From NCBI GenBank assembly GCA_018238375.1, contig JABCTJ010000008.1, positions 5-64,004 of the forward strand: a stretch of 64,000 nt of DNA. The letters are read 5' to 3'. The position numbers and the translations under genes were made by a program. Numbering within the stretch: the first letter of the stretch is position 1; each line of letters starts with the position of its first letter. This DNA is from Candidatus Thorarchaeota archaeon (GTDB lineage: Archaea > Asgardarchaeota > Thorarchaeia > Thorarchaeales > Thorarchaeaceae). The notes beneath the pieces are model-generated. The model worked only from the letters and a program-made list of their open reading frames with translations, was not told where the DNA came from and ran no database searches. Shown piece by piece: positions 1-64,000 of this stretch.

Positions 1-1005
1 GTTGGGATTCCTTACGACACCCTTGTCCGTGATGATGGCTGTGATGAGCTCAGGTGGTGTCGTGTCAAACGCAGGGTTGTATACCTTGGCAGATGGGACC
101 GTGATATACTCGCCGTTTATCATTCGAACTTCATTTCCATTACGTTCCTCGATTTGAATATCATCCGGACTAGTTTGCATGTCAATTGTGGACATCGGAG
201 CTGCAACGTAGAACGGTATGTTGTGATACTTCGCGGTGATTGCCATTGTGTACGTTCCGATTTTATTGGTCACATGACCCGTTCTTAGTATCCTATCAGC
301 ACCAACCACACAGCAATCAATTCGTCCTTCACGAAACACTGTACCGATCATGCCATCTGTTATGAGCGTTGTATCTATTCCGTCCTCCATTAGTTCGAAC
401 ATAGTCAATCTGGCACCCTGTTGTCTGGGTCTAGTTTCAGCTGCATAGACTTTGATGTTTCCATCATACTTCTCGTGAGCCACGCGAATTACGGCGCCTA
501 CTGTACCAAGATGTACCGTTGCAAGAGACCCTGCATTGCATATTGTCTGAATTGTGAAGCCAGGCTTAATCAGAGACAACGCATGTTCACCTATGCTTCT
601 GCACATACGAACGTCTTCCTCAGCGATTTCTTTGGCTTCATCAACCAGAATATTGACTATGTCGTCCGCACTGCCTTCGCTGTTTCGTGCTACACTGAGC
701 ATACGTGATGTAGCCCAAGTGAGGTTAACAGCGGTTGGTCGTGTGTTCAATGTTACAGCAGCCGTTTCCAGAAAATTGAGCAGCTCGTCCTTTGTTTTCG
801 AGTTGCTCTCGATTGCAGCCAGTGCCATTCCCATTCCTGCAGCGGCCCCAATGGCAGGAGCACCGCGAATCTCCATTATTTTGATAGCATGAGCAATCCG
901 CTCATGATTCTCGGTGATGATATGCCCAGTCACTAAAGGCAGCTTTGTCTGGTCGACAAGTCTGACTGCCTGCTCTTCGTCAAGCCACTCGATAGTTCTA
1001 AACAT
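1..1005 (-). CDS. MtnA / aIF-2B-related (e2b2) family isomerase, 3' end outside window
   Basis: My reverse-strand translation from ATG (1005..1003) reads MFRTIEWLDEEQAVRLVDQTKLPLV...IKIMEIRGAPAIGAAAGMGMALAA...LNTRPTAVNLTWA. This is the N-terminal signature of the methylthioribose-1-P / ribose-1,5-bisphosphate isomerase family. The frame stays open to position 1, so the gene is absent from the ORF track. Confidence 0.8.
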   Translation of the reverse strand, partial: MFRTIEWLDEEQAVRLVDQTKLPLVTGHIITENHERIAHAIKIMEIRGAPAIGAAAGMGMALAAIESNSKTKDELLNFLETAAVTLNTRPTAVNLTWATSRMLSVARNSEGSADDIVNILVDEAKEIAEEDVRMCRSIGEHALSLIKPGFTIQTICNAGSLATVHLGTVGAVIRVAHEKYDGNIKVYAAETRPRQQGARLTMFELMEDGIDTTLITDGMIGTVFREGRIDCCVVGADRILRTGHVTNKIGTYTMAITAKYHNIPFYVAAPMSTIDMQTSPDDIQIEERNGNEVRMINGEYITVPSAKVYNPAFDTTPPELITAIITDKGVVRNPN

Positions 1006-1501
1006 CTTTCAGCCCTCGCACATGGTCGGAGAGTAGAATGTTTAGCGTGCTAATAATCTTCTGTGCGACCTTGCTTATCTCAGGAGTCAGTCCTTCCCCG
1101 AATTGGATGTCTTGGGGTTGAATCCCTAGAAGAATCGTCTGAGCACCAGTTTCCTGCTCCAGATACATCATTAGAAAGGACAAAGGCATGCTGTGTGTGC
1201 TTATCGCAATCCCACCTATCCTGTCTTTTGTGACTAGCTCGATGTGACCCGGTGGTTGCTTCATATGTGCAGCATCTATCATTATGATTCTTTCAGCCTT
1301 AAACTTTGCAAGCGGTCGTGCGAAGGCCTCAGGAACCGATCCAACATTCTCAATCAACAGGCTTGGACTCTCAACGTTCAGCCCTTCAATGATGAATGGA
1401 CCGATACCGTCGTCCGTCCGCAGCTCATTTCCAATTCCCAAGACAGCGATACGTCTTGTGCCAGATATGAACTTCTTCAAGCTGGCTCCGATGTCTGTCA
1501 C
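998..1501 (-). CDS. hycI: Ni-Fe hydrogenase maturation endopeptidase (HycI/HybD family)
   Basis: 167 aa. It has IAVLGIGNELRTDDGIGP (GNxxxxDDGxG motif) and a downstream STHSMPL His. Its stop overlaps the start of the downstream gene by 8 nt (ATGTTTAG). Confidence 0.75.
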   Translation of the reverse strand: MTDIGASLKKFISGTRRIAVLGIGNELRTDDGIGPFIIEGLNVESPSLLIENVGSVPEAFARPLAKFKAERIIMIDAAHMKQPPGHIELVTKDRIGGIAISTHSMPLSFLMMYLEQETGAQTILLGIQPQDIQFGEGLTPEISKVAQKIISTLNILLSDHVRGLKDV

Positions 1502-1603
1502 GAACCTGCAGTTTCTTGAGTCTGCTATTAGTTGTTGTCATCTAGTGCGTCGAAGGGTTTTTCACAGGAACGTCAGGGCTTAGGTAAAACAGGCGATTAA
1601 GAC

Positions 1604-2218
1604 TTGTCAGACGATGACGGAGAAGGCCCAAATCTAGAGCCGATTGATCCATTCAACGACAATGAGGTTGCGGAAGAACCTCCAGAACCGGAAGTTGAAC
1701 CAGCTGAAGCTATTTTCGATGGACTGAAAGGCTATGTTGCGAAGGAAGATGCGGACCGGATATCGCGTCAGGGGTTCTATGGTGTTAGACTTGACGATGG
1801 CAGGCTTGAGCTTGAGCCGATTGAGCTCATACACCTGATTGATTGGAAGAGGGTTGTTGCCAAGAATGCCGCCAGAGAGAGAATTCAAGCCAGTTACATT
1901 GTCAGTGAACTGATAGAAGAAAATCCTGAATTGTGGGTCAATTACTTGGTCTTTCGAGACCTAAGAAGCAGGGGATTTGCAGTCCGTCAAGGATTTGGAG
2001 GAGGATTAGGCTTTCGAGTCTATGCACGCGGAGACAAGCCCGGCACCACACCGGCAAAGCAGTTGATTTACGTGCTCAAGGAAGGAATTTCCATAACTCT
2101 CGATGAATTGGATAGAGTGACAGAAGCTGCCTCTGCTGCAAGGAAAAAGCTTGTGTTCGCCCTTGTGGACCAGAATGGGGAAGTAAATTATTACAGGGTT
2201 TCACAGACAATTCTATAG
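1604..2218 (+). CDS. endA: tRNA-splicing endonuclease homolog (EndA family); catalytic His apparently absent
   Basis: 204 aa with a TTG start. YLVFRDLRSRGFAVRQGFGGGLGFRVYARG and ARKKLVFALVDQNGEVNYYRV match the EndA C-terminal domain. The N-terminal tail is acidic. Confidence 0.65.
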   Translation: MSDDDGEGPNLEPIDPFNDNEVAEEPPEPEVEPAEAIFDGLKGYVAKEDADRISRQGFYGVRLDDGRLELEPIELIHLIDWKRVVAKNAARERIQASYIVSELIEENPELWVNYLVFRDLRSRGFAVRQGFGGGLGFRVYARGDKPGTTPAKQLIYVLKEGISITLDELDRVTEAASAARKKLVFALVDQNGEVNYYRVSQTIL

Positions 2219-2238
2219 AATCGTGATGGTGAAAGCAA

Positions 2239-3519
2239 ATGACAGACACCTCTAATGAAGCTGAATACAAAACTGAGGATATTGTGAATCTTGAAGCTTT
2301 CTTTGATGCCCACACAATGTCGGTTCATCTCGTTGAAAACAATCCACCCAGAGCTAAACGTGGTGAACCAGGTAATTGGGATCTTGTTGAGCTGTCCGAT
2401 CGGCTTCTTACATGTGAGGAACTGGAAATTCTGGCAGAGGCGATAATGGAAAGCGCAAGATACGATAAAGCCTCATTCATAGAGATAGAGGAGCATGGGG
2501 CTGCTGTGGTTCAGCTTAGAAATCTAAGAATCGCGATTGCCATGCCCCCATTCTCCGACAAGATGGAAATCTCTGCAATTCGTCCCATTACTAAACTGAA
2601 TATTGAGGACTACAAGCTTAGCCCGAAACTAATGAAGCGACTCGAAACTCGAGCTGAGGGTATCTTGGTTTCCGGATCACCAGGCTCAGGAAAAAGCACT
2701 TTCGCTGCAGCTCTTGCGGAGTTCTATAGTAGGAAAGGTAACGTTGTTAAAACACTTGAACAGCCCCGAGACCTTCAGGTTTCAGAGGACATTGTGCAGT
2801 ATTCCCCCCTGGATGGCAGTATGGAAAAGGCTGCAGACATCTTATTGCTTGTGCGCCCAGACTACGTAATTTACGATGAACTCAGAAAAACAGCTGACTT
2901 TCGGGCCTATTCAGACCTCAGGTCAGCGGGCGTAGGCATGGTGGGAGTAGTACATGCTGGTTCGGCCATTGACGCAGTTCAGCGTCTTATCTTGGGTGGG
3001 CGAGTCGAACTTGGCCAGCTGCCCAGCACAGTTGATACTGTCCTTCATATTGAAGCAGGTCGCGTTGCCAAAGTTTCCTCGCTCGCTCTCAAAGTGAAAC
3101 TCCCTACAGGCATGGGCGGCAGTCAGAGAGATTTGGCAAGACCGGTTATAGAAATCAGGGATTTTGAGGTGGGGGTTCTTGAGCATGAAATCTTCTCGTT
3201 TGGAGGTGAGAAGATTATAGTACCTGTGAGGGGTGGAATGCGGCCTGAGGGCAGGCAACGCGGTAGGGGTCCTAGGCGAGGCGCCCCAGGGCAGTCAGTG
3301 CCTGTCAGTGTGAGTTATTCCAAGAAGAAAGTCACAATTACTGCGGGTCGGAAGTTCGCAAAAATGAGGATAGAGGTCTTTGCTGATGATCACTACCTTC
3401 TAACAACGGTCATTGGTCGTAATGGTGAGAGTTCTATCCGAATCAAGACTAGGCAGGGTGGTACGCTGGTTGATGCACTCGAAGGGAATTTGGTAATTAC
3501 TGCGAAAATTGCGGAATAG
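2239..3519 (+). CDS. PilT-family ATPase of the archaeal COG1855 type
   Basis: 426 aa. It has Walker A GILVSGSPGSGKSTFAAALAEFY, TLEQPRDLQV, LLLVRPDYVIYDELR and GVGMVGVVHAGSAIDAVQR, matching the conserved archaeal PilT-like ATPase core as I recall it. Confidence 0.65.
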   Translation: MTDTSNEAEYKTEDIVNLEAFFDAHTMSVHLVENNPPRAKRGEPGNWDLVELSDRLLTCEELEILAEAIMESARYDKASFIEIEEHGAAVVQLRNLRIAIAMPPFSDKMEISAIRPITKLNIEDYKLSPKLMKRLETRAEGILVSGSPGSGKSTFAAALAEFYSRKGNVVKTLEQPRDLQVSEDIVQYSPLDGSMEKAADILLLVRPDYVIYDELRKTADFRAYSDLRSAGVGMVGVVHAGSAIDAVQRLILGGRVELGQLPSTVDTVLHIEAGRVAKVSSLALKVKLPTGMGGSQRDLARPVIEIRDFEVGVLEHEIFSFGGEKIIVPVRGGMRPEGRQRGRGPRRGAPGQSVPVSVSYSKKKVTITAGRKFAKMRIEVFADDHYLLTTVIGRNGESSIRIKTRQGGTLVDALEGNLVITAKIAE

Positions 3520-3581
3520 TATCCTGCTGATAGAATTCTACAAAAGCTTTAACAACGGACTGGCCGCACGGTTTCGTTCAT

Positions 3582-3659
3582 GGGCCCGTGGCTTAGCATG
3601 GATAGGGCACTTGCCTCCTAAGCAAGGTTTCCCCGGTTCGAATCCGGGCGGGCCCGCCA
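3582..3659 (+). tRNA. tRNA-Arg (anticodon CCT), CCA encoded
   Basis: Hand-folded cloverleaf: GGGCCCG/CGGGCCC acceptor, anticodon arm CTTGC-CTCCTAA-GCAAG, T arm CCCGG-TTCGAAT-CCGGG, discriminator G, then CCA. Confidence 0.9.
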
Positions 3660-4343
3660 TCATTTCTTCAGCACACGCGCGCCGGTTTTTGTGCCAACAT
3701 GCACCTCGTCAGCCATGTCAATGAAGAGTCCGGTTTCTACCACGCCGGAAATCATCTTTAGATCTATTGCAACTTGTCTTGGCTCACTGATTGGCTTGGA
3801 AAACTTGAGGTCAAGAATGAAATTCCCATTATCAGTTACTATGGGACCCATCTTCTTCTGAGCCTGTCGTAAGTTCGGAGTAATCCCCATCTCCACAATT
3901 TTCCTCCGAACGACGCCCAGCGAGAATGGGAGCACTTCCACTGGAATCTCGAACTTAGTAGCAAGACGTTCTACCAATTTTGATTCATCCACTATGATGA
4001 TTAGCTTCTTGGATGCTGATGCAACTATCTTCTCCTGAAATAGAGCGCCACCTCCGCCCTTCGTCAGGTTAAGGTCCTTGTCAACTTCATCAGCACCATC
4101 AATAGTCAGAAGCAATTCAGGATTCAAGTCCAGATTCGTGAGGGGTATTCCATGTTCAATAGTCAGTTCATAGGCTTGATAGGAAGTTGGAACGACACTT
4201 ATGTCGATGCTTCCATTCAGAGCCTGTTTACCAAGTTCCTCTGCAAAGATTGCTACAGTGGAACCACTGCCCAAACCTATCGCTCCACTTTTAGGAATCA
4301 GGGGAATGACGCTCTTTACTGCATTTAGCTTAGCACCTGACAT
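3660..4343 (-). CDS. rpiA: Ribose-5-phosphate isomerase A
   Basis: 227 aa. GLGSGSTV, DGADEVD and LTKGGGGALFQEKIVA motifs. Confidence 0.9.
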   Translation of the reverse strand: MSGAKLNAVKSVIPLIPKSGAIGLGSGSTVAIFAEELGKQALNGSIDISVVPTSYQAYELTIEHGIPLTNLDLNPELLLTIDGADEVDKDLNLTKGGGGALFQEKIVASASKKLIIIVDESKLVERLATKFEIPVEVLPFSLGVVRRKIVEMGITPNLRQAQKKMGPIVTDNGNFILDLKFSKPISEPRQVAIDLKMISGVVETGLFIDMADEVHVGTKTGARVLKK

Positions 4344-4470
4344 GTCGTCAGCATCCTTAACTCAGTGATACGGAGCTTCATGAGTGGGCTACTCAAAAAG
4401 GCTTCTGACAATCGAATCCAATCTAGGATTCAGTGAATCCTAAGGATGGATGCAAGGACTGGTGAATCTA

Positions 4471-5487
4471 TTAATCCCCACTCATCAGGGTTCGTAAGCG
4501 TTCCATTTCTGCGAGCATCTCAGACTGGAGAGAGCTCTTACCAGGTGCACCAGAAGGTTTCTCGCTTGAAGTGCCACCTGGAGGACCACTCGGGATTCCG
4601 CCACCTGGAGGACCGCTTGGAACACCGCTACTAGGTGCGCCTCCACCTGGAGGTCCGCCACCACTAGGTGCACCACCGCCTGGAGGTCCACCACTTGGAG
4701 CATCTACACTTGGAGATTCGCCACTAGGTACACCACCACCTGGAGGTCCACCACTAGGTGCGCCTCCACCCGGAGGTCCGCCACCACTAGGTGCACCGCC
4801 GCTAGGGGGTCCGCCACCAGGTGCGCCTCCACTTGGAGGGCCAGCTGAAGGAGCTGCTGCATCACTTGGTGTAACCGCAGCTGCGCTTGGTGCCCCAACG
4901 CTGGGCGGCCCTGACTCAGTAGTGTCTACTTCTACAGTGGTACCAGACATCGCTGCAAGTTTCCGAAGGTAATCAGATCGTGCTCGATCCATCGCGGAGT
5001 CTGCATCCACGACAGCCTTCAGCTCCTCGTCTTTGGCAATTGCAGCCTGTACAGCAGTAAGCCTGCCTTGATAGAGTGAAATAAGCTTGTCTTGAAGCGA
5101 GCTATCTATCTCGCCTTCTTGAGCGTAATAATCTACAGCAGACAGCGCCTGCTGTACAGCGTTCTCTTCCACCTTAAGGAAGACTAATGCCTCCCCAGGG
5201 GTCTTGATGAAACGCACCTTTTTCGTGCCTGCAATGCCCGAGCTAACATCTCCGGTTGATGCAATGATTCTCTGTACGCCATCAGGCAAGCCGCCGGCTG
5301 AGCCCTTGAAACGATAGGTGTACAAAAGAAACGCAATGACTACGACCATAGGCACAGTAACAACAATAACGAACCAAGCAATCGGCCCAAATGGTAAGGT
5401 TGGTTGGAACACGTTGGAGAGACCTCTGAATAGGTCCACGATAGCTTGAGTAAATTGGGGGTACCAATCCGATTGCAAATGTATCAC
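4471..5487 (-). CDS. Membrane-anchored protein with a coiled-coil region and a long Pro/Gly/Ser-rich repeat tract
   Basis: 338 aa. An N-terminal hydrophobic helix (PFGPIAWFVIVVTVPMVVVIAFLLYTY) is followed by a helical region and about 130 aa of PSGG(G)PPGGGA-type repeats. The C-terminal helix reads SLQSEMLAEMERLRTLMSGD. Confidence 0.6.
   Translation of the reverse strand: MIHLQSDWYPQFTQAIVDLFRGLSNVFQPTLPFGPIAWFVIVVTVPMVVVIAFLLYTYRFKGSAGGLPDGVQRIIASTGDVSSGIAGTKKVRFIKTPGEALVFLKVEENAVQQALSAVDYYAQEGEIDSSLQDKLISLYQGRLTAVQAAIAKDEELKAVVDADSAMDRARSDYLRKLAAMSGTTVEVDTTESGPPSVGAPSAAAVTPSDAAAPSAGPPSGGAPGGGPPSGGAPSGGGPPGGGAPSGGPPGGGVPSGESPSVDAPSGGPPGGGAPSGGGPPGGGAPSSGVPSGPPGGGIPSGPPGGTSSEKPSGAPGKSSLQSEMLAEMERLRTLMSGD
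4560..4870. repeat. Imperfect in-frame tandem repeats (about 30-33 bp period) encoding the PGG/PSG tract
   Basis: ccacctggaggtccgccaccactaggtgc-like units recur head to tail across this interval. Confidence 0.8.
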
Positions 5488-5741
5488 CTAGTTATACGTC
5501 GTCCTTTGAGGAAATCCTGTATGCTATTTGAGCTTTCCCGTAGCATTTAGCCTTTGTATGACACACATGTGATATAGGACTTTGTGCTAAGGTCGGATTT
5601 CTGAAGGTTAGATGCGCTCAATGGCACATAAACATGTGCGTGACGGATTGCGTTATCCGAGTATGCCTGTGGACGTATCAGTGATTCTTCATTCTGGTCG
5701 AGATTCGCTTAATAGGTAGCGTAAGAATATCACAAAGGAGT

Positions 5742-6293
5742 GTGCAGATGATGAGCTTGCTGGACCCTAAGATTACTCACTATGTAATAAATGAAAAAAA
5801 ATGGCGGTTGGGTGGTGGTGACATTCTTGATACAGATGGCCAAAAAATTGGTAGCATGAAGCGGAAAATTATCTCATTGCGTGCCGAGATCGAGTTGCGA
5901 AATGCTGATGAAACGCCAGTCTGCATTATTAACAAGAAGCTTGCTGCAGTGCGGCCAATCTATGATGTGAAGACCCCAGATGGACAACTCATTGGTCGTG
6001 CTAAGAAACCCATGATTGCCTTCAGAGGCTCAGTGGATTATTACGATTCCCAAGATATTCTCATATTCAAGGCCCAAGGTGGAATTACGAAGTGGAATTT
6101 TGAGATACGTCATCCAAAAGACAAGAAGAAAGTGTATGCTACCATCAAGAAGTCAGACAAATGGCGAGATGTGTTAGCACCTATGTTCAACTTCAAGGAC
6201 AGGTATGTAATTCACGTAGTGGATCCCGAGGTGGACCGATTGATGCTACTTGCCTACGCGATTATCATTGATAATGTGTATCATGATAAGTAG
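5742..6293 (+). CDS. LURP-one-related / tubby-C-like (DUF567-like) protein
   Basis: 183 aa. The overall pattern (repeated beta-strand segments, ...KKWRLGGGDILDTDGQKIG..., C-terminal hydrophobic helix LMLLAYAIIIDNVY) resembles the LOR/scramblase-like family. The assignment is by eye only. Confidence 0.45.
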   Translation: MQMMSLLDPKITHYVINEKKWRLGGGDILDTDGQKIGSMKRKIISLRAEIELRNADETPVCIINKKLAAVRPIYDVKTPDGQLIGRAKKPMIAFRGSVDYYDSQDILIFKAQGGITKWNFEIRHPKDKKKVYATIKKSDKWRDVLAPMFNFKDRYVIHVVDPEVDRLMLLAYAIIIDNVYHDK

Positions 6294-6319
6294 TAGTACT
6301 CACTCCTAAGAGGAAGTTA

Positions 6320-6425
6320 TGGAGCCTCGGGCGGGATTTTCAAAAGCCGCGGAAGTCGCAACTCTTTTTGAACCCGCGATCTCTTCCTTACAAGGGAAAC
6401 GCCGTAGCCGCTTGGCCACCGAGGC
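6320..6425 (-). tRNA. tRNA-Thr (anticodon TGT) with an approximately 30-nt intron inside the T-loop; CCA encoded
   Basis: The minus strand reads GCCTCGG-TG-GCC..GGC-G-TTTCC-CTTGTAA-GGAAG-AGATC-GCGGG-TTCAAA[AAGAGTTGCGACTTCCGCGGCTTTTGAAAA]T-CCCGC-CCGAGGC-T-CCA. Removing about 30 nt restores a standard 73-nt cloverleaf. Confidence 0.75.
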
Positions 6426-6772
6426 CCAACTAAAGCCGCTTGCCTCTGGAGTTGTTATAAAACTATTCACCTAGTTGGATAATGTACTCGAAATTCACGA
6501 TATAAGGGCATAGCGAATTGTAGATGGAGAACAATGCCAATGCACGGTCTTGTGACTGAAAGAGATTAGCATTTCGCGATTGTGTTATAGTGTTCGTAAT
6601 TGGGTATGGTTAGCATCCGAGTGTATGAACGAACCTCCACGTCCCCGGCCAGAGCCCTGGTAAACCCTTGAAATCATGAGGGTACAGAAATGTGCCCTCA
6701 TCAACATTTCTTGCTCCGGCTGTACTGCTTCTTTCTACACGTACCTCCACTCTATTGGCTTAATCGAATAGC

Positions 6773-7081
6773 TTACATCATTGGCACAGGACCGAATGTC
6801 AATATTTTGAAAGCAATATAGTAGATAATTAGGGAAACGATAAGACCAATAATAGCAACTGCTCGAAATGAGCGTTTCAGGGTTTTGTGCCGAAACTTGA
6901 ACATTCCAAAGAATAGGCCCAAGGCCCCACCAATGAATGCTAGCAGAAGAAGTGTAGCCTCTGAAACACGCCAGTCTTTCTTCCTAGCCTTTCTCTTGTC
7001 CCACCACATAAGGGTGAGAGTGAAGATGTTCACAGCGATTAGGTAAATCAGAAGTATATGTGAAAATTCCAGCAGCTGCAT
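6773..7081 (-). CDS. DUF1294-family small membrane protein
   Basis: 102 aa. It has WWDKRKARKKDWRVSEATLLLLAFIGGALG..FKFRHKT, characteristic of DUF1294. Confidence 0.7.
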   Translation of the reverse strand: MQLLEFSHILLIYLIAVNIFTLTLMWWDKRKARKKDWRVSEATLLLLAFIGGALGLFFGMFKFRHKTLKRSFRAVAIIGLIVSLIIYYIAFKILTFGPVPMM

Positions 7082-7083
7082 AA

Positions 7084-8292
7084 CTATCCCATCCTCTTTG
7101 CGGCGGATTCAAGTGCAACCACGAGATCTAACTTTTTCCCAGTCAGGAAATTGATTGTTGCGCCACCGCCCGTACTGATGTGTGAAATCCTGTCTGCAAA
7201 GCCCTCATTTATTGCCATCGCTCCCAGATGCCCACCCGAGACAACTGTAACACCTTCACACTCAGCAATTGCAATCAGAACATTTCTTGTGCCTGAAGCA
7301 AAAATATCCTTTTCGAAGTATCCGAGTGGCCCATTTGCTACCACTGCTGCAGCTCCACGTATTATCTGCACGTACTTTGTGACTGTGAGTGAACCTATAT
7401 CGAGAAATGGATCACCATCCATCTCATTGAACGCGCACTCGACTCGCTTGCCATCCCGCTCGACTGCTGCATCCTCTGGGAGAATCAGTATGTCAGGGTA
7501 CTTCTCTAGGAGTTGTTTTGCTGTTTCCACTGCTGATTCGAAACCCTTGATGGGAGCAGAATATTCAATGGGGACCAAGCTCTTTGCAATCAAGAACAGC
7601 TGGCCAAGAAGGCCTCCTAGTAATGCATTGTCAACTCGTCCAGTGGCCAATAGCTTGCCTAGAGTCTTCACCTTGTCAGCGACCTTAGCCCCGCCGAATA
7701 CAAGAATCCAAGGATGCTTCTCTGTAGCTGTGGCTTCGGTTAGTATACGAATTTCCTTCTCGACAAGTCGACCTGCAACTGAAGGCAGTACTGTTGTGAA
7801 ACCAACAAGCGACGCTTGAGACCTGTGTGCTGCACCAAAAGCATCGTTCACGAATAAGTCAAACAGAGGATAAAGCTCCTGAACAATTGCTTCTTTTGCA
7901 ACTTCGTGCGGTGGTGCCTTCTTCAGTTCACCCTCGAACATCCTCACGTTTTGGAGAACAAGTATCTCTCCCACCTGCACCTTCTCTATGGCCGCCTTGG
8001 CTTTCTCTCCGAATATGTCATCCACAAAAGTGGCATTGACATCTAGTCCCCGCAGAATCTCAGTATGCTGTTCAAGCGATATGAAATCGTTACTGCCCGG
8101 ACGTCCTTGGTGTGCCATCAACACAACCTTGCTTTTAGACAATTCTTTGAGTGTGGGAACAATCGCATCTATTCTAGAACCGTCGGTTATCTTCTTAGTA
8201 TCAGGGTCAACAGAGCAGTTTATGTCGACACGAACCAAAACACGTTTTCCTTCGGTTTCAACGTCATCAAGGGTCTTGAAGGGAAGTTTCAT
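7084..8292 (-). CDS. pgk: Phosphoglycerate kinase
   Basis: 402 aa. It has VLVRVDINCSVD, MAHQGRPG, GGAKVADK and VSGGHLGA/STGGGA motifs. Confidence 0.92.
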   Translation of the reverse strand: MKLPFKTLDDVETEGKRVLVRVDINCSVDPDTKKITDGSRIDAIVPTLKELSKSKVVLMAHQGRPGSNDFISLEQHTEILRGLDVNATFVDDIFGEKAKAAIEKVQVGEILVLQNVRMFEGELKKAPPHEVAKEAIVQELYPLFDLFVNDAFGAAHRSQASLVGFTTVLPSVAGRLVEKEIRILTEATATEKHPWILVFGGAKVADKVKTLGKLLATGRVDNALLGGLLGQLFLIAKSLVPIEYSAPIKGFESAVETAKQLLEKYPDILILPEDAAVERDGKRVECAFNEMDGDPFLDIGSLTVTKYVQIIRGAAAVVANGPLGYFEKDIFASGTRNVLIAIAECEGVTVVSGGHLGAMAINEGFADRISHISTGGGATINFLTGKKLDLVVALESAAKRMG

Positions 8293-8384
8293 TCCAAGTA
8301 ACCTCTCTTTCTATAGGTCGAATCTCATTCCTACCGAAAAACTATGTACACACAAAAACATACCTGCAAAGCAGCAGTGAGGAG

Positions 8385-8526
8385 TGGTGCCGCGAGAGGG
8401 ATTTGAGCCCTCGACTTCGAGATTTCTCATCTCGGGTCAGGCTTGAGATAATGACCCCATGATTTTGACCGGAAATATCCAGCAAGATTATGAGTCTCGC
8501 GCCCCACCAGGCTAGGCTATCGCGGC
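8385..8526 (-). tRNA. tRNA with anticodon CAT (elongator Met or Ile2) and an approximately 65-nt intron at the canonical 37/38 site; CCA encoded
   Basis: The minus strand reads GCCGCGA-TA-GCCT..GGGC-G-CGAGA-CTCATA[intron]A-TCTCG-AAGTC-GAGGG-CTCAAAT-CCCTC-TCGCGGC-A-CCA. A G1:C72 pair and the lack of GGG/CCC in the anticodon stem argue against an initiator. Confidence 0.8.
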
Positions 8527-8569
8527 ACGTGATTCAAGTTAGACGGGCCGATGGTGCAGACTCTTAAAT

Positions 8570-10495
8570 CTATTCTTCAGCGGGTGTAAGAACACGTTGA
8601 ATCTCAGCTGCAAGAAGCTTCTTGATGACTTTCCCGTCAGCCTTTCCTCTTAGCTGTTTCATTGCAATACCCATGAGCCCACCGAGTGCTCTCTCTCCTT
8701 GTTCGCGTACGAAGTCAATTCGGTCCTCCACTATCTCTCGAACCAAGTTCTCAATCTCGGTAGTATCTATCTTGCCAAGATCTGTTGCATCCAGCGCATC
8801 TTGAATCCCAGAAACGGGGTTATTCGCAAGGTATGTCAGAATTGCAGGGATTGCATCTGGCGAAACTTCAGCTTTAGTGACGCATTCGAAGAGCTGCCGG
8901 AAGTGATTATCCTCCAATCGTTCAATAGGAACACCATCGCGATGGAGACTTACGACCGTATTTTCCAGTGTTACGGCTAGCAGTGTTGCAGGGACTTCCA
9001 TCTCGCTTATGATTTGCTCAAATAGTGGAAGATTCAGAGAACGCACCATTTGTGACGCAAGGTCCTTGCTGAGACCGTATTCCTTGATGAATCGCTTCTC
9101 TTTGCTGTCAAAGGTTTCAGGCATGTTTTTCCTAGCCCGCTTCAAACGGGACTGCGTTATTTTCACCGGTCTCACGTCGGTTTCCGGATACATCCTCTCC
9201 GCACCAGGGCGAGGGCGTGCATACTTCGTCGTTCCGTTAGGCAGTGGAGTTCGAGTTTCAGCTGGCACACCTTCAATTGCCTCACGTGCTCGTCGTATTA
9301 CAGCCTCGAGCGCATCCACGCAATTGCGGAATGGGGCTGCGACTATTACCACGGCATCTTGAAACCCTGCGCTCACGGCTTCTCTTAGTTGGGTTACTTC
9401 TTGTGCGGATATTCCATATCCTGGCAGTTCGTCAGTATGAAAGATACCTCCTACGTCCCCCCAAAATTTGGCATAATCTGATAGTTCTGTGCCAAGCCTG
9501 CGCTCAGGTTGCACCTCACGCCCTATCAGACCAGCAAAACCTGGAAGCTGCACCCCATAGATCGTGTGGCCGGCCTTCAACGCTTTCTTGATCATCTTGG
9601 AGCTTGATTCTGCAAAGATAGCGCTGATGTCTATCGGTTTGCTACTAATTTGCTTAGGAGATGTGTTTCTCTCTTGTAGGGCGTCACGTATCTCCAGCAA
9701 GCGCTCCTGCCGAAGGGCTTCTAGTTCGACAAGAGTAGATAGCATGTCGAGTTGCTGAAATCCCTTAATCTCGATAATGGCCCCTCCCTTGATGGACACA
9801 TTAACATCTTGACGGATTGTGCCAAGTCCACGCTTTACCTTCCCAGTGGATCTCAAAAGCAGACCAATCGCCAAAGCAGTTTCTTGAGCTTCGGAGGGAG
9901 TTCTGATGTCAGGAGCTGTTGCAATCTCAATTAGAGGAATGCCTAGTCTGTCTAGTCGATATATCTTCATGTTCTTTTTGTCATCATCTGCGATCTTGCG
10001 GGCTGCGTCCTCTTCAAGACTGATTGCCAGTATACCAATTTCTTTGGTCCCCACCAAGATCTTGCCACCCATGGCAATAATGGCTGTGCGTTGAAAGCCA
10101 GTTGTGTTGCTACCATCTATCACGATTTTCCTCATTGCGTGTATCTCATCTAATGGAGATGAACCTAGGAAGGTAGCCATTGTAAGAGCCACATCGATTG
10201 ATTCTTCACACAAATTGTGGGGGGGCTCCTCGTCAGCTTCAACCAAGCATGTTGTGTCATTGTAATACTCGTAATAGAACCTCTTCTTCCTCTGAAATTC
10301 AAAAAGTGCTGCGGGATCAACCGCGCCCATTTCGCTCTGTGTGGGTCTGAGTCTTCTCACAAACCCGCCGTCAGGCTTGTCGTCACGAATCTCTGTCGGA
10401 CAGTGGCAGAAGAGTTTGCGCGATGTGTTTAGTTGCTGATGAAGTTCAAGTCCCACCATTAAACCAATTCTTCTATAGCGACCCTTGTCGCTCAC
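8570..10495 (-). CDS. gatE: Glutamyl-tRNA(Gln) amidotransferase subunit E
   Basis: 641 aa. GLELHQQL..KLFC, a GatB-like core and a C-terminal YqeY-like tail. It starts directly after the gatD stop. Confidence 0.9.
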   Translation of the reverse strand: MSDKGRYRRIGLMVGLELHQQLNTSRKLFCHCPTEIRDDKPDGGFVRRLRPTQSEMGAVDPAALFEFQRKKRFYYEYYNDTTCLVEADEEPPHNLCEESIDVALTMATFLGSSPLDEIHAMRKIVIDGSNTTGFQRTAIIAMGGKILVGTKEIGILAISLEEDAARKIADDDKKNMKIYRLDRLGIPLIEIATAPDIRTPSEAQETALAIGLLLRSTGKVKRGLGTIRQDVNVSIKGGAIIEIKGFQQLDMLSTLVELEALRQERLLEIRDALQERNTSPKQISSKPIDISAIFAESSSKMIKKALKAGHTIYGVQLPGFAGLIGREVQPERRLGTELSDYAKFWGDVGGIFHTDELPGYGISAQEVTQLREAVSAGFQDAVVIVAAPFRNCVDALEAVIRRAREAIEGVPAETRTPLPNGTTKYARPRPGAERMYPETDVRPVKITQSRLKRARKNMPETFDSKEKRFIKEYGLSKDLASQMVRSLNLPLFEQIISEMEVPATLLAVTLENTVVSLHRDGVPIERLEDNHFRQLFECVTKAEVSPDAIPAILTYLANNPVSGIQDALDATDLGKIDTTEIENLVREIVEDRIDFVREQGERALGGLMGIAMKQLRGKADGKVIKKLLAAEIQRVLTPAEE

Positions 10496-11860
10496 TCAAC
10501 GAACCTCCGATTGAATTCTATACTCGGACTGTTCAGTTCGCATGTTTGTTTCGCCAACGATGCACTCAGACATTGCAGTATGTGCCTTCTCTACAGTCTT
10601 CGTGTTTGCAAGAAGCCACATTAGCTTGACCGTTGCTGTTTCAGTGAGCATATTTTCGCATGGTATGACGCCCATTTCGAGCATTTCCACACCTGGTCGA
10701 TATACGTTCATGTTGATGCGTCCCCAGATGCATTGGCTTGTCATGGCCACAATGACGCCCGCATCTATGGCTCGTTTTAGTGCTGAATGAATAAGTTCAG
10801 GAGCATGTCCAAGACCAGTTCCGGCCAGTACAAGTCCTTTGTATCCGCCATCGACATACGAGTCAATCACATCAGGTTTGATTCCTGGAAAAGTGTTCAC
10901 GATAGTAACTCGATCATCAAACTTGGGTTTCATCTTGAGTTTGCGATCGCGGTTTCGTCGCAGAAGAGGAGCAGACAGCTCATCTATGCCTGTTTCGTCT
11001 ATTCTGAATAGGGGACTGTGGTTAACTGATTGGAAAGCATCCCTTCTGCTAGTGTGGCATTTACGCACCCGAGTTCCCCTGTGTGCATATGCGAACGTAT
11101 CATCTGTTTCGCCGTGCATTACCACCATTATCTCTGCAGCATTCGCGTGTCCTACGAAATCAGTAGCTCTAATCAGGTTCATAGCCGCATCAGAAGACGG
11201 TCTATCGGATGACCTTTGGGAGCCTACAAGAACGACTGGAACAGGTAAATCTTGGAGTGCAAAAGCAAGCGCAGCAGAAGTGATTCCGAGCGTATCAGTG
11301 CCATGCGCAATGACAACTCCGTCTACGCTCTTCTTGATTTCGGATGAAACACTTCTGGCAATCTTCGTCCAATCGGCAGGTTGAATGTTCTCTGAAAGAA
11401 CACTCATTACAATACGAGCATGAATATTCGCATGATCCTTGAGCTCGGGAACTGTATCATAGAGATCCTGTGCCGACAATGCAGGATTGACAGCGCCAGT
11501 CTGATAGTCTACCTTGCTTGCAATCGTACCTCCAGTACTCAGGATTGAAACAGTAGGCAGATCGGATTGTGCTTTGGATGGAGTCTTTTCTGCGGGCCGC
11601 TTTCTTTTCTTTCCGGATTTAATCGAGTGAATTTCAGACAACTCATTCAACCGAATGCCAACATTGTATCCGGAAACGAGCTTTATCACCACATGGTCAG
11701 GATCGCGTCCAGCCTGCGCACGAGGCATGAGAATGCCTACATACTCTCGTCCTTGATGGTCGATTGTAATTGTGTCGCCGACCTTTGCGCCAGCAGCGGA
11801 TAGTTTCTCAAGAACCAAGCCCCTATAACCAGAGTCGTCTAGAGTCAATGCCATCCTCAC
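10496..11860 (-). CDS. gatD: Glutamyl-tRNA(Gln) amidotransferase subunit D
   Basis: 454 aa. Asparaginase-like motifs ILSTGGTIASKVDYQTGAV and VIAHGTDTLG. Confidence 0.9.
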   Translation of the reverse strand: MRMALTLDDSGYRGLVLEKLSAAGAKVGDTITIDHQGREYVGILMPRAQAGRDPDHVVIKLVSGYNVGIRLNELSEIHSIKSGKKRKRPAEKTPSKAQSDLPTVSILSTGGTIASKVDYQTGAVNPALSAQDLYDTVPELKDHANIHARIVMSVLSENIQPADWTKIARSVSSEIKKSVDGVVIAHGTDTLGITSAALAFALQDLPVPVVLVGSQRSSDRPSSDAAMNLIRATDFVGHANAAEIMVVMHGETDDTFAYAHRGTRVRKCHTSRRDAFQSVNHSPLFRIDETGIDELSAPLLRRNRDRKLKMKPKFDDRVTIVNTFPGIKPDVIDSYVDGGYKGLVLAGTGLGHAPELIHSALKRAIDAGVIVAMTSQCIWGRINMNVYRPGVEMLEMGVIPCENMLTETATVKLMWLLANTKTVEKAHTAMSECIVGETNMRTEQSEYRIQSEVR

Positions 11861-11942
11861 CTATGAGTTCCGCAGCTCTTCGCCTTTGGCGTAGTCATAA
11901 ATCTTCGCTCAGAAGCTATCTTGTGCTTGTTTTTGGAGAGAT

Positions 11943-12064
11943 TGGTGCGGGAGGTGGGACTTGAACCCACGGACCCCTACGGGAGCGGATATCTTATTCG
12001 AATGACCCCATATCTTCATACGATCTTAAGTCCGCCGCCTTTGACCAGTCTTGGCTACTCCCGC
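11943..12064 (-). tRNA. tRNA-Leu (anticodon TAA) with an approximately 34-nt intron at 37/38; CCA encoded
   Basis: The minus strand reads GCGGGAG-TA-GCC..GGC-G-GCGGA-CTTAAG[ATCGTATGAAGATATGGGGTCATTCGAATAAGAT]A-TCCGC, followed by the long variable arm TCCCGTAGGGGTCC, then GTGGG-TTCAAGT-CCCAC-CTCCCGC-A-CCA. Confidence 0.85.
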
Positions 12065-12162
12065 GTTCTCTGGTCAACCCCGCAGGAACTCACCGCAAGA
12101 CTTTGGGCTAGCAAATTGGCTCTTCAATGCTTTGGTGACTGATGACACGTTATTCAGAAGTA

Positions 12163-12271
12163 TGGTGGGGCGGGCCGGATTTGAACCAGCGACCTTCGAG
12201 ACCAACAAGCTTGATGCTCATTGGATTCTCGGTGTAAGCGAGACATCATAGCCGGGCTAGACTACCGCCCC
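12163..12271 (-). tRNA. tRNA-Val (anticodon TAC) with an approximately 31-nt intron in the variable-region side of the anticodon arm; CCA encoded
   Basis: The minus strand reads GGGGCGG-TA-GTCT..TGAT-G-TCTCG-CTTACAC-CGAGA-[ATCCAATGAGCATCAAGCTTGTTGGTCTCGA]-AGGTC-GCTGG-TTCAAAT-CCGGC-CCGCCCC-A-CCA. An alternative fold is discussed in the findings. Confidence 0.65.
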
Positions 12272-12310
12272 TGCGAAGCGTGCCAAGCGGTAGCTGAATA
12301 AAAGCGTTGC

Positions 12311-12988
12311 TTACTGGTAAGTGGCGATTAGATGCACTTCTTGCCGAGATTGATCTAGTACGACCTTCTGAATCTCCCCGTAACCGAGCTCAACCAGTTT
12401 ATCCTGTAGGACTTGTAATTCCTCACTTGTTGGTTTGACTTTCATCGCTGCCACAATCATGCCGCCACGCTTCAACAAGGGCGTAAATCGTTTTGTCAAG
12501 GTGATTGTATTGTCGGGATTCGTTGTGACATCAACGAGTAGAAGATCGAGTTCGTTTGGACCGCAGACAATCATGGGGTCGACTTCAAATGCATCACACA
12601 TAAGAACTGAAACGTCTGGAAATGTTTCCGAAATTTTGCTCAATTGAACAACAAAATCTTCTGAGTATTCGAGACCGATAGCTTTGGCGCCTTTTTCTGC
12701 CAGATAGGTTAGGAATCCACCAGCTGAACTGCCGATATCAAGAGCCAAGATACCAGGGCTAGCTAACTGAATGTCGAGTGTGGATTCTATCGCCATAAGT
12801 TTGGAATAGCCCTGTGGAGTATTGGATGCACGGTCATTGACCAAAACTTCTTCTTTGCCTGAAATCCAAGTTGAAGGTTTAGCTAGTTTTCCATTAACCG
12901 TAACACCGCCAGCTCGTATTGCACGTTTTGCCACTTGACGAGATGAGAACAGTCCTTGTTCTGTGAGCCAGACATCAAGCCTTGGCAT
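12311..12988 (-). CDS. TlyA-like rRNA 2'-O-methyltransferase (S4 domain + FtsJ-like methyltransferase)
   Basis: MPRLDVWLTEQGLFSSRQVAKRAIRAGGVTVNG forms the S4 domain and LDIGSSAGGFLTYLAEKGA is the SAM motif. I place the start at the internal Met (12988), which gives a 14-nt overlap with the upstream gene. Confidence 0.7.
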   Translation of the reverse strand: MPRLDVWLTEQGLFSSRQVAKRAIRAGGVTVNGKLAKPSTWISGKEEVLVNDRASNTPQGYSKLMAIESTLDIQLASPGILALDIGSSAGGFLTYLAEKGAKAIGLEYSEDFVVQLSKISETFPDVSVLMCDAFEVDPMIVCGPNELDLLLVDVTTNPDNTITLTKRFTPLLKRGGMIVAAMKVKPTSEELQVLQDKLVELGYGEIQKVVLDQSRQEVHLIATYQ

Positions 12989-13745
12989 CACGAACCGCCT
13001 CCATTTCGCGCGGAATGACAAGATGCATTGGAACACCCCGTAGTTTGGGCCCGATGGCTGTGACTATCCCTGAAGCGCGTGTGCTTCGTTTACATCTTAG
13101 AGAATACTCGAAAGGACCAATTCTCTCAACTCTGTAGATGTCCCCTTCGTGGCCCGATTTTGAGAGAACTCTGTCAAGTAGCTCTCTTGTAACACCAAAG
13201 ACAAGAAGGCGCTCATGATCATCCTTGCTCCACCTCTTGATTCTGTCAAGAGTCTGCTTGCTGAACTCCGCTTCAATCTTGGAATTAGGAATGTCAATGC
13301 CAGTCAATACTATTTCAACGGGGAGATTGTCAACTAGGATAAGGGCTTTGGCGATTTTTCTCAATGGAGTCTTTGGTATCTCAAACTGATCGCGAATTTT
13401 GTGTAGTGGTAGCAAAGCGTCCATACGACTCGGTTTCGAAACACCAACATTCGCGTATAGTCCATACCCTACTTTGCCAACGTCCACAAGGTAACCATTT
13501 TCAACTTGTCCAATCGTGAGTTTCTCCGGTCTTGGTATTATGCCGTACTCGCGATCTAGAAGATTTGCAATGAATTCCTCGTCTTCTCCTGTGATAGTGA
13601 GTATGATGTGACCTCTCTTGTCAGTAGCTGCCTTCTGCACCTTTGAGTCGAGTTCTGAAATCATGCTAGTAATCTCAGATTTCATCAGACCTAGTACCCG
13701 TCCTCGGTATGGACCGTATGCTCGAGCAATGAGTGTTATTTTCAA
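12975..13745 (-). CDS. Conserved archaeal protein of unknown function (possibly DUF2110-like)
   Basis: The long ORF has coding-like composition. The start is uncertain (TTG at 13745, ATG at 13781 or ATG at 13685). The family name is from memory only. Confidence 0.4.
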   Translation of the reverse strand: MKITLIARAYGPYRGRVLGLMKSEITSMISELDSKVQKAATDKRGHIILTITGEDEEFIANLLDREYGIIPRPEKLTIGQVENGYLVDVGKVGYGLYANVGVSKPSRMDALLPLHKIRDQFEIPKTPLRKIAKALILVDNLPVEIVLTGIDIPNSKIEAEFSKQTLDRIKRWSKDDHERLLVFGVTRELLDRVLSKSGHEGDIYRVERIGPFEYSLRCKRSTRASGIVTAIGPKLRGVPMHLVIPREMEAVRDAKA

Positions 13746-13830
13746 AGATAGCCTATCCTGACAATGATGGCACCTATGCAATTGCTAAGTACCTTTTGCA
13801 CTGGACCCAGTTTCTTGTGAAATTGAGAAA

Positions 13831-14352
13831 TTATGTGGATGCTTTCAGGTCAGCTCTGAGCTCCTCCACGCGCTTGCGGAGAAAACTGATTGCCTTTTCG
13901 TTGTTTACATACTCCAGTTGACTATTGCACACAGGACACCGGAACGAGAGATTCATTGCTTCCTCAAAGGGGACTGGCGAGGAGTCCCTGTTGATACAGG
14001 TGTATAAATCGTTGTTACTCTCGTGGTCTAGTCTTTGTTCCAGAAGGTTCAAGACCATGAATTTTTTCTTGTTCACCAGAGATTGCGCTTTTTTCGGGTC
14101 GATGCGCCAGTAATACAGAAACCAACCGGTGTTAGTGTCACGGATTCGTCTGTAGGATGCGAGATGATTGTCATGAAGTTTGTATAGTATTCTGCGAACT
14201 ACATTCAGTTTTAGATCAGTCTTTGTAGCGATTTCCTCATCGGTTGTTTCTTCAGAGTTCACAAGAACTGTTGATACATCGACGCCCTCTTTTCCTGCTA
14301 TCTCCTCCACTACAAGACGAAAGAGGTCATGATTGAAGGAGCTGTGTACCAT
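13831..14352 (-). CDS. tfe: Transcription factor E (TFIIE-alpha homolog)
   Basis: A winged-helix N-terminus (EEIATKTDLKLNVVRRILYKLHDNHLASYRRIRD..GWFLYYWRI) plus a zinc ribbon (C..CPVCNSQL). The start is taken at the internal Met. Confidence 0.8.
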   Translation of the reverse strand: MVHSSFNHDLFRLVVEEIAGKEGVDVSTVLVNSEETTDEEIATKTDLKLNVVRRILYKLHDNHLASYRRIRDTNTGWFLYYWRIDPKKAQSLVNKKKFMVLNLLEQRLDHESNNDLYTCINRDSSPVPFEEAMNLSFRCPVCNSQLEYVNNEKAISFLRKRVEELRADLKAST

Positions 14353-14475
14353 GGAAGTAATCACCTTGACATATTGAATTCGATTTGTCGACTGGTTTCG
14401 TACTATCATTGAAAACGTCGTAGTTGAGAGATTTGGCCCTGTAGTATTAGTGGTTTAGATACTATATAAGACCTA

Positions 14476-15051
14476 TTACTTGACTTCGTCTTTCTGGGAC
14501 TTCTTTCGTTTGATACGCACAACATCTCCGAGTGTGGGGCTTCCTCCTGATGTCACTCGGCTACTCTTTATCGGTACAGGTCCGATTGATTCCAGCAGAG
14601 AGATTTCAAGCTCTCTCTCTAGCCCCCGAATCGTCTTTTTTATGGGCTTTAGCCTGCCAGTTTCAATACCTTGGAGAGTAGAAACTCTCTCACCAACTTT
14701 CTGGGCAAGCTCATCTTGGCTCAGATTCCTCTTCTGCCTGGCACCCCGAATAGCCTGTGCGTAGTCCTCAATCAGAATCATATCTTCGAGCAAAGCACCC
14801 CTGGGTGTTGGTCTTCGTTTGACGCGAGCTCGAGGGGGTGCTGAAGCAGGAGTGGCCCTTGAAGGCTCAATTGGGCTGCCCATCCATGACGGATTTCTTG
14901 GAGCTGATTGGATTCTCCTTGAAGTGGAATCTGTTGTGTGTCCTCCAAATTTGGCGGCACACTGTGGACATACAAGCATGTCAGCACCCTCTATGGTAAC
15001 ATCTCGACCGGCACCTTTCATATTTCGACCACACAACTCACAGCTTGGCAT
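14476..15051 (-). CDS. Archaeal multiprotein-bridging factor 1 (Zn-ribbon + XRE-type HTH)
   Basis: 191 aa. CELCG...CPQC at the N-terminus, and RQKRNLSQDELAQKVGERVSTLQGIETGRLKP as the HTH. Confidence 0.8.
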   Translation of the reverse strand: MPSCELCGRNMKGAGRDVTIEGADMLVCPQCAAKFGGHTTDSTSRRIQSAPRNPSWMGSPIEPSRATPASAPPRARVKRRPTPRGALLEDMILIEDYAQAIRGARQKRNLSQDELAQKVGERVSTLQGIETGRLKPIKKTIRGLERELEISLLESIGPVPIKSSRVTSGGSPTLGDVVRIKRKKSQKDEVK

Positions 15052-15223
15052 GGGAGTATCCCTCTTCGAGTAACTTCATTGTGTTTCAACAGATAAGCAT
15101 TGCCGACCTGACACAATACGGAAGCTCAAACTCTTAGTTAGGATCAGAAGCTACCGCCAATGGTACTTCTTCAAAGCAATCCTTAAATTCTAAACAATCG
15201 AAGAAGATGTAAGGTGACCTTCA

Positions 15224-16423
15224 TTGCCAGGGACTACGGATGCAAAGAAAGAGGGTAGCATTGATGATTCAACCTACACCGAAACCTATACTCGGCATCT
15301 GGAACGCCGACTGCGTGCTCTCGAAACCGAGAAACAGATACTGCATGCCGAGCGCAGTCGATTAGAGAAGGAAACTCAAACCCTGAGAACAGAACTTGAG
15401 AAACTCCGACAGTCCCCACTCATTACTGCAACCGTAGTTGAGATACTTGACGATGGAAGGGCTGTTGTAAAAAGCTCTACTGGACCTAACTTCGTTGTAC
15501 ATGTAGCAACTTCAATCTCAAGAGACCGGCTTTCACCAGGTATGCGAGTTGCTCTGAATCAGCGATCATTTGCTGTAACTCAGGAGCTTCCGCCCCCGCG
15601 AGACCCAATGATTCGAGCCATGGAGATTGAGGTGGCTCCAGACGTTTCGTATTCAGATATTGGAGGCTTGGATAAACAGCTTGATGATCTTAAGGGGACT
15701 GTTGAACTGCCTCTTCTGAAACCGGAGTTGTTTGAGAGGGTTGGTATTGACCCACCTCGTGGCGTATTGCTCACTGGGCCCCCTGGTACAGGAAAGACTT
15801 TAGCTGCTAGGGCAGTTGCACATGAAACCACAGCTACCTTCATCCGTGTGATTGGTTCAGAATTAGTTCAGAAGTTCATAGGGGAAGGTGCCAGATTAGT
15901 ACGAGAAGTATTCTTGCTCGCGAAAGATAAAGCTCCTGCGATAATTTTCATAGATGAATTGGATGCAGTGGGCTCTCACCGACTTGATGTAGCGACTTCG
16001 GGAGACCGTGAAGTGCAGCGCACACTCATGCAACTACTTAGCGAGCTAGATGGATTTGCTTCTCGTGGACAAGTTGCCGTGATTGGAGCCACAAATAGAC
16101 CTGACATACTGGACCCGGCCTTGCTTAGGCCTGGACGCTTTGACCGGATTATTGATTTCCCGCTACCTGATGACAAGGGCAGAGAAATGATTTTTACCAT
16201 TCACACTCGTGGAATGAATATTGAATCAGAATTTAGCTATAGGCCATTGATATCATTGAGTGACAAAATGTCGGGAGCAGATATCAAGGCAGTCTGCACA
16301 GAAGCTGGCATGTTTGCAATCAGTGAGGATAGAGGATGTGTTACTCAGGACGATTTTCACAAAGCAATAAAGAAGATTCAGGAGCGACAGCAAGAAAACT
16401 TTCCAAGTAATATCTACTGCTAA
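15224..16423 (+). CDS. pan: Proteasome-activating nucleotidase
   Basis: 399 aa. An N-terminal coiled coil, an OB segment, [29 protein letters not shown] and [20 protein letters not shown]. Confidence 0.92.
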
Positions 16424-16451
16424 GTGACAACGACCTCAGAGTCTACATGCC

Positions 16452-17288
16452 ATGCGTTATCGAAAGTTCCTCAGAGAGAAGATTGGGAATCGACTTCCAG
16501 ATCGTGTTTCTGTCCCTTCGGGTTTTCAAATCGTAGGACATGTTGCCCTACTAGAGCTTCATGAAAAGCTGAGTAAATTCACACAGCTTATCGGAGAAGC
16601 TACAATGGAGTTTGATCATAGAATCCGCTCAGTGGCGGTCAAAACAGATCCAACGATAGGAATCATGCGTAAGCCAGGGTATAGGCTGATAGCAGGTGAC
16701 TCCAATACTGTTACTGAGCACATTGAGGGGGGCGTGGTATTCCGACTTGACCCGCTGCGGCTAACCTTTTCGGGTGGAAATGTCGCTGAGCGAATGCGCT
16801 TGCCTAACATGATCAAGGGAGATGAGATGGTTCTTGATATGTTTGCATGCGTAGGACAGTTCTCTCTGCATATCGCTAAGAAGACTAGATCTAGGGTGGT
16901 GGCCATTGAAATCAACCCAGAGGCGTACCGCTTTCTTGTTGAGAATATCAAGTTGAATGGAGTAGAAGACAGAATGCAAGCTCTGCTTGGTGATTGTAGG
17001 GAGATGCACCCGGTTAATGAAGCGAATCGTGTAATCTTAGGATATCTTCACAACACCATCGAGTATCTGCCTTACGCTCTGAAAGCATTGCGTGAGGATG
17101 GCGGATATGTACATCTTCATGCTGCATTGCCAAAGAGAGATATCCCAAGCGTTGGTAATACAATTAATACTATCGCAATGAAGCAGGGTTTAAACACTGA
17201 GTTTTCTGTGCGAGAAGTGAAGCACTACTCTCCCGGTATTGAGCACTATGTGTTTGACATCCACGCCACACCAATCCGTGCATGTTGA
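16452..17288 (+). CDS. tRNA (guanine37-N1)-methyltransferase Trm5/Taw22 family (Met-10+ like)
   Basis: 278 aa. FSGGNVAERMRL, VLDMFACVGQFSL and NPEAYRFLVENIKLN. Confidence 0.8.
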   Translation: MRYRKFLREKIGNRLPDRVSVPSGFQIVGHVALLELHEKLSKFTQLIGEATMEFDHRIRSVAVKTDPTIGIMRKPGYRLIAGDSNTVTEHIEGGVVFRLDPLRLTFSGGNVAERMRLPNMIKGDEMVLDMFACVGQFSLHIAKKTRSRVVAIEINPEAYRFLVENIKLNGVEDRMQALLGDCREMHPVNEANRVILGYLHNTIEYLPYALKALREDGGYVHLHAALPKRDIPSVGNTINTIAMKQGLNTEFSVREVKHYSPGIEHYVFDIHATPIRAC

Positions 17289-17387
17289 AACTAAGCACAA
17301 GCATTTTATCAGGTTCGAAAGACCACATATGATGAAATTGGATACCAAGTCCATGACTAGGAAGATGATTGACTGAGGTGTGATTCA

Positions 17388-17768
17388 ATGGGATTCAGAG
17401 GTATGTCACCGAAACAAATGGCGCGGATGATGAAAAAGGCGGGAATCGAGCAGAAGGATATTGCCGGTGTGAAAGAAATCCTGTTTATATTCGAAGATAA
17501 GGAATGGGTCATATCAAATCCCCAAGTTGTGATGATTAAACAAGCAGGTAGTGAATCGTTCCAGGTATCGGGTACAAAGACAGAGCGCGGACTTACTGCT
17601 AGCATTGAAACCGATGAAGTAGCAAAAGAAAAAGTGATTGAAATTCCTATGGAAGATGCAGCCTTGGTGGCAAGTCAGACTGGAGCCAGCATTGAAGATG
17701 CGATAGAAGCTCTGAAGGAAAGTAAGGGGGACTTAGCTTCTGCGATACTGAAGCTTCGTCACGGTTAG
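17388..17768 (+). CDS. nac: Nascent polypeptide-associated complex protein (NAC + UBA domains)
   Basis: 126 aa. PKQMARMMKKAGI..., a NAC beta-barrel segment and the C-terminal UBA-like EDAIEALKESKGDLASAILKL. Confidence 0.85.
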   Translation: MGFRGMSPKQMARMMKKAGIEQKDIAGVKEILFIFEDKEWVISNPQVVMIKQAGSESFQVSGTKTERGLTASIETDEVAKEKVIEIPMEDAALVASQTGASIEDAIEALKESKGDLASAILKLRHG

Positions 17769-18410
17769 CTATTCTTCTGCAGCAATCCGGTCTCGTATGA
17801 TCTTGGTTCTGAAGAAGTCTTCTCGTTCTCTTTCTTCTAGAGCCAACTTCACATGTCTCGTTGTGGCCTCTAATCTTGGGATGACAATAGTTTCGAGAGC
17901 GGAAACCCTTCTCTTTGTTCGTTCAATCTCAAGGGCAAGGCGTTTCACAGTTGTTTCGATCTCAGCAAGTCTAACAATGGCCCTCAGTGCATCTCTGAAT
18001 TTCGTGCTCATCACATCTAATCTTGCGCTTGAGTCAACCAATGAATAGGGAAGATCTGGGTAACGCTGTTGAACTGCTAGAACAGGAACACGAACCCCCA
18101 TCATTAAACGAGTTGTGATTCGGAGGTCGGCGCGTACCTGACTTGCATGAGCGAACTCCACAACTCTTGATGGTCCCATAATCATCTTAGCTTGGGTAAG
18201 TGCTGAGAATGCCTCAGACAATGATTCTTCCATGGCTTCACGAGACTGCTTGATTGCTGCAATTGAGTTAAAGAACTCCATGATTAGTGAATCTAGCTTC
18301 TCTTTGAGAAGATCGTAGCCACGCTGAGCTAGTCGTTTCCTGTTTTTGAGACGAAGCAGTTCCATACGTGTTGTCTTCGTGCCCGGTAGGATTTTGCTCA
18401 TTGGGTTCAC
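17769..18410 (-). CDS. atpD: A/V-type ATP synthase subunit D
   Basis: 213 aa. TRMELLRLKNRKRLAQRGYDLLKEKLDSLIMEF and the C-terminal coiled coil are typical of subunit D. Confidence 0.85.
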   Translation of the reverse strand: MNPMSKILPGTKTTRMELLRLKNRKRLAQRGYDLLKEKLDSLIMEFFNSIAAIKQSREAMEESLSEAFSALTQAKMIMGPSRVVEFAHASQVRADLRITTRLMMGVRVPVLAVQQRYPDLPYSLVDSSARLDVMSTKFRDALRAIVRLAEIETTVKRLALEIERTKRRVSALETIVIPRLEATTRHVKLALEEREREDFFRTKIIRDRIAAEE

Positions 18411-18493
18411 TTCTGCAGAAGAGATCTGATTTCGTGCCTATTACTCTAATGAATAGCTCAATTTTAGAGTTCCTAAAACTCTTGTGCTGAACG

Positions 18494-18859
18494 TCAGGCA
18501 AGTGTAAAGGCTAAGGCGGCCACCATGACACCGAAGATACAAATTACAAGCCATTCGCGTAGATACTTCTCAATCATCTGAGGCTTCTCGTCAATCTGTC
18601 CCGTGACTATGAGAGTCAGGATGCACAGGAAAAGGAAAGCGAATGGGAGTGCAACAGTTGAATTCGTGAGAGGTGTATTTGTAATGAGCAGCACACCTGA
18701 GAGACCTCCGAATATCAAGAAAGCGAGAATCATCAATGAGTTTAGTATATGTTGAGTTCGATTGATGTCCATTTCACTTGACTTCCTGTTACACCGGTTC
18801 GGGTCGATTTTCCGGCTGCGCTTCTCAATTTGGTCTGCTTGAAAAAGGTTATCGTTCAT
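18494..18859 (-). CDS. Small membrane protein, unknown function
   Basis: There are three hydrophobic helices in the C-terminal 90 aa. I prefer the internal Met (18859) because the longest ORF would overlap the divergent neighbouring gene. Confidence 0.45.
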   Translation of the reverse strand: MNDNLFQADQIEKRSRKIDPNRCNRKSSEMDINRTQHILNSLMILAFLIFGGLSGVLLITNTPLTNSTVALPFAFLFLCILTLIVTGQIDEKPQMIEKYLREWLVICIFGVMVAALAFTLA

Positions 18860-18970
18860 TGTGATAGATTTGGTATAGCCCCGGTAATCGACCATACTAT
18901 TTATATCAGAACAATGAATAGCAGAAACTGTATTACATGAAGTACTTGTGATACAAGAGGGCAAAAATAG

Positions 18971-19945
18971 ATGACAATTGCCATCCATGAAAGCGCTTTG
19001 ATCAGGCACTTCAACACTAGAAAGGAAGTTTTGCGTGCGTGGGAAGAAGCTGTTGGCTGCAGGTCTTCACCATTCCGGGGCTATAAGATGCCGGATTCAA
19101 GGCTATACATTGAGCATCCAACGTTCCTTGATAGTATCGTTGATTTGATTCTTACGAATGAGCGTCATGTGTTCTTGAGGGGTCCAGTGGGATCTGGCAA
19201 GAGTACTTTGATGCTCTTGGCTCTTCGAGACTTGCCCACTTTGGCGGACAGACGCGGAAACAAGTTTGTCACGGGCTATGTCGGAATGACCGGTCTCTAT
19301 GAAAAGCAAATGTCAGCAGCAATAGCTGATTCCCTTAGAATTAAGTATCGTCGGTCATGGGAGTCAAGTCAGATTGTCGAGGCTGTTGCCAAAGAGAGCC
19401 TAAGAAGGTATGTCCAGGACAAGTGTCGCACAGCTCTATTCATAGAAGATGTTGCTGACAACCAAGAAGCGGCTTTCCACAAACTGAGATACTTAGCAGA
19501 TTTGCCTACTGAAGAGATGGTTGATTCACATGGCGGAAGTGCACTTGATGAGCCCATTATCACGCTTATCATGAGTGGAACAATGGAGTATTGGAATGCC
19601 ATGCTCAACTTCCTGCCGCAGATTGCACACAGGACTGAACCACTTGATGTGCCGCCCCTCGATGATCAAAAGGCGAAGGAATTCGTTGGTCGTAGATTGG
19701 CGTATGCGAAAGGGAAAATCGATACATTCGATCCCACTAATTTCGACCTATATCCGTTTGATGAGAGAACAATAGAAACTATCAACCGTGCAGCCAGAGG
19801 GAATCCACGCGATATACGGATGCTTGCCCGCGGGTGCCAACAGGTGGCAGCAGAAAAGTTCAGACAATCAGAAAATCCAGCTGTTACCTCAAAGATTGCC
19901 GAGCTGGTGACAGAAGCTTATGCCAGTATTTTGAAGGAGGTGTAA
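18971..19945 (+). CDS. AAA+ ATPase (Orc/Cdc6- or ExeA/AAA_22-like), unknown role
   Basis: 324 aa. It has Walker A RGPVGSGKSTLMLLAL, Walker B ALFIEDVAD and ARGNPRDIRMLAR (sensor-2-like). The start may be Met39 (19085). Confidence 0.6.
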   Translation: MTIAIHESALIRHFNTRKEVLRAWEEAVGCRSSPFRGYKMPDSRLYIEHPTFLDSIVDLILTNERHVFLRGPVGSGKSTLMLLALRDLPTLADRRGNKFVTGYVGMTGLYEKQMSAAIADSLRIKYRRSWESSQIVEAVAKESLRRYVQDKCRTALFIEDVADNQEAAFHKLRYLADLPTEEMVDSHGGSALDEPIITLIMSGTMEYWNAMLNFLPQIAHRTEPLDVPPLDDQKAKEFVGRRLAYAKGKIDTFDPTNFDLYPFDERTIETINRAARGNPRDIRMLARGCQQVAAEKFRQSENPAVTSKIAELVTEAYASILKEV

Positions 19946-20256
19946 TGATGGTTCTAGGTAAATATAGACGAGATGAAGAAGATAGACGAAAGAAGGGTGA
20001 GTCTACAGCAGCGATTAGTCAACCCACACACACCTCTGTAGAGAGAGTAGATGAAGCTGGGCATGTTGAGGCTGTGCCAAACCGTGAGCGTAAGAGCCCT
20101 ATTGTTTCGTTCTCAATTCCAATAGACTTGAGAAGTTGTTTGCAGGCTGTGAGAAGTGAAAAGTCGATCAACCTGAGCATGTGGGTTGAGCGTAAGCTGC
20201 GCGAAGCGGTGACAAATGAGTTTCCGACCATTGCAGAAAGACATCTGAAATCATAA
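19945..20256 (+). CDS. Small ribbon-helix-helix-like protein
   Basis: The ATG overlaps the upstream TAA (TAATG) and is preceded by GGAGG. The C-terminal SPIVSFSIPIDLRSCLQAVRSEKSINLSMWVERKLREAV fits a beta-strand plus two helices (RHH). Confidence 0.5.
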   Translation: MMVLGKYRRDEEDRRKKGESTAAISQPTHTSVERVDEAGHVEAVPNRERKSPIVSFSIPIDLRSCLQAVRSEKSINLSMWVERKLREAVTNEFPTIAERHLKS

Positions 20257-20304
20257 TAGTATCGGCTCTAATACATGTAATACATGATATTCCAGCAGAA
20301 CGAC

Positions 20305-21699
20305 CTACTTGGAAGAGCTATGCATCTCAGCGTATTGTGCCACTCGTGACATGCAAAGAGCTGCTAGCGCAGGGTCGTCATAGCATGGTATTCTGTTCAT
20401 TTCTAACAAGTCCTTACCTGGCTTGCCAACGTCACCCGCCAACCAGACTCCGACAACAGGCTTCCCGCTCTCGGCAGTTCGCAGTCCTTCGAGAGTGCCT
20501 GCTGCATGTTCAGTCTGTGTCATTCCTGCAAATGTTGGCACACCACAAATTACCAATAGCATATCTATGTTTGGATCTCTTAGCAATAGCTCTGTTGTAA
20601 TACTGTACTCTTTTCGGCCAGCACCGGCCACTACGTCCACTGGATTGTCTATCGACGCCATAGGAGATAGAACCTGTCTGAGTTCATGACGTGTTTTTCT
20701 TTCCAGATTCGGAACTTCTAGATTGAATTCAGATACTGCATCAGTGGCCAGAACTCCCGCTCCGCCTGTATTACTAATAATACCAATACGATTTCCCGCA
20801 GGAAGGGGTTGATAATCAAATAGCTTGCATATCTCAAGCAGTGAATCGAATGTTGGGGCTGTGACACAGCCAGCTTGACGAATCATTCCTTCAAACAGCT
20901 TCGGAGATCCAGCCATAGATCCAGTGTGTGACCGTGTGGCTTTTCCACCTACATCACTCCGCCCACCTTTCAGAACAACAACTGGTTTTTCGTTGGCAGC
21001 GTTACATAGAGCATTGAAGAATGATCTGCCATTATCTACTCCTTCTACGTATACCGCAATGACTGCAGATTTTGCGTCTGTTCTGAAGTAGTCGATTATT
21101 TCATCGAAGCTCACATCTGCCGCATTTCCAACGCTAGCGAACTTGCTTATGCCTATGCGTTTCGCTCGCGTCATATAGATCGTCATGCCTCCAAGCGCAC
21201 CACTCTGAGATAGGAATGCTATGTTGCCGCGCTCTGGCATCATAGTAAATGTGCCATTGAAGATTCGACTGTTGGATACTCCCACGCAGTTCGGACCGAT
21301 GATTCTAACATTGGCTTTTCTTGCAGCTGCAACTAGTGCATCTTCGAGCTTCTCTCCTTCAGGACCAGTTTCACTGAATCCACCGGAAATCACCACTGCA
21401 TGTCTAGCCCCAGCATCTTGTACTTCTGGCATAAGTCCCGCACAGTATTTGGCAGCTACCGCAATGATGACCAGATCAACGGATTCGGGTAGGCTTCTCA
21501 AATCCGGATACGCCTTGACACCGAGAACACGGTCTCTACTTCGGGTGACGGGATAAACCTGTATTTCTGAAGCTAGGAGATTCATCAATATTGAGTTGCC
21601 TAACTTCCTGTAATCAGATGAAGCTCCAACTAAGGCAACGGAATGAGGTGTGAAGAATTTACCAATTTCCTCCATTGCGTTCCCTTTTGATTTGCTCAT
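20305..21699 (-). CDS. ADP-forming acetyl-CoA synthetase alpha-type subunit (CoA-binding / succinyl-CoA-ligase-like)
   Basis: 464 aa. FFTPHSVALVGASSD..KLGN, IGPNCVG and the phospho-His context RSHTGSMAGS. Confidence 0.8.
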   Translation of the reverse strand: MSKSKGNAMEEIGKFFTPHSVALVGASSDYRKLGNSILMNLLASEIQVYPVTRSRDRVLGVKAYPDLRSLPESVDLVIIAVAAKYCAGLMPEVQDAGARHAVVISGGFSETGPEGEKLEDALVAAARKANVRIIGPNCVGVSNSRIFNGTFTMMPERGNIAFLSQSGALGGMTIYMTRAKRIGISKFASVGNAADVSFDEIIDYFRTDAKSAVIAVYVEGVDNGRSFFNALCNAANEKPVVVLKGGRSDVGGKATRSHTGSMAGSPKLFEGMIRQAGCVTAPTFDSLLEICKLFDYQPLPAGNRIGIISNTGGAGVLATDAVSEFNLEVPNLERKTRHELRQVLSPMASIDNPVDVVAGAGRKEYSITTELLLRDPNIDMLLVICGVPTFAGMTQTEHAAGTLEGLRTAESGKPVVGVWLAGDVGKPGKDLLEMNRIPCYDDPALAALCMSRVAQYAEMHSSSK

Positions 21700-21748
21700 G
21701 TTCTCACGCGAGAAGGCCAGTTGATTTATGTCTGTCGTGCTTACAACA

Positions 21749-21777
21749 TGTAATACTTATATTAACTGTAATACTTA
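21749..21777 (+). promoter_or_regulatory. Direct repeat of TGTAATACTTA (two copies, 18-bp register)
   Basis: The copies sit at 21749..21759 and 21767..21777, 50-78 nt upstream of the acetyl-CoA-synthetase-like gene start (21699, minus strand). Related copies are listed in the findings. Confidence 0.5.
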
Positions 21778-23039
21778 CGTCTACTGGTCTTCAAAAGCTT
21801 CTTCTGCAAGCGTCTTAGTCTGCCGCGATTTCTACACTCCGATGCTAGGACTGTATCCAATACGACTTCAACCTCTGGACACTTTCGGTGAATGTTTGCG
21901 ACGGATATGAGCGAAGCAGCTTCGACTTCCTTGCTCCTTGTCCCACATGCTAGCTCAACTAAGACTGAAGCCGCAGATTCATGATAAAAATTCCCAAGAG
22001 CAATGGTGACCGGTGTCGCAAGGCGGCTGTTATCTAGTCGCATAATTCGCTCGAACGTTGCAAGTGAATTTAGTGATCGAACTTGCACATGGCTGTTTAT
22101 GCAAGAGATGAATCTCCTAAACGGATTGTTGGATTCATCTTGCTGATAATCAACAACCGCTGATTCTAATACAGTATTGAGAAGAGGATGTGCGTATTTG
22201 CTTCCAAGAAGGCCAAGTCCATTGATGTCTTGGGTGATCAGCATGGTGAGAAGGTTTCCATAGTCAGCATTAGCGGGTGAAGTCGCTGGTACTTCCAGGG
22301 GACTGTCATCTTCATTGGTCATAGGCCGACGGCCAGTTCTCAATTGTATTACAGATAATACCGAGTCAAGATCGGAGAGTAGTAGTTCGTTTCCTTTAGC
22401 TCCTTGTTCTGCCAAGGCTGTCCGACCATACTCAGAGTACCACAGCTGTTTCACGTGTGCTTGGTTCCTGCCAACCGGAATGATTAGCTTGCGCATTCGT
22501 TTCTTGTGAGTCGCTTCAGCCATTTCGATCAGGTCTGTTGGAAGAGAGCTGCTCACGCTCGTCAGATCGAAGAAAAGGGCATCTCCACTTTGGAATTGCT
22601 CAATTGCAAGATTCTGAACTCTAGCAGCAAATGCATGTGTAGCGGATACCATCGACTCCTCAGCTCGTAGTTCATCGAGCAACGCTACTGTATCATGATT
22701 CACAGGCTCTAGGCCTGCGGAGGAGAAGATGGCAAAAATCATTTCCCGATACTTCAAAGGCTCGATTCTTCTTTGGTTTCCCCCTGTGCCAATTGGAGCC
22801 GAGTAGGTAGAATTTGCCGACTCGATTAGAAACTGAACTACGGTTTCCCATCCGTTTTTAACTTCGATGTTGGCTAGGAGATCAAGTAGGTCTCGTTCTC
22901 TTCGGTCGCCAATTGCATTCGCAATCTCATCAAGCTTATCGCGATTCCTAATTTCCGCAACTCGTTTTCTACTCTTTTTCAGTAGCCTGTCCAAGGGATT
23001 TTCCTTGACCACTGTTATCACTATCACTGCCTGAATCAA
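21762..23039 (-). CDS. Hypothetical protein (425 aa), no family recognised
   Basis: A long uninterrupted ORF, mostly predicted-helical, with a basic C-terminal tail (RNRGRLRRLQKKLLKTSRRKYYS). Confidence 0.5.
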   Translation of the reverse strand: MIQAVIVITVVKENPLDRLLKKSRKRVAEIRNRDKLDEIANAIGDRRERDLLDLLANIEVKNGWETVVQFLIESANSTYSAPIGTGGNQRRIEPLKYREMIFAIFSSAGLEPVNHDTVALLDELRAEESMVSATHAFAARVQNLAIEQFQSGDALFFDLTSVSSSLPTDLIEMAEATHKKRMRKLIIPVGRNQAHVKQLWYSEYGRTALAEQGAKGNELLLSDLDSVLSVIQLRTGRRPMTNEDDSPLEVPATSPANADYGNLLTMLITQDINGLGLLGSKYAHPLLNTVLESAVVDYQQDESNNPFRRFISCINSHVQVRSLNSLATFERIMRLDNSRLATPVTIALGNFYHESAASVLVELACGTRSKEVEAASLISVANIHRKCPEVEVVLDTVLASECRNRGRLRRLQKKLLKTSRRKYYS

Positions 23040-23440
23040 GATTCACTGATTTGTCCAAGTAGGATAAAGGTTGGCTAAATAAAAGATAATTGTATTATTT
23101 GTATGTCAAGTATTACAAATGGGCCATTTGTACGTGTATCATGAGCGAAATTCCTGTTCTAAGATTAGAACTATGTATCATTGTGTCTCTGTCCTGTATG
23201 AGTGTGTCGTGTCAAAGATGACATGCCAATGCCGAAGTTTCGGATTGCCTTGGTAAGTTTAGGCGATATCGTTGGCATCTCTATCTCCTCAAGATATACT
23301 TCCAAGATGATCAATGTGGCTATGAACGACCCGATGGGAAAACGAACTTAGCCGGCGTTGCAATGCGTCTTCGATGACACGACACATTCGTACAGTTTTT
23401 TGCTCTTCTACAATCACCGGTCTAGAACATCTATTCAAAG

Positions 23441-24118
23441 CTAATCAGTTGTGTGACTAGATTTTCTTCTAGAGAGATCGGATTTCAACGCAACGGACGA
23501 AGTAAGCTCATCAAGGGCTGCAAGAATCATACGTTCAGCTGCACGGTAGCTCTCGACGTCTTCAGTTGTCAACTGAACCTTGTCGCCCAGTATATCGCGG
23601 ATGTGCCTGTAGTTTCCGATTCTTCCAGCTATCTCTTCAAAAGGCCGAAATATAGTGAATTCAAACAATCCAAGATAAGCTAGTAGAAGCATTGTACTTA
23701 GACACCGCGTCAGGTTCCTCCGTGCCTGGCTCAGTGACCTGTTAAATGCTCCACGCGATACTCCTCGTGCTCTAGTACCGCGACGAGACCTGAATGCTGC
23801 CTTATCATCATAAGGAATGTGAGCTCCGTAATTATCCTCCACGAGAAGATCAATAATTAGTGTTTCAAGTTGTGTTTCAGTGAGCGTTGACTGTTTAACT
23901 AGGGTCTTCAATATTGGTTCGTTCAAAACCTGCTTAACATTGGATTGGATTCTCCTTTTCGGTATTCCCCGAAATCCTCGCTCCTTCCTATTCGATTCCA
24001 AGACTCTACACTCCGTTATTCTATATGATATTGATGATTGGGCCCCATCATAGTCACAGGGAACGTGCCTCATATAGCTCAATTTTGATTGTAGAGGTCT
24101 ATGATGGCTGTTCTTCAT
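23441..24118 (-). CDS. Hypothetical protein with a possible sigma-70-region-4/LuxR-like HTH
   Basis: 225 aa. LTETQLETLIIDLL....GVSRGAFNRSLSQARRNLTRCL resembles a helix-turn-helix. The call is weak. Confidence 0.35.
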   Translation of the reverse strand: MKNSHHRPLQSKLSYMRHVPCDYDGAQSSISYRITECRVLESNRKERGFRGIPKRRIQSNVKQVLNEPILKTLVKQSTLTETQLETLIIDLLVEDNYGAHIPYDDKAAFRSRRGTRARGVSRGAFNRSLSQARRNLTRCLSTMLLLAYLGLFEFTIFRPFEEIAGRIGNYRHIRDILGDKVQLTTEDVESYRAAERMILAALDELTSSVALKSDLSRRKSSHTTD

Positions 24119-24251
24119 GTGAGTGATAGGAGCCTCTTAGCGGATACAGTATCGTATACCAGTGCTTTATGAAGTAAGCTTGAGATATGTCTTTCGCGAA
24201 CTACATACCATTGAGTAATATCTGTAATACAACCCACTAGGTTTTGGGATG

Positions 24252-24683
24252 CTAAGTGGATGATCTCGGCTTAAGAAACCATTCTGAGTTCGGAGATACT
24301 GTCACAAAACTAAGTATTAGATTCCCTCGTATCTCGTCAAACTTGTAAACTCCAAACACATATCTTTCTGATGCAGATTCCCATTCCAAGCGGCCTTGGG
24401 CAAGAGTGTGCCTGAAGACTGCTCTACAGTGCTTCCTTACTGCTGCGAATAGATTTCGATAGTGCCTGCGTTGTGAAGGGTGGATTCCCCACCTAGAAAG
24501 AATGAATCGATTTGCAAGACTATTACTTGAGATTAAAACCGACTTCCTCCGCTTCTGTGTCTTGCTGATGGACTTTTTCAGAGTGTTCCGTAAGCACTCT
24601 GGCACAGTAGCAAGAATGGAAGGGGTAGTTATCGGTTCATGAACGATGGACTCGGTGTTCTTACTGAAAACATGCAAGGTCAA
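24252..24683 (-). CDS. Hypothetical basic protein (143 aa)
   Basis: Supported by the ORF only; no motif recognised. Confidence 0.3.
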   Translation of the reverse strand: MTLHVFSKNTESIVHEPITTPSILATVPECLRNTLKKSISKTQKRRKSVLISSNSLANRFILSRWGIHPSQRRHYRNLFAAVRKHCRAVFRHTLAQGRLEWESASERYVFGVYKFDEIRGNLILSFVTVSPNSEWFLKPRSST

Positions 24684-24798
24684 TCATACATGTATTCTGG
24701 CATTTCCTTAAGAGGTCCTACAAGGTCACATGCAATATATCGTTGCTTCACTGGATTAATATCATGACTAGGCAAGGCTTCTGAGAGGCCGTTACTAG

Positions 24799-27171
24799 GT
24801 GAAACGCAGAGCCAGCATTCATGTCACTGGAATCGTACAGGGAGTAGGCTTTCGACCGTTTGTGTATCGTGCTGCAAAGTCTCTCTCTCTAGAAGGATAT
24901 GTCTTGAATCTTGGCGATGCTGGTGTCCGCATTGTTGTTGAGGGCAATTCAGGGAGTATCAAAGAATTGATACATAAGATTGAGCAGGATCCTCCATCCA
25001 TATCACGAGTGGATAAGCTTGACATCGAATGGGAAAAATTAGGGAAACCCTTCAAGGATTTCATTATCAAGAAATCCTCTACATCTAGGAGTACGGGATT
25101 GGCTCCCGACATACCCCCCGATATTGCGATCTGCTCGGCCTGCATTACTAACATGACCAATCCCAATTCAAGGTGGTACCTGTATCCGTTTACTTCCTGT
25201 GCTGCTTGCGGTCCACGATTCTCAACAATTACTGATCTTCCCTATGATAGACCCAATACTACAATGGTTGATTTTCCTCTATGTGATACTTGTAATACAG
25301 GTTATACAGACCCTCTTGACCGCCGGTATCATGCTCAAACTACTGCTTGTGAGGATTGTGGGCCGACCTATCGACTCGTAGATGCACATAATCGACCAGC
25401 TGTGGATGCCAATTCGATTGCTGGTGCTGCAGATTTGTTGTCACAAGGATCCATCATTGCAGTTCAAGGAATAGGAGGAACTCATTTGGTCACGAAAGTA
25501 ACCGACGCTATTCCTATACGAAGTCTTAGAACTCGGAAACAGAGAGCGTACCGGCCCTTTGCCATCATGGCAAGAAACCTCGATGTCATTAGAGCATTCT
25601 CAAGACCCACGCCGATGGAGGAGAAATTACTCACTTCATGGAAAAGGCCAATTGTACTTGTGAAGAAACGAAATCGAATTGATGACAGGAATCAGCAATC
25701 TGAGGAGGGAGGTACAATACCTGACGTTTCTTTGGAGCTAATATCACCAGGTCTTGATACTGTGGGAGTGATGCTCCCGTATTCTCCTCTTCATCATCTA
25801 TTGTTTCATTTTTCAGAGGAGCCAGCACTAGTCATGACAAGTGCGAATCCTACGGGACTTCCAATGTATATTCATCCTGACACTATCATGTCCAATCTAG
25901 AGAGTGTTGCGGATTATTTTCTAATTCACAATAGGAGGATACACCAAAGAGCTGATGATTCTGTCATCAAGCTTGTCAGTAGTGATCACGCTGTTTTCAT
26001 ACGACGAGCAAGGGGTTACGTACCTAATCCGATGAAACTAGAGGGCCCTTTTAGTTTGTCAACAATAGTTGCGGTAGGTCCAGAAGAAAAAACGACTGGT
26101 GCGGTGTTGAAGTCTGGACGCATCTACATTACTCAGCACATTGGTGACACAGACCGACTTGAGAACATCGAGTTTCTGTCTGACGCACTGAATCACATGG
26201 TTCATCTATTGGCCGTCGATCAGATTGATGCTGTGGCTTGTGACCTCCATCCTGAATTCCTAACTACTGAATTCGCAGAAGCGCTATCATCGGACAAGGG
26301 CATTCCACTCTTCCGGGTACAGCATCATCATGCTCACTTAGCATCCCTCATGGTTGACCATCAACTGTCATCCAATACACGTATCACTTGTATTACAGCG
26401 GATGGATTTGGCTATGGTGATGATGGTAGTGCATGGGGTGGTGAAATCCTTGTAGGAGATTTCGAAGGGTATGCAAAAATCGGGGGGTTGGAGCAGACTG
26501 CGTATGCCGGTGGAGATCTTTCTGCAAAGTATGCAGTGAGATCGTTCGTAGGACTTCTTGGAAGAGAACTGAGCACGCATGAGATGTTGGATGTTGTTGA
26601 AGGAAGCTTGATTGCACCTAGCATAAGAACTACGAATGAATCGCTGTCATTGCTCGTTGAAGCAACCAAACGAAAAGTGAATGTTGTTCAAAGCAGCAGT
26701 GCTGGACGATATCTTGATGCAGTGGCAATAGCACTAGGGATTTGCTCAGAGAATACCTATGATGGTGAATGTCCCATGAAACTTGAATCGGTTGCTCATA
26801 AAACGAAGATACGACTTGAACCCAAATTCCATACAAGCAATCGTGGTACATTTTTGGATATCGCCGAGTCATTAATGCAGCTACTCGAGCTCAAGAAAGA
26901 TGGAAGTAAGCCTGTTGAACTCGCTTATGCAGCTCAATGGTACCTTGGGGAATCACTTGCCAAGATAGCTTGTGATGCAGCACACAATGAAGAGCTAGAC
27001 TACGTAGGGTTTTCTGGAGGTGTTGCATTGAATCGAATCATAACCAAGGCAATCATCAACCATGTCACCAATGAGCATCTTACTCCATTAATCCATAGAC
27101 ATATTCCACCAGGTGATGGGGGAATTTCATCAGGTCAAGCCGTAGTCGCAGCTGCAAAGCTTGTAAAATAG
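24799..27171 (+). CDS. hypF: Hydrogenase maturation carbamoyltransferase HypF
   Basis: 790 aa with a GTG start. An acylphosphatase domain (VTGIVQGVGFRPFVY), two CxxC-x18-CxxC zinc fingers, and YrdC-like and Kae1-like domains. Confidence 0.92.
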   Translation: MKRRASIHVTGIVQGVGFRPFVYRAAKSLSLEGYVLNLGDAGVRIVVEGNSGSIKELIHKIEQDPPSISRVDKLDIEWEKLGKPFKDFIIKKSSTSRSTGLAPDIPPDIAICSACITNMTNPNSRWYLYPFTSCAACGPRFSTITDLPYDRPNTTMVDFPLCDTCNTGYTDPLDRRYHAQTTACEDCGPTYRLVDAHNRPAVDANSIAGAADLLSQGSIIAVQGIGGTHLVTKVTDAIPIRSLRTRKQRAYRPFAIMARNLDVIRAFSRPTPMEEKLLTSWKRPIVLVKKRNRIDDRNQQSEEGGTIPDVSLELISPGLDTVGVMLPYSPLHHLLFHFSEEPALVMTSANPTGLPMYIHPDTIMSNLESVADYFLIHNRRIHQRADDSVIKLVSSDHAVFIRRARGYVPNPMKLEGPFSLSTIVAVGPEEKTTGAVLKSGRIYITQHIGDTDRLENIEFLSDALNHMVHLLAVDQIDAVACDLHPEFLTTEFAEALSSDKGIPLFRVQHHHAHLASLMVDHQLSSNTRITCITADGFGYGDDGSAWGGEILVGDFEGYAKIGGLEQTAYAGGDLSAKYAVRSFVGLLGRELSTHEMLDVVEGSLIAPSIRTTNESLSLLVEATKRKVNVVQSSSAGRYLDAVAIALGICSENTYDGECPMKLESVAHKTKIRLEPKFHTSNRGTFLDIAESLMQLLELKKDGSKPVELAYAAQWYLGESLAKIACDAAHNEELDYVGFSGGVALNRIITKAIINHVTNEHLTPLIHRHIPPGDGGISSGQAVVAAAKLVK

Positions 27172-27174
27172 ATG

Positions 27175-27783
27175 TTAGCGATTGAGATCCTCGACCTTTT
27201 TGCGACCCATCTTGACTGCTTTGATATTGATTGACTCAAGCTTCTTTGAGAAAGTGCTGCGGACCGCATCTATGGCTGTTTCTTCAGTTATCGGAGTCAG
27301 TCCTGTACCAATGATGGCACCAAGCATAATCATGTTAAGTGCCCTTGAACTCCCTGCTTCCTTTGCCATTGCCATTGCGTCGAATTCAAGGATGCGTTTA
27401 GTGAACTTGCGAATGCCGCTAATGATTTCTTTGTTTGGAGGGTATGATGCATTGCCCATGGAAACTGCTACAGGGTATTGTATGTGTGAGCTTAGCAAAA
27501 CGCACCCATCTTCTCGAATCATGTGGGCTTCGCGTAGTGTTTCAACTGGTTCAAAGCCAACAAGAAGATTAGCTGTGCCCGGGTCTATTATTGGACCTCG
27601 CGCACCAGCGCCAATGCGAACAGTGCATACCACATGACCTCCTCTTTGGGCCATTCCATGTATCTCACCCACGCGGACATTGTGCGAATCAGATAGAGCA
27701 GCCTTTGCTAGTATCTCTGCCAATGTAAGGACACCTTGGCCACCAACCCCTGAGATAACAATGCTTACTGTTTCACTCTTCAT
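27175..27783 (-). CDS. iorB: Indolepyruvate:ferredoxin oxidoreductase beta subunit
   Basis: MKSETVSIVISGVGGQGVLTLAEILAKAAL.. The start is taken at the Met immediately after the iorA stop. Confidence 0.85.
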   Translation of the reverse strand: MKSETVSIVISGVGGQGVLTLAEILAKAALSDSHNVRVGEIHGMAQRGGHVVCTVRIGAGARGPIIDPGTANLLVGFEPVETLREAHMIREDGCVLLSSHIQYPVAVSMGNASYPPNKEIISGIRKFTKRILEFDAMAMAKEAGSSRALNMIMLGAIIGTGLTPITEETAIDAVRSTFSKKLESINIKAVKMGRKKVEDLNR

Positions 27784-27784
27784 T

Positions 27785-29704
27785 TCAGGTACCCTCCTGT
27801 TTGATTGCACCTTGTGGACATACAGCAACGCATGTTCCGCAAAAATTACACATTGTCTGATCAATCACTGCCTGTCCAGTTTCCGTATCGAGATACATAG
27901 CTGGACATGACAAGCGATTCAAACAACGTTTGCATGAATTACAGAGTTCAGAATCGACGTAGTAAGGTGGGGGGAACTCGCCAGTCTTACGGCGCTCAGC
28001 GGCTTCAAGGAGTGCACAAGGGGCAATTGAAACTAGTACTGATGGTTTATGATTTTCTCTTGACCATGTGGTCATCTCTCGAACTGCAGCAACAAGACCT
28101 GCTAAGGAGGCGAATGGATCGATTGTCTTCACATATTCCACTCCAAGTCCCTTGCAGACTTTTGCAATGTTGATTGGTGGTACCTTTTCCTGCATTCCTG
28201 TGACACCAGTTCCTGGATGAGGTTGGTGTCCGGTCATTGCAGTTGTGCGATTGTCAAGTATGACAAGACTAATTCTATGCTGATTGTAAACAGCATTGGC
28301 AATCCCAGGTAATCCAGCTGCGAAGAAGGTACTGTCACCTATTGTAGCAACAACATCTTGGTCTGTGACTTCAGCTAGACCACAGGCTGTTGTAATTGAA
28401 GAACCCATGTCGAATAGAATGTCAGCGGTTTCTAATGGTGGTGAAATGCTGAGCGTATAGCACCCGATGTCCGATGGGTAGATTGCTTTTCCACGTGTAG
28501 CTACTCGAATTGCATAGTACGAAGCCCTGTGAGGACATCCAGCACAAAGAAGTGGAGGTCGTGGAGGCAATGCCGAGATTTCACTAGCTTTCTGGTCGAT
28601 TACTTTCCAGTTAATACTCGTATTACGATTCAGAATCTTTGAGAGGGCTTCAATCACAATTCGTGGACTGTATTCGAGCGTTCGAGGGAAGAAACCCTGT
28701 TCTTTACCGAGAATGTTTACCTTGATTCCGTTGAGCTGTGCAATCCTTCTAGCATGTGTTTCCAAGAATGGATCAAGTTCCTCGACTATCACCACTTGCT
28801 TATGATGCTTGAGAAACTTTGATATCATCTTCTCAGGAACAGGATGTGTTATTCCAAGCTTCAAGGTTTCAGCGTCAATGTCTAAAGCTGATAAAGCCTC
28901 AATCACATAATTGTATGAAACTCCACTAGTTATTATTCCCAGATTTCCACTACCAATTGTGAAGTTGAGCTTTGATGATTCTGAGATTTCCATTGCCAGT
29001 TCAATCTGTTTCAAGAGCCAAGAATGGCGAATTCGAGCTACTGAAGGTATTGGCACAAATCTGAATGGGTCTTTGACAAATTCAACCTTCTTTGGTCTGT
29101 CTCGAATCGGGCCGAATGTGACTGGTGACCTAGTATGATTGATTCGAGTGGTTGTACGAAAGAGAATAGGTAGCTCGAGCTTCTCTGAGATTTCGTAAGC
29201 TTGGAGCAGCATTGACTTCGCTTCAGAGGGATCAGACGGTTCTATTAGAGGCATATTACCCATAAGCGCGTAGTAACGAGAATCGTTCTCGTTTTGGGAG
29301 CTCCACATGCTTGGATCGTCAGCAACAACTATGACCATCCCACCTCGAACTCCAACATAAGCTAATGAGAAGAACGGATCGGCTGCTACATTGAGACCGG
29401 GTCCTTTACATACCATCATGGATCGAACGCCAGCTACGGCAGCAGCTCCAGCGACTTCCATTGCAACTTTTTCGTTAGTACTGAATTCGAAATAGAAATC
29501 GGGTATATGTGGCGCCATGAAAGTGAGATTGTTTCCTATCTCACTACTTGGAGTACCAGGGTACAAAGCAACCAGACGTACTCCCGCCTCAAGCACCCCA
29601 CGTGCTATCGATTCGTTGGCAAGTAGAAGTATTTCTTTGCCAACGTTGTCTTCCAGAAGCTGTTTCGGTTTGGTCACTGATTTGCCTCCTTCTCGCATTC
29701 GCAC
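27785..29704 (-). CDS. iorA: Indolepyruvate:ferredoxin oxidoreductase alpha subunit
   Basis: 639 aa. LLLANESIARGVLEAGV, a TPP-binding GDSTFFAAGLPG motif and a C-terminal 2x[4Fe-4S] motif (CNSCKRC...CPA, CNFCGTCVAVCP). Confidence 0.9.
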   Translation of the reverse strand: MRMREGGKSVTKPKQLLEDNVGKEILLLANESIARGVLEAGVRLVALYPGTPSSEIGNNLTFMAPHIPDFYFEFSTNEKVAMEVAGAAAVAGVRSMMVCKGPGLNVAADPFFSLAYVGVRGGMVIVVADDPSMWSSQNENDSRYYALMGNMPLIEPSDPSEAKSMLLQAYEISEKLELPILFRTTTRINHTRSPVTFGPIRDRPKKVEFVKDPFRFVPIPSVARIRHSWLLKQIELAMEISESSKLNFTIGSGNLGIITSGVSYNYVIEALSALDIDAETLKLGITHPVPEKMISKFLKHHKQVVIVEELDPFLETHARRIAQLNGIKVNILGKEQGFFPRTLEYSPRIVIEALSKILNRNTSINWKVIDQKASEISALPPRPPLLCAGCPHRASYYAIRVATRGKAIYPSDIGCYTLSISPPLETADILFDMGSSITTACGLAEVTDQDVVATIGDSTFFAAGLPGIANAVYNQHRISLVILDNRTTAMTGHQPHPGTGVTGMQEKVPPINIAKVCKGLGVEYVKTIDPFASLAGLVAAVREMTTWSRENHKPSVLVSIAPCALLEAAERRKTGEFPPPYYVDSELCNSCKRCLNRLSCPAMYLDTETGQAVIDQTMCNFCGTCVAVCPQGAIKQEGT

Positions 29705-29817
29705 GAATGTTGTCGGGCGAAGAAAGAATCGTTGGTATCAGTCTTGCGGTACTGGACTTTATGGACCCAAAACACTAAACAAAATCGCAAATATGGAAAT
29801 ACAGCCGGTAAATTCCA

Positions 29818-29834
29818 TAGAACACGTGTTCCAA
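29818..29834. promoter_or_regulatory. Palindromic box TAGAACACGTGTTCCAA (copy 1)
   Basis: The core GAACACGTGTTC is a perfect 12-nt palindrome. The 17-mer is identical to the copy at 30098..30114. Confidence 0.7.
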
Positions 29835-29891
29835 GCATTTCGATCACATATTACACAAATAGCTATCCATGTATTCGGCTAATATGACATA

Positions 29892-29916
29892 ACACCCCTT
29901 CATTTCCACTGGAGAA
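29892..29916 (-). repeat. ORB-like element (origin recognition box), G-string distal
   Basis: The minus strand reads TTCTCCAGTGGAAATGAAGGGGTGT: a TCCA-G-TGGA dyad, AAAT, a spacer and GGGGT. Confidence 0.65.
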
Positions 29917-30035
29917 TAGTATGTGAGATGCGTTGGGTGGTTATATATATAATATAATAAAATGGAGATAATCATCGGGTTCGAAAACATCTATATATAC
30001 TTTTCGACATCTATTCTTATCGATATCGCTCTTAT

Positions 30036-30057
30036 TTTCCACTGGAAATACAGGGGT
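30036..30057 (+). repeat. ORB-like element, inverted relative to 29892..29916
   Basis: The plus strand reads TTTCCACTGGAAATACAGGGGT. Confidence 0.65.
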
Positions 30058-30097
30058 TAGAGAGCTGCATTGATCGAAATAAACATGAAATGAGATT

Positions 30098-30114
30098 TAG
30101 AACACGTGTTCCAA
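30098..30114. promoter_or_regulatory. Palindromic box TAGAACACGTGTTCCAA (copy 2)
   Basis: Identical 17-mer to copy 1, placed symmetrically on the other side of the ORB pair. Confidence 0.7.
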
Positions 30115-30151
30115 CAATTGTAATACAATAAATACGAAAACTGGAACAGTC

Positions 30152-30451
30152 TTATGTCACTTCTTCAAGTATTTCGAAGATTCGAATTGTCAGAATATCC
30201 TGATATGAGTTGAAGAGAGAATTAAATTCACCTTGATATTCTCCCGGTACAAAGATCGCAGAGTCAGCAACAGCTTCTGCACCTATGCACTCATCTAGTA
30301 ACCCTGGTTTTCGTTTTTGTTTGATCCCCGTCTTTGTCTTCCAGGAATACAAGAATCCGTAAAGCTCCTTGGTAAAAGAAACCCTTCTGGCATTTCTCTG
30401 ACGAGCATGTTTACAGTCATAGAGATAAACAAAATTTGCCATCTTTCTCAT
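30152..30451 (-). CDS. Small orphan protein (99 aa, or 96 aa from the second Met)
   Basis: An ORF between palindromic boxes 2 and 3. The sequence is MRKMANFVYLYDCKHARQRNARRVSFTKELYGF... and no family is recognised. Confidence 0.45.
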   Translation of the reverse strand: MRKMANFVYLYDCKHARQRNARRVSFTKELYGFLYSWKTKTGIKQKRKPGLLDECIGAEAVADSAIFVPGEYQGEFNSLFNSYQDILTIRIFEILEEVT

Positions 30452-30458
30452 CTAAAAC

Positions 30459-30473
30459 TAGAACACATGTTCT
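30459..30473. promoter_or_regulatory. Palindromic box variant TAGAACACATGTTCT (copy 3)
   Basis: Half-sites AGAACA/TGTTCT. It lies 8 nt upstream of the ATG of the 99-aa ORF (minus strand). Confidence 0.6.
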
Positions 30474-30588
30474 GATTTTTTAGTTCAAGTATTACAGGTA
30501 CAAGAGGGAAGGCTTAAAGCGGAAATGCATTGCTCAACAGCCGCCCCAGTCCTTGGGTCACATTCCCATCTTTCAAGGAGGAAATGTC

Positions 30589-31902
30589 ATGAACATCATT
30601 GGCCTGAGAAAAGAAGAGAAGATGTTCGAAACTAGAGTCCCTGTTGTTCCTGAGCATATCAAGCTCTTGAGCACCAAACATGGGATTCAGTTCGCTGTTG
30701 AACCGAGTAATCAACGCGCTTTTGGACCAGACGAATTTGAAAAAGTTGGCGCGCAGATCAAACCCCTAAAGGGAACAGAAGTTTCTGTGATTCTGGGAGT
30801 GAAAGAGATGCCCAACGACTTCTACGAAAAAGGAAAGACGTACGTTTTCTTCAGCCATACAATCAAGGGCCAGAAATACAATATGCCAATGTTGAAGAAA
30901 ATCATGAACGTAGGTGCAACTCTTATCGATTACGAACGCATTGTGAATGAGAAAGGGTTCAGATTAATCTTCTTTGGCAACTGGGCTGGCCTCGCAGGGA
31001 TGTCCGAAACATTTCGTATTCTGGGCTTAAGACTCGAGGTCGAAGGTATTAAACCGAATCCATTCTCTGGTATGAAACATACTGCACAATACAAAGACCT
31101 TAATGGACTCAAAAAAGGAATCCAAGCATTGGGCAAACGCATCAAAGAACAAGGTCTGCCTGACTCTTTGACACCTTTCATCGTTGGATTTGCAGGATAC
31201 GGGAATGTATCACGGGGTGCCCAAGAAATATTCGACATACTCCCATACGAAACAATAGAACCCAAAAACCTAGCCAATGTTACAGCAAAACGGGATCTGC
31301 TCTACAAATGTGTCTTCAAGGAAGAGCATATGGTAAAGCCGCTAAACTCCTCAGCAAAATTCGAACTCATGGACTATTACGAACATGGTGCTACGAAATA
31401 CAAGGGCAAATTCGAATCTTATATTCCTCATTTGACAGTACTAATAAATTGCATCTACTGGACGAAGAAGTCCCCACGTCTAGTTACAAAAAACTTCATC
31501 CGAAAGCACTGGAATAATTCTAATCGCCGCCTACGAATTGTCGGAGATATATCGTGTGATGTTAACGGCGCAATGGAATTCACTCTTCAGTGTACCGATG
31601 CTGGCGAACCCGCATTCACCTACCTTGTGGATGAAGATCGTGCGGTTTTGGGCGTAGAAGGTAATGGACCAGTTGTCATGGCAGTAGACAATCTCCCCAC
31701 AGAGCTTCCACGCGAATCATCCACTTCATTCAGCGAAACTCTGCTAGATTTCATACCTGCTCTAGCAAAGGCTGATTTCACAGTTCCTTTTAGTCAGCTC
31801 ACGCTTCCCAGAGAGCTCAAGGATGCAACGATTGTGTACAACGGAGAGCTGACCAAGAATTACGAATACCTCAAAAATCACTTGCTAACCAAGGAGAATT
31901 AA
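30589..31902 (+). CDS. Lysine-ketoglutarate reductase-type saccharopine dehydrogenase (AlaDH/PNT fold; LKR half of eukaryotic AASS)
   Basis: MNIIGLRKEEKMFETRVPVVPEHIKLL, TYVFFSHTIKGQKYNMPML, LIDYERIV, FGNWAGLAGM and GYGNVSRGAQEIF are collinear with the LKR domain of animal AASS as I recall it. The ATG at 30589 is preceded by GGAGG. Confidence 0.8.
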   Translation: MNIIGLRKEEKMFETRVPVVPEHIKLLSTKHGIQFAVEPSNQRAFGPDEFEKVGAQIKPLKGTEVSVILGVKEMPNDFYEKGKTYVFFSHTIKGQKYNMPMLKKIMNVGATLIDYERIVNEKGFRLIFFGNWAGLAGMSETFRILGLRLEVEGIKPNPFSGMKHTAQYKDLNGLKKGIQALGKRIKEQGLPDSLTPFIVGFAGYGNVSRGAQEIFDILPYETIEPKNLANVTAKRDLLYKCVFKEEHMVKPLNSSAKFELMDYYEHGATKYKGKFESYIPHLTVLINCIYWTKKSPRLVTKNFIRKHWNNSNRRLRIVGDISCDVNGAMEFTLQCTDAGEPAFTYLVDEDRAVLGVEGNGPVVMAVDNLPTELPRESSTSFSETLLDFIPALAKADFTVPFSQLTLPRELKDATIVYNGELTKNYEYLKNHLLTKEN

Positions 31903-31904
31903 AA

Positions 31905-33221
31905 ATGCAAAAAGTACTCTGTCTTGGTGCGGGTCTCGTAGCCCGCCCGTACATTCAATACTTGTGCAAACATGGATTTCATGTCATTGTGGCCAGTCGA
32001 ACAAAAAGCAAGGCCGAGCGATTGATTGAAGGGTGTAAGAGCGCAGAAGCTGTCGCCCTGAATATCAAGACCGATGATGAACTACTTGACAAGCTAGTTG
32101 CCAAAGCTGACCTGACTTGTTCGTTGCTACCTTACACATATCACGTGAAAGCTGCAAAACTAGCAATCAAATATCGCAAGCCATTCTGCACGACTTCATA
32201 CATTTCTGATGAAATGCAGGCCCTAGATGATGAGGCAAAGAAAGCAAGAATCTTGGTACTGAATGAGTGTGGAGTTGATCCTGGAATCGATCACATGAGT
32301 GCCATGAAGATAATCGATGACATTCACAACAAGGGCGGCAAGGTCATAAGTTTCACATCTTTTACTGGAGGACTTCCTGCTCCTGATGCCAATAACAATC
32401 CATTTGGTTACAAACTCTCTTGGAGTCCAAGAGGCGTTCTTCTTGCAGGCAGAAACGATGCACATTTCCTGCGTGACGGCAAGGATGTAGTGATTCCGGG
32501 TCCTGAACTCTTTGATAATTATGAAATCATGGAGGTTCCAGGTATGGGGAAGTTTGAAGGATATCCCAATAGAGACAGTACATCCTACATTGACATCTAC
32601 AATATATCAGAAACAAAAACAATGCTACGTGGAACCTTCAGAAACCCCGGTTGGTGCAGCACTCTCAAGAAAATTGCAGATTTGGGTCTACTAGAACTTG
32701 ATGAACATGTCTTTGAAAATATGACATACGCAGATATAATGCGTAAGCTGATAGATTCCAAAAATGGCGATATACAAGGCGCAGTTGCTGAAGCAGCCGG
32801 TCTCAAGAAGAGTGACCCAATCATTTCCCGTCTGGATTGGCTTGGCCTCTTCAATGATACAGAGATTCCTTCGAATGTTACAACATATCTCGATGCACTA
32901 TGTCATCTCTTTGAAGAGAAGCTGCAGTATGCTCCTGGAGAACGTGACATGATAGTCATGCATCACGAGTTTATAGCAGAGTACAGTGATAGGAAGGAGA
33001 AGATAACATCAACACTGATTGACTATGGTATTCCAAATGGTGACAGCTCAATGTCAAGAACTGTTGCACTACCTGTAGCAGTAGCAAGCAGAATGATACT
33101 TGAAGGGAGAATCAACCTAACCGGAGTCCACAGACCAATCATATCTGAACTATACGAGCCGATTCTAAACGAACTTGAAAGCCTTGGAATCAAGCTTGAA
33201 GATCGCATTACAGCACTGTGA
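31905..33221 (+). CDS. Saccharopine dehydrogenase (NADP+, L-glutamate-forming; SDH half of AASS)
   Basis: 438 aa. KVLCLGAGLVARPYIQYL, GVDPGIDHMSAMKIID, GGLPAP, NPFGYKLSWSPRGVL and EGYPNRDSTSY. It starts 2 nt after the LKR stop. Confidence 0.85.
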   Translation: MQKVLCLGAGLVARPYIQYLCKHGFHVIVASRTKSKAERLIEGCKSAEAVALNIKTDDELLDKLVAKADLTCSLLPYTYHVKAAKLAIKYRKPFCTTSYISDEMQALDDEAKKARILVLNECGVDPGIDHMSAMKIIDDIHNKGGKVISFTSFTGGLPAPDANNNPFGYKLSWSPRGVLLAGRNDAHFLRDGKDVVIPGPELFDNYEIMEVPGMGKFEGYPNRDSTSYIDIYNISETKTMLRGTFRNPGWCSTLKKIADLGLLELDEHVFENMTYADIMRKLIDSKNGDIQGAVAEAAGLKKSDPIISRLDWLGLFNDTEIPSNVTTYLDALCHLFEEKLQYAPGERDMIVMHHEFIAEYSDRKEKITSTLIDYGIPNGDSSMSRTVALPVAVASRMILEGRINLTGVHRPIISELYEPILNELESLGIKLEDRITAL

Positions 33222-33307
33222 GCTAGAACCCCCAACTCGGGGCCACTCACAAGCTACCCCCTCAAGAATAGAACAATCCATGCAATATAGCTACTCTGAG
33301 GAACAGC

Positions 33308-33934
33308 TTACTTACCAATTTGTATCTGAATCGCTGCCAATACCTCTTCTGCTCTCTCAATGTCGCTTTGAACCTCTGGCAGCTCTGTCTTGAGACGGTA
33401 TGTATAACCTGATCTGTTGCCATGTCTCTCTAGATGCGCTTCACCGTTATTCCACATCCGTGCGAGGTACGTTGATGCAGTACTTTTCGGCAAGTCTTCC
33501 TCAAACGTAGATTCATAGATCTCTGCCACATCCAATGATGAGAACTTTCCATGTTTGAACGAGGCATAGATTATCATCTGCATCTTCTCATAGTTGCTCA
33601 TAGATTCATAGCTAATGTTTTCGAAATTAACATCTGCCAACTCTTCAACTGTTGGGGCGAATATGCAGCCTGTACTAGTTTCTAAGAACACCTTAAACTT
33701 TCCAACCATCTCTTCGGGATTCCCTTTTACTTGGAAGCTTGATTCTTCTCCAGTCGATTCATCAGAAACTAGAATCTTGAAATCAAAAGGCGATTGGGTA
33801 AGTGAAAGAATCTTTTGAAACCGATTGAGAGCTTCATCTGGCCTGACATATTTACATTGAAAGATCTCGCGCAAACCAGGTCCTGAGCTATATGTGAACT
33901 CGTAAACGTAATTGGTTCTTTCACCTTCCGCCAT
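33308..33934 (-). CDS. Hypothetical protein with a C-terminal winged-helix-like domain
   Basis: 208 aa. ..LDVAEIYESTFEEDLPKSTASTYLARMWNNGEAHLERHGNRSGYTYRLK fits helix-turn-helix plus a wing. Confidence 0.45.
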   Translation of the reverse strand: MAEGERTNYVYEFTYSSGPGLREIFQCKYVRPDEALNRFQKILSLTQSPFDFKILVSDESTGEESSFQVKGNPEEMVGKFKVFLETSTGCIFAPTVEELADVNFENISYESMSNYEKMQMIIYASFKHGKFSSLDVAEIYESTFEEDLPKSTASTYLARMWNNGEAHLERHGNRSGYTYRLKTELPEVQSDIERAEEVLAAIQIQIGK

Positions 33935-34138
33935 GATTTCATCATTCCCCGAATAAGCGGTCTATATTATTGCTATTCACAACGAATTACACACATTCCA
34001 CAAATAAATGTGAGTATGTGAATTACCAATACCTGGATAAGCGCAAGATATTGCGCCTGTATACGTTCAAGACCCCCCTGTCACGATTTTCCTGTGATGG
34101 CATGTTCTACACTCCGTAATGAACATAATAAGGCCTAT

Positions 34139-34163
34139 CCGCCCCTTAACTGGAAAAATAAGC
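34139..34163 (-). repeat. Degenerate ORB-like half element
   Basis: The minus strand reads CTTATTTTTCCAGTTAAGGGGCGG. The half-dyad TTCCAG and the G-string are retained and the TGGAAA half is missing. Confidence 0.35.
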
Positions 34164-34244
34164 GATTATTCCATATCTTCAAGCATTCACTAGAATATGT
34201 GGCTTGTGAATAGCCTATAGGGGATAAAGAGCTCTTCTTACTCA

Positions 34245-34268
34245 GTTCCAGTGGAAACGGAGGGGTGT
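34245..34268 (+). repeat. ORB-like element (best match in the window)
   Basis: The plus strand reads GTTCCAGTGGAAACGGAGGGGTGT: dyad, AAAC, GGA and GGGGT. Confidence 0.7.
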
Positions 34269-34414
34269 GTCCATTCACAAGGATGAACGGCATTATGAAC
34301 CCCTTTTACATACAATAAAGGCTCATAGCTCCCTATTTCTCTGGACAATTCACAATTATGGCGCCATTCACAACAGAATGATGTGAATTAGTGTTAATGT
34401 GGTGAATATGATAA

Positions 34415-35425
34415 TCAAAGGCGTATTAAATAATCGTCCCAACTTTCTCCAAGCACTATCTGGCTGAACTCTTCTCCAGATCGTCTATCCATAACGGATT
34501 CAAGCCGTCCTTTGGCTTTCACGTCCATTCCCTTTGAAACCTGCTCTGTGAAACGTCCTCGGTAGCTCACAAGTTTCCTTAGATCGTCAAGCCTGTCGCA
34601 TTGAACCCCATACGCACATGGAGTGAAGATTGAATCATGATCATCTGTCACATGACACTTGACTGTTAGCGTTCCTTCATTATGAATCGTAAAATCCCCA
34701 TACTTGTACCCAATCTCATCCGGTGATTTGACCATCCGAATGAAGAACTCATACCCGCCGGAGAGTCCTTGTAAAACCTTGTTTGATTCAACCTTTCGCA
34801 AAACATCACGCCATCGAGGATTTTCACCCCATCTGAATGTTACATGCTTATCCAGTAGCTCGCCTGCATACCAACCCAAGTTCCCAATCGCATGAAACTG
34901 CTCCTTCAGAATGGAGTGTACCTTTCTTGCTGGCTTTTCGCCATAAATTACGAGGTCCACGTCAGATTCACCCGAAGCAAGCCCAACCAGTTGAGACCCT
35001 GTAAGCCCAATGGCCCCCCATTCAATTCCCGTTATGTCAACCAATGTTTGAGCCAAGTCCAAAGATGCCTGCTGCAATGAGCTTGAATGTCGTCCCATAT
35101 CTCCTAACTGGCGTAGATAATCAACTGGGTCAAGGACAAATGCAATCCTATTCAAGGGCACAGCCTGCAATTGCCGTCCACGGGCTTCATCAAACCAGAG
35201 GTATTCGCTATGCTCTCTTTGTAGATAGTCTTCACGTTCTTTCAGCGCGGTGATTTTTCTATATCGAACCCCACTTGAAGAAACACGATTTCCATTCTGG
35301 GCAGGCAAATACCTCAGGTATGCGACTACTCGATTCTTGGGATGAACGACACCTTTCACCTCAAAGATGTGATCGTCATCAGTGACAAGGAAAAACCCCT
35401 CAACAGTTTGAAGATTCAATACCAA
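34415..35425 (-). CDS. Pol-beta-superfamily nucleotidyltransferase domain protein
   Basis: 336 aa. GLTGSQLVGLASGESDVDLVIYG matches the G-S...D-x-D nucleotidyltransferase motif. The rest is unassigned. Confidence 0.55.
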   Translation of the reverse strand: MVLNLQTVEGFFLVTDDDHIFEVKGVVHPKNRVVAYLRYLPAQNGNRVSSSGVRYRKITALKEREDYLQREHSEYLWFDEARGRQLQAVPLNRIAFVLDPVDYLRQLGDMGRHSSSLQQASLDLAQTLVDITGIEWGAIGLTGSQLVGLASGESDVDLVIYGEKPARKVHSILKEQFHAIGNLGWYAGELLDKHVTFRWGENPRWRDVLRKVESNKVLQGLSGGYEFFIRMVKSPDEIGYKYGDFTIHNEGTLTVKCHVTDDHDSIFTPCAYGVQCDRLDDLRKLVSYRGRFTEQVSKGMDVKAKGRLESVMDRRSGEEFSQIVLGESWDDYLIRL

Positions 35426-35481
35426 TCAGAAACATCAACCATAGCACGATGTTAAAAACGTGTAGCAAATGATGTCAAACC

Positions 35482-36699
35482 ATGCCAATCAATCCGGACG
35501 ATGTGAAGAAGGAATTTGGCATCTATGATGACAATCCGGACCTTGCCTATTTCGATTCAGCAAGCACAACATTGGTTCCAAAGACTGCCATAGATGCGAT
35601 GACCACATTTCTAACGTCAACAGTGGTGTCTTCGCGACGTGGAGCCTATAAACTAGCAGTCAAAGGAAGCGCCATCGTTGAAGACGTTCGCGCAAAGCTA
35701 GCTGCATTCTTGAACACTGACAAGGCACAAATTTCCTTTCAGAAGTCAATTCCGTCAGCCGTTGCTTCTCTTGTGTACGGCTATGATTGGAAAAAGGAAC
35801 AACGAAACAAGATTATCATCTCTCAGAGTGAGGAACATTCAGTACTAGTTGCGCTCCTGCGAGCAGCCCAGATTCTCAATCTTCAGGTCGAAACAATCCC
35901 CGTAGACAAGAACGGTACTATAAGCTTGGAAACGCTTAAGGACACAATCGATGAGAAGACGGGAATTGTCGCAGTTGGTCATGTGACTGTTGGCATCGGT
36001 GTGTTCAACCCAATTGAAGAAGTCGCAAGAATTGCCCACGAAAACGAATCCTTACTCCTGACTGATATCTCGCGCTCTGTTGCGTTCCTTGATACGCCAC
36101 CTACTTCACTAAAGGCGGACATTCTGCTATTCTCAGGCAATATTGGGTTAATGGGTCCTCCAGGTCTCTCAGTACAATGGATCACGAAGACACTAGGCAC
36201 CAAACATATTCCAGGAATCGTAGGAGGATCTTCAGTGGCAAACGTAAAGAAAACCTCATTCGAGTCTTCATTTCAGCCTGACAAGTTCGAATCCGGAACA
36301 ATCAATATTCCTGCTATTACTGGCTTGGGAGCAGCAATCGATTATCTATCCCATCTCCATCAAAATGACTTCCATAGTCACATGAGGAAAATTTCCCGTC
36401 ATATGACTGATCAACTGAATGACATGAAATGTTTGACTGTATATGGTACACCAAACGATAGAAACACCATCTTTGGATTCAACCTAGGAAGCGACAGCAG
36501 CATGAGCTGTCATGATGTCGCTCTCTTTCTGAACGAGTCCAATATAGCTGTAAGAAGTGGACTTGTCTGTGCCCATCCCTTAATCAGACCCTTATCTTCG
36601 GAAGGAGTTGTACAAGCCTCCTTGCATGTCTACAATTCTCTTGAGGAAATCAATCGTCTGATGGACGGTCTCCGTTTGATATGCAATCATTTACTCTGA
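35482..36699 (+). CDS. Class-V aminotransferase / cysteine-desulfurase-like protein lacking the PLP lysine
   Basis: 405 aa. YFDSASTTLVP, FSGNIGLMGPPG in place of FSGHKxxGPxG, ESGTINIPAITGLGAAIDYL and RSGLVCAHPL (Cys retained). Confidence 0.7.
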   Translation: MPINPDDVKKEFGIYDDNPDLAYFDSASTTLVPKTAIDAMTTFLTSTVVSSRRGAYKLAVKGSAIVEDVRAKLAAFLNTDKAQISFQKSIPSAVASLVYGYDWKKEQRNKIIISQSEEHSVLVALLRAAQILNLQVETIPVDKNGTISLETLKDTIDEKTGIVAVGHVTVGIGVFNPIEEVARIAHENESLLLTDISRSVAFLDTPPTSLKADILLFSGNIGLMGPPGLSVQWITKTLGTKHIPGIVGGSSVANVKKTSFESSFQPDKFESGTINIPAITGLGAAIDYLSHLHQNDFHSHMRKISRHMTDQLNDMKCLTVYGTPNDRNTIFGFNLGSDSSMSCHDVALFLNESNIAVRSGLVCAHPLIRPLSSEGVVQASLHVYNSLEEINRLMDGLRLICNHLL

Positions 36700-36719
36700 T
36701 GTGAATTAAACGCATTTCA

Positions 36720-36989
36720 CTAACCGAGACTGAACACTGGAGGATACATAACGAAGTACTGAATTACGACTGCTAAAAGTATGCCACTAAACACTAGTCC
36801 CTTACCTCTCTTCATATTGGCTTCTGTAAACCATAGTATCGCTCCGATGAGCACAATAATGCTTGCCGAAACCCGGCCAATAAAAATCAAAAAGTCCCAT
36901 ATCTCACCAAAATACCCTGCAATGAGAACCGCGAAATCAGTAAGTGGGCTTAGCAATTCGAAGAACATTAGCTTCTCACAGTAATCCAC
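36720..36989 (-). CDS. Small membrane protein (89 aa)
   Basis: Three hydrophobic segments; no family recognised. Confidence 0.4.
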   Translation of the reverse strand: MDYCEKLMFFELLSPLTDFAVLIAGYFGEIWDFLIFIGRVSASIIVLIGAILWFTEANMKRGKGLVFSGILLAVVIQYFVMYPPVFSLG

Positions 36990-37013
36990 TCATCAATGAG
37001 GGATTTAAGGTCC

Positions 37014-38837
37014 TCAAAGCACAGTAACCGACTTGGCAAGGTTTCGAGGCTTGTCAGGATCGTATCCATTTCTTGTCGCCATGTAGTAACTAAAGAGTTG
37101 CAAAGGAACTACATACACCATTGTTGAGAACTCCGGCTCAACTCCCGCGGGAACCGTGAATATATGGTCTGACAAGCTATCCAAGTCAATATCGCCTTCC
37201 TCGATGACAGAAATAATGGATGCCCCTCTTGCCTTCATCTCCATAATGTTTCCAATTATGGTACTTCTGGTTCCATCATTGGGCACCACGAATATGACCG
37301 GATAGTCGCTCTGAACAAGGGCGATTGGCCCGTGTTTGGATTCGCCTGCAGAGTATCCCTCCGCATGATTATACGCAATCTCCTTGAGCTTAAGGGCTCC
37401 TTCGTACGCTGTGGCCATAGAAACCCCTCGTCCTAAGAACAGAAGACTTGGTCTGTCATAGAGAATGCCAGCTAATCGTCTTGCTCGCTCTTCTTGTGTT
37501 GAGATAACATTTGAAACTATCTCGGGAAGTCCTTGCAAGGATTGACGCTTTCTCTCTATCTCTTTGGAATCCATGAAACCCGTAAGTTCTCCTAGAGCCA
37601 GTGCAATCTGAGCAAGCGAAGTGAGCTGGACCATGAATGTCTTCGTAGCAGCCACGCCAATCTCAGGCCCTGCTTGTGTGATAACGGTATAATCGGCCAT
37701 TCTCGTGATGGAACTACCTACTACATTCGTTATTGCAAGCACCTTGACACCAAATTTCTGCGCGTACTTGACAGCTGTAATCGTGTCAGTTGTTTCCCCT
37801 GACTGTGTGATTGCAACTATGCAATCATCTTTGGATAAGGCACCATAGACTGTGTTCGGGAAATCACTAGCCAGTTCAAAGGTCGGAAGGATTCCAGCGA
37901 TTGATGCAAACATGTGACGTGATGCCATTGCGGCATGTCCAGATGTTCCCATTGCAAGCAGATAGACTCGTCGTGCATCGTGTATGAGCTTGGCAGCACC
38001 CTCAATTAGTTCCGGTTTCAATCGAAGTGTATTCCTTATCGCATCGGGCTGTTCATGTATTTCTTTCAACATGAAATGCGGAAACCCACTCTTCTGCGCT
38101 TGATCTGCTGTCCAGCTTATTTTGATTGTTTCTCGATTCACAAGCATGTTATCGTTGAGTTTCCTGATTTCAATACCATCCACAGATAATGTAGCTATCT
38201 CACCATCTAGCAGGAGAATCATGTTGCTAGTCATCGGCAGGAATGCTGGAATATCCGAGGAAACATACGATACACCATCTTCCCTTCCAAGGACAAGCGG
38301 ATTTCCATTGCGTGTGCATACAATCGTTTTGGGTTCCTTTGTTGATATAGCTACTATGGCATAAGTACCCCCAATCTGCTTTGTGACCTCTTTGAGAGCA
38401 GTCGCAAGGTCCATCCCCTTTTTCATATGCTCCTCAATCAAATGTGGAATTATTTCCGTATCTGTTTCAGATTTGAACTTGTGACCTCTTGAATGCAAGT
38501 CTGTTCTTAGTTGAAGGAAATTATCTATTACTCCATTATGTATTACAGCTATTTCGTTCTTGCAGTCAAAATGTGGATGCGAATTCTTGAGCGACGGAAT
38601 ACCATGCGTTGCCCAGCGAGTGTGACCTATTCCAATGGATCCTGGCATGTCATCAAGGTTCAGGCTCCTATGAACATCATCGACCTTGCCTTTGTCCTTC
38701 TTTGTGTGCAGGTGATTGTCTGCAATCGTAGTAATGCCTACGGAATCATAACCCCTATACTCAAGACGTTTCAGGGCTTGATGAAGAAATGAGGCAACCT
38801 CGCCTCGCCCTTGAATGACACCGATTATTCCGCACAT
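37014..38837 (-). CDS. glmS: Glutamine--fructose-6-phosphate aminotransferase
   Basis: 607 aa. An N-terminal MCGIIGV (Ntn Cys), two SIS domains and a C-terminal ..NLAKSVTV. Confidence 0.93.
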   Translation of the reverse strand: MCGIIGVIQGRGEVASFLHQALKRLEYRGYDSVGITTIADNHLHTKKDKGKVDDVHRSLNLDDMPGSIGIGHTRWATHGIPSLKNSHPHFDCKNEIAVIHNGVIDNFLQLRTDLHSRGHKFKSETDTEIIPHLIEEHMKKGMDLATALKEVTKQIGGTYAIVAISTKEPKTIVCTRNGNPLVLGREDGVSYVSSDIPAFLPMTSNMILLLDGEIATLSVDGIEIRKLNDNMLVNRETIKISWTADQAQKSGFPHFMLKEIHEQPDAIRNTLRLKPELIEGAAKLIHDARRVYLLAMGTSGHAAMASRHMFASIAGILPTFELASDFPNTVYGALSKDDCIVAITQSGETTDTITAVKYAQKFGVKVLAITNVVGSSITRMADYTVITQAGPEIGVAATKTFMVQLTSLAQIALALGELTGFMDSKEIERKRQSLQGLPEIVSNVISTQEERARRLAGILYDRPSLLFLGRGVSMATAYEGALKLKEIAYNHAEGYSAGESKHGPIALVQSDYPVIFVVPNDGTRSTIIGNIMEMKARGASIISVIEEGDIDLDSLSDHIFTVPAGVEPEFSTMVYVVPLQLFSYYMATRNGYDPDKPRNLAKSVTVL

Positions 38838-38922
38838 CTCAAAGATGCCCCACGAAACTGCTGTAACTGACCTTACTTACACTAACTTGAAAGAGCTTGT
38901 GAAAGAGATAAATGTTGACCAA

Positions 38923-39234
38923 TTAGCCAGTTAGCTCAATCTCGATGTATACCGAGTCTGGAATTCTCACACGCATTATCTGGCGTATTGCACGTTCATC
39001 CGCATCAATATCTATTAGACGTTTGTGAACTCTCATTTCCCATTTATCCCACGATTCAGTGCCTTGACCACATGGGGTCTTGCGAGTAGGTACTACCATT
39101 CGTCGGGTTGGCAGCGGAATAGGCCCCGCCATTCGGACGCCTGTTTTGCGTGTTATACGCTTAATTTGATTGCAAACACCATCAAGGTCTTCTGTACTTG
39201 TGCTTGATAGTCGAATTCTGGCTTTCTGAGTCAT
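38923..39234 (-). CDS. rps10: 30S ribosomal protein S10 (uS10)
   Basis: 103 aa. [15 protein letters not shown]...GPIPLPT...HKRLIDI. Confidence 0.9.
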
Positions 39235-39423
39235 TTGGAATTACAGCTCCACTTGGTAAGGCATCCAAGGCAACCGTCTTGCATCCTGATAAAAAGATTG
39301 TCTTGTGGGGCGCGTCATGAAGGTATGCAGCTGCTCCTAGACGAATAGCAGTATTTTGGCCAGCTTTGTCCAAAATCCAATGGACGGTATATCAATAAGC
39401 ACGCAATTCCCCTCCGAACCTAA

Positions 39424-40227
39424 GTGTTGCATTTGAAATCTCTTACACTTGTGAAACTAGGCGGTTCAGTAATAACTCAGAAAAAACTCTCTCCGCCTAC
39501 TGTCAACGAGATGGCAATTAATCGTATTGCCAAAGAGATCCGAGCTCACAAAGGACCTTTAATTGTCGTTCTCGGAGGGGGTGCACATGGTCACCAAGCT
39601 GCACACGCTTATGGATTTGGAGATTCATCTACTCCACCAGCGCAACTTCTTGCAGGCATCCCATCGATACGGCACAATATGACGCTGCTATCACTTGAGG
39701 TTGAACAAGCGCTAAACGCCCATGGCATCCCATCTGTTGTAATTCCGCCTTTTTCTTCAGTTAGCATGCACGATGGCGTGATATCGAGCTTTCCAATAGA
39801 CATAATCAAAGGGGCTCTTGAGGCGCGCTGTGCAGTCATCATCCACGGCGATGTGTGCCTTGACGATATTAAAGGGGCATCCATTCTTAGCGGCGATACT
39901 ATTTCGGTCTACCTAGCAAAAGCATTGGATATCCAAAGAGTATTCATCGGCACAGATGTAGATGGCATCTTCGAAGAAGATCCCCGTATCAACCCGAATG
40001 CCACACTCGTATCTGTGATTGACAGTTCTAACAAGGACTCTGTCCTCGCAGGTGCAGGGACTTCCGCAGCCATAGATGTCACAGGAGGCATGACACAGAA
40101 GACACAGGAGCTTCTTGAGCTAGCCAATCAGACAACTCAGGTTGCAATCTTCAACCTCACGGTTCCAGGACGTCTAACCTCTCTTCTCGAAGGCAAATCA
40201 ACTATTTGTACCAGAATCGAATTCTAA
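39424..40227 (+). CDS. Isopentenyl phosphate kinase (amino-acid-kinase fold)
   Basis: 267 aa with a GTG start. LVKLGGSVIT, VVLGGGAHGH and GTDVDGIF. Confidence 0.8.
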   Translation: MLHLKSLTLVKLGGSVITQKKLSPPTVNEMAINRIAKEIRAHKGPLIVVLGGGAHGHQAAHAYGFGDSSTPPAQLLAGIPSIRHNMTLLSLEVEQALNAHGIPSVVIPPFSSVSMHDGVISSFPIDIIKGALEARCAVIIHGDVCLDDIKGASILSGDTISVYLAKALDIQRVFIGTDVDGIFEEDPRINPNATLVSVIDSSNKDSVLAGAGTSAAIDVTGGMTQKTQELLELANQTTQVAIFNLTVPGRLTSLLEGKSTICTRIEF

Positions 40228-40231
40228 AACA

Positions 40232-43200
40232 CTAAATCAGCATTTCTGCAATCGCGTCGTCCATCGTCTTCATGGTTAAATTCGCTGGAACTATAGCACT
40301 ATCATCAAGATATTCAGCTGCTGTTAGGAGACAGATCACTTGAGTTGACCCACAAATCCGGCATGCCAAATCACTATGAAGATTAAGAAGTGTGTTAAGC
40401 TGTTGCTGAGTCGGAAATACAACATAGGATTTCTTACCAACGCAGAAATCGTAGTATTCATGGCCCAGAGAAACAGGCCCATTCTGCTTCCCAATCTCTC
40501 CAATTAGCAGATTGATTGCTCTTTCCTTGAGATTTCCCAGTACTGCTGAATTTACAATCCAGAGGTCTTTTTCAAAATCGGTGTATCGCTTCTTACCCCC
40601 CACACGCAATGCCACAAGTACTTCGTCAGCAAGGAGTTCTGTGAGAGCACGTTTGCCTTCCTCGACACTCATGGGAGCTGATCTCCCTTTGAGCGACTGC
40701 AATGCGGTAGTTTCGATGAATTCTAGAAGGGCATCCCACGCAACATGTCCATCCGACAGACCAACGAAATCTTCGATTAGACCAAACCAGAGGCGCATTT
40801 GGACTGCACGACTCGTAGCTGAACCGACTTCATGCACAGCTCCCCTCAAATCAATTTTTTCTGATTCGGAGAAGCTAACAACTGCACTTGGCTGCTCTTC
40901 AACTATTTCGTTTCGATGGGACCTTCCGTGGACAAGTTCATCCACCACATTGTTTATTGAGCTGGGAAATGCTGAGATTACAGTCACATCATCAAATGCC
41001 TCCGACCGGTTAATGAGTTCTCTTAGCTTAGCTGCGGCGATGCTTCCTCTCACCACTACCACCAATTTGTTGATGTTATTCCCGAGCTCACTCATACATG
41101 CTCCAATCCGTTCCAGAACCAATTCAATGGAAGATGCTTTCAGATGGTTTGGCAAGATGAGTATAGCATGATTGCCCACAATCAACTGTGCCCCATTTGA
41201 TTCTAGCTTCTGATATTCAAAGTTATGAACTGAGTTCAAACGTTGAATTATGTAGTCCATAATAACGTCCTTAACAGCTTCTAATTCTCTGCCTGGCAGT
41301 GTAAATACGAAACCTCCGGGGACAAGTGAAAGTGCTTCGCGTGCAATAGTTCCCAGAGATACAAAGTCCCGGATTATCTCAGCAATATCGTTTTCAGCAA
41401 ATTGTGAATCCAGAGTCATCAATATGCTCCTTATCTCAATTTCAGTGGCCATATCTCTGGATGCAAGAAAGGCAACCACATGGTTCGCCAGCTCACCCAA
41501 CCGATCAAACACTACACACTCGGGTTCAGTAATAGTGCGCGTTTCGTGTATGACTGCACCATTTCCAGTTTTCTCACAGTCTTGAGTAACCGTTTCTTTA
41601 ACATCTTGTCCTGAGGTTTCAGACATGGGTCCAAACAGCTTGGTTGCAATCTCGAAAGTACTAGAACTCGGAATATGAATGAGGGCTCTGCCACACTTCA
41701 GTGACTTAAGATATTCCTCTTGTTCAGCATTGAGGGCCATATACCGCGCCCCAACTGAGCTGTCGTAAGGCAGACGAAATGTAATCTTGGTTGCAGTATT
41801 GGCCAAAATATTCGAGGAGATGTTTGGCCTTGTTGACACAACAATGACTCCTTGTCCAGTGGCCCTTTGAAGCATAACCATTGACTCGCCAGTGGTGACA
41901 TCTGCTGCAGAATGCCTTGTATAGCTTTCAGGCACCAAATTACTTGCTTCTTCAAGAACCACTACGTGATGCAGTCCAGGCTTTATTCCTCGCCTCATCG
42001 CACTATCGAATATTCTCTTGGCAACAAGATTGTAGAGGATCCGGACAGCATCCATTCCTCCTACCCGTGCAACGTGGCGCATGTCGAATACCACACGCTT
42101 GTTCAACAGAGTAGAAATCTTGAGTGCTTTTGCTCCCCCCTTTAGTATGGATCCGAGGGGCTCACGTGACAATATTTCAAGACGGTTTAGAAGCGCATCC
42201 CTAGTCATGTTTCCAAAGCGATCATTACCAGTCAGTTTCGAGATAATCTGGTTGAGGGCCTGGACTGACTTTGTTTTACGTTTTAATTTCGCTAACTCCA
42301 CCACTGATTCTCGTAAGAGCTTCTCCATGGCAGGCGAAAGTTCAGATGACAGACCTCTTTCATTTATGAGCTCCCTTAGAATCGTAAACGTTGCATGTGC
42401 ATCTATCTCACCTGAATCCGTTTCAGTGTCTAACAAATCCATCACGAAGGAGGCATCTTCTCCCGGACTGAGTATGAGAATGCTGGAATCCCATCCTGCA
42501 AGGTCCGCATATTCAGATCCCTTAATATCAAATATCCACCAAGGAACGTTAGTCTTCAAGCTCAGTTCAAGCATCAATTTTTTCACAAGATTTGTCTTGC
42601 CCGTGCCAGTGGCACCAAGAACTGCAACATGTTCTCTTAGCCACTCCGGTTTAATCCCGATATCACTAATGCGTCGCCCCCCATAGATTGTCTTTCCAAT
42701 AATCAGATCATTTTCTATCAGCTCTCTCAGCGGAACTGGAAAGACTGGAGCCATGGTCACTGCAATTACAGGAAGCTGTTGTACAGGGGTGTTCACGTAA
42801 CCCACTAAGGAACTTACATGGATTTTTTGACGTTTGAGATGTCGTCTAGTGAGAAGTCTACATGCAGTTCTACCTCGAATTCTTCCTTTCTTCAGGGAGA
42901 TGTTTTCCTCCCCACCCCAAATCGAGGCGACAAGACCGTTTACACCATTCGTTACCCTTTCAAGTTCAGCAGCATCTCTTGCTTTAGCATGAACATATAC
43001 AGAGTTGTAAAACCAGCCTGAATCACCTTGTATTCTCTCATGTTGGTCTAAAAGCTTCCTCTTGGTGGCATGATCAGCCAAGGATTCCTCATTCCTCAAC
43101 TCCTTTGCGCGAATGTTTTTCCATTCTCCTTCCATTCTCCTCCTCTCTCTGCCTGCTTTTGCACTTGAGAATACACACGTAAGCGTGACAGAATATCCCT

Positions 43201-43963
43201 GTTTGATTGCAGTAGAGATGAATGTACCAACCTGTGATGCATCAATCGAAGGCGCCACTCGGGGGATTCCCGAAACAAATGTGAGTGACTGATGCATCCC
43301 GTCACCATGAGCCAATGCTGAGGGTTCTTTCAACGAGTCTATGTGATGTACTATTTCAACTGCCCCCCTCAGCTTATCTTCTCCTAGCTGATGCACTTCA
43401 ACCCCGTTTAAAGAAGCTAGAAGAATAGCTTCTGTTCGTGTGGCTTCTCGCCTCAGAATTTCTTTCATCTCAGCTAGATTCTTTCCAGATACTGTAATGA
43501 ATAACCGCAGGAATGGTTCCCCTCTCTCCACTCCCACCTCATATGCTATGGAAACTCTACTATCCAATCCTGCACGTAGTGCCAAAAGCATGGCTGTATT
43601 ATACCTAGGCTTTTTGCCCGGATCAACAACAATCGAGCTTGGCACAGAAGCAAGTTCCAGAACGCAAGTCACAATAACATGCCCATCCAGCTGAATAACA
43701 AGAAATTGCTCATCGATAAAAACCGACAATTTATCATTGCGAATTCTCTCACTGGTTAACAACCCACCTGACAGTACTGGTAGTGCACAAACAACAATCT
43801 CGACAGTCAGTTTTAGAGGCACAGGTGGCTGTTGGATAAGACCAACAAGAGGTAACAAGTACACGAATGTCATGTAGAGGCCGCAAACAATCGTTCCACC
43901 TATCCACATTGCTCTGACCAAAGCCCATGGTCCTAGATACGTGCGACTGGATACCAGTATCAC
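40232..43963 (-). CDS. Membrane-anchored HerA/VirB4/FtsK-superfamily ATPase with a large uncharacterised C-terminal extension (1243 aa)
   Basis: Three N-terminal hydrophobic helices, then Walker A HVAVLGATGTGKTNLVKKLM at about residue 450 and Walker B HHVVVLEEASNLVP. About 460 further residues have no recognised motif. Confidence 0.65.
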   Translation of the reverse strand: MILVSSRTYLGPWALVRAMWIGGTIVCGLYMTFVYLLPLVGLIQQPPVPLKLTVEIVVCALPVLSGGLLTSERIRNDKLSVFIDEQFLVIQLDGHVIVTCVLELASVPSSIVVDPGKKPRYNTAMLLALRAGLDSRVSIAYEVGVERGEPFLRLFITVSGKNLAEMKEILRREATRTEAILLASLNGVEVHQLGEDKLRGAVEIVHHIDSLKEPSALAHGDGMHQSLTFVSGIPRVAPSIDASQVGTFISTAIKQGYSVTLTCVFSSAKAGRERRRMEGEWKNIRAKELRNEESLADHATKRKLLDQHERIQGDSGWFYNSVYVHAKARDAAELERVTNGVNGLVASIWGGEENISLKKGRIRGRTACRLLTRRHLKRQKIHVSSLVGYVNTPVQQLPVIAVTMAPVFPVPLRELIENDLIIGKTIYGGRRISDIGIKPEWLREHVAVLGATGTGKTNLVKKLMLELSLKTNVPWWIFDIKGSEYADLAGWDSSILILSPGEDASFVMDLLDTETDSGEIDAHATFTILRELINERGLSSELSPAMEKLLRESVVELAKLKRKTKSVQALNQIISKLTGNDRFGNMTRDALLNRLEILSREPLGSILKGGAKALKISTLLNKRVVFDMRHVARVGGMDAVRILYNLVAKRIFDSAMRRGIKPGLHHVVVLEEASNLVPESYTRHSAADVTTGESMVMLQRATGQGVIVVSTRPNISSNILANTATKITFRLPYDSSVGARYMALNAEQEEYLKSLKCGRALIHIPSSSTFEIATKLFGPMSETSGQDVKETVTQDCEKTGNGAVIHETRTITEPECVVFDRLGELANHVVAFLASRDMATEIEIRSILMTLDSQFAENDIAEIIRDFVSLGTIAREALSLVPGGFVFTLPGRELEAVKDVIMDYIIQRLNSVHNFEYQKLESNGAQLIVGNHAILILPNHLKASSIELVLERIGACMSELGNNINKLVVVVRGSIAAAKLRELINRSEAFDDVTVISAFPSSINNVVDELVHGRSHRNEIVEEQPSAVVSFSESEKIDLRGAVHEVGSATSRAVQMRLWFGLIEDFVGLSDGHVAWDALLEFIETTALQSLKGRSAPMSVEEGKRALTELLADEVLVALRVGGKKRYTDFEKDLWIVNSAVLGNLKERAINLLIGEIGKQNGPVSLGHEYYDFCVGKKSYVVFPTQQQLNTLLNLHSDLACRICGSTQVICLLTAAEYLDDSAIVPANLTMKTMDDAIAEMLI

Positions 43964-44011
43964 TTTCTCATCTCTCTTCGTTATATTCTAGGCCGTGTGT
44001 TAGGGTGGATT

Positions 44012-44028
44012 TCATCCATTGTGGATGA
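44012..44028. promoter_or_regulatory. Perfect inverted repeat TCATCCA-TTG-TGGATGA in a divergent promoter region
   Basis: Read directly from the sequence. It is nested in a longer imperfect palindrome (GTGTT...AACAC) between the ATPase gene and the surface-protein gene. Confidence 0.5.
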
Positions 44029-44182
44029 CAACACCCAATTTCTTTAGCATAGATATACGACCAGTTCATGGTTTCAGATTTCTCCATAAGAACTCCCCTC
44101 AGTTATCCTACAATCTGGCTCACTGAGAAACAACACAGAAACGGTAGGAGGTTAATAGCCCCAGTTCACGATTCACATTAGA

Positions 44183-46234
44183 GTGATTCAGACATGCTGC
44201 TTCGTGCTAGATCAAGAAAAACACAGGCAAATGGAACTCAAAACACAAATTGAGGAGGAATCTATCTTGAGAAACAGTGCAGTTCCCTTGCTGATTGTTC
44301 TGGCTGCCATTTTTCTTCTATTCGCATGCAGCATGCCTACCGTTTCCGCTGAAGGCGAAGTTGTTGTTTCCAGAGGGGAAACCATAACCATTACTGCTCA
44401 GTTGCTGCAAAATGGAACCTATGGCGATCCAGTTGTCCACCAGAGGATAGAATTCTTTGACCAGACCCACGATTCGTTTCTTGGTTCCAACATGACCGAT
44501 TCAAATGGCTTTGCACACATCGATTGGCTTCTCCCCTTCGGACATCCATTGGGTTTCATGATGATTAACGCAACTTTTCGCGGCAATCAATCGCTGTCAC
44601 TCTCGCCTTCTTGCCAGTGGATGCCGCTTACAGTTGTTTCATCGACAACAATGGAGATTCAAGTCGAGGACAGTGACTTGGCACCAGGCGACAATCTATC
44701 TCTCATAGTCCGCCTGCTTGACGATATGAACGAACCACTTTCAAGTGCCTTTCTTATGATAATCAGTGATTCCTTATTACTTGACTCTGGCATTACCAAT
44801 GACACCGGCTATGTTAGTTTCTCCTTACACTGCAACACTTCTTGGGCACAGCTGGGTGCGAATACTATTACTGTCATCTATGAACGGAACTTGGTACTTT
44901 TTCAAGAAGGCGCAGAGTCATCCTTTTCCGTGACAATAGAGCAGATTGCAACCCTTATTGAACACGATAACGCATTATCTGATACTGTTACCTTGAATGA
45001 CTCGATTGCTCTATCCATCACGCTTTGGGCCAGCGACGAAACATTGCCAAGTTTCCCCATGATGGTATCGCTTGATGGCACAACGCAGTCCTCAATAACG
45101 ACCAACGGGTCGGGCATAGCAACTTTTGATTTACAAATTGATGAGGCAATCTCTCTGAACAATCACACACTAACAATTGAATACATGGGAACTGACCGGT
45201 ACAGCACTTCAATTCTCCAAATTCACTTTGTTGTCACAAGCCCTGCACTGATGGAAGTACTCTTGCCAGAGTACATTATCACGGGGGCTGAAATTGAAAT
45301 CTCAGTTATGGTGCACGACATTCTAAATCGATCGATTCTCAATGCATCCATTACAATTCTCGATACACTAACTGAAGAAGCAGTTACAAAACCCATGACT
45401 GGTAGCAACAACCCAACACTGCTTCTTCTACCTATAACAGGATCTAGAGGAAACAGAGAGTTCATTGTAATTGTCAATGAGGCACCATGCATCACAAACG
45501 GAACTCTCCGATTCAGTGAAGCAGTATGGTTCCGTCCTACATTGTCACTGAATCAGAGCAACATTATGGGATTTGCATCCCCCCGACAGGAGATATTACT
45601 TACAGTTCATCTTATCAACGATAATACCAACTACTCCAACAAACTAATGGAAGTCTACTCGATTGATAATACTCTCGTCGCACAGTCGATGACCAATCAG
45701 GACGGCACCGCAACCATGGCTTTCATGGCACCTTCCAGTGAAGGCCACTTTGCTTTTCTAATAACATGCAGCGGAAATGAGTCAGCGTACGAACTGTCAG
45801 TTATCCTAGAGTATAGTTTCACTGTAGCTAAAATGATACCAGTCATAATTACTTTAGAGTACTATGAGATAGTACCAGAGCTTAAGGCGATACACGTTCA
45901 GCTTGCTATTCAAGCGCTGAATGGGTCTCTACTGAGAAGCATTCCAATAAGTTACGTATGGCTCTCAGCTCATATGGAAATAGGCAGCAGTAACGATGGT
46001 TTCATCAATCTGCAGCTAATGATTCCATTTGCATCGGGTAGCTATCTTCTATCGTACGAATCGGAAGCGTCGGATTCCCTTCAGTCATACGCAGGATCAG
46101 CTGTAATTGTGATTGAAGATGCCGATATTTTGGCAGCTCAAGGCGTCGGAATAATTGGTCTAGCTATTGGTTTTTGCCTGTCAATTGGCCTAGTTAGCAT
46201 TCCATTAATCAGGCGTCGGCATATGTTAGCTTGA
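44183..46234 (+). CDS. Large secreted, C-terminally membrane-anchored surface protein rich in N-glycosylation sequons
   Basis: A Sec-type signal (LLIVLAAIFLLFACSMPTVSA-EG), many N-x-S/T sites (NGT, NMT, NAT, NQS, NLS, NDT, NTS...) and a C-terminal TM plus basic tail (GIIGLAIGFCLSIGLVSIPLIRRRH). The probable true start is Met17 (44231). Confidence 0.65.
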   Translation: MIQTCCFVLDQEKHRQMELKTQIEEESILRNSAVPLLIVLAAIFLLFACSMPTVSAEGEVVVSRGETITITAQLLQNGTYGDPVVHQRIEFFDQTHDSFLGSNMTDSNGFAHIDWLLPFGHPLGFMMINATFRGNQSLSLSPSCQWMPLTVVSSTTMEIQVEDSDLAPGDNLSLIVRLLDDMNEPLSSAFLMIISDSLLLDSGITNDTGYVSFSLHCNTSWAQLGANTITVIYERNLVLFQEGAESSFSVTIEQIATLIEHDNALSDTVTLNDSIALSITLWASDETLPSFPMMVSLDGTTQSSITTNGSGIATFDLQIDEAISLNNHTLTIEYMGTDRYSTSILQIHFVVTSPALMEVLLPEYIITGAEIEISVMVHDILNRSILNASITILDTLTEEAVTKPMTGSNNPTLLLLPITGSRGNREFIVIVNEAPCITNGTLRFSEAVWFRPTLSLNQSNIMGFASPRQEILLTVHLINDNTNYSNKLMEVYSIDNTLVAQSMTNQDGTATMAFMAPSSEGHFAFLITCSGNESAYELSVILEYSFTVAKMIPVIITLEYYEIVPELKAIHVQLAIQALNGSLLRSIPISYVWLSAHMEIGSSNDGFINLQLMIPFASGSYLLSYESEASDSLQSYAGSAVIVIEDADILAAQGVGIIGLAIGFCLSIGLVSIPLIRRRHMLA

Positions 46235-46244
46235 GAGAAATAGG

Positions 46245-46322
46245 TGGTGCTCCGGCCGGGATTTGAACCCGGGTCGGGGGATCGAGAGTCCCCTATGCTG
46301 GGCCGGACTACACTACCGGAGC
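46245..46322 (-). tRNA. tRNA-Glu (anticodon CTC), CCA encoded
   Basis: The minus strand reads GCTCCGG-TA-GTGT..-GGGGA-CTCTCGA-TCCCC-..-CCGGG-TTCAAAT-CCCGG-CCGGAGC-A-CCA. Confidence 0.9.
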
Positions 46323-46485
46323 CATCCTAGTCGAGTCCGAAGCGCGAAACCTCTCCAACTATAAATAAGGCTTTCCCACGAACTGAAGCATTTTCATTCT
46401 GAAATACAATTCTTGCTGTGTATCTGATGCGGGCTGAAACAGATCGCGTAGCTCCATGGAAGCGGTGCAGTTAGACAAGTGAAAT

Positions 46486-46692
46486 TTACGGGACCAGCCC
46501 AGTAAAATCACTCCAGCTATTCTCCAAAAGCTGAAGAAGGTTGGTGACTACATCTTGAGCCCAACCAGTGGCTTGCAGGATTACTGCAATTACTATAGAA
46601 ACAGTAACTACTGCTATACCTAGTAGTAAGCTCTCTTCTACTAATGGACCCGCGTGATTATCATGAAGGAGATCAGCATTATCAACCATCAA
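46486..46692 (-). CDS. Minimal type-IV-pilin-like (Flp/class-III-signal-peptide-like) protein
   Basis: 68 aa. ..NHAG-PLVEESLLLGIAVVTVSIVIAVIL gives a Gly at -1, Glu at +4/+5 and a hydrophobic helix of about 20 aa. It lies directly downstream of a secretion-type ATPase. Confidence 0.5.
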   Translation of the reverse strand: MMVDNADLLHDNHAGPLVEESLLLGIAVVTVSIVIAVILQATGWAQDVVTNLLQLLENSWSDFTGLVP

Positions 46693-46780
46693 CTAACACC
46701 TAGCTACTAACCTCTCTGAGTGCTATTTTAACTCCTTCAAGAACTCACATCTACTGAAGATTATCCTACCCTAGATGAAT

Positions 46781-48490
46781 CTAAATCATATCGTGCTCAA
46801 CGCACCACAATTCTTCGACCAATGAGGTTACTGAGTCAATAGCAGCTTCCTCAAGCGCGAATATGAGGCCTTCTGTCGCTTTCTCGAACACCTGGGTATA
46901 ATCCTTACAACTAACAATCTGTGCACGTAGTCTGAATGCCCCGTCCTTGACCCACCTTCCGACCTCAGCTCCTGGATTTCGCAAATCAAAGACCTTGTTA
47001 AGTCCCACAAAGACCACGCCGCGATGGTCAATATCTCTTCTTACTTCAACAATTTCCCTCACATGACGTCTAGACTGTCCAGGCACTGGTCTGTCAAGTG
47101 TAACTATGACATCCATCAAAGCAATGCTAGATGAATCAACTTGGTGTCCTATTGTCCAACGAGACATAAGACTTGCTGCAGAGTCGCTGTGACACGTCTG
47201 AATTGTACGAAGTCCTGCTGCCACCGCTTGAAACAACGCCTGGCTGTGTTCAGCTGTCTGAATCTCACCTAGAATCAGATAATCAGGGGATCGATGCAAG
47301 CTCTTCACTATCTCAATGCTCTTGTCAGATTGTCTACTTCTCTCGTCCACTGGATCAACTTTTATCCTGACCTGATGGTGCCCTTCAATCAACCTACTCT
47401 CAATAGCATCCTCGATGTAGATTTTTCTCCAAGTGATTGGTGTAACCATATCCAATGCATTCAACAAAGTAGTCTTACCAGAACCTGGTCCTCCAGTGAT
47501 AGTGATGTTGAAACGTCCAGCTATGGCAACAAGTAGTGTTGCTGCTGCGTTAACTGTCAATGTACCAATACGTATCAAATCCAAGATTGTGAATGGACTA
47601 GATCGGGCTCTTCGAATTTCAAGGTGCAGACCGTCTGGACTTAATGGTGGCACACATGCAGAAAAACGAAGATTCGTGCCGGCTATTCTCATGTCGGTTT
47701 TTAATGAAGGATTTGCTCGGTCTAGATGTAAATTACTCTCTGCTCGCATCAGTGTAACAAGGCGTGACACCATCTTATCGGTCAGAATGAAATTTGAATG
47801 ACATCGCCCAAATCTCTGATGATCAAAATATAGCGCTGCTTCTGGCCTGTCCAGAAAGACTTCTTCAACTTCATCGTCCAGCAACAATGAGAAGAACAAT
47901 CCCAATACAGTCATTCTATGAGCAACAACATCTGAAATCCTCCCTTTGGTTGATTCACTTATTTCAGGAAGTGACTCGGCGATGCTTGATGAAACTTGGG
48001 ATGACGCGGCACTGACTCTCTCAGAAATACTAACTCTAAAATCCAAATGGCTGTTTGTAAGATACCTAGTCTTGTTAGATAATTCATCTAGAAGAGCAAG
48101 TTCAAGAGATGTTCTAACTAATGGATATGACCTATACATAATCTGATTCTTTCCTTGCAGAAAGAACACAGCTAGATATGGCCCAACTATGTAGGCGTCA
48201 ACGACATTTTGAAGACTTGGTTCATTTTCGCCTATGTAGATAGACTCCCAGCCTTCAGCATGCCAAGGGGGTTCCAGTGAGAGCCCTACGTTGTGTCCTC
48301 CAAGATGGATAAGCTTCTTTTCAGTTTCTAGAAGAATTGCCCTTGCTTGATGATTTGAGGTACCATGTAGAGATTCAAGCTTAGCACATATTGGAGCCGA
48401 AAAGTAGCGACAGCCGCTGCATCGCGTACTAGGACATTCTACAACGAGTACATCACGACTAGTCATCAAAAGACACATCCTACAACTCAT
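46781..48490 (-). CDS. Type II/IV secretion-system ATPase (TadA/CpaF/VirB11/FlaI family)
   Basis: 569 aa. DDEVEEVFLDRP...YFDH, Walker A ITGGPGSGKTTLLNAL, IYIEDAIE, RSPDYLILGEIQTAEH and TCHSDSA. The N-terminus is Cys-rich. Confidence 0.8.
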   Translation of the reverse strand: MSCRMCLLMTSRDVLVVECPSTRCSGCRYFSAPICAKLESLHGTSNHQARAILLETEKKLIHLGGHNVGLSLEPPWHAEGWESIYIGENEPSLQNVVDAYIVGPYLAVFFLQGKNQIMYRSYPLVRTSLELALLDELSNKTRYLTNSHLDFRVSISERVSAASSQVSSSIAESLPEISESTKGRISDVVAHRMTVLGLFFSLLLDDEVEEVFLDRPEAALYFDHQRFGRCHSNFILTDKMVSRLVTLMRAESNLHLDRANPSLKTDMRIAGTNLRFSACVPPLSPDGLHLEIRRARSSPFTILDLIRIGTLTVNAAATLLVAIAGRFNITITGGPGSGKTTLLNALDMVTPITWRKIYIEDAIESRLIEGHHQVRIKVDPVDERSRQSDKSIEIVKSLHRSPDYLILGEIQTAEHSQALFQAVAAGLRTIQTCHSDSAASLMSRWTIGHQVDSSSIALMDVIVTLDRPVPGQSRRHVREIVEVRRDIDHRGVVFVGLNKVFDLRNPGAEVGRWVKDGAFRLRAQIVSCKDYTQVFEKATEGLIFALEEAAIDSVTSLVEELWCVEHDMI

Positions 48491-48643
48491 CAGCCGAATA
48501 GTATCTTCTTTGTTGGAGATTTAAGCACCCAGCCGAGATGACATCTGCCCTTACTCAGCGTCACTAATCCATTCACTAATATCACCGTTTGCCGCCGATA
48601 GCACACTACTCAACAGGGTTAGTTCAAATTCACGCTGACGTTT

Positions 48644-49702
48644 CTAGGCTGTTTTTTCTATAGGTTGAATGAGCTTCTTCATCATACCAAAGTGATCACG
48701 AATACTGTATTCAGCAACCTGTGTTGCTATCGACGCAAGCTTCTGAGTCAATACCGCCCGTTTACCATATTCATTGGCAATTAACCGATCGCCAGCGTAG
48801 GCTGCTGATACGGTAAAGATGAATGGATTCCGCCCCCCACGTTTCGATGCAGGAATCGCCTCAAGAACTTCAAAGATTCTATCTCTAAGGGCACTCTCAT
48901 AGGCCTTCGAGTCCCATCCACGAAGCTTCACCTTACCTATGACTCTCTGATTATTCATTAACATTGACAGAACTCTGGGCACATAGTCCCTTGGCTTGCG
49001 AATCTGAGGAGCATATCCTATCATCGACTTGAGTCTAAGTGCTTCTCTGACAATTGATCTTACGCTCACTCTATGTCCACATTTCTCGAAAACATCAGCA
49101 ATCTCTTCAAGTGTTATCGGTGCGCCATCTTTGAATTCCCTCACTGCCATCAAGAGGCATACTGCCATAAGCAGAATGTTGTTAGTCACTTTAGGAGATT
49201 CCGAAACCACCTTCTTGTATAGGTATGCAGTGCGATCGCGCACTTGCTCATTCAGCATCAACAGCTTTGACACATGATTCAGTGTTCTAAGAGCACGATA
49301 CTTCGCCTCACTCGTTCCAATTCGCACTTGAGTACTGTATCTACTCTTCAGGCGCTTGAACCTTTTCTGGCTTGCTGCAGATAGTGAACGGCCATTTACA
49401 TCGCGAAAATACCAGTCCTTGTGAAACCCTATGTAACTACCAAGCCCATCAACAATATGCATCCTATTACCGAGAGAAACGTACATGGTTGCATCAGGAG
49501 CATCACCACGCTTAGGCTCCCCCATCTGATATGTGGGATTGACATACTTTCTCGAGATTGCAATGCCGCATTCAGAACATACTATGTATCCTTGACTGTG
49601 TAGCAATCGCCCACGACAATCAGGACAAGACCAAGACATCAAACTCGATGATTCAATCATTCTACCAGTCAATAACCACACCCGTATCGAATCAAACATC
49701 AA
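48644..49702 (-). CDS. tfb: TFIIB/TFB-family transcription initiation factor, divergent paralog
   Basis: An N-terminal zinc ribbon (CPDCRG..x..CSECG) and two cyclin-like repeats (LNEQVRDRTAYLYKKV..., LLMAVCLLMAVREF..APITLEEIADVF). The start is uncertain among several N-terminal Mets. Confidence 0.7.
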   Translation of the reverse strand: MMFDSIRVWLLTGRMIESSSLMSWSCPDCRGRLLHSQGYIVCSECGIAISRKYVNPTYQMGEPKRGDAPDATMYVSLGNRMHIVDGLGSYIGFHKDWYFRDVNGRSLSAASQKRFKRLKSRYSTQVRIGTSEAKYRALRTLNHVSKLLMLNEQVRDRTAYLYKKVVSESPKVTNNILLMAVCLLMAVREFKDGAPITLEEIADVFEKCGHRVSVRSIVREALRLKSMIGYAPQIRKPRDYVPRVLSMLMNNQRVIGKVKLRGWDSKAYESALRDRIFEVLEAIPASKRGGRNPFIFTVSAAYAGDRLIANEYGKRAVLTQKLASIATQVAEYSIRDHFGMMKKLIQPIEKTA

Positions 49703-49904
49703 CTCATAACTGCGTTTCAGGGGGGTTCAATACGTTCACAGGAACTATTCATTTACTCGAATGGACTTGCATAGAGGCAGAGTAGTTACTGATGGCCTCC
49801 TCAGAATGAGAGTTCACCGAAACTATTCAGCGCTGTCACTTCCACCTGCTAGAAATTTCCTGACGAGGGACTTGAAAGCCCCATTTCGTTACAGTACCAG
49901 ATCG

Positions 49905-50270
49905 TTATGAGAGCATCAAATAGAATTTGTCAGCAGCAAACATTTTCTTCTTCGCTGGCGTTGGGTTGGCAATGGTAAGGACAACCCTCAAACCGCCTAT
50001 CGCTCCCACCATCTCTAAGTCACCATTCCCTCCAATCTTGAAGATATCGCCCTCTGCATAGAGCTTGCTCTTGTCCCCACTCGCAATTGGTTTGGAATCG
50101 ACAACTACCACGATGCCATCACGCACATTCATTTTGTCACAAAGTGCTTCTGGAAGTTCCAATGTCAATTTGGCTCCTTCAGCCTTGGAAGCAATTCTCA
50201 GAAGCTTCAATCTTTTTATTTCTGTGTCTTCAATTGCATCGATTGTAGCATTCCTTAACCTGATGACCAT
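49905..50270 (-). CDS. RNA polymerase subunit Rpo8 (Rpb8/RpoG-like)
   Basis: 121 aa. The C-terminal half (YAEGDIFKIGG..LEMVGAIGGLRVVLTI......DKFYLMLS) parallels the eukaryotic Rpb8 C-terminus (..YGxxYK...SFGGLLMRLxG......YLLIRR) from memory. Confidence 0.55.
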   Translation of the reverse strand: MVIRLRNATIDAIEDTEIKRLKLLRIASKAEGAKLTLELPEALCDKMNVRDGIVVVVDSKPIASGDKSKLYAEGDIFKIGGNGDLEMVGAIGGLRVVLTIANPTPAKKKMFAADKFYLMLS

Positions 50271-50391
50271 CGCTTACTGCACTCCGTGTTCCTTCAGTGT
50301 AGCACTGCTGCTGAGCGGTCTTGAATTAAACCTGTCGCTATATCAAGTGCTGTTTTTTAGGCAACATAATGACTGATGTTTGGTGTGATGA

Positions 50392-53046
50392 TTGAATCGA
50401 AACGCACTGGTAATAGTTGCAATCGCAGTGTTCATCACCTTTGGTCTGATATCGCCAGTTAGCGCCTTTTACTTCGAGTTTGATTACTTCGAAACCGATA
50501 TGCTAACATACGAGGTTGGCGAAGCTATTCACATGGTGGCTAAGATCACTGCTGATTTCGGCGAGGATGGATGGTGCTACGTTTCTTTCGCAATAGTTAC
50601 AGACTTAGGGCCAGTCTTTGATGACGACTATTTCATACCGCCATCACCTGACACTAGAATTCTTCTCTCCTCATACATAATCCAGCCTGAGCATACGTTC
50701 CCAGGCGTCAATGGGACTAGTGGCTTTGTAATTTTTAATATCGAAGCCTTCGATGGCTATTCCCAAGGAGCCAGTGAAATCATAGAGATTAACATAACTA
50801 GGGGGCCACTAACAGCATATGCGCTGGAACCACTATCTGTCCCCTATGGCACAGACAAGAGCTTCGATCTTGGGATTGTGAGCGCACATAACAGCAACAT
50901 AACTCTCTCGAATAGTCCAGTTTCCATAGATATCTATAACGCGGATAGCGAATTAGTTGTGCACTCAAATGACACGACAGACAATAACGGTGTAGTCACA
51001 GTGAACTGGAACTCATCGTTAGGACCACCTGGGGACTACAATCTCACTGTTTCGTGTAATGGCACCGATTCATTCCATCCACTTTCAGAATCTCTCACAC
51101 TCACTGTTCAACTCCCAGAATCTAGCCTGATTGTTGCTTCGTATTCTGACTCAGTACACTGTCAGTCACACGATGGGAGCCATGTTGACTTGGCTGATTT
51201 GCGTGTGAAACATCTTAATCATCTCTCAGAGCCGATAAATGATAGTATGGTTAGATGGAATACTGAATTTGCAAACGGAAATATAACTAGCCTAGGAAAC
51301 GGTACATACAGTTCCACAATTGCTTTTGCAGTAGATCCTGGTTTCTATCGGGTAAATGTAACTGCAACTAACCCCTCGTATCAAGTAGCTCCAACTTCTG
51401 TATTGATTGCCGCCATCCAACGAGATGTGATTGTCAATGTCGAGAGTGCACAGCCTGCCATATGTGGACAGTCAATTACCATTGAAATTATCGTGACAGA
51501 CCAGGCAGTCAATACTACAATCAGCGCGATTCCACTATCTGTTAGTCTTACAATCGGAAACAGCACAGAAATCATAACCCAAGGGGCGACTAATGAATCC
51601 GGTTGCTTCAGGCATTCCTTCCTGATTCCAGAAACAAGCTGGGGCATAGGAATAATCTCAGTTCAAACAAATGAAACAACTCACTACGTCCAGATGAACT
51701 ACCAGGAACCACTAATTGTTTCATTCATCCCAGAGGTAACCCATGAAATATTGTTTCCTTCCGTTCTTGGCTATGAAGCTGCACTATTACTACATCTGAC
51801 AGACCCACTGGATGCTGACGTTGGAAGCATTTCTGTCGAACTACTCAATTCTTCGGGCTATGTATTGGCAACCGGTACGAGCGATATGATTGGTCTGATT
51901 CTGCTGCAATGGCACACGACTTCAGGAACACAAGTAGGACTAGCGAACTATTCATTAGTCATTCTTGACGAGCCTTCGAAGCATGTCTGTGAAACAACAC
52001 AGCTCCTTGAATTCATGACGTACTATCCTCTTACATTCTCTTCTGTCCATACAACATGGAACGCTGTGCGTGGTCAAACTGCAACTGTCAATTTCTTGAT
52101 AGAGTCCGAATGGGCTTTCCAACAGACCATTGGGATATCTCTTCTAGATGGCGAACACCATCTCTCCACAACTGAAATCATCCTAACTGATACGATTGTG
52201 AACATCACATTTACAATGGATCACAATGTGATTCTCGGTATACATACAATTACTGTAAGCATCAATGACACAAAATGCATCGCGATAGGGCCTTTTGATT
52301 TCGAACTATTTGTCTATGGAAGCATGGATGCAGATATCGTGGTTATGGAGGCATTCTATGGAGAAACCATCACCATGAGTCTAGATGTCCATGACGACAA
52401 TGGCAGCATCCCAAATTCGATTAATGTCAGTGTTTTTGTGGATCATATTGTAGATCCGTTCTTCGTATGGATGAATCTAAGTCCGAGCCTACTTGATTCG
52501 ATTCCGCTACCTCTTTGGATTAATCCTGGAGTTCACAACATCACATTCAAAGTGAGCAGTCCGTGGCTCGAAACCACTAACAGGTTTCTAGATGTTCACA
52601 TCTGGATGCGAACGAATCTGACACTCACAATATCAGTGGACGATTGCAGACAGGGCGACCAATCGAGTGTAGAATCGCTTGGTATTCAGACTGAAGCCAT
52701 CGCAGCAGCTATCTCATCAGGCTCAATCATAAGTCCGCCCCCAATCTTGTTGAGAGATACTACACCGACGGATTCGCCAACTGCACGCAATACTTCTCCT
52801 GCCAATTGCCCCAAGTTGAGCTCCGGCACGAGCAATCGCTCCACAGTATGGGCAAACTCCCTAATCTTCTTGTCTGGGAACGGCCAAAGAGTACGCAATC
52901 TTAGAGATCTTATTGAGCTTGCAGTGGTGTCAGTGGTCATGACTTCATCAACTGACCTAGAAGTACAGCCAAATGAAACAACACCCCATTCAGCTTCTGA
53001 GGGGCCAACAACAACAACATCATCTAAGAAATCGCGATTCTCCTGA
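50392..53046 (+). CDS. Large secreted sequon-rich surface protein; the last ~120 codons overlap korA antisense and may not be genuine
   Basis: TTG start. A Sec signal (ALVIVAIAVFITFGLISPVSA-F), repeated beta-rich segments and many N-x-S/T sites. No C-terminal anchor. Confidence 0.6.
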   Translation: MNRNALVIVAIAVFITFGLISPVSAFYFEFDYFETDMLTYEVGEAIHMVAKITADFGEDGWCYVSFAIVTDLGPVFDDDYFIPPSPDTRILLSSYIIQPEHTFPGVNGTSGFVIFNIEAFDGYSQGASEIIEINITRGPLTAYALEPLSVPYGTDKSFDLGIVSAHNSNITLSNSPVSIDIYNADSELVVHSNDTTDNNGVVTVNWNSSLGPPGDYNLTVSCNGTDSFHPLSESLTLTVQLPESSLIVASYSDSVHCQSHDGSHVDLADLRVKHLNHLSEPINDSMVRWNTEFANGNITSLGNGTYSSTIAFAVDPGFYRVNVTATNPSYQVAPTSVLIAAIQRDVIVNVESAQPAICGQSITIEIIVTDQAVNTTISAIPLSVSLTIGNSTEIITQGATNESGCFRHSFLIPETSWGIGIISVQTNETTHYVQMNYQEPLIVSFIPEVTHEILFPSVLGYEAALLLHLTDPLDADVGSISVELLNSSGYVLATGTSDMIGLILLQWHTTSGTQVGLANYSLVILDEPSKHVCETTQLLEFMTYYPLTFSSVHTTWNAVRGQTATVNFLIESEWAFQQTIGISLLDGEHHLSTTEIILTDTIVNITFTMDHNVILGIHTITVSINDTKCIAIGPFDFELFVYGSMDADIVVMEAFYGETITMSLDVHDDNGSIPNSINVSVFVDHIVDPFFVWMNLSPSLLDSIPLPLWINPGVHNITFKVSSPWLETTNRFLDVHIWMRTNLTLTISVDDCRQGDQSSVESLGIQTEAIAAAISSGSIISPPPILLRDTTPTDSPTARNTSPANCPKLSSGTSNRSTVWANSLIFLSGNGQRVRNLRDLIELAVVSVVMTSSTDLEVQPNETTPHSASEGPTTTTSSKKSRFS

Positions 53047-53819
53047 ATCTTCATTGCCAATCTGCGTACAAGTTCATCATGGACTCTGGGGTCAGCAGTC
53101 TTCCTGAAGCCATGTTCATCATGAGTGGAACCAGTAACAAGTAGATTGTGACCATCTCCAAACCTCGGCATCATTGATTTGCCCTCCTCGTCTACTGCTC
53201 CATACGGCAGATCACCGACTCTTGCTAGTCTTCTATTGATGGTAACGTTTTGGTTGGGATTCACAACCACTCTCTCTCGGGAATGTGCCACTACCTCATC
53301 AGAGAGGAGTATCACAGGATGCCGGAGGTGTTCTGATAACTCGAATGCTCTTACAGTAAGCTCGTAAGTTTCTTGAGCGGAGCTTGGTGCCAAGACAATG
53401 CTCTCATGGTCCCCGTGGGTTCCCCATCTGGCCTGCATGAAGTCGCCTTGGGCTGCTTTCGTAGCTTGTCCCGTACTAGGTCCAGCACGTTGCACGTTAA
53501 CAATTACACAGGGAGTTTCAGTCATAATGGCATATCCGATGCTTTCCTGCATCAGACTGAAACCAGGTCCCGAAGTGGCAGTCATTGTGAGCTTTCCACC
53601 CCACGAACTGCCAATGACTGCTGAAATCGCTCCAATCTCGTCCTCCATCTGGAGATAAACGCCTCCCACTTCTGGCAAACGGCGCGCCATTATTTCAGCA
53701 ATCTCCGAAGCAGGAGTTATCGGATAGCCTGCAAAAAATCTGCACCCTGCGGCAATTGCAGCTTCTGCACAGGCGTGGTTTCCTTGCCAGAAATTCACAG
53801 ACTGCTCTTGGGAAGACAT
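52686..53819 (-). CDS. korA: 2-oxoacid:ferredoxin oxidoreductase alpha subunit
   Basis: 377 aa. GNHACAEAAIAAGCRFFAGYPITPASEI, TSGPGFSLMQE and VNVQRAGPSTG. Confidence 0.88.
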   Translation of the reverse strand: MSSQEQSVNFWQGNHACAEAAIAAGCRFFAGYPITPASEIAEIMARRLPEVGGVYLQMEDEIGAISAVIGSSWGGKLTMTATSGPGFSLMQESIGYAIMTETPCVIVNVQRAGPSTGQATKAAQGDFMQARWGTHGDHESIVLAPSSAQETYELTVRAFELSEHLRHPVILLSDEVVAHSRERVVVNPNQNVTINRRLARVGDLPYGAVDEEGKSMMPRFGDGHNLLVTGSTHDEHGFRKTADPRVHDELVRRLAMKIQENRDFLDDVVVVGPSEAEWGVVSFGCTSRSVDEVMTTDTTASSIRSLRLRTLWPFPDKKIREFAHTVERLLVPELNLGQLAGEVLRAVGESVGVVSLNKIGGGLMIEPDEIAAAMASV

Positions 53820-53947
53820 ATGATCAATCTCAAGAATCCCAACTCCATGAACTCAAGATAAGGATATTCTTGCGGCACTTCTAGCGTCATATAGATTTCT
53901 TATGCCGATACCTTTTTTTCATCCTATGACACAATACGGGCTGCCAA

Positions 53948-54021
53948 GCGGCCATGGTCTAGTTTGGTTAGGATGGAAGCTTCCCAAGCTTCTCGCCCGG
54001 GTTCAAATCCCGGTGGCCGCA
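53948..54021 (+). tRNA. tRNA-Gly (anticodon CCC), no encoded CCA
   Basis: GCGGCCA-TG-GTCT..-GAAGC-TTCCCAA-GCTTC-TCGC-CCGGG-TTCAAAT-CCCGG-TGGCCGC-A. Confidence 0.9.
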
Positions 54022-54283
54022 CATTCTTGTTCCTATATCCCACCCTAGGTAGGCTACCATCTGCACATGCCATGCTCCTGCAGTCAAGTTTAAGGGCAAT
54101 GCGATGAATCTATCCTTGGCGAGTGATGATTGCTATGACCCCGATGAGTCAAACATGACGATGATATGGATCTTGAGTGAGGAGCTCGCCACAATTACTT
54201 TCGGCAACCTCTGCCGTCAGTGTGCATTTAATCGCACACTGCACATAATGCTTTTATGCAGCCATACGTGAGCAAACAATGAG

Positions 54284-55477
54284 ATGCCCCGCGATTATGT
54301 TGAGGAAGAACTGGGTCGACACAGTGTATTCAAGGCAGAACAATTTCTATCCATAGACTATGTCCCTGAAGTTCTTCCACATCGAGAACTAGAACTAAGG
54401 ACTTTGGCACAGAGCTTCAAGACACTCATAACAACTCCAGGGCGCACCAGTCAGCGATTTATAATTGAAGGTCCAGTCGGGACCGGCAAGACTGCCGTTG
54501 CGAAACGTTTCACAGAACAAATGGTTCAAGCCGCTGAGAGACGCGGAATTCGTCTGCATAAGCTTCACATCAACTGCAGGATTAACAAGAGTGAGTACCT
54601 AGTATACTTACGAATGCTAAGAGAATTTAAACCGAAATTTCCCCGTCGAGGCCATTCACCCGAAGAGCTTTTGCAAATGCTAGTTGAAGTCCTAGACATG
54701 GAGGACCGGTATCTGCTCCTGATTCTAGATGAACTTGACTACTTCATCAATCAGAGGGGGGCTAACATTCTATATGACCTTACACGTCTAATGGATGATC
54801 GATTGAATGCGCCACAACGGCTTTCCATGATTGCGGTAGGACGAAACATCCCTCTAGACCGGGACACCCTCGATTCAAGTATTTTAAGCACGCTCCAGCG
54901 GAATCTTATGCGGTTTGAGAGATACAGTTCAGAAGCTCTCTATGCTATTCTGGAAGATAGAGTAAAGATTACTTTCAAGAATGACACAATAATGGACGAA
55001 ACACTGCAGGTAATTTCTGACATCGCATCAGAACATGGAGATGCCAGATACGCCATCGAACTACTGTGGCGAGCAGGAAAACAGGCTGATCGTAGCCGAG
55101 TTAGAGTCGTAATTCCCGATTATGCTCGCCAAGCAAAGGTTGACACACATCCCGAGCTCCGGAAGGAAATTTTCGCAACACTTCCCATTCACAACAAGCT
55201 AGTCCTTCTGGCTGCAGCGAGACAACTCAAGGAAGTTAGGAGTGCTTACGTGACAATGGGGGAGGTTGAAGAGATGTATAGAGCAGTCTGCGAGGAGTAT
55301 GGCGAAGAGCCACGGGCACACACTCAAGTCTGGGAATGGGTTCAAAATCTTAACGCACATGGTGTAGTAGATACAAAGCGCTCTGGAGCGGGCCAAAGAG
55401 GGCAGACCACACTCATTGGCCTTTCTGATGTGCCTGCCGAGATGTTAGAACGATTTCTTTTGGAACTGCTAGAATAA
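54284..55477 (+). CDS. cdc6: Orc1/Cdc6 replication initiator
   Basis: 397 aa. YVPEVLPHRELELRTL, IIEGPVGTGKTAVAKRF, LLILDELD, GDARYAIELL and a C-terminal winged helix. Confidence 0.9.
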   Translation: MPRDYVEEELGRHSVFKAEQFLSIDYVPEVLPHRELELRTLAQSFKTLITTPGRTSQRFIIEGPVGTGKTAVAKRFTEQMVQAAERRGIRLHKLHINCRINKSEYLVYLRMLREFKPKFPRRGHSPEELLQMLVEVLDMEDRYLLLILDELDYFINQRGANILYDLTRLMDDRLNAPQRLSMIAVGRNIPLDRDTLDSSILSTLQRNLMRFERYSSEALYAILEDRVKITFKNDTIMDETLQVISDIASEHGDARYAIELLWRAGKQADRSRVRVVIPDYARQAKVDTHPELRKEIFATLPIHNKLVLLAAARQLKEVRSAYVTMGEVEEMYRAVCEEYGEEPRAHTQVWEWVQNLNAHGVVDTKRSGAGQRGQTTLIGLSDVPAEMLERFLLELLE

Positions 55478-55485
55478 TCCATGAT

Positions 55486-55782
55486 GTGGTGACCCCTATG
55501 GATTTGCAAATACAGACCAAGATTCCCATTGAAGAGCTATTCTCTTCGAGGGGGCGAATCAAGATAATCAAAGAACTTGCAACATCAAGCGAGCTAAACA
55601 TCACAGAACTATGCAAACGCGTAGGCCTTAATCATAGCTCAACAAAACAACATCTCACGGTCCTTATGAAAACCGGCCTTATTGAAGAGAAGGTCTTTGG
55701 AAGAATCAAGATCTATAGATATCGCATCGAGGACATACGTGCCCGTTCTCTTAGGAATCTCATTGATTTGTGGGAATCATAA
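55486..55782 (+). CDS. ArsR-type winged-helix transcriptional regulator
   Basis: 98 aa. RIKIIKELATSSELNITELCKRVGLNHSSTKQHLTVLMKTGLIEEK. Confidence 0.7.
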   Translation: MVTPMDLQIQTKIPIEELFSSRGRIKIIKELATSSELNITELCKRVGLNHSSTKQHLTVLMKTGLIEEKVFGRIKIYRYRIEDIRARSLRNLIDLWES

Positions 55783-55798
55783 TGGAGACCGGAGTCAA

Positions 55799-56629
55799 TT
55801 GACCTCTTACATTGGACGACTTTTCTATCTCGGGGATGAATATCATGGGTCCCAGTGGCAACCTGGTCTACGTACAGTTCAGGGCGAGCTTATCGATGCC
55901 TTAGCTGCATGGAGCGGAGAAACTCATTCCCCCTCCACAGTTCAGCTTGCTGGCAGGACTGATAGAGGAGTGCACAGCATCGGTCAGATAGTGTTAGTCC
56001 AGACGGGCAAGCGTTTCGATGTTGATGGTGTAAACAAACACTTACCAGATGACATCAGACTGTGGGCACATGCTGAAGTTCCCAAAGATTTCAAACCGCG
56101 CTACAATATACTCATGCGACATTACAGGTACTATCTTGATACCACAAAACTCAATCTTGATTTTTCCTTGATGAAACAAGCTACACAACTCTTAACGGGG
56201 TCACACAATTTTTCGTTGTTGTCAAAGCCTGATGGAAACCGTGGCACATCTGCCACAATCCTGAATATATGCCTAAAAGCATCAAACGGGACCCTCTCGA
56301 TTGATGTCTTTGGCATTAGTTTTCTCTGGAAACTTGTTCGAAAAATGGTTTCTCTATTGACCCGGATTGGGAATGGCGAACTTCAGCTGAACGCAGTGCG
56401 CAAGCTCTTGGAACAAACCAACGTACTTCCCGGGGGAATCAACCCCTCTCCTCCAGAGAGTCTTGTTCTGTTGGATGTAATAGTGCCGATTCGTATGAAT
56501 GTGAGTAAATACGGTAGACGAAGAATGCAAAAGGAACTCGCAAGACGACTTGGCTATCTTCACAGATCTACTATGATTCTTTCCGCTCTTACCGAGCACT
56601 TCGACTCCGGTCGAAGGCACCACTCTTGA
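55799..56629 (+). CDS. truA: tRNA pseudouridine synthase A
   Basis: It has YLGDEYHGSQWQPG and GRTDRGVHSIGQIV (catalytic Asp). The ORF opens at 55682, but homology starts near the in-frame TTG at 55799, so the start is uncertain. Confidence 0.8.
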   Translation: MTSYIGRLFYLGDEYHGSQWQPGLRTVQGELIDALAAWSGETHSPSTVQLAGRTDRGVHSIGQIVLVQTGKRFDVDGVNKHLPDDIRLWAHAEVPKDFKPRYNILMRHYRYYLDTTKLNLDFSLMKQATQLLTGSHNFSLLSKPDGNRGTSATILNICLKASNGTLSIDVFGISFLWKLVRKMVSLLTRIGNGELQLNAVRKLLEQTNVLPGGINPSPPESLVLLDVIVPIRMNVSKYGRRRMQKELARRLGYLHRSTMILSALTEHFDSGRRHHS

Positions 56630-57809
56630 TTTCCAGCCAGCGAGCAAAGACTCCTTTCAGATTCGGTTCTCGCTCAATTATTTTCTCAATCGTATCCTGA
56701 TGAGTGCGAGCGCCTCTTCTAACTGAAACCCCCGTAAATTCCGTAAGTTTCGTGAGAATTTGCTTCTTTTTCTCCTGCTTTCTGTTTCCTTGCCAGACCA
56801 ACAATGGCCAATTGGGTTCAGTATAATCAACATGTCGAAATGGAGATTCTTGTCGACTTGTCGCTACTCCTGCAGAGAGGAAGTCATAGACATAAGAGAG
56901 CAGTTTCCAGTTCTGCTTTCGCATTATTCGTCCCAGAGTGAGGTCTCCAAGAGATAGCGCCTCAAATCCCAAGTCCAATTCCTTTGTACTCCTAAGATGG
57001 AGATGCACATTCTGCTCAAGCCACAGCAGTAGGCTCTCATGATCGACATCAGCTTCAGACACAACTCTCCGTGCTGCAACTGAGTCAGTAGTCATGAAGA
57101 GTCGACTAAGTGTTTCCTTCACATTGCGCTTGATGTCCCGCGAGGGAAGTTCTCCCTCTAGAGGATATCCTCCTCTCAGAATAGCTTCCAAGTCTGAAAT
57201 CGCAGCACGAAGGTCTCCGGCAGAGCGATCTGCTATCTCCTCTAGAATCTTATCTTTCACAAGTGCATCTTGACTATCAGCTATCCCCTTCAACACACCC
57301 ATAACATCACTGGGTTCTAGAGGTTCAAAGACCAAAACAAGAGAGTTTTTTCTAAGGTCTTTCAAACGGGGACTACTAGGATTATTCGCTGTCATCACAA
57401 TTGGATGTACAGACTCTGCAATCACATTCAGTATTGCGCCAACTCCTCCTCGATCACTTGTTCCCGAAAGCCCATCCACTTCGTCGAGCATAATTATCCT
57501 CAGACGTCCATCTAGAGTCTGCTGCGTGGCAGCTATCCAAACAGTTGTTCCTATACTCCCCTTGTTGCGCTTATCACTTGCATTGAATTCAACTAGTTCC
57601 ATGTCTAGGTCGTGGCTCAATGCACCAATGGATGCTGTCTTTCCTACTCCCGGCGGACCGATAAGGAGTATTGCCTTTTTTTTAGGAATTCCTCTCCTCC
57701 AAGATGATATCCACTCCCTCAGCGTGCGAATTGTATCTGTATTCCCCACAAGCTGCTCCAAGCTTTTTGGCCTGTATCTCTCTGGCCATGGAAGGCTTTC
57801 TCTGCTCAC
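56589..57809 (-). CDS. rfcL: Replication factor C large subunit
   Basis: 406 aa. PWPERYRPKSLEQLVGN, LLIGPPGVGKTA and IMLDEVDG. Confidence 0.88.
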   Translation of the reverse strand: MSRESLPWPERYRPKSLEQLVGNTDTIRTLREWISSWRRGIPKKKAILLIGPPGVGKTASIGALSHDLDMELVEFNASDKRNKGSIGTTVWIAATQQTLDGRLRIIMLDEVDGLSGTSDRGGVGAILNVIAESVHPIVMTANNPSSPRLKDLRKNSLVLVFEPLEPSDVMGVLKGIADSQDALVKDKILEEIADRSAGDLRAAISDLEAILRGGYPLEGELPSRDIKRNVKETLSRLFMTTDSVAARRVVSEADVDHESLLLWLEQNVHLHLRSTKELDLGFEALSLGDLTLGRIMRKQNWKLLSYVYDFLSAGVATSRQESPFRHVDYTEPNWPLLVWQGNRKQEKKKQILTKLTEFTGVSVRRGARTHQDTIEKIIEREPNLKGVFARWLEIKSGAFDRSRSAR

Positions 57810-57815
57810 GTTCTG

Positions 57816-58760
57816 TCACAGCCCCATAAAGGCAAGTAATGCAGCCAGCTGAACTTCTCCATCTGCTCCCTCTGATATTCTAAACTCTACCTCTGCAGTC
57901 CTTTCTAGCACATTCATTTTTCTTTGCTCAGGGAGTTCGGACGACAGTACCTCTCGGTGAATTTGTCGAACCAAATCTACGGATGAAACGCCCTGATGAT
58001 ACGTCAGGTCCTTCAAGATATCAAGAGCCTCGTGATACCTTTTCTCCTGGGACGCACTCAGCATACTCCTAATTCTCTTAGGATCAGCTCGTCCAGAAAT
58101 TGCGTAGATAACATCGTCGGTGACTTTCTCACCTGTAGATGCTGATGCCTGTAACAAGTTGATTGCAGCTCTCATATCACCCTTGGAAAGATAGAGGATC
58201 GCATCAATTCCCTTAGTGCCCAGCTTGACTCCTTCTGCCTTTGCAATGTATTTCAGTCTCCCTAATATCGCTTCATCGCTAAGTCGAGCGAACTTGAAGA
58301 TAACACATCTTGATTGAATCGGCGGAATTATCCGGCTTGAGTAGTTGCATAATAGAATCATTCTACAGGACGCCGCATATGACTCCATGGTTCGTCTCAG
58401 AGCGTGTTGGGCATCTCCAGTCAGATGATCGGCCTCATCTAAGGCAAGAATCCTGAATGGGGCATCACCAGATGGCATCGCCCTTGCGAAGTTCTTAATC
58501 TGATTTCTCACGACATCGATGCCCCTTTCGTCACTCGCATTCAGTTCCATAAAGTTACGATCAAAGGAATCGCCAAAGAGGTCTCTTGCCATTGCCATGA
58601 CTGCAGTTGTCTTACTGGTCCCAGGAGGACCTGCGAATAGACAGTGAGGTACTGCTTTTGCCTTAACGAATCTGATTAACCTATCGACCACAGGCTCTTG
58701 CCCGATGATATCATTCAGTGTCTGAGGGCGATATTTTTCAGTCCATAGATCGACATCCAT
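57816..58760 (-). CDS. rfcS: Replication factor C small subunit
   Basis: 314 aa. LWTEKYRPQTLNDIIGQ, FAGPPGTSKTT, LDEADHLT and SRC motif (QSRCVIF). No intein. Confidence 0.92.
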   Translation of the reverse strand: MDVDLWTEKYRPQTLNDIIGQEPVVDRLIRFVKAKAVPHCLFAGPPGTSKTTAVMAMARDLFGDSFDRNFMELNASDERGIDVVRNQIKNFARAMPSGDAPFRILALDEADHLTGDAQHALRRTMESYAASCRMILLCNYSSRIIPPIQSRCVIFKFARLSDEAILGRLKYIAKAEGVKLGTKGIDAILYLSKGDMRAAINLLQASASTGEKVTDDVIYAISGRADPKRIRSMLSASQEKRYHEALDILKDLTYHQGVSSVDLVRQIHREVLSSELPEQRKMNVLERTAEVEFRISEGADGEVQLAALLAFMGL

Positions 58761-58934
58761 TCAAAATCCCTTCCCAAATGCAAAGTTGAAATTCCTGTCT
58801 TCTGTAGAGAGGAGTGATAGACACACTCTGCAAGACCCTTAAAAGATTCACCGGAGAGTCTTGATAGCTTTGCTACGTTCCCTATACATATGAACTGCAA
58901 CTAGTCTAGCATTCTCATACAAACAAGCATCTCT

Positions 58935-59567
58935 TTGTCACAATTCCCGTGCCATTTTACAGCAATGTCTTTATCACATTGGAATGCAGTTGCATGTAGT
59001 GCAACCATCATGAAGGTCCAAAGCGAATCTGCAGAAGTTATTGACCGCTTCAGAATGCTGTTCATGAATGACTCTCGAACGTGTACATTCAAGGAACAAG
59101 CCCCAGAGCTAATAATCGGAGGCCGAAAACTTGGTCCTTTTCAATCCGGTGAGCAAGCAAACCTACCGAATTGGGTCATAGAGCAACTCGTTATACATGG
59201 ATTGGCTCACATAGCTCCTGAAGATGCCTACGAATCGTTGAGACGCCTCCTGAATCTTCACCGGGAGGAGGAGAAACAACCTCACAAGCTTCAGACATTT
59301 CATCCATTTCTGTATGCCGCGCTCAACCGCAAGATGCTTCGACTCCAAGAGGACAGGACCTCAATGGATCCGCGCAGGTACGAGGAGATTGAGAGGATGC
59401 AGCGCATGATTCCGTTTTTAGTAGAAACTCGACTCTCCAAAATAATCCGCGTGGCCAAATCGGGTGCATATCAGGAAAAACGGAAGCAGATGACAAATGA
59501 AGAACGATGGTTGTGTGAGGAGATCGCAGAGCTACTCTCTGTTTGGCGCGCAAAAGTAATGGAATAG
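58935..59567 (+). CDS. GINS subunit (B-domain-first order, Gins23-like)
   Basis: A beta-rich N-part (PELIIGGRKLGPFQSGEQANLPNWVIEQLVIHGLA) is followed by a helical part (..YEEIERMQRMIPFLVETRLSKII). It lies directly upstream of mcm. The start is uncertain (possibly 59010). Confidence 0.65.
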   Translation: MSQFPCHFTAMSLSHWNAVACSATIMKVQSESAEVIDRFRMLFMNDSRTCTFKEQAPELIIGGRKLGPFQSGEQANLPNWVIEQLVIHGLAHIAPEDAYESLRRLLNLHREEEKQPHKLQTFHPFLYAALNRKMLRLQEDRTSMDPRRYEEIERMQRMIPFLVETRLSKIIRVAKSGAYQEKRKQMTNEERWLCEEIAELLSVWRAKVME

Positions 59568-59657
59568 ATCCCATGAAATACAGGAGCTTAAATACAATTC
59601 CAATGGACTTAACGATGAGGGCTGAGCAGATGCTCGGCCGAATCTCTCTTTCGTGCA

Positions 59658-61754
59658 ATGACTTCGAGGCGCAGTCTGATGTCAGGGCTTAATGATGAAG
59701 GTCCACAAGAACGATTCGAAGAGTTCCTTCGTACCTACAAGGATGAGGTAGGTAAGCTTGTTTATTGGTCACGTTTGCAGCAAATGTCTATTAACGATGA
59801 GTCTTCAATTGTTGTGAACTTTCAAGATTTGGCCAGCTTTGACAGTGTTTTCATAACGCTGGCCACAGAGGATCCCATGCAGTTCTTGAAGATGATTGAT
59901 AGTGCCCTAGTTTCAGTTTTAAAAATCGAGGACCCAGAGTATGTCAGCGCAATCGACACAAATCTGCTGAAAGTTCGAATTATTGATTATCCTGAGCATA
60001 TTCCGCTTAGATCTATTCGTTCGAAACATATCGGACGACTGTTGCACATCAGTGGCATCATGATGAGGGCGAGCATAGTCAAGCCGCTTCTAGTTGAAGC
60101 AATGTTCAGATGTCGCATCTGTGGTGGAGATATCCCTCAGACTCAAGAGGACGGAAGATACACAGAACCAGCACTTTGTCCTGTTTGCGGAAAGAAGACA
60201 GCTATGAGGCTTATCCCAGAACTATCCCATTTCATCGATTGGCAAAAGGTGAGAATTCAGGAATCCCCCGATGAGCTACCTCCAGGACAGATGCCGCGAT
60301 CCGTTGATGTTATTTTTGAGGGTGACATCGTTGACATATCAAGACCAGGCGATTTCGTAAAAGTAACAGGAATTCTTGAAACAACACCAGATTTCACCAG
60401 ACGTGGGAGCAGACTGGCAACGTTCAATGTATTTATCGATGCAAACGGGGTAGAGATTACAGAGAAGGAATACGAGCAGTTGGAAATCTCTGAGGACGAT
60501 GAGAAGAAGATTCGGGAGCTGGCGGAAGATCAGTATGTTTACGAGCGAATAAATGCTTCAATTGCCCCATCCATTCATGGCCACGAACAAATCAAGGAGT
60601 CAATTGCTCTTCTTCTTTTTGGCGGAGTTGAGAAAAAGCTGCCAGACGGCACCAGACTCAGAGGCAAATCGAATATCCTGATGATTGGGGACCCTGGCAC
60701 CGGGAAGAGTCAAATTCTCAAGTTCGTTTCTGGTTTGGCTGCACGAGCGTTGTACACTTCTGGCAAAGGTACTACTGCTGCAGGTCTTACTGCTGCAGTA
60801 CTCCATGATACCGAAACAGGTGCTATGACTCTGGAAGCAGGGGCATTAGTATTGGCTGACCAAGGAATCGCATGTATCGACGAGTTTGATAAAATGGACC
60901 CGAATGATAGGAATGCAATTCATGAGGCCATGGAACAACACACGGTCAGTATCGCGAAAGCTGGAATCATAGCAACATTGAATGCAAGAACATCAATATT
61001 GGCAGCAGCAAATCCAACGCTTGGCAGATATGAGCCTTCGCTTTCTGTACAGGACAATATACGACTTCCATTCACAATCCTCTCACGGTTTGACCTGATG
61101 TGGATTATGGTCGATACAGTGGAAGCCACCAAAGACCGAGAGCTGGCACAGTTCATTCTTAGTTTACATCAGAAGAAAAAGCCATCAACCAAGTCTGCAA
61201 CGCCGCCACTCTCCCCTGAATTTCTGAAGAAATACATTGGTTATGCCAATCGATACGTTGTGCCTCAACTCACTTCTGAAGCCGCAGAAGTGATTGAGAA
61301 CTTCTATGTTGACCTTCGAAAGACTGCTGAGGGCGGTGCCGCACCTGTTCCTATAACTGCACGTCAACTGGAGTCCTTGGTTCGTCTTGCTGAGTCAAGA
61401 GCTCGGATGGCGCTGAGGTCTAAGGTGAACAAGGAAGATGCGCAGGCTGCAGTGCGGCTAATGGAGGCGTCACTGCGAATGGTTGCACTCGATAGTATCA
61501 CTGGCAAAATCGACATAGACCGTCTAGTATCAAAAATGAGCGCATCCCAGCGTAGTTCTTCTGATATTATCCTCAAAGTGATGAAAGATTTGGAATCTGA
61601 AGGAACATCCACAGTCGATGAAGAGGCGCTGCTTCAACGAGTGCAATCAATGGGTCTCCCCCGCGATAGAGCGGAACAAGTAATCAAAAAACTAGTTGCA
61701 GAAGGCATCCTCTTTCATCCTAGGGAGGGCAAGGTTAGACGGGCCCAGAGTTGA
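59658..61754 (+). CDS. mcm: MCM replicative helicase
   Basis: 698 aa. A zinc motif (CRICGG...CPVCG), Walker A MIGDPGTGKSQ, Walker B CIDEFDKM, the arginine finger SRFDL and a C-terminal winged helix. No intein. Confidence 0.95.
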   Translation: MTSRRSLMSGLNDEGPQERFEEFLRTYKDEVGKLVYWSRLQQMSINDESSIVVNFQDLASFDSVFITLATEDPMQFLKMIDSALVSVLKIEDPEYVSAIDTNLLKVRIIDYPEHIPLRSIRSKHIGRLLHISGIMMRASIVKPLLVEAMFRCRICGGDIPQTQEDGRYTEPALCPVCGKKTAMRLIPELSHFIDWQKVRIQESPDELPPGQMPRSVDVIFEGDIVDISRPGDFVKVTGILETTPDFTRRGSRLATFNVFIDANGVEITEKEYEQLEISEDDEKKIRELAEDQYVYERINASIAPSIHGHEQIKESIALLLFGGVEKKLPDGTRLRGKSNILMIGDPGTGKSQILKFVSGLAARALYTSGKGTTAAGLTAAVLHDTETGAMTLEAGALVLADQGIACIDEFDKMDPNDRNAIHEAMEQHTVSIAKAGIIATLNARTSILAAANPTLGRYEPSLSVQDNIRLPFTILSRFDLMWIMVDTVEATKDRELAQFILSLHQKKKPSTKSATPPLSPEFLKKYIGYANRYVVPQLTSEAAEVIENFYVDLRKTAEGGAAPVPITARQLESLVRLAESRARMALRSKVNKEDAQAAVRLMEASLRMVALDSITGKIDIDRLVSKMSASQRSSSDIILKVMKDLESEGTSTVDEEALLQRVQSMGLPRDRAEQVIKKLVAEGILFHPREGKVRRAQS

Positions 61755-61780
61755 ACACAGAAGTCACAACAGGTGTCCCA

Positions 61781-64000
61781 ATGACAAGGAAGAAGAAGAC
61801 CCTAGAAAGCCTCCCAATCAATCGGAAGATCATCGATCTTCTTCATAGTTTCGGCATAAGCAAGCTCTTTCCCCCTCAAGAACATGCTTTTGAAACGGGT
61901 GTACTTGAAGGCAAAAATCTTGTGCTTGCAATCCCCACAAGCTCAGGAAAGACACTTGTTGCTGAGATCTGCATGCTCAAGACCATTTTGGAGGGGAACG
62001 GCAAGGCTCTCTATCTAGTTCCATTACGTTCTCTAGCCCATGAAAAATATGTTGAATTTAAGAAATATGAGCAGCTTGGAATCACGACAGCGATGTCAGT
62101 GGGAGATTATGACTCGCCAGGCACACGCTTGCGTGAAGCTGACATTGTCATACTGACAACAGAAAGGGCTGATTCGCTCATTCGTCATGGCACAAATTGG
62201 TTGAGTGAAATCGGAATCATTACGGTTGACGAAGTTCATCTCGTGAATGACCCGTCAAGGGGCCCCACAGTTGAGATGGTCCTGGCGAAGCTATTGCGAA
62301 TAATCCCGGGGATTCAGATTGTAGCGTTGAGCGCAACAATATCAAATGCTGAAGAGATAGCTGACTGGCTGGATGCAGAACTTGTGAAAAGCGATTGGCG
62401 TCCTGTACCATTACGCGAAGGAGTCCTACTCGATGGCACGATACTGTTCAATGATGGATCAACGAGGGGAATTAAGCGAGCTCGCAAAGAGGAATTAATT
62501 GATCTTGTTTGTGATATCCTTGATGAGGAAGGCCAAGTTTTGGTGTTTGTATCAAGTCGAAGGTCCACAGTATCAGTCGCTAAGAAATTAGCATCTAGTG
62601 TACGTCCATACGTTGCTAAAGATACTCTCACAGAACTCTCTAGAGTAGCTCGTCGAATCGGGAGTGGCGAGTCAGTTCCTGAATCGTCCAAGACTCTTGC
62701 TCGAGTTATGAGCATGGGTGTAGCGTTTCACCATGCTGGTCTGGCGAATCGCGAGCGCACGCATGTTGAGGAATGCTTCAAGAAGGACCAGCTGAAGGCA
62801 ATCGTTGCTACCCCCACACTTGCAGCTGGCGTAAACTTGCCTGCAAGACGAGTAATACTACGCGACTATCATCGTTTTGAAAAAAGTCGAGGACGCTATG
62901 CAATTCCCATACTTGAATACAAACAGATGGCGGGTCGTGCAGGACGACCTAAGTATGACAAGTATGGTGAAGCAATACTAATCGCGAAAACTGAGCAAGA
63001 ACAGGAGTCTCTGATGGACCATTATGTACTCTCAGAACCCGAATCAATCACTTCCAAGTTGGCTTCTCCCTCTGCATTACGCTCTCATTTGCTGGCATCA
63101 GTTGCCGCGGAGATGACGCGTAACCGTGATGAGATAGATGATCTGATCAGTGGCACTTTCTTCTCATCTCAATTTGAAGGCTGGGAAATTGAAGATCATA
63201 TCTCAGCTGCTTTATCTTTCCTTGAGAATGGCAGCCTGCTTGAGCGTAATGAGCACGGAACACTGGTGGCCACTCCTTTAGGTCAGAGAGCTTCCAAGTT
63301 GTACATAGATCCATACACCGCCATCCTGTTTCGAGATGCTCTCTCTAAAGCACAGGTTCTCTCATCGATTGGAGTGCTTCACCTCATTTGCCACACTCCA
63401 GATCAGCCTACCACTTATGTGGCCCGTTCTGAAATTGAGGATTATGAATACTACATCGAAGGTCACCTTGATGACTTTCTCGTAGACCCGCCAGACAGCT
63501 GGGAAGACCGAGATGCCTACTCTTCATTTCTAGCCCAAGTTAAAACCGCTCGTATGCTGCAAGATTGGCTCTCGGAGCGATCAGAGAGAGATATTACTGA
63601 GGACTATAGTGTCGGCGTAGGCGATGTTCGTCGCTACATCCAAACTGCTGGATGGCTGCTTTATTCTGCATCAGAGATTGCCAGAGTCATAGGGGCAACT
63701 CATCATGTGCCGCTTCTGCATACACTCCATTCGAGAATGAAATATGGAGTGCGTCAGGAGCTACTTGAACTTGTTATGCTCAGAGGAGTTGGACGCATCA
63801 GAGGAAGAATGCTACATAATCATGGACTGCGTGCAATGGCTGATCTGTATCATACACCCCTTGAGGAGATTGCGCGTGTGCCAACGATAGGCACAGGTGT
63901 GGCAACTTCAATCAAGAAACAATTGGGTATTGAGGTTGACACAATGGGCCAGCCTACTCAGGTCTCCTCAGATGATGAAGGCGATTTAAGCCCAGTACAG
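61781..64000 (+). CDS. Hel308/Ski2-like DNA helicase, 3' end outside window
   Basis: My translation from ATG 61781 gives MTRKKKTLESLPINRKIIDLL..FPPQEHAF..AIPTSSGKT...TVDEVHLV...SATISNAEE. The frame stays open to 64000, so the gene is absent from the ORF track. Confidence 0.88.
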   Translation, partial: MTRKKKTLESLPINRKIIDLLHSFGISKLFPPQEHAFETGVLEGKNLVLAIPTSSGKTLVAEICMLKTILEGNGKALYLVPLRSLAHEKYVEFKKYEQLGITTAMSVGDYDSPGTRLREADIVILTTERADSLIRHGTNWLSEIGIITVDEVHLVNDPSRGPTVEMVLAKLLRIIPGIQIVALSATISNAEEIADWLDAELVKSDWRPVPLREGVLLDGTILFNDGSTRGIKRARKEELIDLVCDILDEEGQVLVFVSSRRSTVSVAKKLASSVRPYVAKDTLTELSRVARRIGSGESVPESSKTLARVMSMGVAFHHAGLANRERTHVEECFKKDQLKAIVATPTLAAGVNLPARRVILRDYHRFEKSRGRYAIPILEYKQMAGRAGRPKYDKYGEAILIAKTEQEQESLMDHYVLSEPESITSKLASPSALRSHLLASVAAEMTRNRDEIDDLISGTFFSSQFEGWEIEDHISAALSFLENGSLLERNEHGTLVATPLGQRASKLYIDPYTAILFRDALSKAQVLSSIGVLHLICHTPDQPTTYVARSEIEDYEYYIEGHLDDFLVDPPDSWEDRDAYSSFLAQVKTARMLQDWLSERSERDITEDYSVGVGDVRRYIQTAGWLLYSASEIARVIGATHHVPLLHTLHSRMKYGVRQELLELVMLRGVGRIRGRMLHNHGLRAMADLYHTPLEEIARVPTIGTGVATSIKKQLGIEVDTMGQPTQVSSDDEGDLSPVQ

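Follow-up and report, generated by a model that had tools for sequence, protein, structure and literature searches.

Does the intergenic region upstream of iorA in this 64-kb stretch of DNA from a Candidatus Thorarchaeota MAG (hereafter the window) contain a chromosomal replication origin? Among the prokaryotes known, Asgard archaea are most closely related to eukaryotes, and their replication proteins are intensively studied. No sequence-defined origin has been described for any Asgard archaeon in the literature searched, and GC skew alone was used to orient the closed Odinarchaeum genome (PMC9246712). For this region, an initial annotation proposed that two inverted origin recognition boxes (ORBs) around an AT-rich core form a candidate origin that is unlinked to orc1/cdc6.

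Inverted ORB pair and AT-rich core

The boxes, the elements between and around them, and the neighbouring genes are located in the window as follows.

27785-29704, minus strand: iorA, left neighbour of the ORB region
29818-29834: left flanking palindrome, an exact copy of the 17-mer TAGAACACGTGTTCCAA, with the core GAACACGTGTTC at 29820-29831
29892-29916, minus strand: ORB1, origin recognition box, TTCTCCAGTGGAAATGAAGGGGTGT; its dyad TCCAGTGGAAA adjoins the AT-rich core and its G-string, GGGGT, is distal
29917-30035: AT-rich core, presumed duplex-unwinding element (DUE), 119 bp between ORB1 and ORB2
30036-30057, plus strand: ORB2, inverted with respect to ORB1, TTTCCACTGGAAATACAGGGGT; its G-string is distal from the core
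30098-30114: right flanking palindrome, an exact copy of the 17-mer TAGAACACGTGTTCCAA, with the core GAACACGTGTTC at 30100-30111
30152-30451, minus strand: p99, a small Thorarchaeota-specific protein; 99-aa ORF, with the second ATG (30442) as the likely true start, giving 96 aa
34245-34268, plus strand: ORB3, a lone ORB and the best-conserved one, GTTCCAGTGGAAACGGAGGGGTGT; 4.2 kb to the right of the pair and in the orientation of ORB2

The inverted pair has the coordinates and sequences originally reported for it, the 119 bp between the boxes contain TTATATATATAATATAATAAAAT and CTATATATAC exactly as claimed, and the two 17-mers said to bracket the module are indeed identical. A repeat search returned ORB1 and ORB2 as inverted arms of 25 nt that are 84 % complementary, with 114 nt between them. 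The strict pattern TCCANTGGAAAN{2,8}GGGG has three matches in the 64-kb window, against 0.00 expected (100 shuffles), all three of them within 4.4 kb. ORB3 is a full third box that had not been recognized before. All three ORBs fit the published archaeal consensus, CTTCCAGTGGAAACGAAAGGGGT (PMC4153887, Table 2), with a spacer that is one base shorter, which bears out the proposal that these are near-consensus archaeal boxes; with a spacer of 3-5, the ORB pattern is written TCCAnTGGAAAn(3-5)GGGGT. The proposed architecture, in which dyad-plus-G-string boxes are inverted around an unwinding element with the G-strings distal, also agrees with that of archaeal origins, where ORBs are inverted around an AT-rich core (PMC7776575).

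The least stable 60-bp and 100-bp duplexes of the 64-kb window both lie inside the core, approximately 4.4 sd off the mean. Across 49 species the length between the ORBs is 120-132 bp and the AT content is 71 % in the core vs 56 % in the flanks. Two motifs within the core are conserved, AAAATGGAGATAA at 29959-29971 and TATATATAC at 29992-30000, the latter with the consensus TATTTATA. A 32-codon ORF that runs from a conserved ATGGAGAT motif through ORB2 is not coding, since its length varies among species between 6 and 59 codons and some of them lack the motif.

Conservation and copy number

The ORB pair was found in the same syntenic place and in the same orientation in 49 Thorarchaeota species loci (about 50), in which the neighbouring protein is 68-96 % identical. 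ORB motif, architecture, and spacing are conserved across the class. When 50 species are compared, the consensus is TTTCcAGTGGAAATgAAGGGGTgTT for ORB1 and TTTCtAgTGGAAACaAaGGGGT for ORB2; each box keeps its own spacer, the spacers of ORB1 and ORB2 being the same in none of the 50, as expected of separate protein sites. The junction of iorA, ORB pair, p99, and alaDH is kept across the Thorarchaeota, and the location of the pair between iorA and a 99-aa orphan gene is as previously described, 190-330 bp from the iorA start. The longest ORF of iorA has a start codon that is too far upstream.

ORBs are absent from the same gene neighbourhood of Hermodarchaeota, Odinarchaeota, and bacteria. The initial annotation had suggested a scan for places where copies cluster and, as covered by the 64-kb window and 558 kb around orc1 homologues, copies are not dispersed: a looser ORB pattern has no real match in the 558 kb, and none of 41 orc1 loci has an ORB within 10 kb of the gene, evidence against a MITE or other dispersed repeat. 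A dispersed MITE family, foreseen as an objection to the origin, is close to refuted by the single syntenic copy in about 50 species.

Strand composition

When GC3 skew is corrected for orientation, its best change-point in the 64-kb window is in the iorA-alaDH interval (0 out of 500 permutations equally strong), and the plus-strand GC skew at fourfold sites is +0.05 to the left of the pair and -0.13 to the right. Comparisons extended over 21 kb per related species, including the closed Thorarchaeota chromosome CP070658.1, on which the iorA/alaDH locus is at about 1.807 Mb. The inflection in skew that had been anticipated for an origin at the ORB pair is present as a local flip of sign, in the window and in 37 out of 39 species (positive on the left and negative on the right, at fourfold sites corrected for gene orientation), these species being related to one another and hence not fully independent replicates. 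The species L048, L049, and L066 do not have the skew switch. Opposite strand composition has built up over evolutionary time on the two sides of the pair. A recent inversion is unlikely to have caused this, because the gene junction around the pair is conserved class-wide.

By segment, mean plus-strand skew is +0.14 and +0.12 on the left, then -0.20, -0.10, and -0.09 on the right. The step is located at the ORB pair and not at ORB3, and the segment from the pair to ORB3 already has the right-hand sign in 36 out of 37 species; ORB3 is therefore not supported as the point at which forks diverge. A second skew breakpoint at about 57.7 kb, seen when all third positions are used but not at fourfold sites, rests on three or four genes.

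With forks leaving the pair, the leading strand is C-rich, a polarity that is inverted with respect to bacteria and Pyrococcus, for which a plus strand that is G-rich on the left and C-rich on the right marks a terminus (PMC1868953). Inverted polarity of this kind, with a C-rich leading strand, is documented at experimentally mapped haloarchaeal origins (PMC1868953). The left-side genes are 66 % co-oriented with a leftward fork (16.7 kb vs 8.6 kb).

Presumed initiator gene

54284-55477, plus strand: orc1/cdc6, presumed initiator reading the ORBs; Pfam Cdc6_C, Cdc6_lid, and AAA

This is, as initially stated, the only orc1/cdc6 gene of the window, at about 24 kb from the pair, and the region upstream of it does lack an ORB, with tRNA-Gly there instead. 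The closest solved relatives of its product are 1FNN, Sulfolobus Orc1-1 (2QBY_A, 2e-44), and Aeropyrum ORC1 (2V1U), of which 2QBY_A and 2V1U were solved bound to origin DNA; scores are lower against Orc1-3 and ORC2. Judged by these sequence comparisons, the product is an Orc1-1-type initiator.

Most archaeal origins adjoin an initiator gene. This usual, although non-obligatory, adjacency is not seen here, with orc1 as the nearest replication gene to the pair at 24 kb. The description of the pair as unlinked to orc1/cdc6 holds in that the two are not adjacent, either in the window or in the 41 loci without a nearby ORB. It needs to be qualified in that orc1 heads a replisome cluster (HTH_5 at 55486-55782, truA, RFC-L, RFC-S, GINS, MCM at 59658-61754, and Hel308), not mentioned in the initial annotation, and this cluster including orc1 is only 20-30 kb from the ORB pair.

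Accessory elements and their neighbouring proteins

30459-30475: third, degenerate copy of the 17-mer, with GAACACATGTTC at 30461-30472, in the p99/alaDH-like divergent promoter region
33308-33934, minus strand: p208, Thorarchaeota-specific, with an N-terminal alpha/beta domain and a C-terminal winged helix; adjoins the ATTCACA array
33935-34414: intergenic region around ORB3, with ATTCAC(A) repeats in both orientations and a near-invariant block, CAAATAAGTGTGAGTATGTGAATTA, at 34000-34025

The bracketing 17-mers are near-invariant GAACACGTGTTC palindromes in the alignment of 49 species, a point that had not been made previously. In the window the 17-mer has five matches at three or fewer mismatches, against 0.12 expected. 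Nearly all occurrences of GAACACGTGTTC at one mismatch or fewer are next to the ORB pair or in the p99/alaDH promoter. There are three to four copies of the palindrome, at variable distance from the ORBs, and nearly all Thorarchaeota loci keep the third copy, upstream of saccharopine dehydrogenase at approximately 1440 bp from its start. The palindromes move with the ORB pair in the rearranged genomes L066 and L047; in L047, where a gene is inserted between ORB2 and p99, the right palindrome stays by ORB2, not by p99.

Except in L047, p99 is always beside the ORB pair. It has 211 homologues, all unannotated or from Thorarchaeota, and its tie to the origin is positional only. The AF2 model (pLDDT 86.5) has a ferredoxin-like fold with weak similarity to Cas2, Lrp-RAM, or PII. 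This modelled fold has no helix-turn-helix and p99 is therefore unsupported as a palindrome-binding protein.

ORB3 (consensus TTCCAcTGGAAACGAAGGGGTGT) is found in about 55 loci, 2.26-2.6 kb downstream of the saccharopine dehydrogenase start. There are nine copies of ATTCAC in the 480 bp around it, vs 0.86 per kb window-wide, and the mean across 46 species is 7.3 vs 0.39 expected. Around ORB3 there is neither a segment of low duplex stability nor a switch in skew. A possible inverted partner at 34069-34098 (minus strand), degenerate and ORB-like, is not conserved in other species, so that ORB3 counts as a lone box. There is no Pfam match for p208, which has 306 homologues, with at least 72 % identity among the 120 matches listed. 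In its AF2 model (pLDDT 76.6), the winged helix matches PadR, MarR, RosR, and the Cdt1 C-terminal domain (E about 4e-3), and remote homologues match the C-terminal winged-helix domain only. p208 is a candidate binder of the ATTCACA array. The bracketing GAACACGTGTTC palindromes and the lone ORB3 in its ATTCACA array are conserved accessory elements, putatively recognized by other DNA-binding proteins.

Candidate origin and alternative explanations

The match to the ORB consensus, the AT-rich unstable core, the class-wide conservation, the skew switch, the Orc1-1-type initiator, and the lack of dispersed copies lead to the reading of this locus as the place where chromosomal replication starts in a Thorarchaeota (Asgard) archaeon, an origin of the canonical archaeal ORB-DUE-ORB type, with a probability of roughly 85 % on sequence evidence. 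What was put forward as a candidate is now strongly supported computationally, by motif, architecture, conservation, and skew. Counted against it are the sign of the skew, which is opposite to the bacterial and Pyrococcus rule under which the locus would be a terminus, the separation of the pair from the initiator gene, and the three species without a switch.

By analogy with other archaea, one Orc1-1-type monomer, encoded 24 kb away, would sit on each ORB with fixed polarity. The winged helix of Orc1 would contact the core-facing TCCAnTGGAAA dyad and the AAA+ domain the outward GGGGT string; the domain that faces the core is deduced from a review in which the AAA+ domain of Orc1 binds the G-string (PMC7776575). 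The two inverted initiators would place two MCM hexamers, one per initiator, on the AT-rich 119 bp between them and, from this most easily melted DNA of the window, forks would depart both ways.

The ORBs might instead be operators at which Orc1/Cdc6 controls transcription of iorAB, p99, and p208, without any replication starting here. Orc1 paralogues can regulate transcription in some archaea, the pair is upstream of iorA and ORB3 upstream of p208, and the palindromes that flank the pair are also in the p99/alaDH promoter, so that transcription control and these elements are intertwined. This is nevertheless very unlikely, as it leaves unexplained both the sign change of fourfold-site skew at the pair, independent of orientation and seen in 37 out of 39 species, and the tightly kept, AT-rich spacer of 120-132 bp that is the least stable DNA of the window; in addition, the pair is 190-330 bp away from the start of iorA, and its two ORBs point away from one another, which is their arrangement at origins. 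Even less probable is a replication terminus, or other chromosome-organizing boundary, with bacterial-type polarity and non-initiating ORBs. The plus strand, rich in G to the left and in C to the right, does have the terminus sign by the bacterial and Pyrococcus rule (PMC1868953), however ORB pairs around a DUE define archaeal origins (PMC7776575, PMC4164010) and are not known at termini, inverted polarity exists at proven haloarchaeal origins (PMC1868953), and 66 % of the left-side genes are co-oriented with a leftward fork.

The inverted 25-nt arms with outer direct 17-mers resemble terminal inverted repeats with target-site duplications, as would be found if they delimited a miniature transposable element, or belonged to an integrated origin from a plasmid or virus, and had no part in chromosome replication. 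Such an element would not be expected to keep a single copy per gene neighbourhood, syntenic in about 50 species, with no other copies of the pair in the 64 kb or in 558 kb of related sequence. Likewise, the arms show no concerted evolution (spacers identical in 0/50 species), the 17-mers are palindromic and occur in three to four copies at variable distance from the ORBs, and there is no integrase or mobile-element gene among the ten genes around the pair (Pfam); a mobile origin of the repeats is therefore extremely improbable. It is just as hard to sustain a structured non-coding RNA with a stem made from the two arms. High intergenic nucleotide conservation and complementary arms would suit an RNA, yet Rfam gave no match at E up to 1 in 29600-34500, which includes both intergenic regions, no difference between the arms is compensated (again with identical spacers in 0/50 species), and what is conserved coincides exactly with the ORB consensus found in unrelated archaea.

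Comparison with known origins

The chromosomal origin proposed here shares with canonical archaeal oriC regions (Pyrococcus oriC, Sulfolobus oriC1, Aeropyrum oriC1, and Haloferax oriC1) the near-universal ORB of dyad plus G-string, the intergenic arrangement of two ORBs inverted around an AT-rich unwinding element, an Orc1-1-type initiator in the genome, and a nucleotide-skew switch at the site. It is unlike them in its distance of 24 kb from orc1, with iorA and a small lineage-specific gene as its neighbours, in having one ORB per side with no mini-ORB array seen, and in its bracketing GAACACGTGTTC palindromes, which are in no origin description found in the literature searched. The ORB is almost identical to that of the predicted origins of Methanomassiliicoccales, for which the consensus is GTTCCAGTGGAAATGG-AGGGGTA and in which the pairs are also inverted, 39-256 bp apart, and isolated partnerless ORBs occur, comparable to ORB3 (PMC4153887). 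Their pairs are beside orc1/cdc6.1, whereas no orc1/cdc6 gene adjoins the Thorarchaeota pair; ORB3, the lone box, is surrounded by a second conserved repeat array. In the haloarchaea Haloferax volcanii and Halobacterium NRC-1, ORBs are likewise inverted around a DUE and the leading strand is C-rich (PMC1868953), although haloarchaea have an extended halophile-specific G-string, orc-adjacent origins, and many orc paralogues.

This locus provides a concrete, class-conserved candidate for an Asgard origin, with predicted initiator sites at single-base resolution. It indicates that the sequence hallmarks of a classical archaeal ORB-type origin, in contrast to a eukaryote-like specification independent of sequence, are present at least in the Thorarchaeota. 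The fragment could serve as the DNA substrate for in vitro reconstitution of Asgard Orc1-MCM loading, and the locus as an anchor for closed Asgard genomes and for metagenomic growth-rate (peak-to-trough) estimates. Leads on lineage-specific control of initiation are offered by the inverted skew polarity, the bracketing palindromes, and the satellite ORB array.

It is possible, but rather doubtful, that the origin is composite, with the GAACACGTGTTC palindromes and the satellite ORB3 array with p208 as sites for extra factors that license, insulate, or time firing. Neither of these two cis-elements occurs in any origin description in the literature searched. Alternatively, the palindromes and the ORB3 array may be ordinary operators of the neighbouring amino-acid catabolism genes. 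A composite origin, if true, would be a step beyond the single-initiator archaeal model and a loose parallel to WhiP/Cdt1 at Sulfolobus oriC3. Sulfolobus oriC3 adjoins WhiP, a Cdt1-like winged-helix initiator (see also the Ori-Finder 2 text, PMC4164010). ORB3, with its second set of repeats and neighbouring winged-helix gene (p208), is similar to this arrangement and resembles a non-Orc-specified origin, but p208 has no detectable sequence relation to WhiP or Cdt1, and the ORB3 region is without a DUE or skew switch. Matches of the p208 model to winged helices are many and generic, and the Cdt1 C-terminal domain (E about 1e-2) is only one among them.

Inverted ORBs around an unstable core

The locus between iorA and the gene for a 99-aa protein (p99) is predicted from its sequence to be a replication origin of the canonical, already known type that is built on origin recognition boxes (ORBs; a dyad plus a GGGGT G-string, bound by Orc1/Cdc6), with a probability of approximately 0.85. 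It has the sequence motif and the architecture of an origin, is conserved, and coincides with a switch in skew. The inverted pair (ORB1 and ORB2) around 119 A/T-rich bp in the initial annotation, the identical 17-mers bracketing it, the two neighbouring genes, and a single orc1/cdc6 gene in the window are all found in the sequence exactly as described.

Features of the ORB locus and its surroundings.
27785-29704, minus strand: iorA, flanking the ORB pair
29818-29834 and 30098-30114: exact copies of the 17-mer TAGAACACGTGTTCCAA
29892-29916, minus strand: ORB1, from sequence inspection
30036-30057, plus strand: ORB2, from sequence inspection
30152-30451, minus strand: p99 gene (99-aa ORF), flanking the ORB pair
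30459-30475: third copy of the 17-mer, slightly degenerate
31905-33221: saccharopine dehydrogenase gene, between the ORB pair and ORB3
33308-33934, minus strand: p208 gene, always adjoining the ORB3 region
33935-34414: ORB3 intergenic region with ATTCAC(A) repeats, conserved
34245-34268, plus strand: ORB3, from pattern match; the best-conserved ORB
54284-55477: orc1/cdc6, sole copy in the window
54284-64000: replisome gene cluster, from orc1 to the start of Hel308, with a weak GINS (Sld5) match at 58935-59567

A repeat search of the window recovered the arms of ORB1 and ORB2 as inverted copies of 25 nt with 84 % complementarity. The pattern TCCANTGGAAAN{2,8}GGGG has three matches in the window, versus none in 100 shuffles; the third, ORB3 (GTTCCAGTGGAAACGGAGGGGTGT), had been overlooked in the initial annotation. 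When two mismatches were permitted in the dyad, the three ORBs were still the sole matches in the 64-kb window, and the dispersed inverted pairs of a MITE family were not seen there. Using nearest-neighbour energies, the lowest-stability 60-bp and 100-bp segments of the entire window start within the core between the ORBs, at 29942 and 29940, respectively, both ~4.4 sd from the mean. Alignment of 49 species shows that the core contains the conserved blocks AAAAATGGAGATAA and TATTTATA. A 32-codon ORF (29962-30059), running from the core motif ATGGAGAT through ORB2, is probably not a gene; its length varies among species, and the conserved blocks are therefore taken to be DNA elements.

Conservation among Thorarchaeota

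Around homologues of the saccharopine dehydrogenase, 80 loci were collected with up to 10 kb of flank on each side. All three ORBs are at matching relative positions and orientations in ~50 Thorarchaeota species, the saccharopine dehydrogenases of which are merely 68-96 % identical to that of the window. Relative to this gene, ORB1 is ~1.95-2.05 kb upstream (minus strand), ORB2 ~1.8-1.9 kb upstream (plus strand), and ORB3 ~2.27-2.35 kb downstream (plus strand). The two metabolic genes also recur in loci of Hermodarchaeota, Odinarchaeota, Thermoplasmata, and bacteria, but there with no ORB, p99, or p208. Across species, 120-132 bp (median 125) separate ORB1 from ORB2, and mean AT content is 71 % in the core versus 56 % in the flanks. 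The per-position consensus sequences are TTTCcAGTGGAAATgAAGGGGTgTT for ORB1, TTTCtAgTGGAAACaAaGGGGT for ORB2, and TTCCAcTGGAAACGAAGGGGTGT for ORB3; those published are CTTCCAGTGGAAACGAAAGGGGT for archaeal ORBs and GTTCCAGTGGAAATGG-AGGGGTA for Methanomassiliicoccales (PMC4153887).

From species to species, each ORB retains a spacer of its own, and in none of 50 species are the ORB1 and ORB2 spacers identical. This argues for separate protein sites. The arms of an RNA stem would not be expected to maintain distinct spacers, and this explanation of the inverted repeat is extremely improbable; the same holds for the ends of a transposable element, an equally improbable reading.

Strand composition

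Raw GC skew is negative rightward of ~33 kb in the window, although it is confounded by gene orientation. Using third codon positions and a fitted coding-strand term to correct for this, the best single change-point falls in the interval between iorA and the alaDH-like gene, which holds the ORB pair; the improvement was unmatched (0 out of 500 gene-order permutations). At fourfold-degenerate sites, orientation-corrected plus-strand skew in the window changes across the pair from +0.05 on its left to -0.13 on its right. The same change from positive to negative is seen in 37 out of 39 Thorarchaeota species loci (means +0.09 on the left, -0.14 on the right). In five segments, each averaged over 37 species, plus-strand skew is +0.14 and +0.12 on the left, -0.20 from the pair to ORB3 (36 out of 37 negative), and -0.10 and -0.09 beyond ORB3. 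As the sign is already that of the right side before ORB3, the step is at the ORB pair rather than at ORB3. Three related loci (L048, L049, and L066) have no switch at the pair; they may have been rearranged recently, or these species may use their origins in a different way.

If forks leave the ORB pair, the sign of the switch means that the leading strand is C-rich. Bacteria and Pyrococcus have the opposite polarity, whereas four haloarchaea with experimentally mapped origins are reported to have the same "inverted polarity" (PMC1868953). Skew alone does not separate an origin from a terminus, and the switch could in principle mark where forks meet; however, the ORBs and the unwinding element speak for an origin, making a terminus very unlikely. 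A possible second third-position change at ~57.7-58.9 kb, near the RFC/GINS boundary, involves few genes and is absent with fourfold-degenerate sites.

Initiator and proposed mechanism

As the initial annotation had it, there is nothing ORB-like upstream of orc1/cdc6, where a tRNA-Gly is found. Across 558 kb from 41 metagenomic loci around orc1 homologues, the looser pattern gave two matches, both barely within the orc1 coding sequence and without the ORB consensus. This too speaks against a dispersed repeat, and it shows the absence of ORBs beside orc1 to be general for this orthologue group. Downstream of orc1 are genes for an ArsR-type HTH protein, truA, RFC large, RFC small, a weak GINS match, MCM, and Hel308; the initiator gene thus belongs to a replisome cluster, 24-34 kb from the ORB pair. 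Nearest to the initiator are Sulfolobus Orc1-1 and Aeropyrum ORC1, both solved bound to origin DNA.

In characterised archaeal origins, the Orc1 AAA+ domain is on the G-string and the winged helix on the rest of the ORB (PMC7776575). By analogy, Orc1 binding, helicase loading, and firing would be expected at the pair, with one Orc1 monomer on each ORB in fixed polarity and, around the unwinding element, a single MCM hexamer loaded by each of the two inverted initiators (PMC7776575). The G-strings of ORB1 and ORB2 point outward, therefore the winged helices would face the core.

Accessory elements

In the 49-species alignment, the palindrome GAACACGTGTTC that forms the core of the 17-mer hardly varies, whether left or right of the pair. 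With up to one mismatch, there are 2-4 copies per 21-kb locus, almost all of them either directly flanking ORB1 and ORB2 on the outer side or within the divergent promoter of p99 and the alaDH-like gene. In L066 (15000-15620), the block p99-palindrome-ORB pair-palindrome-iorA is inverted and relocated to the far side of ORB3, and in L047 (6400-8560) a 442-aa gene is inserted between the pair and p99. In both, iorA and the palindromes remain with the pair; the palindromes thus belong to the origin module, or are at the least closely tied to it. The copy in the promoter lies a few bases 5' of the p99 start codon and suggests that the binder is a dimeric transcription factor. Thorarchaeota-specific p99 is beside the pair in nearly all species and is probably 96 aa, starting at the second ATG; its model has a confident ferredoxin-like fold with weak resemblance to Cas2, Lrp RAM, and PII domains.

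ORB3 has no inverted partner, low-stability segment, or skew step. It may serve as an additional site for Orc1; isolated ORBs are likewise reported in Methanomassiliicoccales (PMC4153887). A degenerate ORB-like stretch ~146 bp to its left (34069-34098, minus strand, CACAGGAAAATCGTGACAGGGGGGT) lacks conservation in other species and was rejected as its partner. The 480-bp intergenic region contains nine ATTCAC copies, in both orientations, versus 0.86 per kb window-wide (mean of 7.3 versus 0.39 expected in 46 species), and an almost invariant 25-bp block (34000-34025, multi-species alignment). The adjoining p208 family is confined to Thorarchaeota-type genomes, and its sequence matches nothing in Pfam or the PDB. 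The protein is modelled (pLDDT 76.6) with an alpha/beta domain at the N-terminus and, at the C-terminus, a winged helix resembling PadR, MarR, and RosR regulators, and the Cdt1 C-terminal domain no more closely; remote sequence relatives span the winged helix only and are uncharacterised. We infer that p208 is a candidate binder of the ATTCACA array.

Unlike canonical ORB-type origins, the Thorarchaeota site is not adjacent to the initiator gene, carries a single ORB on each side, is bracketed by palindromes and accompanied by a satellite ORB array, and shows inverted skew polarity. A full-text literature search found no ORB-type origin described for Asgard archaea, although automated databases of the DoriC type may list a prediction for the closed Thorarchaeota genome. 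A recent Asgard replisome survey leaves origins untreated (PMC12680538), and only skew was used to orient the closed chromosome of Odinarchaeum (PMC9246712). The interest of the predicted origin rests on the Asgard lineage and the accessory elements.

Elsewhere in the window, three Rfam tRNA matches of 106-139 nt (8388-8526, 11946-12064, and 12166-12271, all minus strand), unreported by ARAGORN, are probably intron-containing tRNA genes.

Follow-up and report, generated by a model that had tools for sequence, protein, structure and literature searches.

An origin recognition box within a conserved array of TTCACA boxes upstream of an origin-linked winged-helix gene in Asgard archaea

The spacer upstream of the gene for a 208-aa winged-helix (wH) protein in Thorarchaeota is probably an operator platform that responds to Orc1 and belongs to an origin-linked, DNA-binding wH factor. 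The platform would consist of one origin recognition box (ORB3), located at fixed distances within nine to ten (A)TTCACA(A) boxes, several of which are arranged as inverted pairs. The sites are real and not explained by chance, their positions are kept in lineages as distant as Thorarchaeota and Heimdallarchaeota, and they remain linked to the gene. Platform and adjacent wH gene are best read as a two-part module of the ancestral Asgard replication-origin locus.

Setting and features of the spacer

The stretch of DNA analysed here (64,000 nucleotides, below called the window) is contig C100 of a genome that comprises 2.5 Mb in 282 contigs. The spacer lies upstream of the wH gene and downstream of a nucleotidyltransferase-like (NTase) gene. 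As stated in an earlier note on this DNA, it contains no ORF of at least 60 aa, and the ORF list agrees. The features relevant for the following sections are:

29891..30060: origin core, with ORB1 at 29891-29916 (minus strand) and ORB2 at 30035-30060 (plus strand)
about 29933-29995: AT-rich element of the core, 78-80% AT, the most AT-rich stretch of the window
30152..30451, minus strand: orf99, a 99-aa gene whose 3' end adjoins ORB2; the second conserved origin-linked Asgard gene
33308..33934, minus strand: gene for the 208-aa wH protein, as given in the ORF list
33935-34414: spacer of 480 bp between two minus-strand genes
33975..33982, plus strand: box 1, ATTCACAA, promoter-proximal; its TTCACA is invariant in the 10-genus alignment and its position is kept at 20/20 loci
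34001..34023, minus strand: near-invariant block CAAATAAATGTGAGTATGTGAAT (10-genus alignment), which reads ATTCACATACTCACATTTATTTG on the gene strand
34185..34211: inverted pair of boxes, ATTCAC-N15-GTGAAT, about 50 bp from ORB3 in the direction of the wH gene, both arms invariant
34245-34268, plus strand: ORB3, a full origin recognition box GTTCCAGTGGAAACGGAGGGGTGT, composed of the dyad TTCCAGTGGAAAC, then GGA, then the G-string GGGGTGT
34273..34280, plus strand: invariant box ATTCACAA, 4 nt past the G-string of ORB3
34348..34407: distal cluster, composed of ATTCACAA, N4, GGCGCC (34360-34365), ATTCACAA, N8, TGTGAAT, N13 and GTGAAT
33975, 34185, 34273, 34348 and 34366: direct ATTCAC copies
34018, 34206, 34383 and 34402: inverted GTGAAT copies
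34415-35425, minus strand: gene for the 336-aa NTase-like protein (Pfam NTP_transf_2)

The origin recognition boxes

The best ORB match of the window had been placed at 34245-34268, and this site is real. It has no mismatch to the 13-nt core TTCCAGTGGAAAC, and a perfect core occurs only here, in the window as well as in the whole 2.5-Mb genome. A G-string 3-4 nt past the dyad distinguishes a full ORB from a mini-ORB, and ORB3 has one (GGA-GGGGTGT at 34259-34268). It is directed away from the wH gene. We also built an ORB weight matrix from 44 Asgard ORBs. The top three sites in the whole genome are those at 29891 (minus strand, score 38.2), 34244 (plus strand, 37.5) and 30035 (plus strand, 32.7), and the fourth-best score in the genome-wide ORB map is 23.8. 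ORB3 is thus among the top three, and it is a predicted high-affinity site for Orc1/Cdc6.

An inverted degenerate half-ORB had been proposed at 34139-34163 (minus strand). This proposal did not hold, as the matrix score is below 10 and the columns are not conserved among genera. Since the half-ORB is both at chance level and unconserved, there is no inverted ORB pair in the spacer. A search of the spacer for a second dyad or for mini-ORB repeats found none except the reverse reading of ORB3 itself.

ORB1 and ORB2, located 4.2 kb from ORB3, are inverted relative to each other, have distal G-strings and flank the AT-rich element, and the pair is conserved in relatives. Judged by its sequence, this ORB1-DUE-ORB2 arrangement at 29.9 kb is a canonical origin core. 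An AT-rich unwinding element (DUE) was also sought in the spacer and is absent there. The flanks of ORB3 have 58-63% AT versus 78-80% in the 29.9-kb core, and the highest 60-bp value of the spacer (72%) is found at the promoter. Within the window, the GC skew changes direction at about 28-34 kb, which is too coarse to separate 29.9 from 34.2 kb.

The TTCACA boxes and the promoter of the winged-helix gene

The claim of five direct and four inverted ATTCAC/GTGAAT copies in the spacer was confirmed, and this number is far beyond chance: nine copies are observed in 33975-34407, where 0.35 are expected (Poisson P = 1.5e-10). The sequence ATTCACAA occurs 15 times in the window, and five of these copies are located in the spacer. 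Within the genome, the spacer is the only place with at least three ATTCACA copies within 200 bp, and a genome-wide search for further box clusters or a regulon returned none. The few ATTCAC-N-GTGAAT pairs that the genome-wide search detected outside the spacer are all located inside coding regions. The boxes are 6-8 bp long, occur in mixed orientation and are irregularly spaced, at intervals of 18 bp to more than 100 bp.

A further repeat, ATTACACA, had been described both in the spacer and next to the 29.9-kb core. It occurs four times in the window versus 2.1 times expected, 16 of 100 shuffles reach four copies, and its columns are unconserved, so that no significance can be attributed to it. 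The copy beside the core starts at 29850 and not, as had been given, at 29849.

Box 1 is probably situated near the transcription start of the wH gene. On the gene strand, ATTCACATACTCACATTTATTTG comprises box 2 and a TGTGAG half-box directly upstream of the TATA-like sequence TTTATTTG. From this arrangement, the wH gene appears to have its core promoter and operator in the block 34001..34023. At the other end of the spacer, the distal cluster reaches to within 8 nt of the stop codon of the NTase gene. The GGCGCC of this cluster is invariant, and the combination TTCACA-N-GGCGCC is unique in the genome and present in other Asgard classes. Likewise, the ATTCAC-N15-GTGAAT pair has an unchanged position relative to the ORB in other Asgard classes, and the direct juxtaposition of G-string and box seen at 34273..34280 is also present in distant Asgards.

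Conservation within the Thorarchaeota

The conservation of these sites was followed in a family set of 20 orthologous loci from 16 genera, with protein identities down to 63%, and in 30 further loci from a phylum-wide search, some of which share genomes with the first 20. ORB3 is kept about 310 bp upstream of the wH gene in 20/20 and 30/30 of these Thorarchaeota loci, and the orientation of the ORB as well as the offsets of the boxes are identical in all 20 loci of the family. Hence, the repeats, whose conservation in relatives had been put forward as a check, are kept in register across all genera. An alignment of ten genera displays invariant islands within diverged sequence, which is the pattern of a footprint. 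They comprise box 1, the block CAAATAAGTGTGAGTATGTGAAT, the pair ATTCAC-N15-GTGAAT, ORB3, the box that follows its G-string at 4 nt, TTCACAA-N4-GGCGCC-ATTCACA and two TGTGAA boxes. The gene beyond the spacer varies by genus (NTase, cysteine-desulfurase-like or GlmS), yet the whole 480 bp are retained. The wH gene and the spacer behave as a unit through rearrangements.

We also considered an RNA gene in the spacer. The Rfam scan of 29-36 kb gave at most a sub-threshold chance match. RNAalifold with sequences from ten genera yielded a covariation term of +0.4 kcal/mol, which means no covariation, and the predicted pairs correspond to the invariant inverted boxes. Since there is neither an Rfam match nor covariation, an RNA gene was rejected, and the conserved islands of the spacer are DNA sites and not RNA.

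The conservation also bears on the suggestion that the spacer is a decaying old origin or a remnant of a plasmid iteron origin, or that its motifs arose by chance. The half-ORB and ATTACACA are indeed at chance level, as such a reading would have it. However, ORB3 and all nine boxes are conserved position by position in the family and beyond, the chromosomal synteny is conserved and there is no Rep gene. A decayed origin and a plasmid iteron remnant are contradicted by the presence of ORB3 in 50/50 Thorarchaeota loci and across Asgard classes, by the conserved synteny, by the boxes, which are not phased iterons of 17-22 bp, and by the lack of a Rep-like domain. The probability of all these readings is therefore close to negligible.

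The winged-helix protein

The AF2 model of the 208-aa protein (pLDDT 78.7) and Foldseek agree with the claim of a C-terminal wH. The model contains a domain of two beta-beta-alpha units (residues 9-88), a disordered acidic linker (95-106), the wH (114-181, with helices at 114-162 and the wing at 168-181) and a long C-terminal helix (186-207). Distant homologues possess a single beta-beta-alpha unit. Searches of the 208-aa protein against Pfam and NCBIfam returned no match above threshold. Weak matches to Penicillinase_R were obtained for 7/16 family members, with a best E-value of 0.0036 and no Pfam threshold reached, and the best hit of a PDB profile search with the wH family had an E-value of 0.06, with nothing above threshold. 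The family comprises 383 clusters at 50% identity. Of 201 Asgard genomes, 148 contain the gene, mostly in one copy each. Close homologues are labelled Candidatus Thorarchaeota, and the named members belong to Thor-, Hel-, Hod- and Sif-archaeal MAGs. CopY-like proteins of Methanosarcinales match the wH part alone.

The best Foldseek matches are RosR, PadR, MecI, BlaI and LmrR, with E-values of about 3e-3 and target TM-scores of about 0.55. TubR is found at rank 42. The C-terminal wH domains of Cdt1 appear at ranks 19 and 38 (E-values of about 0.015-0.03), below many bacterial regulators, and these Cdt1 matches are indistinguishable from generic wH matches. As a model, the protein most resembles dimeric regulators of the PadR/RosR/BlaI type and not the tandem-wH proteins Cdt1 and WhiP. 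A WhiP/Cdt1-like role, which had been raised as a speculation, is unsupported, because the model contains one wH only and there is no match to the Pfam CDT1 family. A Rep-like role finds no support either, as no Rep, primase or HUH domain was found.

In Sulfolobus, WhiP, a Cdt1-like initiator, is encoded beside its origin oriC3, and WhiP and Cdt1 have tandem wH domains. The Asgard locus resembles oriC3/WhiP insofar as a wH gene lies beside a cis-array with an Orc1-type site and both are inherited together. Unlike WhiP, the 208-aa protein has one wH and an unrelated N-terminal beta/alpha domain, the locus lacks an unwinding element, and a relation at the sequence level was not detected. If the spacer were an independent second origin whose dedicated initiator is the adjacent wH protein, as in oriC3/WhiP, this would account for the full-strength ORB, for a gene and a cis-array that move as a unit like a replicator-initiator pair, and for the presence of Cdt1 domains in the Foldseek list. 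However, the single ORB without a conserved inverted partner, the lack of an AT-rich unwinding element, the proximity of a canonical ORB-DUE-ORB core (at about 1 kb in most Asgards), and one wH instead of a tandem speak against the second origin that the earlier note had considered. We regard such an origin as very improbable indeed.

PadR, RosR and the BlaI-MecI-CopY group are dimeric wHTH regulators that autoregulate via operator palindromes. The features shared with the PadR/BlaI group are the modelled wH followed by a C-terminal helix (114-207) and the inverted half-sites of 6-7 bp that bracket a TATA-like element. Unlike in this group, there is an extra N-terminal domain, the sites number about ten and are distributed over 430 bp, where the group has one or two operators, the array encloses an Orc1 site, and no Pfam family threshold is reached.

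Other Asgard lineages and the ancestral locus

The wider set consisted of 23 loci from other Asgard families. Upstream of their wH genes, TTCACA/TGTGAA occurs 6.4 times per kb versus 0.66 times per kb elsewhere (P = 1.6e-59). In 15 of the 23 loci, among them the closed chromosome CP070695.1 (Heimdallarchaeota), an ORB is located 244-600 bp upstream of the wH gene, with the G-string facing away from the gene; 14 of these ORBs are found at 244-393 bp, and the remaining one (L038) lies 600 bp from the called start. Of the other loci, three (3/23) have an ORB in the opposite orientation and five (5/23) have none within 650 bp. As the polarity of the ORB is the same whether the wH gene faces the DUE or not, it follows the gene and not the unwinding element.

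The loci of one family (f7) deserve special mention. Here, GTTAAC takes the place of the boxes, including the box after the G-string, with unchanged positions with respect to the ORB, and in 3/3 of the f7 proteins the recognition helix carries V in place of T as its second residue. Box switch and T-to-V change give a hint that the wH protein reads the boxes, and the in-register switch may point to a co-evolving protein-DNA pair. Since this correlation comes from one clade only, it represents a single evolutionary event.

The intuition of the earlier note, which linked the wH gene to the origin, proved to be right, since in other Asgards this gene sits between the ORB-DUE-ORB core and orc1/cdc6. 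From synteny, the ancestral order is orf99 (95-100 aa), ORB1-DUE-ORB2, often a small wH gene, the homologue of the 208-aa protein (140-175 aa), the spacer of about 450-500 bp with ORB and boxes, orc1/cdc6 and PolD-DP1. In this ancestral layout, the array is only about 1 kb from the ORB-DUE-ORB core and next to orc1, and the 3' end of orf99 adjoins an ORB there as well. The small wH gene (74-97 aa) is present beside the origin in many other Asgards, and no homologue of it was found in the genome studied here. The AF2 model of the orf99 product (pLDDT 92.5) has a ferredoxin-like fold, and its comparison with the PDB gave no significant match.

Two changes set the Thorarchaeota family apart from this layout. 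First, LKR and SDH genes are located between orf99 and the wH gene. Second, the origin-type orc1 and dp1 are found on another contig (C203). This orc1 encodes a protein that shares 53% identity with the origin-linked Orc1 of a closed Asgard genome of 1.42 Mb. The orc1 paralogue in the window (54284-55477) shares only 27.5% with that Orc1. A mini-ORB-type dyad block lies just upstream of the Thorarchaeota orc1 (C203, 5153-5207).

Function of the spacer

We infer the binders of the sites, as well as the output, from this arrangement. A dimeric PadR/BlaI-like wH protein would bind to the boxes. The likeliest candidate is the product of the adjacent gene, and another protein is possible. As two boxes bracket the TATA-like element of the wH gene's own promoter, this binding may lead to autoregulation. 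Orc1/Cdc6 would bind to ORB3, which is adjoined on its G-string side by a box, and could thereby make the promoter sensitive to the initiator's state. The wH protein and Orc1/Cdc6 might jointly form one nucleoprotein complex of about 430 bp. DNA unwinding would occur at the ORB1-DUE-ORB2 core at 29.9 kb and not at the spacer. In the Thorarchaeota family, the insertion of LKR/SDH would have moved the platform 4.2 kb away from the core, and orc1-dp1 would have moved to another contig. Of the three options of the earlier note, the heavily regulated promoter comes closest to this explanation. A second origin finds no support, and a decayed origin and an iteron remnant are contradicted.

Relative to the putative promoter, ORB3 lies at a distance of about 220-240 bp and the distal cluster at about 350-400 bp. 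These distances are far for ordinary archaeal promoter control, which suggests more than simple autoregulation, as does the retention of the distal sites where they do not face a promoter any more. The array may therefore serve replication control, architecture or segregation besides autoregulation.

With regard to segregation, AspA on pNOB8 and TubR on tubC are wH centromere-binding proteins that coat arrays of sites. A centromere-like, origin-proximal segregation site coated by such a wH protein would explain why about ten sites for one factor are spread over about 430 bp beside an origin and the gene of the factor, and why the array is unique in the genome. TubR is also among the fold matches, but these are matches to generic wH domains. 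Moreover, no gene for a ParA-, SegA- or TubZ-type NTPase is conserved alongside, the neighbouring genes vary, and the embedded ORB and the fixed register would be left unexplained. A centromere is thus very unlikely.

It is also possible, albeit rather unlikely, that ORB3 and the wH-bound boxes act in replication itself, as part of a bipartite origin. The wH protein would then be an accessory factor that binds the origin, and a regulator of transcription only in the second place. They could, for instance, load or position further Orc1/MCM, or license or inhibit the firing of the core by looping. This reading overlaps with that of an Orc1-responsive operator platform and differs from it in the output. 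In its favor, the ancestral array is located about 1 kb from the core and beside orc1, the distal box cluster is retained even without any promoter to face, the array is unique in the genome, and the box adjoining the G-string suggests a direct interplay with Orc1. A satellite ORB3 bound by Cdc6 in vivo in Thermococcales points in the same direction. However, the polarity of ORB3 tracks the wH gene and not the DUE, the array lies 4.2 kb from the core in the Thorarchaeota family, and some lineages possess the wH gene without an ORB. Only tentatively could one assume that Asgards, including Heimdallarchaeia as the nearest relatives of eukaryotes, use a second origin-specific factor besides Orc1/Cdc6 to control chromosome replication, namely a wH protein that coats the TTCACA array around the satellite Orc1 site, so that the origin would consist of a core and a control platform. 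For the operator platform, which we consider the more adequate description, the output may be transcriptional (autoregulation with Orc1 input), replicative (bipartite origin) or both.

Comparison with other archaeal origins

ORB3 is of the same type as the ORBs of the canonical origins Sulfolobus oriC1, Aeropyrum ori1 and Pyrococcus oriC, with the TTCCAGTGGAAAC dyad and a G-string. Unlike a canonical oriC, the spacer has no inverted partner, no unwinding element and, in the Thorarchaeota family, no adjacent initiator gene.

The closest precedent is the satellite of the Thermococcales. In Pyrococcus, a satellite ORB3 cluster is bound by Cdc6 in vivo, and a gene lies between the two ORB clusters (PMC1904270). 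Pyrococcus Cdc6/Orc1 binds the satellite ORB in vivo and in vitro, with an affinity similar to that for the core ORBs (Matsunaga et al. 2007, PMC1904270). The Thermococcales satellite, made up of ORB3 and mini-ORBs, lies within dp1 and is separated from oriC by cdc6 (PMC1904270). A full ORB outside the core, one gene away and conserved throughout an order or phylum, is common to both systems, and the neighbourhood of oriC, orc1 and dp1 is common to the Thermococcales and the ancestral Asgard locus. Unlike that of the Thermococcales, the satellite ORB of the Asgards is intergenic, single, without mini-ORBs and placed within an unrelated TTCACA array. The gene between the ORB sites is the wH gene in Asgards and cdc6 in Thermococcales, and the polarity of the Asgard ORB tracks the wH gene.

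Haloarchaeal oapABC (ArvABC) is likewise conserved beside oriC/orc1 throughout its lineage. The proteins (a small GTPase and its partners) are unrelated, and the oap genes were therefore rejected as relatives of the wH module. OapA, an origin-associated protein, proved to drive vesicle formation (PMC10927574), which is a warning against reading a function from origin linkage. By this analogy, linkage to the origin does not prove a role of the wH module in replication.

Significance

To our knowledge, no Asgard replication origin has been defined experimentally, and a search of the literature found no publication on the ORB layout of Asgard origins or on the wH family. The present analysis describes a concrete, phylum-wide cis/trans module, which consists of the ORB-DUE-ORB core, the 99-aa gene, the wH gene and a satellite ORB in a box array. 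This module offers precise DNA probes and two small proteins, in the archaeal lineage that is closest to the eukaryotes. A wH factor that modulates Orc1 at the origin would add a new layer to the control of initiation. Should the factor act as an autoregulator only, the module would still represent a rare, deeply conserved archaeal cis-regulatory grammar.

Orf99 and the palindromes next to the origin core

The features found next to the ORB1-DUE-ORB2 origin core are the following:

29820-29831, palindrome GAACACGTGTTC
30100-30111, palindrome GAACACGTGTTC, second copy, on the other side of the core
30152-30451, - strand, orf99 (99 aa), adjoining ORB2
30460-30473, AGAACACATGTTCT, a variant of the palindrome, directly upstream of orf99
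30553-33221, LKR and SDH gene pair (saccharopine pathway), between orf99 and the winged-helix (wH) gene

The palindrome is a motif distinct from the TTCACA boxes. Orf99 belongs to an Asgard-wide family, the members of which comprise 95-100 aa (homologues at the compared loci L033-L038, L075, L077, L081, L085 and L086), and in every locus where both the gene and an origin ORB were found, its 3' end lies against the ORB. The AF2 model of orf99 is confident (pLDDT 92.5, pTM 0.80) and shows a ferredoxin-like fold. Comparison of this model with the PDB gave no significant match, the best one being LrpC (E = 0.03) and Cas2 appearing at rank 38; orf99 is also without a Pfam family.

Orc1/Cdc6 genes and further ORB-type sites

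Features related to Orc1/Cdc6 and an additional ORB match lie at the following positions of the genome:

Contig C203 (not part of the window), ~5153-5207, three dyads of the mini-ORB type, CTCCATTCGAAAC, GTTCCTGTGGAAT and CTTCCAGTGGAGG, spacing ~21 bp
Window 54284-55782, second Orc1/Cdc6 paralogue and downstream ORF
Contig C174, 5118, + strand, AATTGCAGCTGAAACAAAGGGGTTGA, ORB matrix score 23.8 (rank 4 in the genome)

The dyads, all three of which lack the G-string, are located directly upstream of the origin-type orc1/cdc6, which adjoins the gene for the PolD small subunit. Since this initiator gene left the origin, the dyads have probably served as a control site of its own. The paralogue in the window (397 aa) shares 27.5% identity with the origin-type Orc1 and has no ORB nearby. 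It is directly followed by an ORF of 98 aa that, judging the sequence by eye, looks like a candidate ArsR-type wHTH protein. The match on C174 resembles TTGCAGTTGAAAC, a variant used by another Asgard family.

The origin locus in other Asgard genomes

In a closed Asgard genome of 1,418,269 bp (G026), the ORB pair, orf99, the wH gene and orc1 are grouped at one locus:

G026:C1, ~622.3-625.6 kb, origin locus L034

There, the strong ORB is gone from the spacer that separates the wH gene from orc1, and so are most boxes; only remnants such as TTATTCATAATTAAGCGCCA persist. Many Asgard lineages (L034, L037, L039, L040, L072-L087) also possess a small wHTH gene beside the origin or orc1, encoding 74-97 aa with the motif ...PRTT(L/V)YD...GRP.(V/I)(Y/F)Y...; no homologue was detectable in the source Thorarchaeota genome, which is 92.6% complete. 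LKR/SDH genes are not found at the corresponding spot in the same-order genome G025 or in other Asgard classes. The inserted pair is peculiar to this Thorarchaeota family and splits the ancestral origin locus.

Follow-up and report, generated by a model that had tools for sequence, protein, structure and literature searches.

The locus and its genes

The open reading frame at 40232..43963, on the minus strand of the window (the whole stretch of 64,000 nucleotides analysed here), begins with a GTG start and encodes a protein of 1243 aa. It is a real gene, conserved across Thorarchaeota (Asgard archaea). Full-length co-linear homologues of 1171–1292 aa, in which every segment is conserved, are found in many independent assemblies, including the closed chromosome CP070658.1, with seven protein segments in register at 39–99% identity. 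This excludes a fusion by mis-assembly, a possibility raised in the original prediction; the broader notion of an artefact, in which mis-assembly or a sequencing frameshift joined two or three genes, can be given practically no credence, and nothing in its favour was found. The surface-protein and pilus genes reported near the ATPase gene are indeed present, namely those of an Ig-like protein, a T2SSE ATPase and a 68-aa Flp-like protein (Table 1).

Table 1. Features of the ATPase locus, in window coordinates
Feature	Coordinates	Strand	Description
C-terminal module 2, residues 1038–1243	40235..40852	-	Predicted winged helix (about 1048–1138) and alpha/beta domain (about 1139–1242)
C-terminal module 1, residues 812–1012	40928..41530	-	Predicted winged helix (about 814–888) and alpha-beta-beta-beta-alpha-beta-alpha-beta domain (about 893–1012)
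HerA-clade P-loop ATPase (FtsK-HerA superfamily), residues 416–778	41630..42718	-	Pfam, NCBIfam, PADLOC, motifs
N-domain, residues 77–415 (~340 aa)	42719..43735	-	Alpha/beta, VirB4/TrwK N-terminal domain fold (AF2 and Foldseek)
TM hairpin, residues 1–76	43736..43963	-	Short cytoplasmic N-terminus and two TM helices (hydropathy, AF2 model)
Promoter-like element GGGGAGTTCTTATG	44085..44098	-	G-rich BRE and TATA-like box, 122–135 nt upstream of ATPase start
Ig-like surface protein, 683 aa	44183..46234	+	N-terminal signal or anchor, C-terminal TM helix, basic tail
Flp-like pilin candidate, 68 aa	46486..46692	-	Leader ending G-G, then PLVEES, hydrophobic helix, amphipathic helix
Type-IV-filament assembly ATPase, 569 aa	46781..48490	-	T2SSE family, archaeal GspE/CpaF/FlaI-like; Cys-rich N-terminus
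TFIIB/TFB paralogue, divergent, 352 aa	48644..49702	-	Zinc ribbon and cyclin-like repeat

Architecture of the ATPase

The ATPase core carries both P-loop motifs of HerA/FtsK/VirB4 style that had been quoted for it, Walker A as GATGTGKT (residues 450–457) and Walker B as VVVLEEA (667–673). In the forms G-A-T-G-[TS]-G-K-T and h-h-h-L-E-E-A they are invariant in 131 full-length members; R700 and R712 are conserved as well. The Pfam DUF87/HerA central domain matches residues 422–601 (E=1.3e-15), and the HerA, CedD, CedB and VirB4 models of NCBIfam and PADLOC match about residues 417–766. The best named NCBIfam model is CedD (44 bits), followed by HerA_Thermprot (30), CedB (24) and VirB4 (15), all far below their cut-offs. 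In Pfam and NCBIfam searches the protein thus belongs to no characterised family, every named model being far under its cut-off. The membrane-anchored ATPase of the HerA/VirB4 superfamily first proposed is upheld.

The membrane anchor consists of two N-terminal TM helices, not the three originally described, as judged from hydropathy peaks at about residues 19–43 and 48–70 and from helices 12–40 and 51–76 of the AlphaFold2 model. A third candidate (87–113) was rejected; its residues include D, H and E, and the model shows beta strands there (79–106). A local HMM of residues 1–76 matches all full-length family members. By analogy, the hairpin may occupy the VirB3 position of VirB3–VirB4 fusions, in which an N-terminal TM hairpin likewise stands ahead of the VirB4 part. 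The domain of ~400 aa described after the TM segment is present and is refined, by predicted fold, to a VirB4-N-domain-like unit. Residues 1–440 are modelled with a pLDDT of 79 and a pTM of 0.74, and the top 14 Foldseek matches of the N-domain model in the PDB are all TrwK/VirB4 of R388 (7o42, 7o41, 8rtb, 8rtd), with E=1.6e-8 to 1.6e-7, probability 1.0 and 376–425 aligned columns. No HerA structure is among the Foldseek matches, and the N-domain has no sequence-family match in Pfam or NCBIfam.

The 460-residue C-terminal tail is unlike any described protein. Its lack of assignment, remarked on from the outset, is borne out: residues about 780–1243 have no family match in Pfam, NCBIfam or PDB sequences, and Foldseek on the AF2 model of residues 790–1243 (pLDDT 78.6) gives no significant fold match. 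In this model, the tail appears to be built of two tandem modules, each with a winged helix and an alpha/beta domain. The winged-helix-like stretches noticed earlier correspond to the two modelled winged-helix units, with weak Foldseek matches to MarR, PadR, Fur and RTP; tandem winged-helix subunits with protein-binding roles (Nse1/3/4, Pol III C82, cullin WHB) make up many of its top matches. Module 1 has invariant R972-G-S974 and R981 (131 members), and a single diverged copy of it ends the 937–940-aa relatives P0140/P0270. Module 2 is confined to the full-length family, where H1168, D1172, C1174, C1201, C1204, C1211 and E1217 are conserved (124–131 of 131 members). Both modules are acidic (family median pI 4.6–5.5), which argues against general DNA binding.

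Distribution and gene neighbourhood

Across the GTDB species genomes, full-length homologues account for 79 loci, and almost all of these bear a Thorarchaeota label. The family is found in one class and a few deep lineages and is not general in Asgard archaea. Within the class it behaves as a core gene, apparently in single copy. Its surroundings are a core region with cdc6, RFC and S10, the distance to cdc6/orc1 and RFC being about 10 kb. No relatives were found on viral contigs, and plasmids gave generic ATPase-domain matches only. The ATPase gene is a vertically inherited gene of the core chromosome and not a mobile-element gene.

The Ig-like gene is the divergent upstream partner of the ATPase gene in 73/73 family loci whose upstream DNA extends for 2.5 kb or more. 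It also pairs with the ATPase in relatives of 25% identity (L008, L088 and L091), and the pairing survives inversions. Its product matches Pfam Big_3_5 and bMG3, has TM helices at residues 33–51 and 655–673 and carries 17 N-x-S/T sequons (25 per 1000 residues). The intergenic region common to the two genes contains the promoter-like element GGGGAGTTCTTATG, unique in the window. An exact GTTCWTATG core recurs in fixed orientation in 55/71 non-redundant loci, and the PWM exceeds 12 bits in 61/71; in divergent loci ...TTCATATT or ...TTTTTATT is retained, so conservation does not extend to the ATG. The element has no matches upstream of 11 other gene families. It is not common to the pilus or TFB genes, and no common regulon motif was found.

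Of the 58 loci that span 20 kb or more, all have the T2SSE ATPase gene and 56 have the Flp-like pilin gene. In 66 distinct pilin sequences, ...GGPLVEESLLLG... and the helix are near-invariant; in Pfam, the L091 orthologue is matched best by Flp_Fap, below cut-off (E=9e-4), and the homologue in L094 matches Flp1_like (E=0.047). The T2SSE ATPase is recognised by Pfam T2SSE (E=2e-21) and, among PDB sequences, matches Archaeoglobus fulgidus GspE (2oap, E=9e-28), CpaF (4e-18) and FlaI (4e-14); its NCBIfam scores (TadA family 103 bits, TrbB 78, FlaI 74, VirB11 72) are all below cut-offs. The TFB paralogue scores 23 bits with Pfam TFIIB and 56 bits with NCBIfam TFIIB (cut-off 384), and is a candidate transcription factor dedicated to the set.

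Within Thorarchaeota, housekeeping neighbours are as syntenic as the partner genes, and linkage to the pilus module therefore rests mainly on the outgroup loci L091 and L094 and on a few rearranged loci. Orthologues of all five genes of the set occur in the deep lineage L091, where the flanks are otherwise different; here, the T2SSE orthologue lies 7 kb from a short-form ATPase and its start is overlapped by the TFB-paralogue orthologue (45% identity). In L094, the gene of the distant ATPase relative P0149 follows a TFB-paralogue orthologue (40% identity, E=2e-80) in the same direction at a distance of 75 nt, and a tm68-like gene is found at 2 kb. The ATPase gene is recurrently linked to the TFB paralogue and the Flp-like pilin in three Asgard lineages with different flanks, and to the type-IV-filament ATPase in two of them. 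Two further distant ATPase relatives are directly preceded by the gene of an 80-aa two-helix protein, whose top Pfam match is the TrbC/VirB2 pilin (E=0.008, below cut-off). The 64-kb window holds no gene for a VirB6/CedA-like channel, a VirD4-like coupling protein, a relaxase, a prepilin peptidase or a TadB/C/FlaJ platform.

Proposed role and alternatives

The ATPase is very likely a T4SS-type membrane motor, given the match of its N-domain fold to TrwK/VirB4, its invariant catalytic motifs and the DNA-import ATPase CedD as its best named model. More tentatively, and at somewhat less than even chances, it may drive a T4SS-derived surface apparatus that is fixed in the chromosome of Thorarchaeota, with DNA as the likeliest cargo. 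The core-chromosomal distribution, the invariable Ig-like pairing, the five-gene set in L091, the TFB orthologue at P0149, the VirB2-like genes and, as weak Foldseek matches, the winged-helix and restriction-endonuclease-like folds of the tail argue for this reading. The missing channel, coupling, relaxase, peptidase and platform genes of the window, the sub-cut-off family scores, the acidity of the modules, the absence from the family alignment of a conserved nuclease catalytic motif, the promoter-like element confined to the ATPase gene and the equally syntenic housekeeping neighbours count against it. DNA exchange in Sulfolobales offers a published parallel, in which the VirB4-like Ced ATPases act jointly with Ups type IV pili and the TFB paralogue TFB3 (PMC6101591, PMC11868833, PMC9905601). 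Analogously, the Thorarchaeota ATPase would form a hexamer at the inner membrane face, like VirB4, CedB, CedD and TedB, and would use ATP to move a macromolecule through the envelope or to assemble a filament there. Contact or adhesion on the outside could fall to the Ig-like protein, the pilus module could bring cells or substrate into contact, and the TFB paralogue might switch the gene set on. The acidic modules, with their putative Cys/His metal site, would serve docking or processing of cargo or partner proteins, and the cargo would most likely be DNA in intercellular exchange or uptake.

The same motor might instead handle protein, extracting the Flp-like pilin from the membrane and/or helping the Ig-like glycoprotein to be exported, anchored or assembled into a surface filament or adhesion structure. 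The ATPase would then partner, at the membrane, the type-IV-filament ATPase encoded nearby, and its acidic winged-helix modules would be scaffolds for docking proteins. This reading is somewhat less probable than DNA transport and draws on several facts: no gene is linked as tightly as that of the Ig-like surface protein; the T2SSE ATPase and the pilin stand in the window without a TadB/C or FlaJ-like platform gene; the tail is acidic, has no nuclease motifs and counts protein-binding winged-helix subunits among its top Foldseek matches; and VirB4 is needed for pilus biogenesis in T4SS. Against these stand the characterised archaeal chromosomal relatives with the same N-domain and ATPase clade, CedB and CedD, which act in DNA import. 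Moreover, the signal sequence of the Ig-like protein points to a probable Sec route, and platform and peptidase genes could sit elsewhere in the genome.

A housekeeping pump of FtsK/SpoIIIE type, whose hexamer clears or segregates chromosomal DNA at division while winged helices read polar motifs like FtsK gamma, would suit the order of TM anchor, motor and C-terminal winged helix, the single-copy core gene close to cdc6/orc1 and RFC, and a weak Pfam FtsK_SpoIIIE match (17 bits). This score is nevertheless below cut-off and the protein is closer to HerA/CedD models; FtsK has no VirB4-like N-domain, the constant partner gene encodes an extracellular glycoprotein, pilus genes recur in its company, the tail is acidic and the family is not Asgard-wide, all of which makes such a pump improbable. 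A fusion of HerA with a nuclease, in DNA end processing or anti-virus defence, has hardly any likelihood. In this case the ATPase would feed a C-terminal PD-(D/E)xK nuclease, the core of which the original prediction had very tentatively located. The PADLOC mad8 (58 bits) and HerA models do match the ATPase core, the last domain has conserved H, D, E and Cys residues, and the tail shows weak Foldseek matches to FokI, XPF-ERCC1, EcoO109I and a phage PD-(D/E)XK protein, these four at E >= 0.03, and to Can2 and YaeQ. Yet every fold match of the tail has an E-value of at least 0.02, and the terminal domain of 131 full-length members has neither a conserved Lys nor a D...(D/E)xK motif; the hints of a nuclease core are weak and at the level of fold. 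A D..EDK-like motif in module 1 occurs in ~80% of members, is absent from the window's own clade and alternates between K and R at its last position. The suggested analogy to soluble HerA–nuclease pairs of repair and defence likewise finds no support in the neighbourhood, where NurA, Mre11, Rad50, Sir2 or other defence partners are absent and PADLOC is empty for the neighbours; membrane anchoring, an N-domain of VirB4 type and synteny within the core genome would be unusual for a defence island.

Comparison with known systems

HerA–NurA and defence-type HerA proteins (Sir2–HerA and others) have in common with the Thorarchaeota ATPase the DUF87/HerA central domain and PADLOC HerA matches. The latter differs in being membrane-anchored, in its VirB4-matching N-domain, in having no nuclease or effector partner gene and in its NCBIfam HerA scores of 17–30 bits against cut-offs of 800–850. 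FtsK/SpoIIIE and Streptomyces TraB combine a membrane anchor, a hexameric pumping ATPase and C-terminal winged-helix unit(s) (FtsK gamma, TraB). The layout logic, as seen in the predicted model, and the superfamily are the same, whereas the N-domain is VirB4-like and each of the acidic winged helices goes together with an alpha/beta domain; no sequence relationship of the tail to the FtsK gamma domain was found. Bacterial VirB4/TrwK shares the ATPase superfamily and, by predicted fold, the N-domain (E=1.6e-8). It is set apart by the TIGR00929 score (15 bits, cut-off 643), the lack of a Pfam AAA_10/CagE-type match and of other T4SS genes near the Thorarchaeota gene, the vertical, core-chromosomal inheritance of the latter and its large orphan tail.

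The Ced/Ted systems, already brought up in the original prediction, are an apt comparison, since CedD is the best NCBIfam match and the N-domain fold matches that of VirB4. CedB and CedD consist of a TM segment, a VirB4-like N-domain and a HerA-clade ATPase (PMC11868833). CedB/CedD (Ced, Sulfolobales) and TedB (Thermoproteales) follow the same order as the Thorarchaeota ATPase, are likewise archaeal, chromosomal and off conjugative elements, and work in their own hosts beside type IV pili and a TFB paralogue. In contrast, the Thorarchaeota protein scores only 24–44 bits with the Ced models (cut-offs 600–700) and has a complete VirB4-like N-domain in one protein, of which CedB and CedD each match part (PMC11868833). 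Its host is an Asgard archaeon, its window contains no CedA/VirB6-like or CedA1/VirB2-like gene, its invariant partner is an Ig-like glycoprotein and its extra C-terminal residues (about 460) have no Ced/Ted counterpart. An ATPase with such an orphan tail, a fixed glycoprotein neighbour and pilus genes close by may mark an undescribed cell-surface transport system.

Distribution and chromosomal setting

The gene of the 1243-aa membrane ATPase, which opens with a GTG codon, is a core chromosomal gene of its class. A homology search returns 226 matches, and the best 120 of these all measure 1157-1292 aa, are aligned over 93-100% of the query and, where named, come from Thorarchaeota, Promethearchaeota or Sifarchaeia. 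The original prediction had allowed for a fusion created by mis-assembly; full-length homologues and sequence conservation from end to end, tail included, dispose of that concern. Among 1.8 billion cluster representatives searched with HMMER, the full seven-segment architecture is confined to nine 50%-identity clusters (39-55% identity), plus fragments, and the named members are Thorarchaeota bar one labelled Lokiarchaeota. Scanning one genome per GTDB species yields 79 loci, nearly all titled Candidatus Thorarchaeota, and these include one copy in the closed chromosome CP070658.1.

The content of the window is that of an archaeal core chromosome, with TFIIB-type genes, ribosomal protein S10, GlmS, Cdc6/Orc1 and both RFC subunits. 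An origin in a mobile element is rejected, since no relatives were found on viral contigs and plasmid matches (23-28% identity) cover only the ATPase core of generic DUF87 proteins. Two copies occur in the MAGs HM6_B34 (loci L014 and L035, 94% and 52% identity to the protein of the window) and E44_bin77 (L056 and L084, 88% and 55%), where one of the copies is on a short contig, a pattern that points to bins assembled from two Thorarchaeota populations and away from true paralogues. The genes for Cdc6/Orc1 and RFC lie 10-15 kb from the ATPase gene, and distant relatives are also found near cdc6 and S10 (L007, L092). A replication origin may lie nearby.

Features of the ATPase locus and of related loci (positions refer to the window unless a locus is named)
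Feature	Position	Strand	Description
336-aa and 208-aa gene pair	33308-35425	-	weak nucleotidyltransferase domain in the 336-aa protein; adjacent 208-aa protein without family
ATPase gene	40232-43963	-	1243 aa
37-codon ORF	43974-44087	-	starts at the ATG of the element, ends 7 nt before the ATPase start
Conserved oriented element	44085-44098	-	GGGG(A/T)GTTC(A/T)TAT(G/T), window copy GGGGAGTTCTTATG / GGGGWGTTCWTATG; between Ig-like and ATPase genes
Ig-like gene	44183-46234	+	
68-aa gene (tm68)	46486-46692	-	candidate prepilin
T2SSE ATPase gene	46781-48490	-	
TFB paralogue	48644-49702	-	divergent TFIIB/TFB
121-aa gene	49905-50270	-	
884-aa ORF	50392-53046	+	secreted Ig/MG2-like protein
Pyruvate:ferredoxin oxidoreductase gene	52686-53819	-	
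Cdc6/Orc1 and both RFC subunits	54284-55477; 56589-58760	+; -	
OrfB/TnpB insertion	L005/L006, 8536-9808		IS605 family, Cas12f-like
Small gene before P0153 or P0141	L092, 7680-7919; L089, 1340-1591		79-83 aa

Membrane anchor, N-terminal domain and ATPase core

Both motifs by which the ATPase had originally been recognized are present in the protein. Pfam places DUF87, the HerA central domain, on residues 422-601 (E=1.3e-15; 58.6 bits against a cut-off of 23.2), next to weak matches to TrwB, FtsK and HerA_C. FtsK_SpoIIIE is aligned to residues 439-469 only, and its 17.3 bits against a gathering score of 24 do not confer membership. NCBIfam alignments (CedD, crenarchaeal HerA, CedB and VirB4) span residues ~417-766, i.e. 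the core only, and all scores lie one to two orders of magnitude under the curated cut-offs: 44.3 bits against 600 for CedD and 23.9 against 700 for CedB (both equivalog models), 29.9 against 800 for HerA_Thermprot, 14.6 against 643 for VirB4 (TIGR00929) and 14 against 590 for VirB4_plasma. The protein is thus a member of none of these families by sequence. The HerA/mad8 models of PADLOC likewise match the core only. Walker A (G-A-T-G-[TS]-G-K-T), Walker B (h-h-h-L-E-E-A), R700, R712 and nearby polar residues are invariant in 131 of 131 full-length members. By its DUF87 score and motifs, the protein belongs to the FtsK-HerA superfamily of P-loop ATPases, and it is presumably active.

Instead of the three transmembrane (TM) helices first proposed, two precede the N-terminal domain, with hydropathy peaks at residues ~19-43 and ~48-70 and AlphaFold2 helices at 12-40 and 51-76. 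A third, weaker peak at 87-113 contains D, H and E, and AlphaFold2 puts beta strands at 79-106. Two helices would leave both protein ends in the cytoplasm, fitting a cytoplasmic ATPase. The N-terminal domain (residues 77-415) matches no sequence family. The structural check proposed earlier for this part was run on residues 1-440 (AlphaFold2, pLDDT 79, pTM 0.74; this and all other structures are predictions, from alignments of moderate diversity). With the modelled domain, the top 14 Foldseek matches in the PDB are all TrwK, the VirB4 of R388 (E=1.6e-8 to 1.6e-7, probability 1.0, 376-425 columns), and unrelated FAD-oxidase folds follow with matches weaker by four orders of magnitude. In the predicted structure, a VirB4-type N-terminal domain precedes the ATPase core.

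The C-terminal tail

Residues ~780-1243, described as unassigned in the original prediction, match nothing in Pfam, NCBIfam or PADLOC, and PDB sequences give noise. The AlphaFold2 model of residues 790-1243 (pLDDT 78.6) consists of two tandem modules (module 1, 812-1012; module 2, 1038-1243) with a disordered linker at ~1014-1050; in both, a winged helix leads into an alpha-beta-beta-beta-alpha-beta(-alpha-beta) domain. Foldseek finds no match under E=1e-3 in the PDB or BFVD. The weak matches fall into winged-helix proteins (MarR, PadR, Fur, RTP, Nse1/3/4, Pol III C82 and cullin WHB) and restriction-endonuclease folds, the latter comprising Can2 together with FokI, XPF-ERCC1, EcoO109I, YaeQ and a phage PD-(D/E)XK protein, for which E is as high as 0.03-0.2. 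The order of secondary structures in the alpha/beta domains of the tail is compatible with a nuclease core. Profiles of each module against PDB sequences, and of module 2 against Pfam, return only noise. Tandem duplication of the modules is hinted at solely by their repeated secondary-structure order and was rejected at an hhalign probability of 1%. P0264, a relative resembling a stand-alone module 1, was set aside as it sits on a 1.3-kb contig.

The suggestion of a PD-(D/E)xK nuclease near the C-terminus survives only as a possible fold, and the canonical catalytic motif is not conserved in the 131 members. In module 1, R972-G-S974 and R981 are invariant, and a D..(E/D)(D/E)(K/R) motif occurs in ~80% of members, the window's own clade having Q..G-N-H instead. 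In module 2, H1168, D1172, C1174, C1201, C1204, C1211 and E1217 are kept in 124-131 of the 131 members, among which no Lys is conserved in this last domain. Canonical PD-(D/E)xK catalysis is not supported by these sequences. A Cys/His metal site in the last domain is likely, and the conserved Cys/His/Asp/Glu site recommends itself for biochemical study. The tail is acidic in all four subdomains (family median pI 4.6-5.5), a property that speaks against non-specific DNA binding.

Conserved neighbours in Thorarchaeota

Neighbourhoods were inspected over 64 kb in the window's genome and ~10 kb on each side of every relative. Among Thorarchaeota the entire region is syntenic, housekeeping genes too, which in itself proves little, so that rearranged loci and outgroups are the ones to learn from. 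All 73 loci with enough upstream DNA have the Ig-like gene as the immediate upstream neighbour of the ATPase gene. The encoded protein combines a signal or anchor sequence with a C-terminal TM helix, and it contains N-glycosylation sequons at 25 per 1000 residues. This pairing outlasts inversions that displace other genes (L037, L072, L073), is kept in the reorganized loci L007 and L075, where the two genes are now co-directional, and is found even with relatives of 25% identity (P0140, P0270). In one Thorarchaeota lineage (L005/L006), an OrfB/TnpB insertion splits the otherwise constant intergenic region of the pair.

A second block has the order TFB paralogue, T2SSE ATPase, 68-aa protein; in loci of at least 20 kb, the first two are present in 58 of 58 and the third in 56 of 58. 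The PDB sequences matched by the T2SSE protein are archaeal GspE (9e-28), CpaF (4e-18) and FlaI (4e-14), not VirB11, an identity that is rejected for it, and its best NCBIfam match is the TadA family; on these matches it is a type-IV-filament assembly ATPase. The 68-aa protein has, in 66 distinct sequences, a near-invariant GGPLVEESLLLG (G-G-P-L-V-E-E-S-L-L-L-G) followed by a hydrophobic helix. We take this motif to resemble the G|xxxxE motif of Flp prepilins, and the top Pfam match of an orthologue is Flp/Fap pilin (E=9e-4, under the cut-off), so that the protein looks like a candidate Flp-type prepilin. The TFB paralogue scores 56 bits against a cut-off of 384; at ~73% identity, where the ATPase has 55%, its conservation exceeds that of the neighbouring genes. 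A role as dedicated initiation factor, comparable to that of TFB3 in Sulfolobales, is possible. Collectively, the ATPase has a close genetic link to an extracellular glycoprotein and a looser one to a Flp-type pilus module and the TFB paralogue.

The 64-kb window encodes no platform protein (TadB/C, FlaJ), prepilin peptidase, VirB6-like or other polytopic membrane protein, CedA-like protein or other T4SS family. NurA, Mre11 and Rad50 genes are absent among the neighbours, and a defence context was rejected, nine neighbours giving no PADLOC defence match beyond a P-loop match. In most loci the conserved 121-aa gene keeps its synteny with the TFB paralogue, and in L007 and L075 it is found between the T2SSE gene and the Ig-like gene; its product matches nothing in Pfam, NCBIfam or the PDB. 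The 336-aa and 208-aa pair is conserved together in nearly all Thorarchaeota loci. The 884-aa ORF has 30 N-x-S/T sequons per 1000 residues and overlaps the opposite-strand oxidoreductase gene with its last 360 nt; its 3' end may be over-extended, because homologues measure 550-640 aa.

A promoter-like element upstream of the ATPase gene

The intergenic region of the Ig-like and ATPase genes contains an oriented element whose exact core is found in 55 of 71 non-redundant loci and which exceeds 12 bits with a position weight matrix in 61 of 71. It was never found upstream of 11 other gene families. The pilus and TFB genes lack it, and a promoter motif common to them and the ATPase gene is rejected. 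Divergent loci lose the terminal G, and the AT-rich lineage of L091 reads GTGGAGTTTTTATTT; for this reason the element is read as a candidate G-rich BRE plus TATA box, not as a start codon. The 37-codon ORF that begins at its ATG is probably not a gene, the ATG and the peptide being unconserved in other clades.

Outgroup loci

Two relatives of 937-940 aa (P0140, P0270) combine the N-terminal domain and ATPase with a single, diverged module-1-like unit. Their lineage is a rare one: its ribosomal protein S2 reaches no more than 76% identity to any other protein, and the best named matches are mostly Thorarchaeota; the lineage of outgroup loci is judged from this one marker protein. Locus L091 (325-kb contig) has entirely different flanks (OTCase, GHMP kinase, QRPTase and DHOase), yet contains orthologues of all five genes. 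Its TFB paralogue (45% identity) overlaps the start of the T2SSE gene (31%), accompanied by a 69-aa pilin-like gene (38%); the Ig-like gene (22%, E=4e-21), ~7 kb from those, is divergent from the ATPase gene (26%). P0149, a relative of 1393 aa with ~30% identity and four or five N-terminal TM helices, is encoded in an Asgard-type locus (L094) with Roadblock and Arf-family genes. An orthologue of the TFB paralogue (40% identity, E=2e-80) lies 75 nt upstream in the same direction, and a tm68-like gene lies 2 kb away.

The distant relatives P0153 and P0141 are directly preceded by proteins of 79-83 aa in which a basic loop connects two hydrophobic helices; one of these proteins has TrbC/VirB2 pilin as its top Pfam match (E=0.008, under the cut-off). 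Such VirB2-like genes are seen solely beside distant relatives and at sub-threshold scores. The order of small gene and ATPase relative resembles virB2-virB3-virB4. The genomic contexts of P0141, P0145 and P0174 are too short or uninformative. Given the shuffled arrangements, the ATPase, Ig-like protein, Flp-like pilin, filament ATPase and TFB paralogue probably form one functional set, and the wider ATPase family is probably of T4SS ancestry.

Possible functions

The protein has the parts of a membrane motor of the VirB4/CedB/CedD type. As a membrane-docked hexamer, it would spend ATP on envelope transport or assembly; the Ig-like protein would be the outer component of the apparatus, and the acidic modules of winged helix and alpha/beta domain would, with their metal site, provide a cytoplasmic docking or processing platform. 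Function is read here from sequences and predicted structures, the pilin and VirB2-like assignments having sub-threshold scores and the fold assignments of the tail not being significant. DNA exchange or uptake is ranked first and is a plausible, if far from assured, role, because the closest characterized relatives import DNA and because the gene combination is of the Ups/Ced/TFB3 kind. Assembly of proteins or pili comes second and is somewhat doubtful; the invariant glycoprotein partner, the platform gene missing from the window and the acidic tail speak for it. A housekeeping DNA pump like FtsK and, least probable of all, a HerA-nuclease fusion for repair or defence both agree badly with the neighbouring genes and with the pattern of conserved residues, the pump being very unlikely and the fusion still more so.

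In its fullest form, the DNA-exchange reading is unlikely to hold in every part. Thorarchaeota and a few deep Asgard relatives would possess a domesticated, vertically inherited, T4SS-derived machine, built differently from Ced and Ted, out of a single VirB3/VirB4-like motor, an Ig-like glycoprotein, a Flp-type pilus and a TFB switch. In such a machine, the tandem winged-helix/nuclease-fold modules with a Cys/His metal centre would recognize or process DNA, the glycoprotein would mediate cell contact and the dedicated TFB paralogue would act as the switch. If true, chromosomal DNA exchange would occur under regulation in the archaea most closely related to eukaryotes. The gene set is a concrete and testable candidate with defined parts (motor, external glycoprotein, pilin, pilus ATPase, TFB paralogue and promoter element). 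Even with a protein cargo, a VirB4-type motor established as a core gene throughout an archaeal class would be new, as would its fusion to ~460 class-conserved residues without detectable relatives.

Comparison with known systems

To our knowledge, conjugation-derived chromosomal DNA-exchange machines in archaea are limited to Sulfolobales (Ced) and Thermoproteales (Ted). Full-text literature searches for an Asgard equivalent of Ced/Ted, an Asgard VirB4/Ced-like system or 'UCP018868' returned nothing relevant; no published description was found of the tail, of the pairing with an Ig-like protein or of vertical inheritance across a class of Asgard archaea, and these features appear new. Ced motors are characterized by their need in DNA import, their induction by DNA damage and their action with CedA/CedA1. 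CedB and CedD belong to the HerA-clade ATPases; both have a TM segment, and their N-terminal domain can be superposed on parts of that of VirB4 (PMC11868833), whereas the Thorarchaeota protein covers most of the VirB4 domain. It shares with them the TM segment, the VirB4-like N-terminal domain, the HerA-clade ATPase and a chromosomal location. It would work like VirB4, CedB and CedD but fails the sequence membership of each family, and their usual partners are without counterpart in the 64-kb window. The combination of a type IV pilus, a VirB4-like ATPase and a TFB paralogue mirrors Ups, Ced and TFB3 of Sulfolobales.
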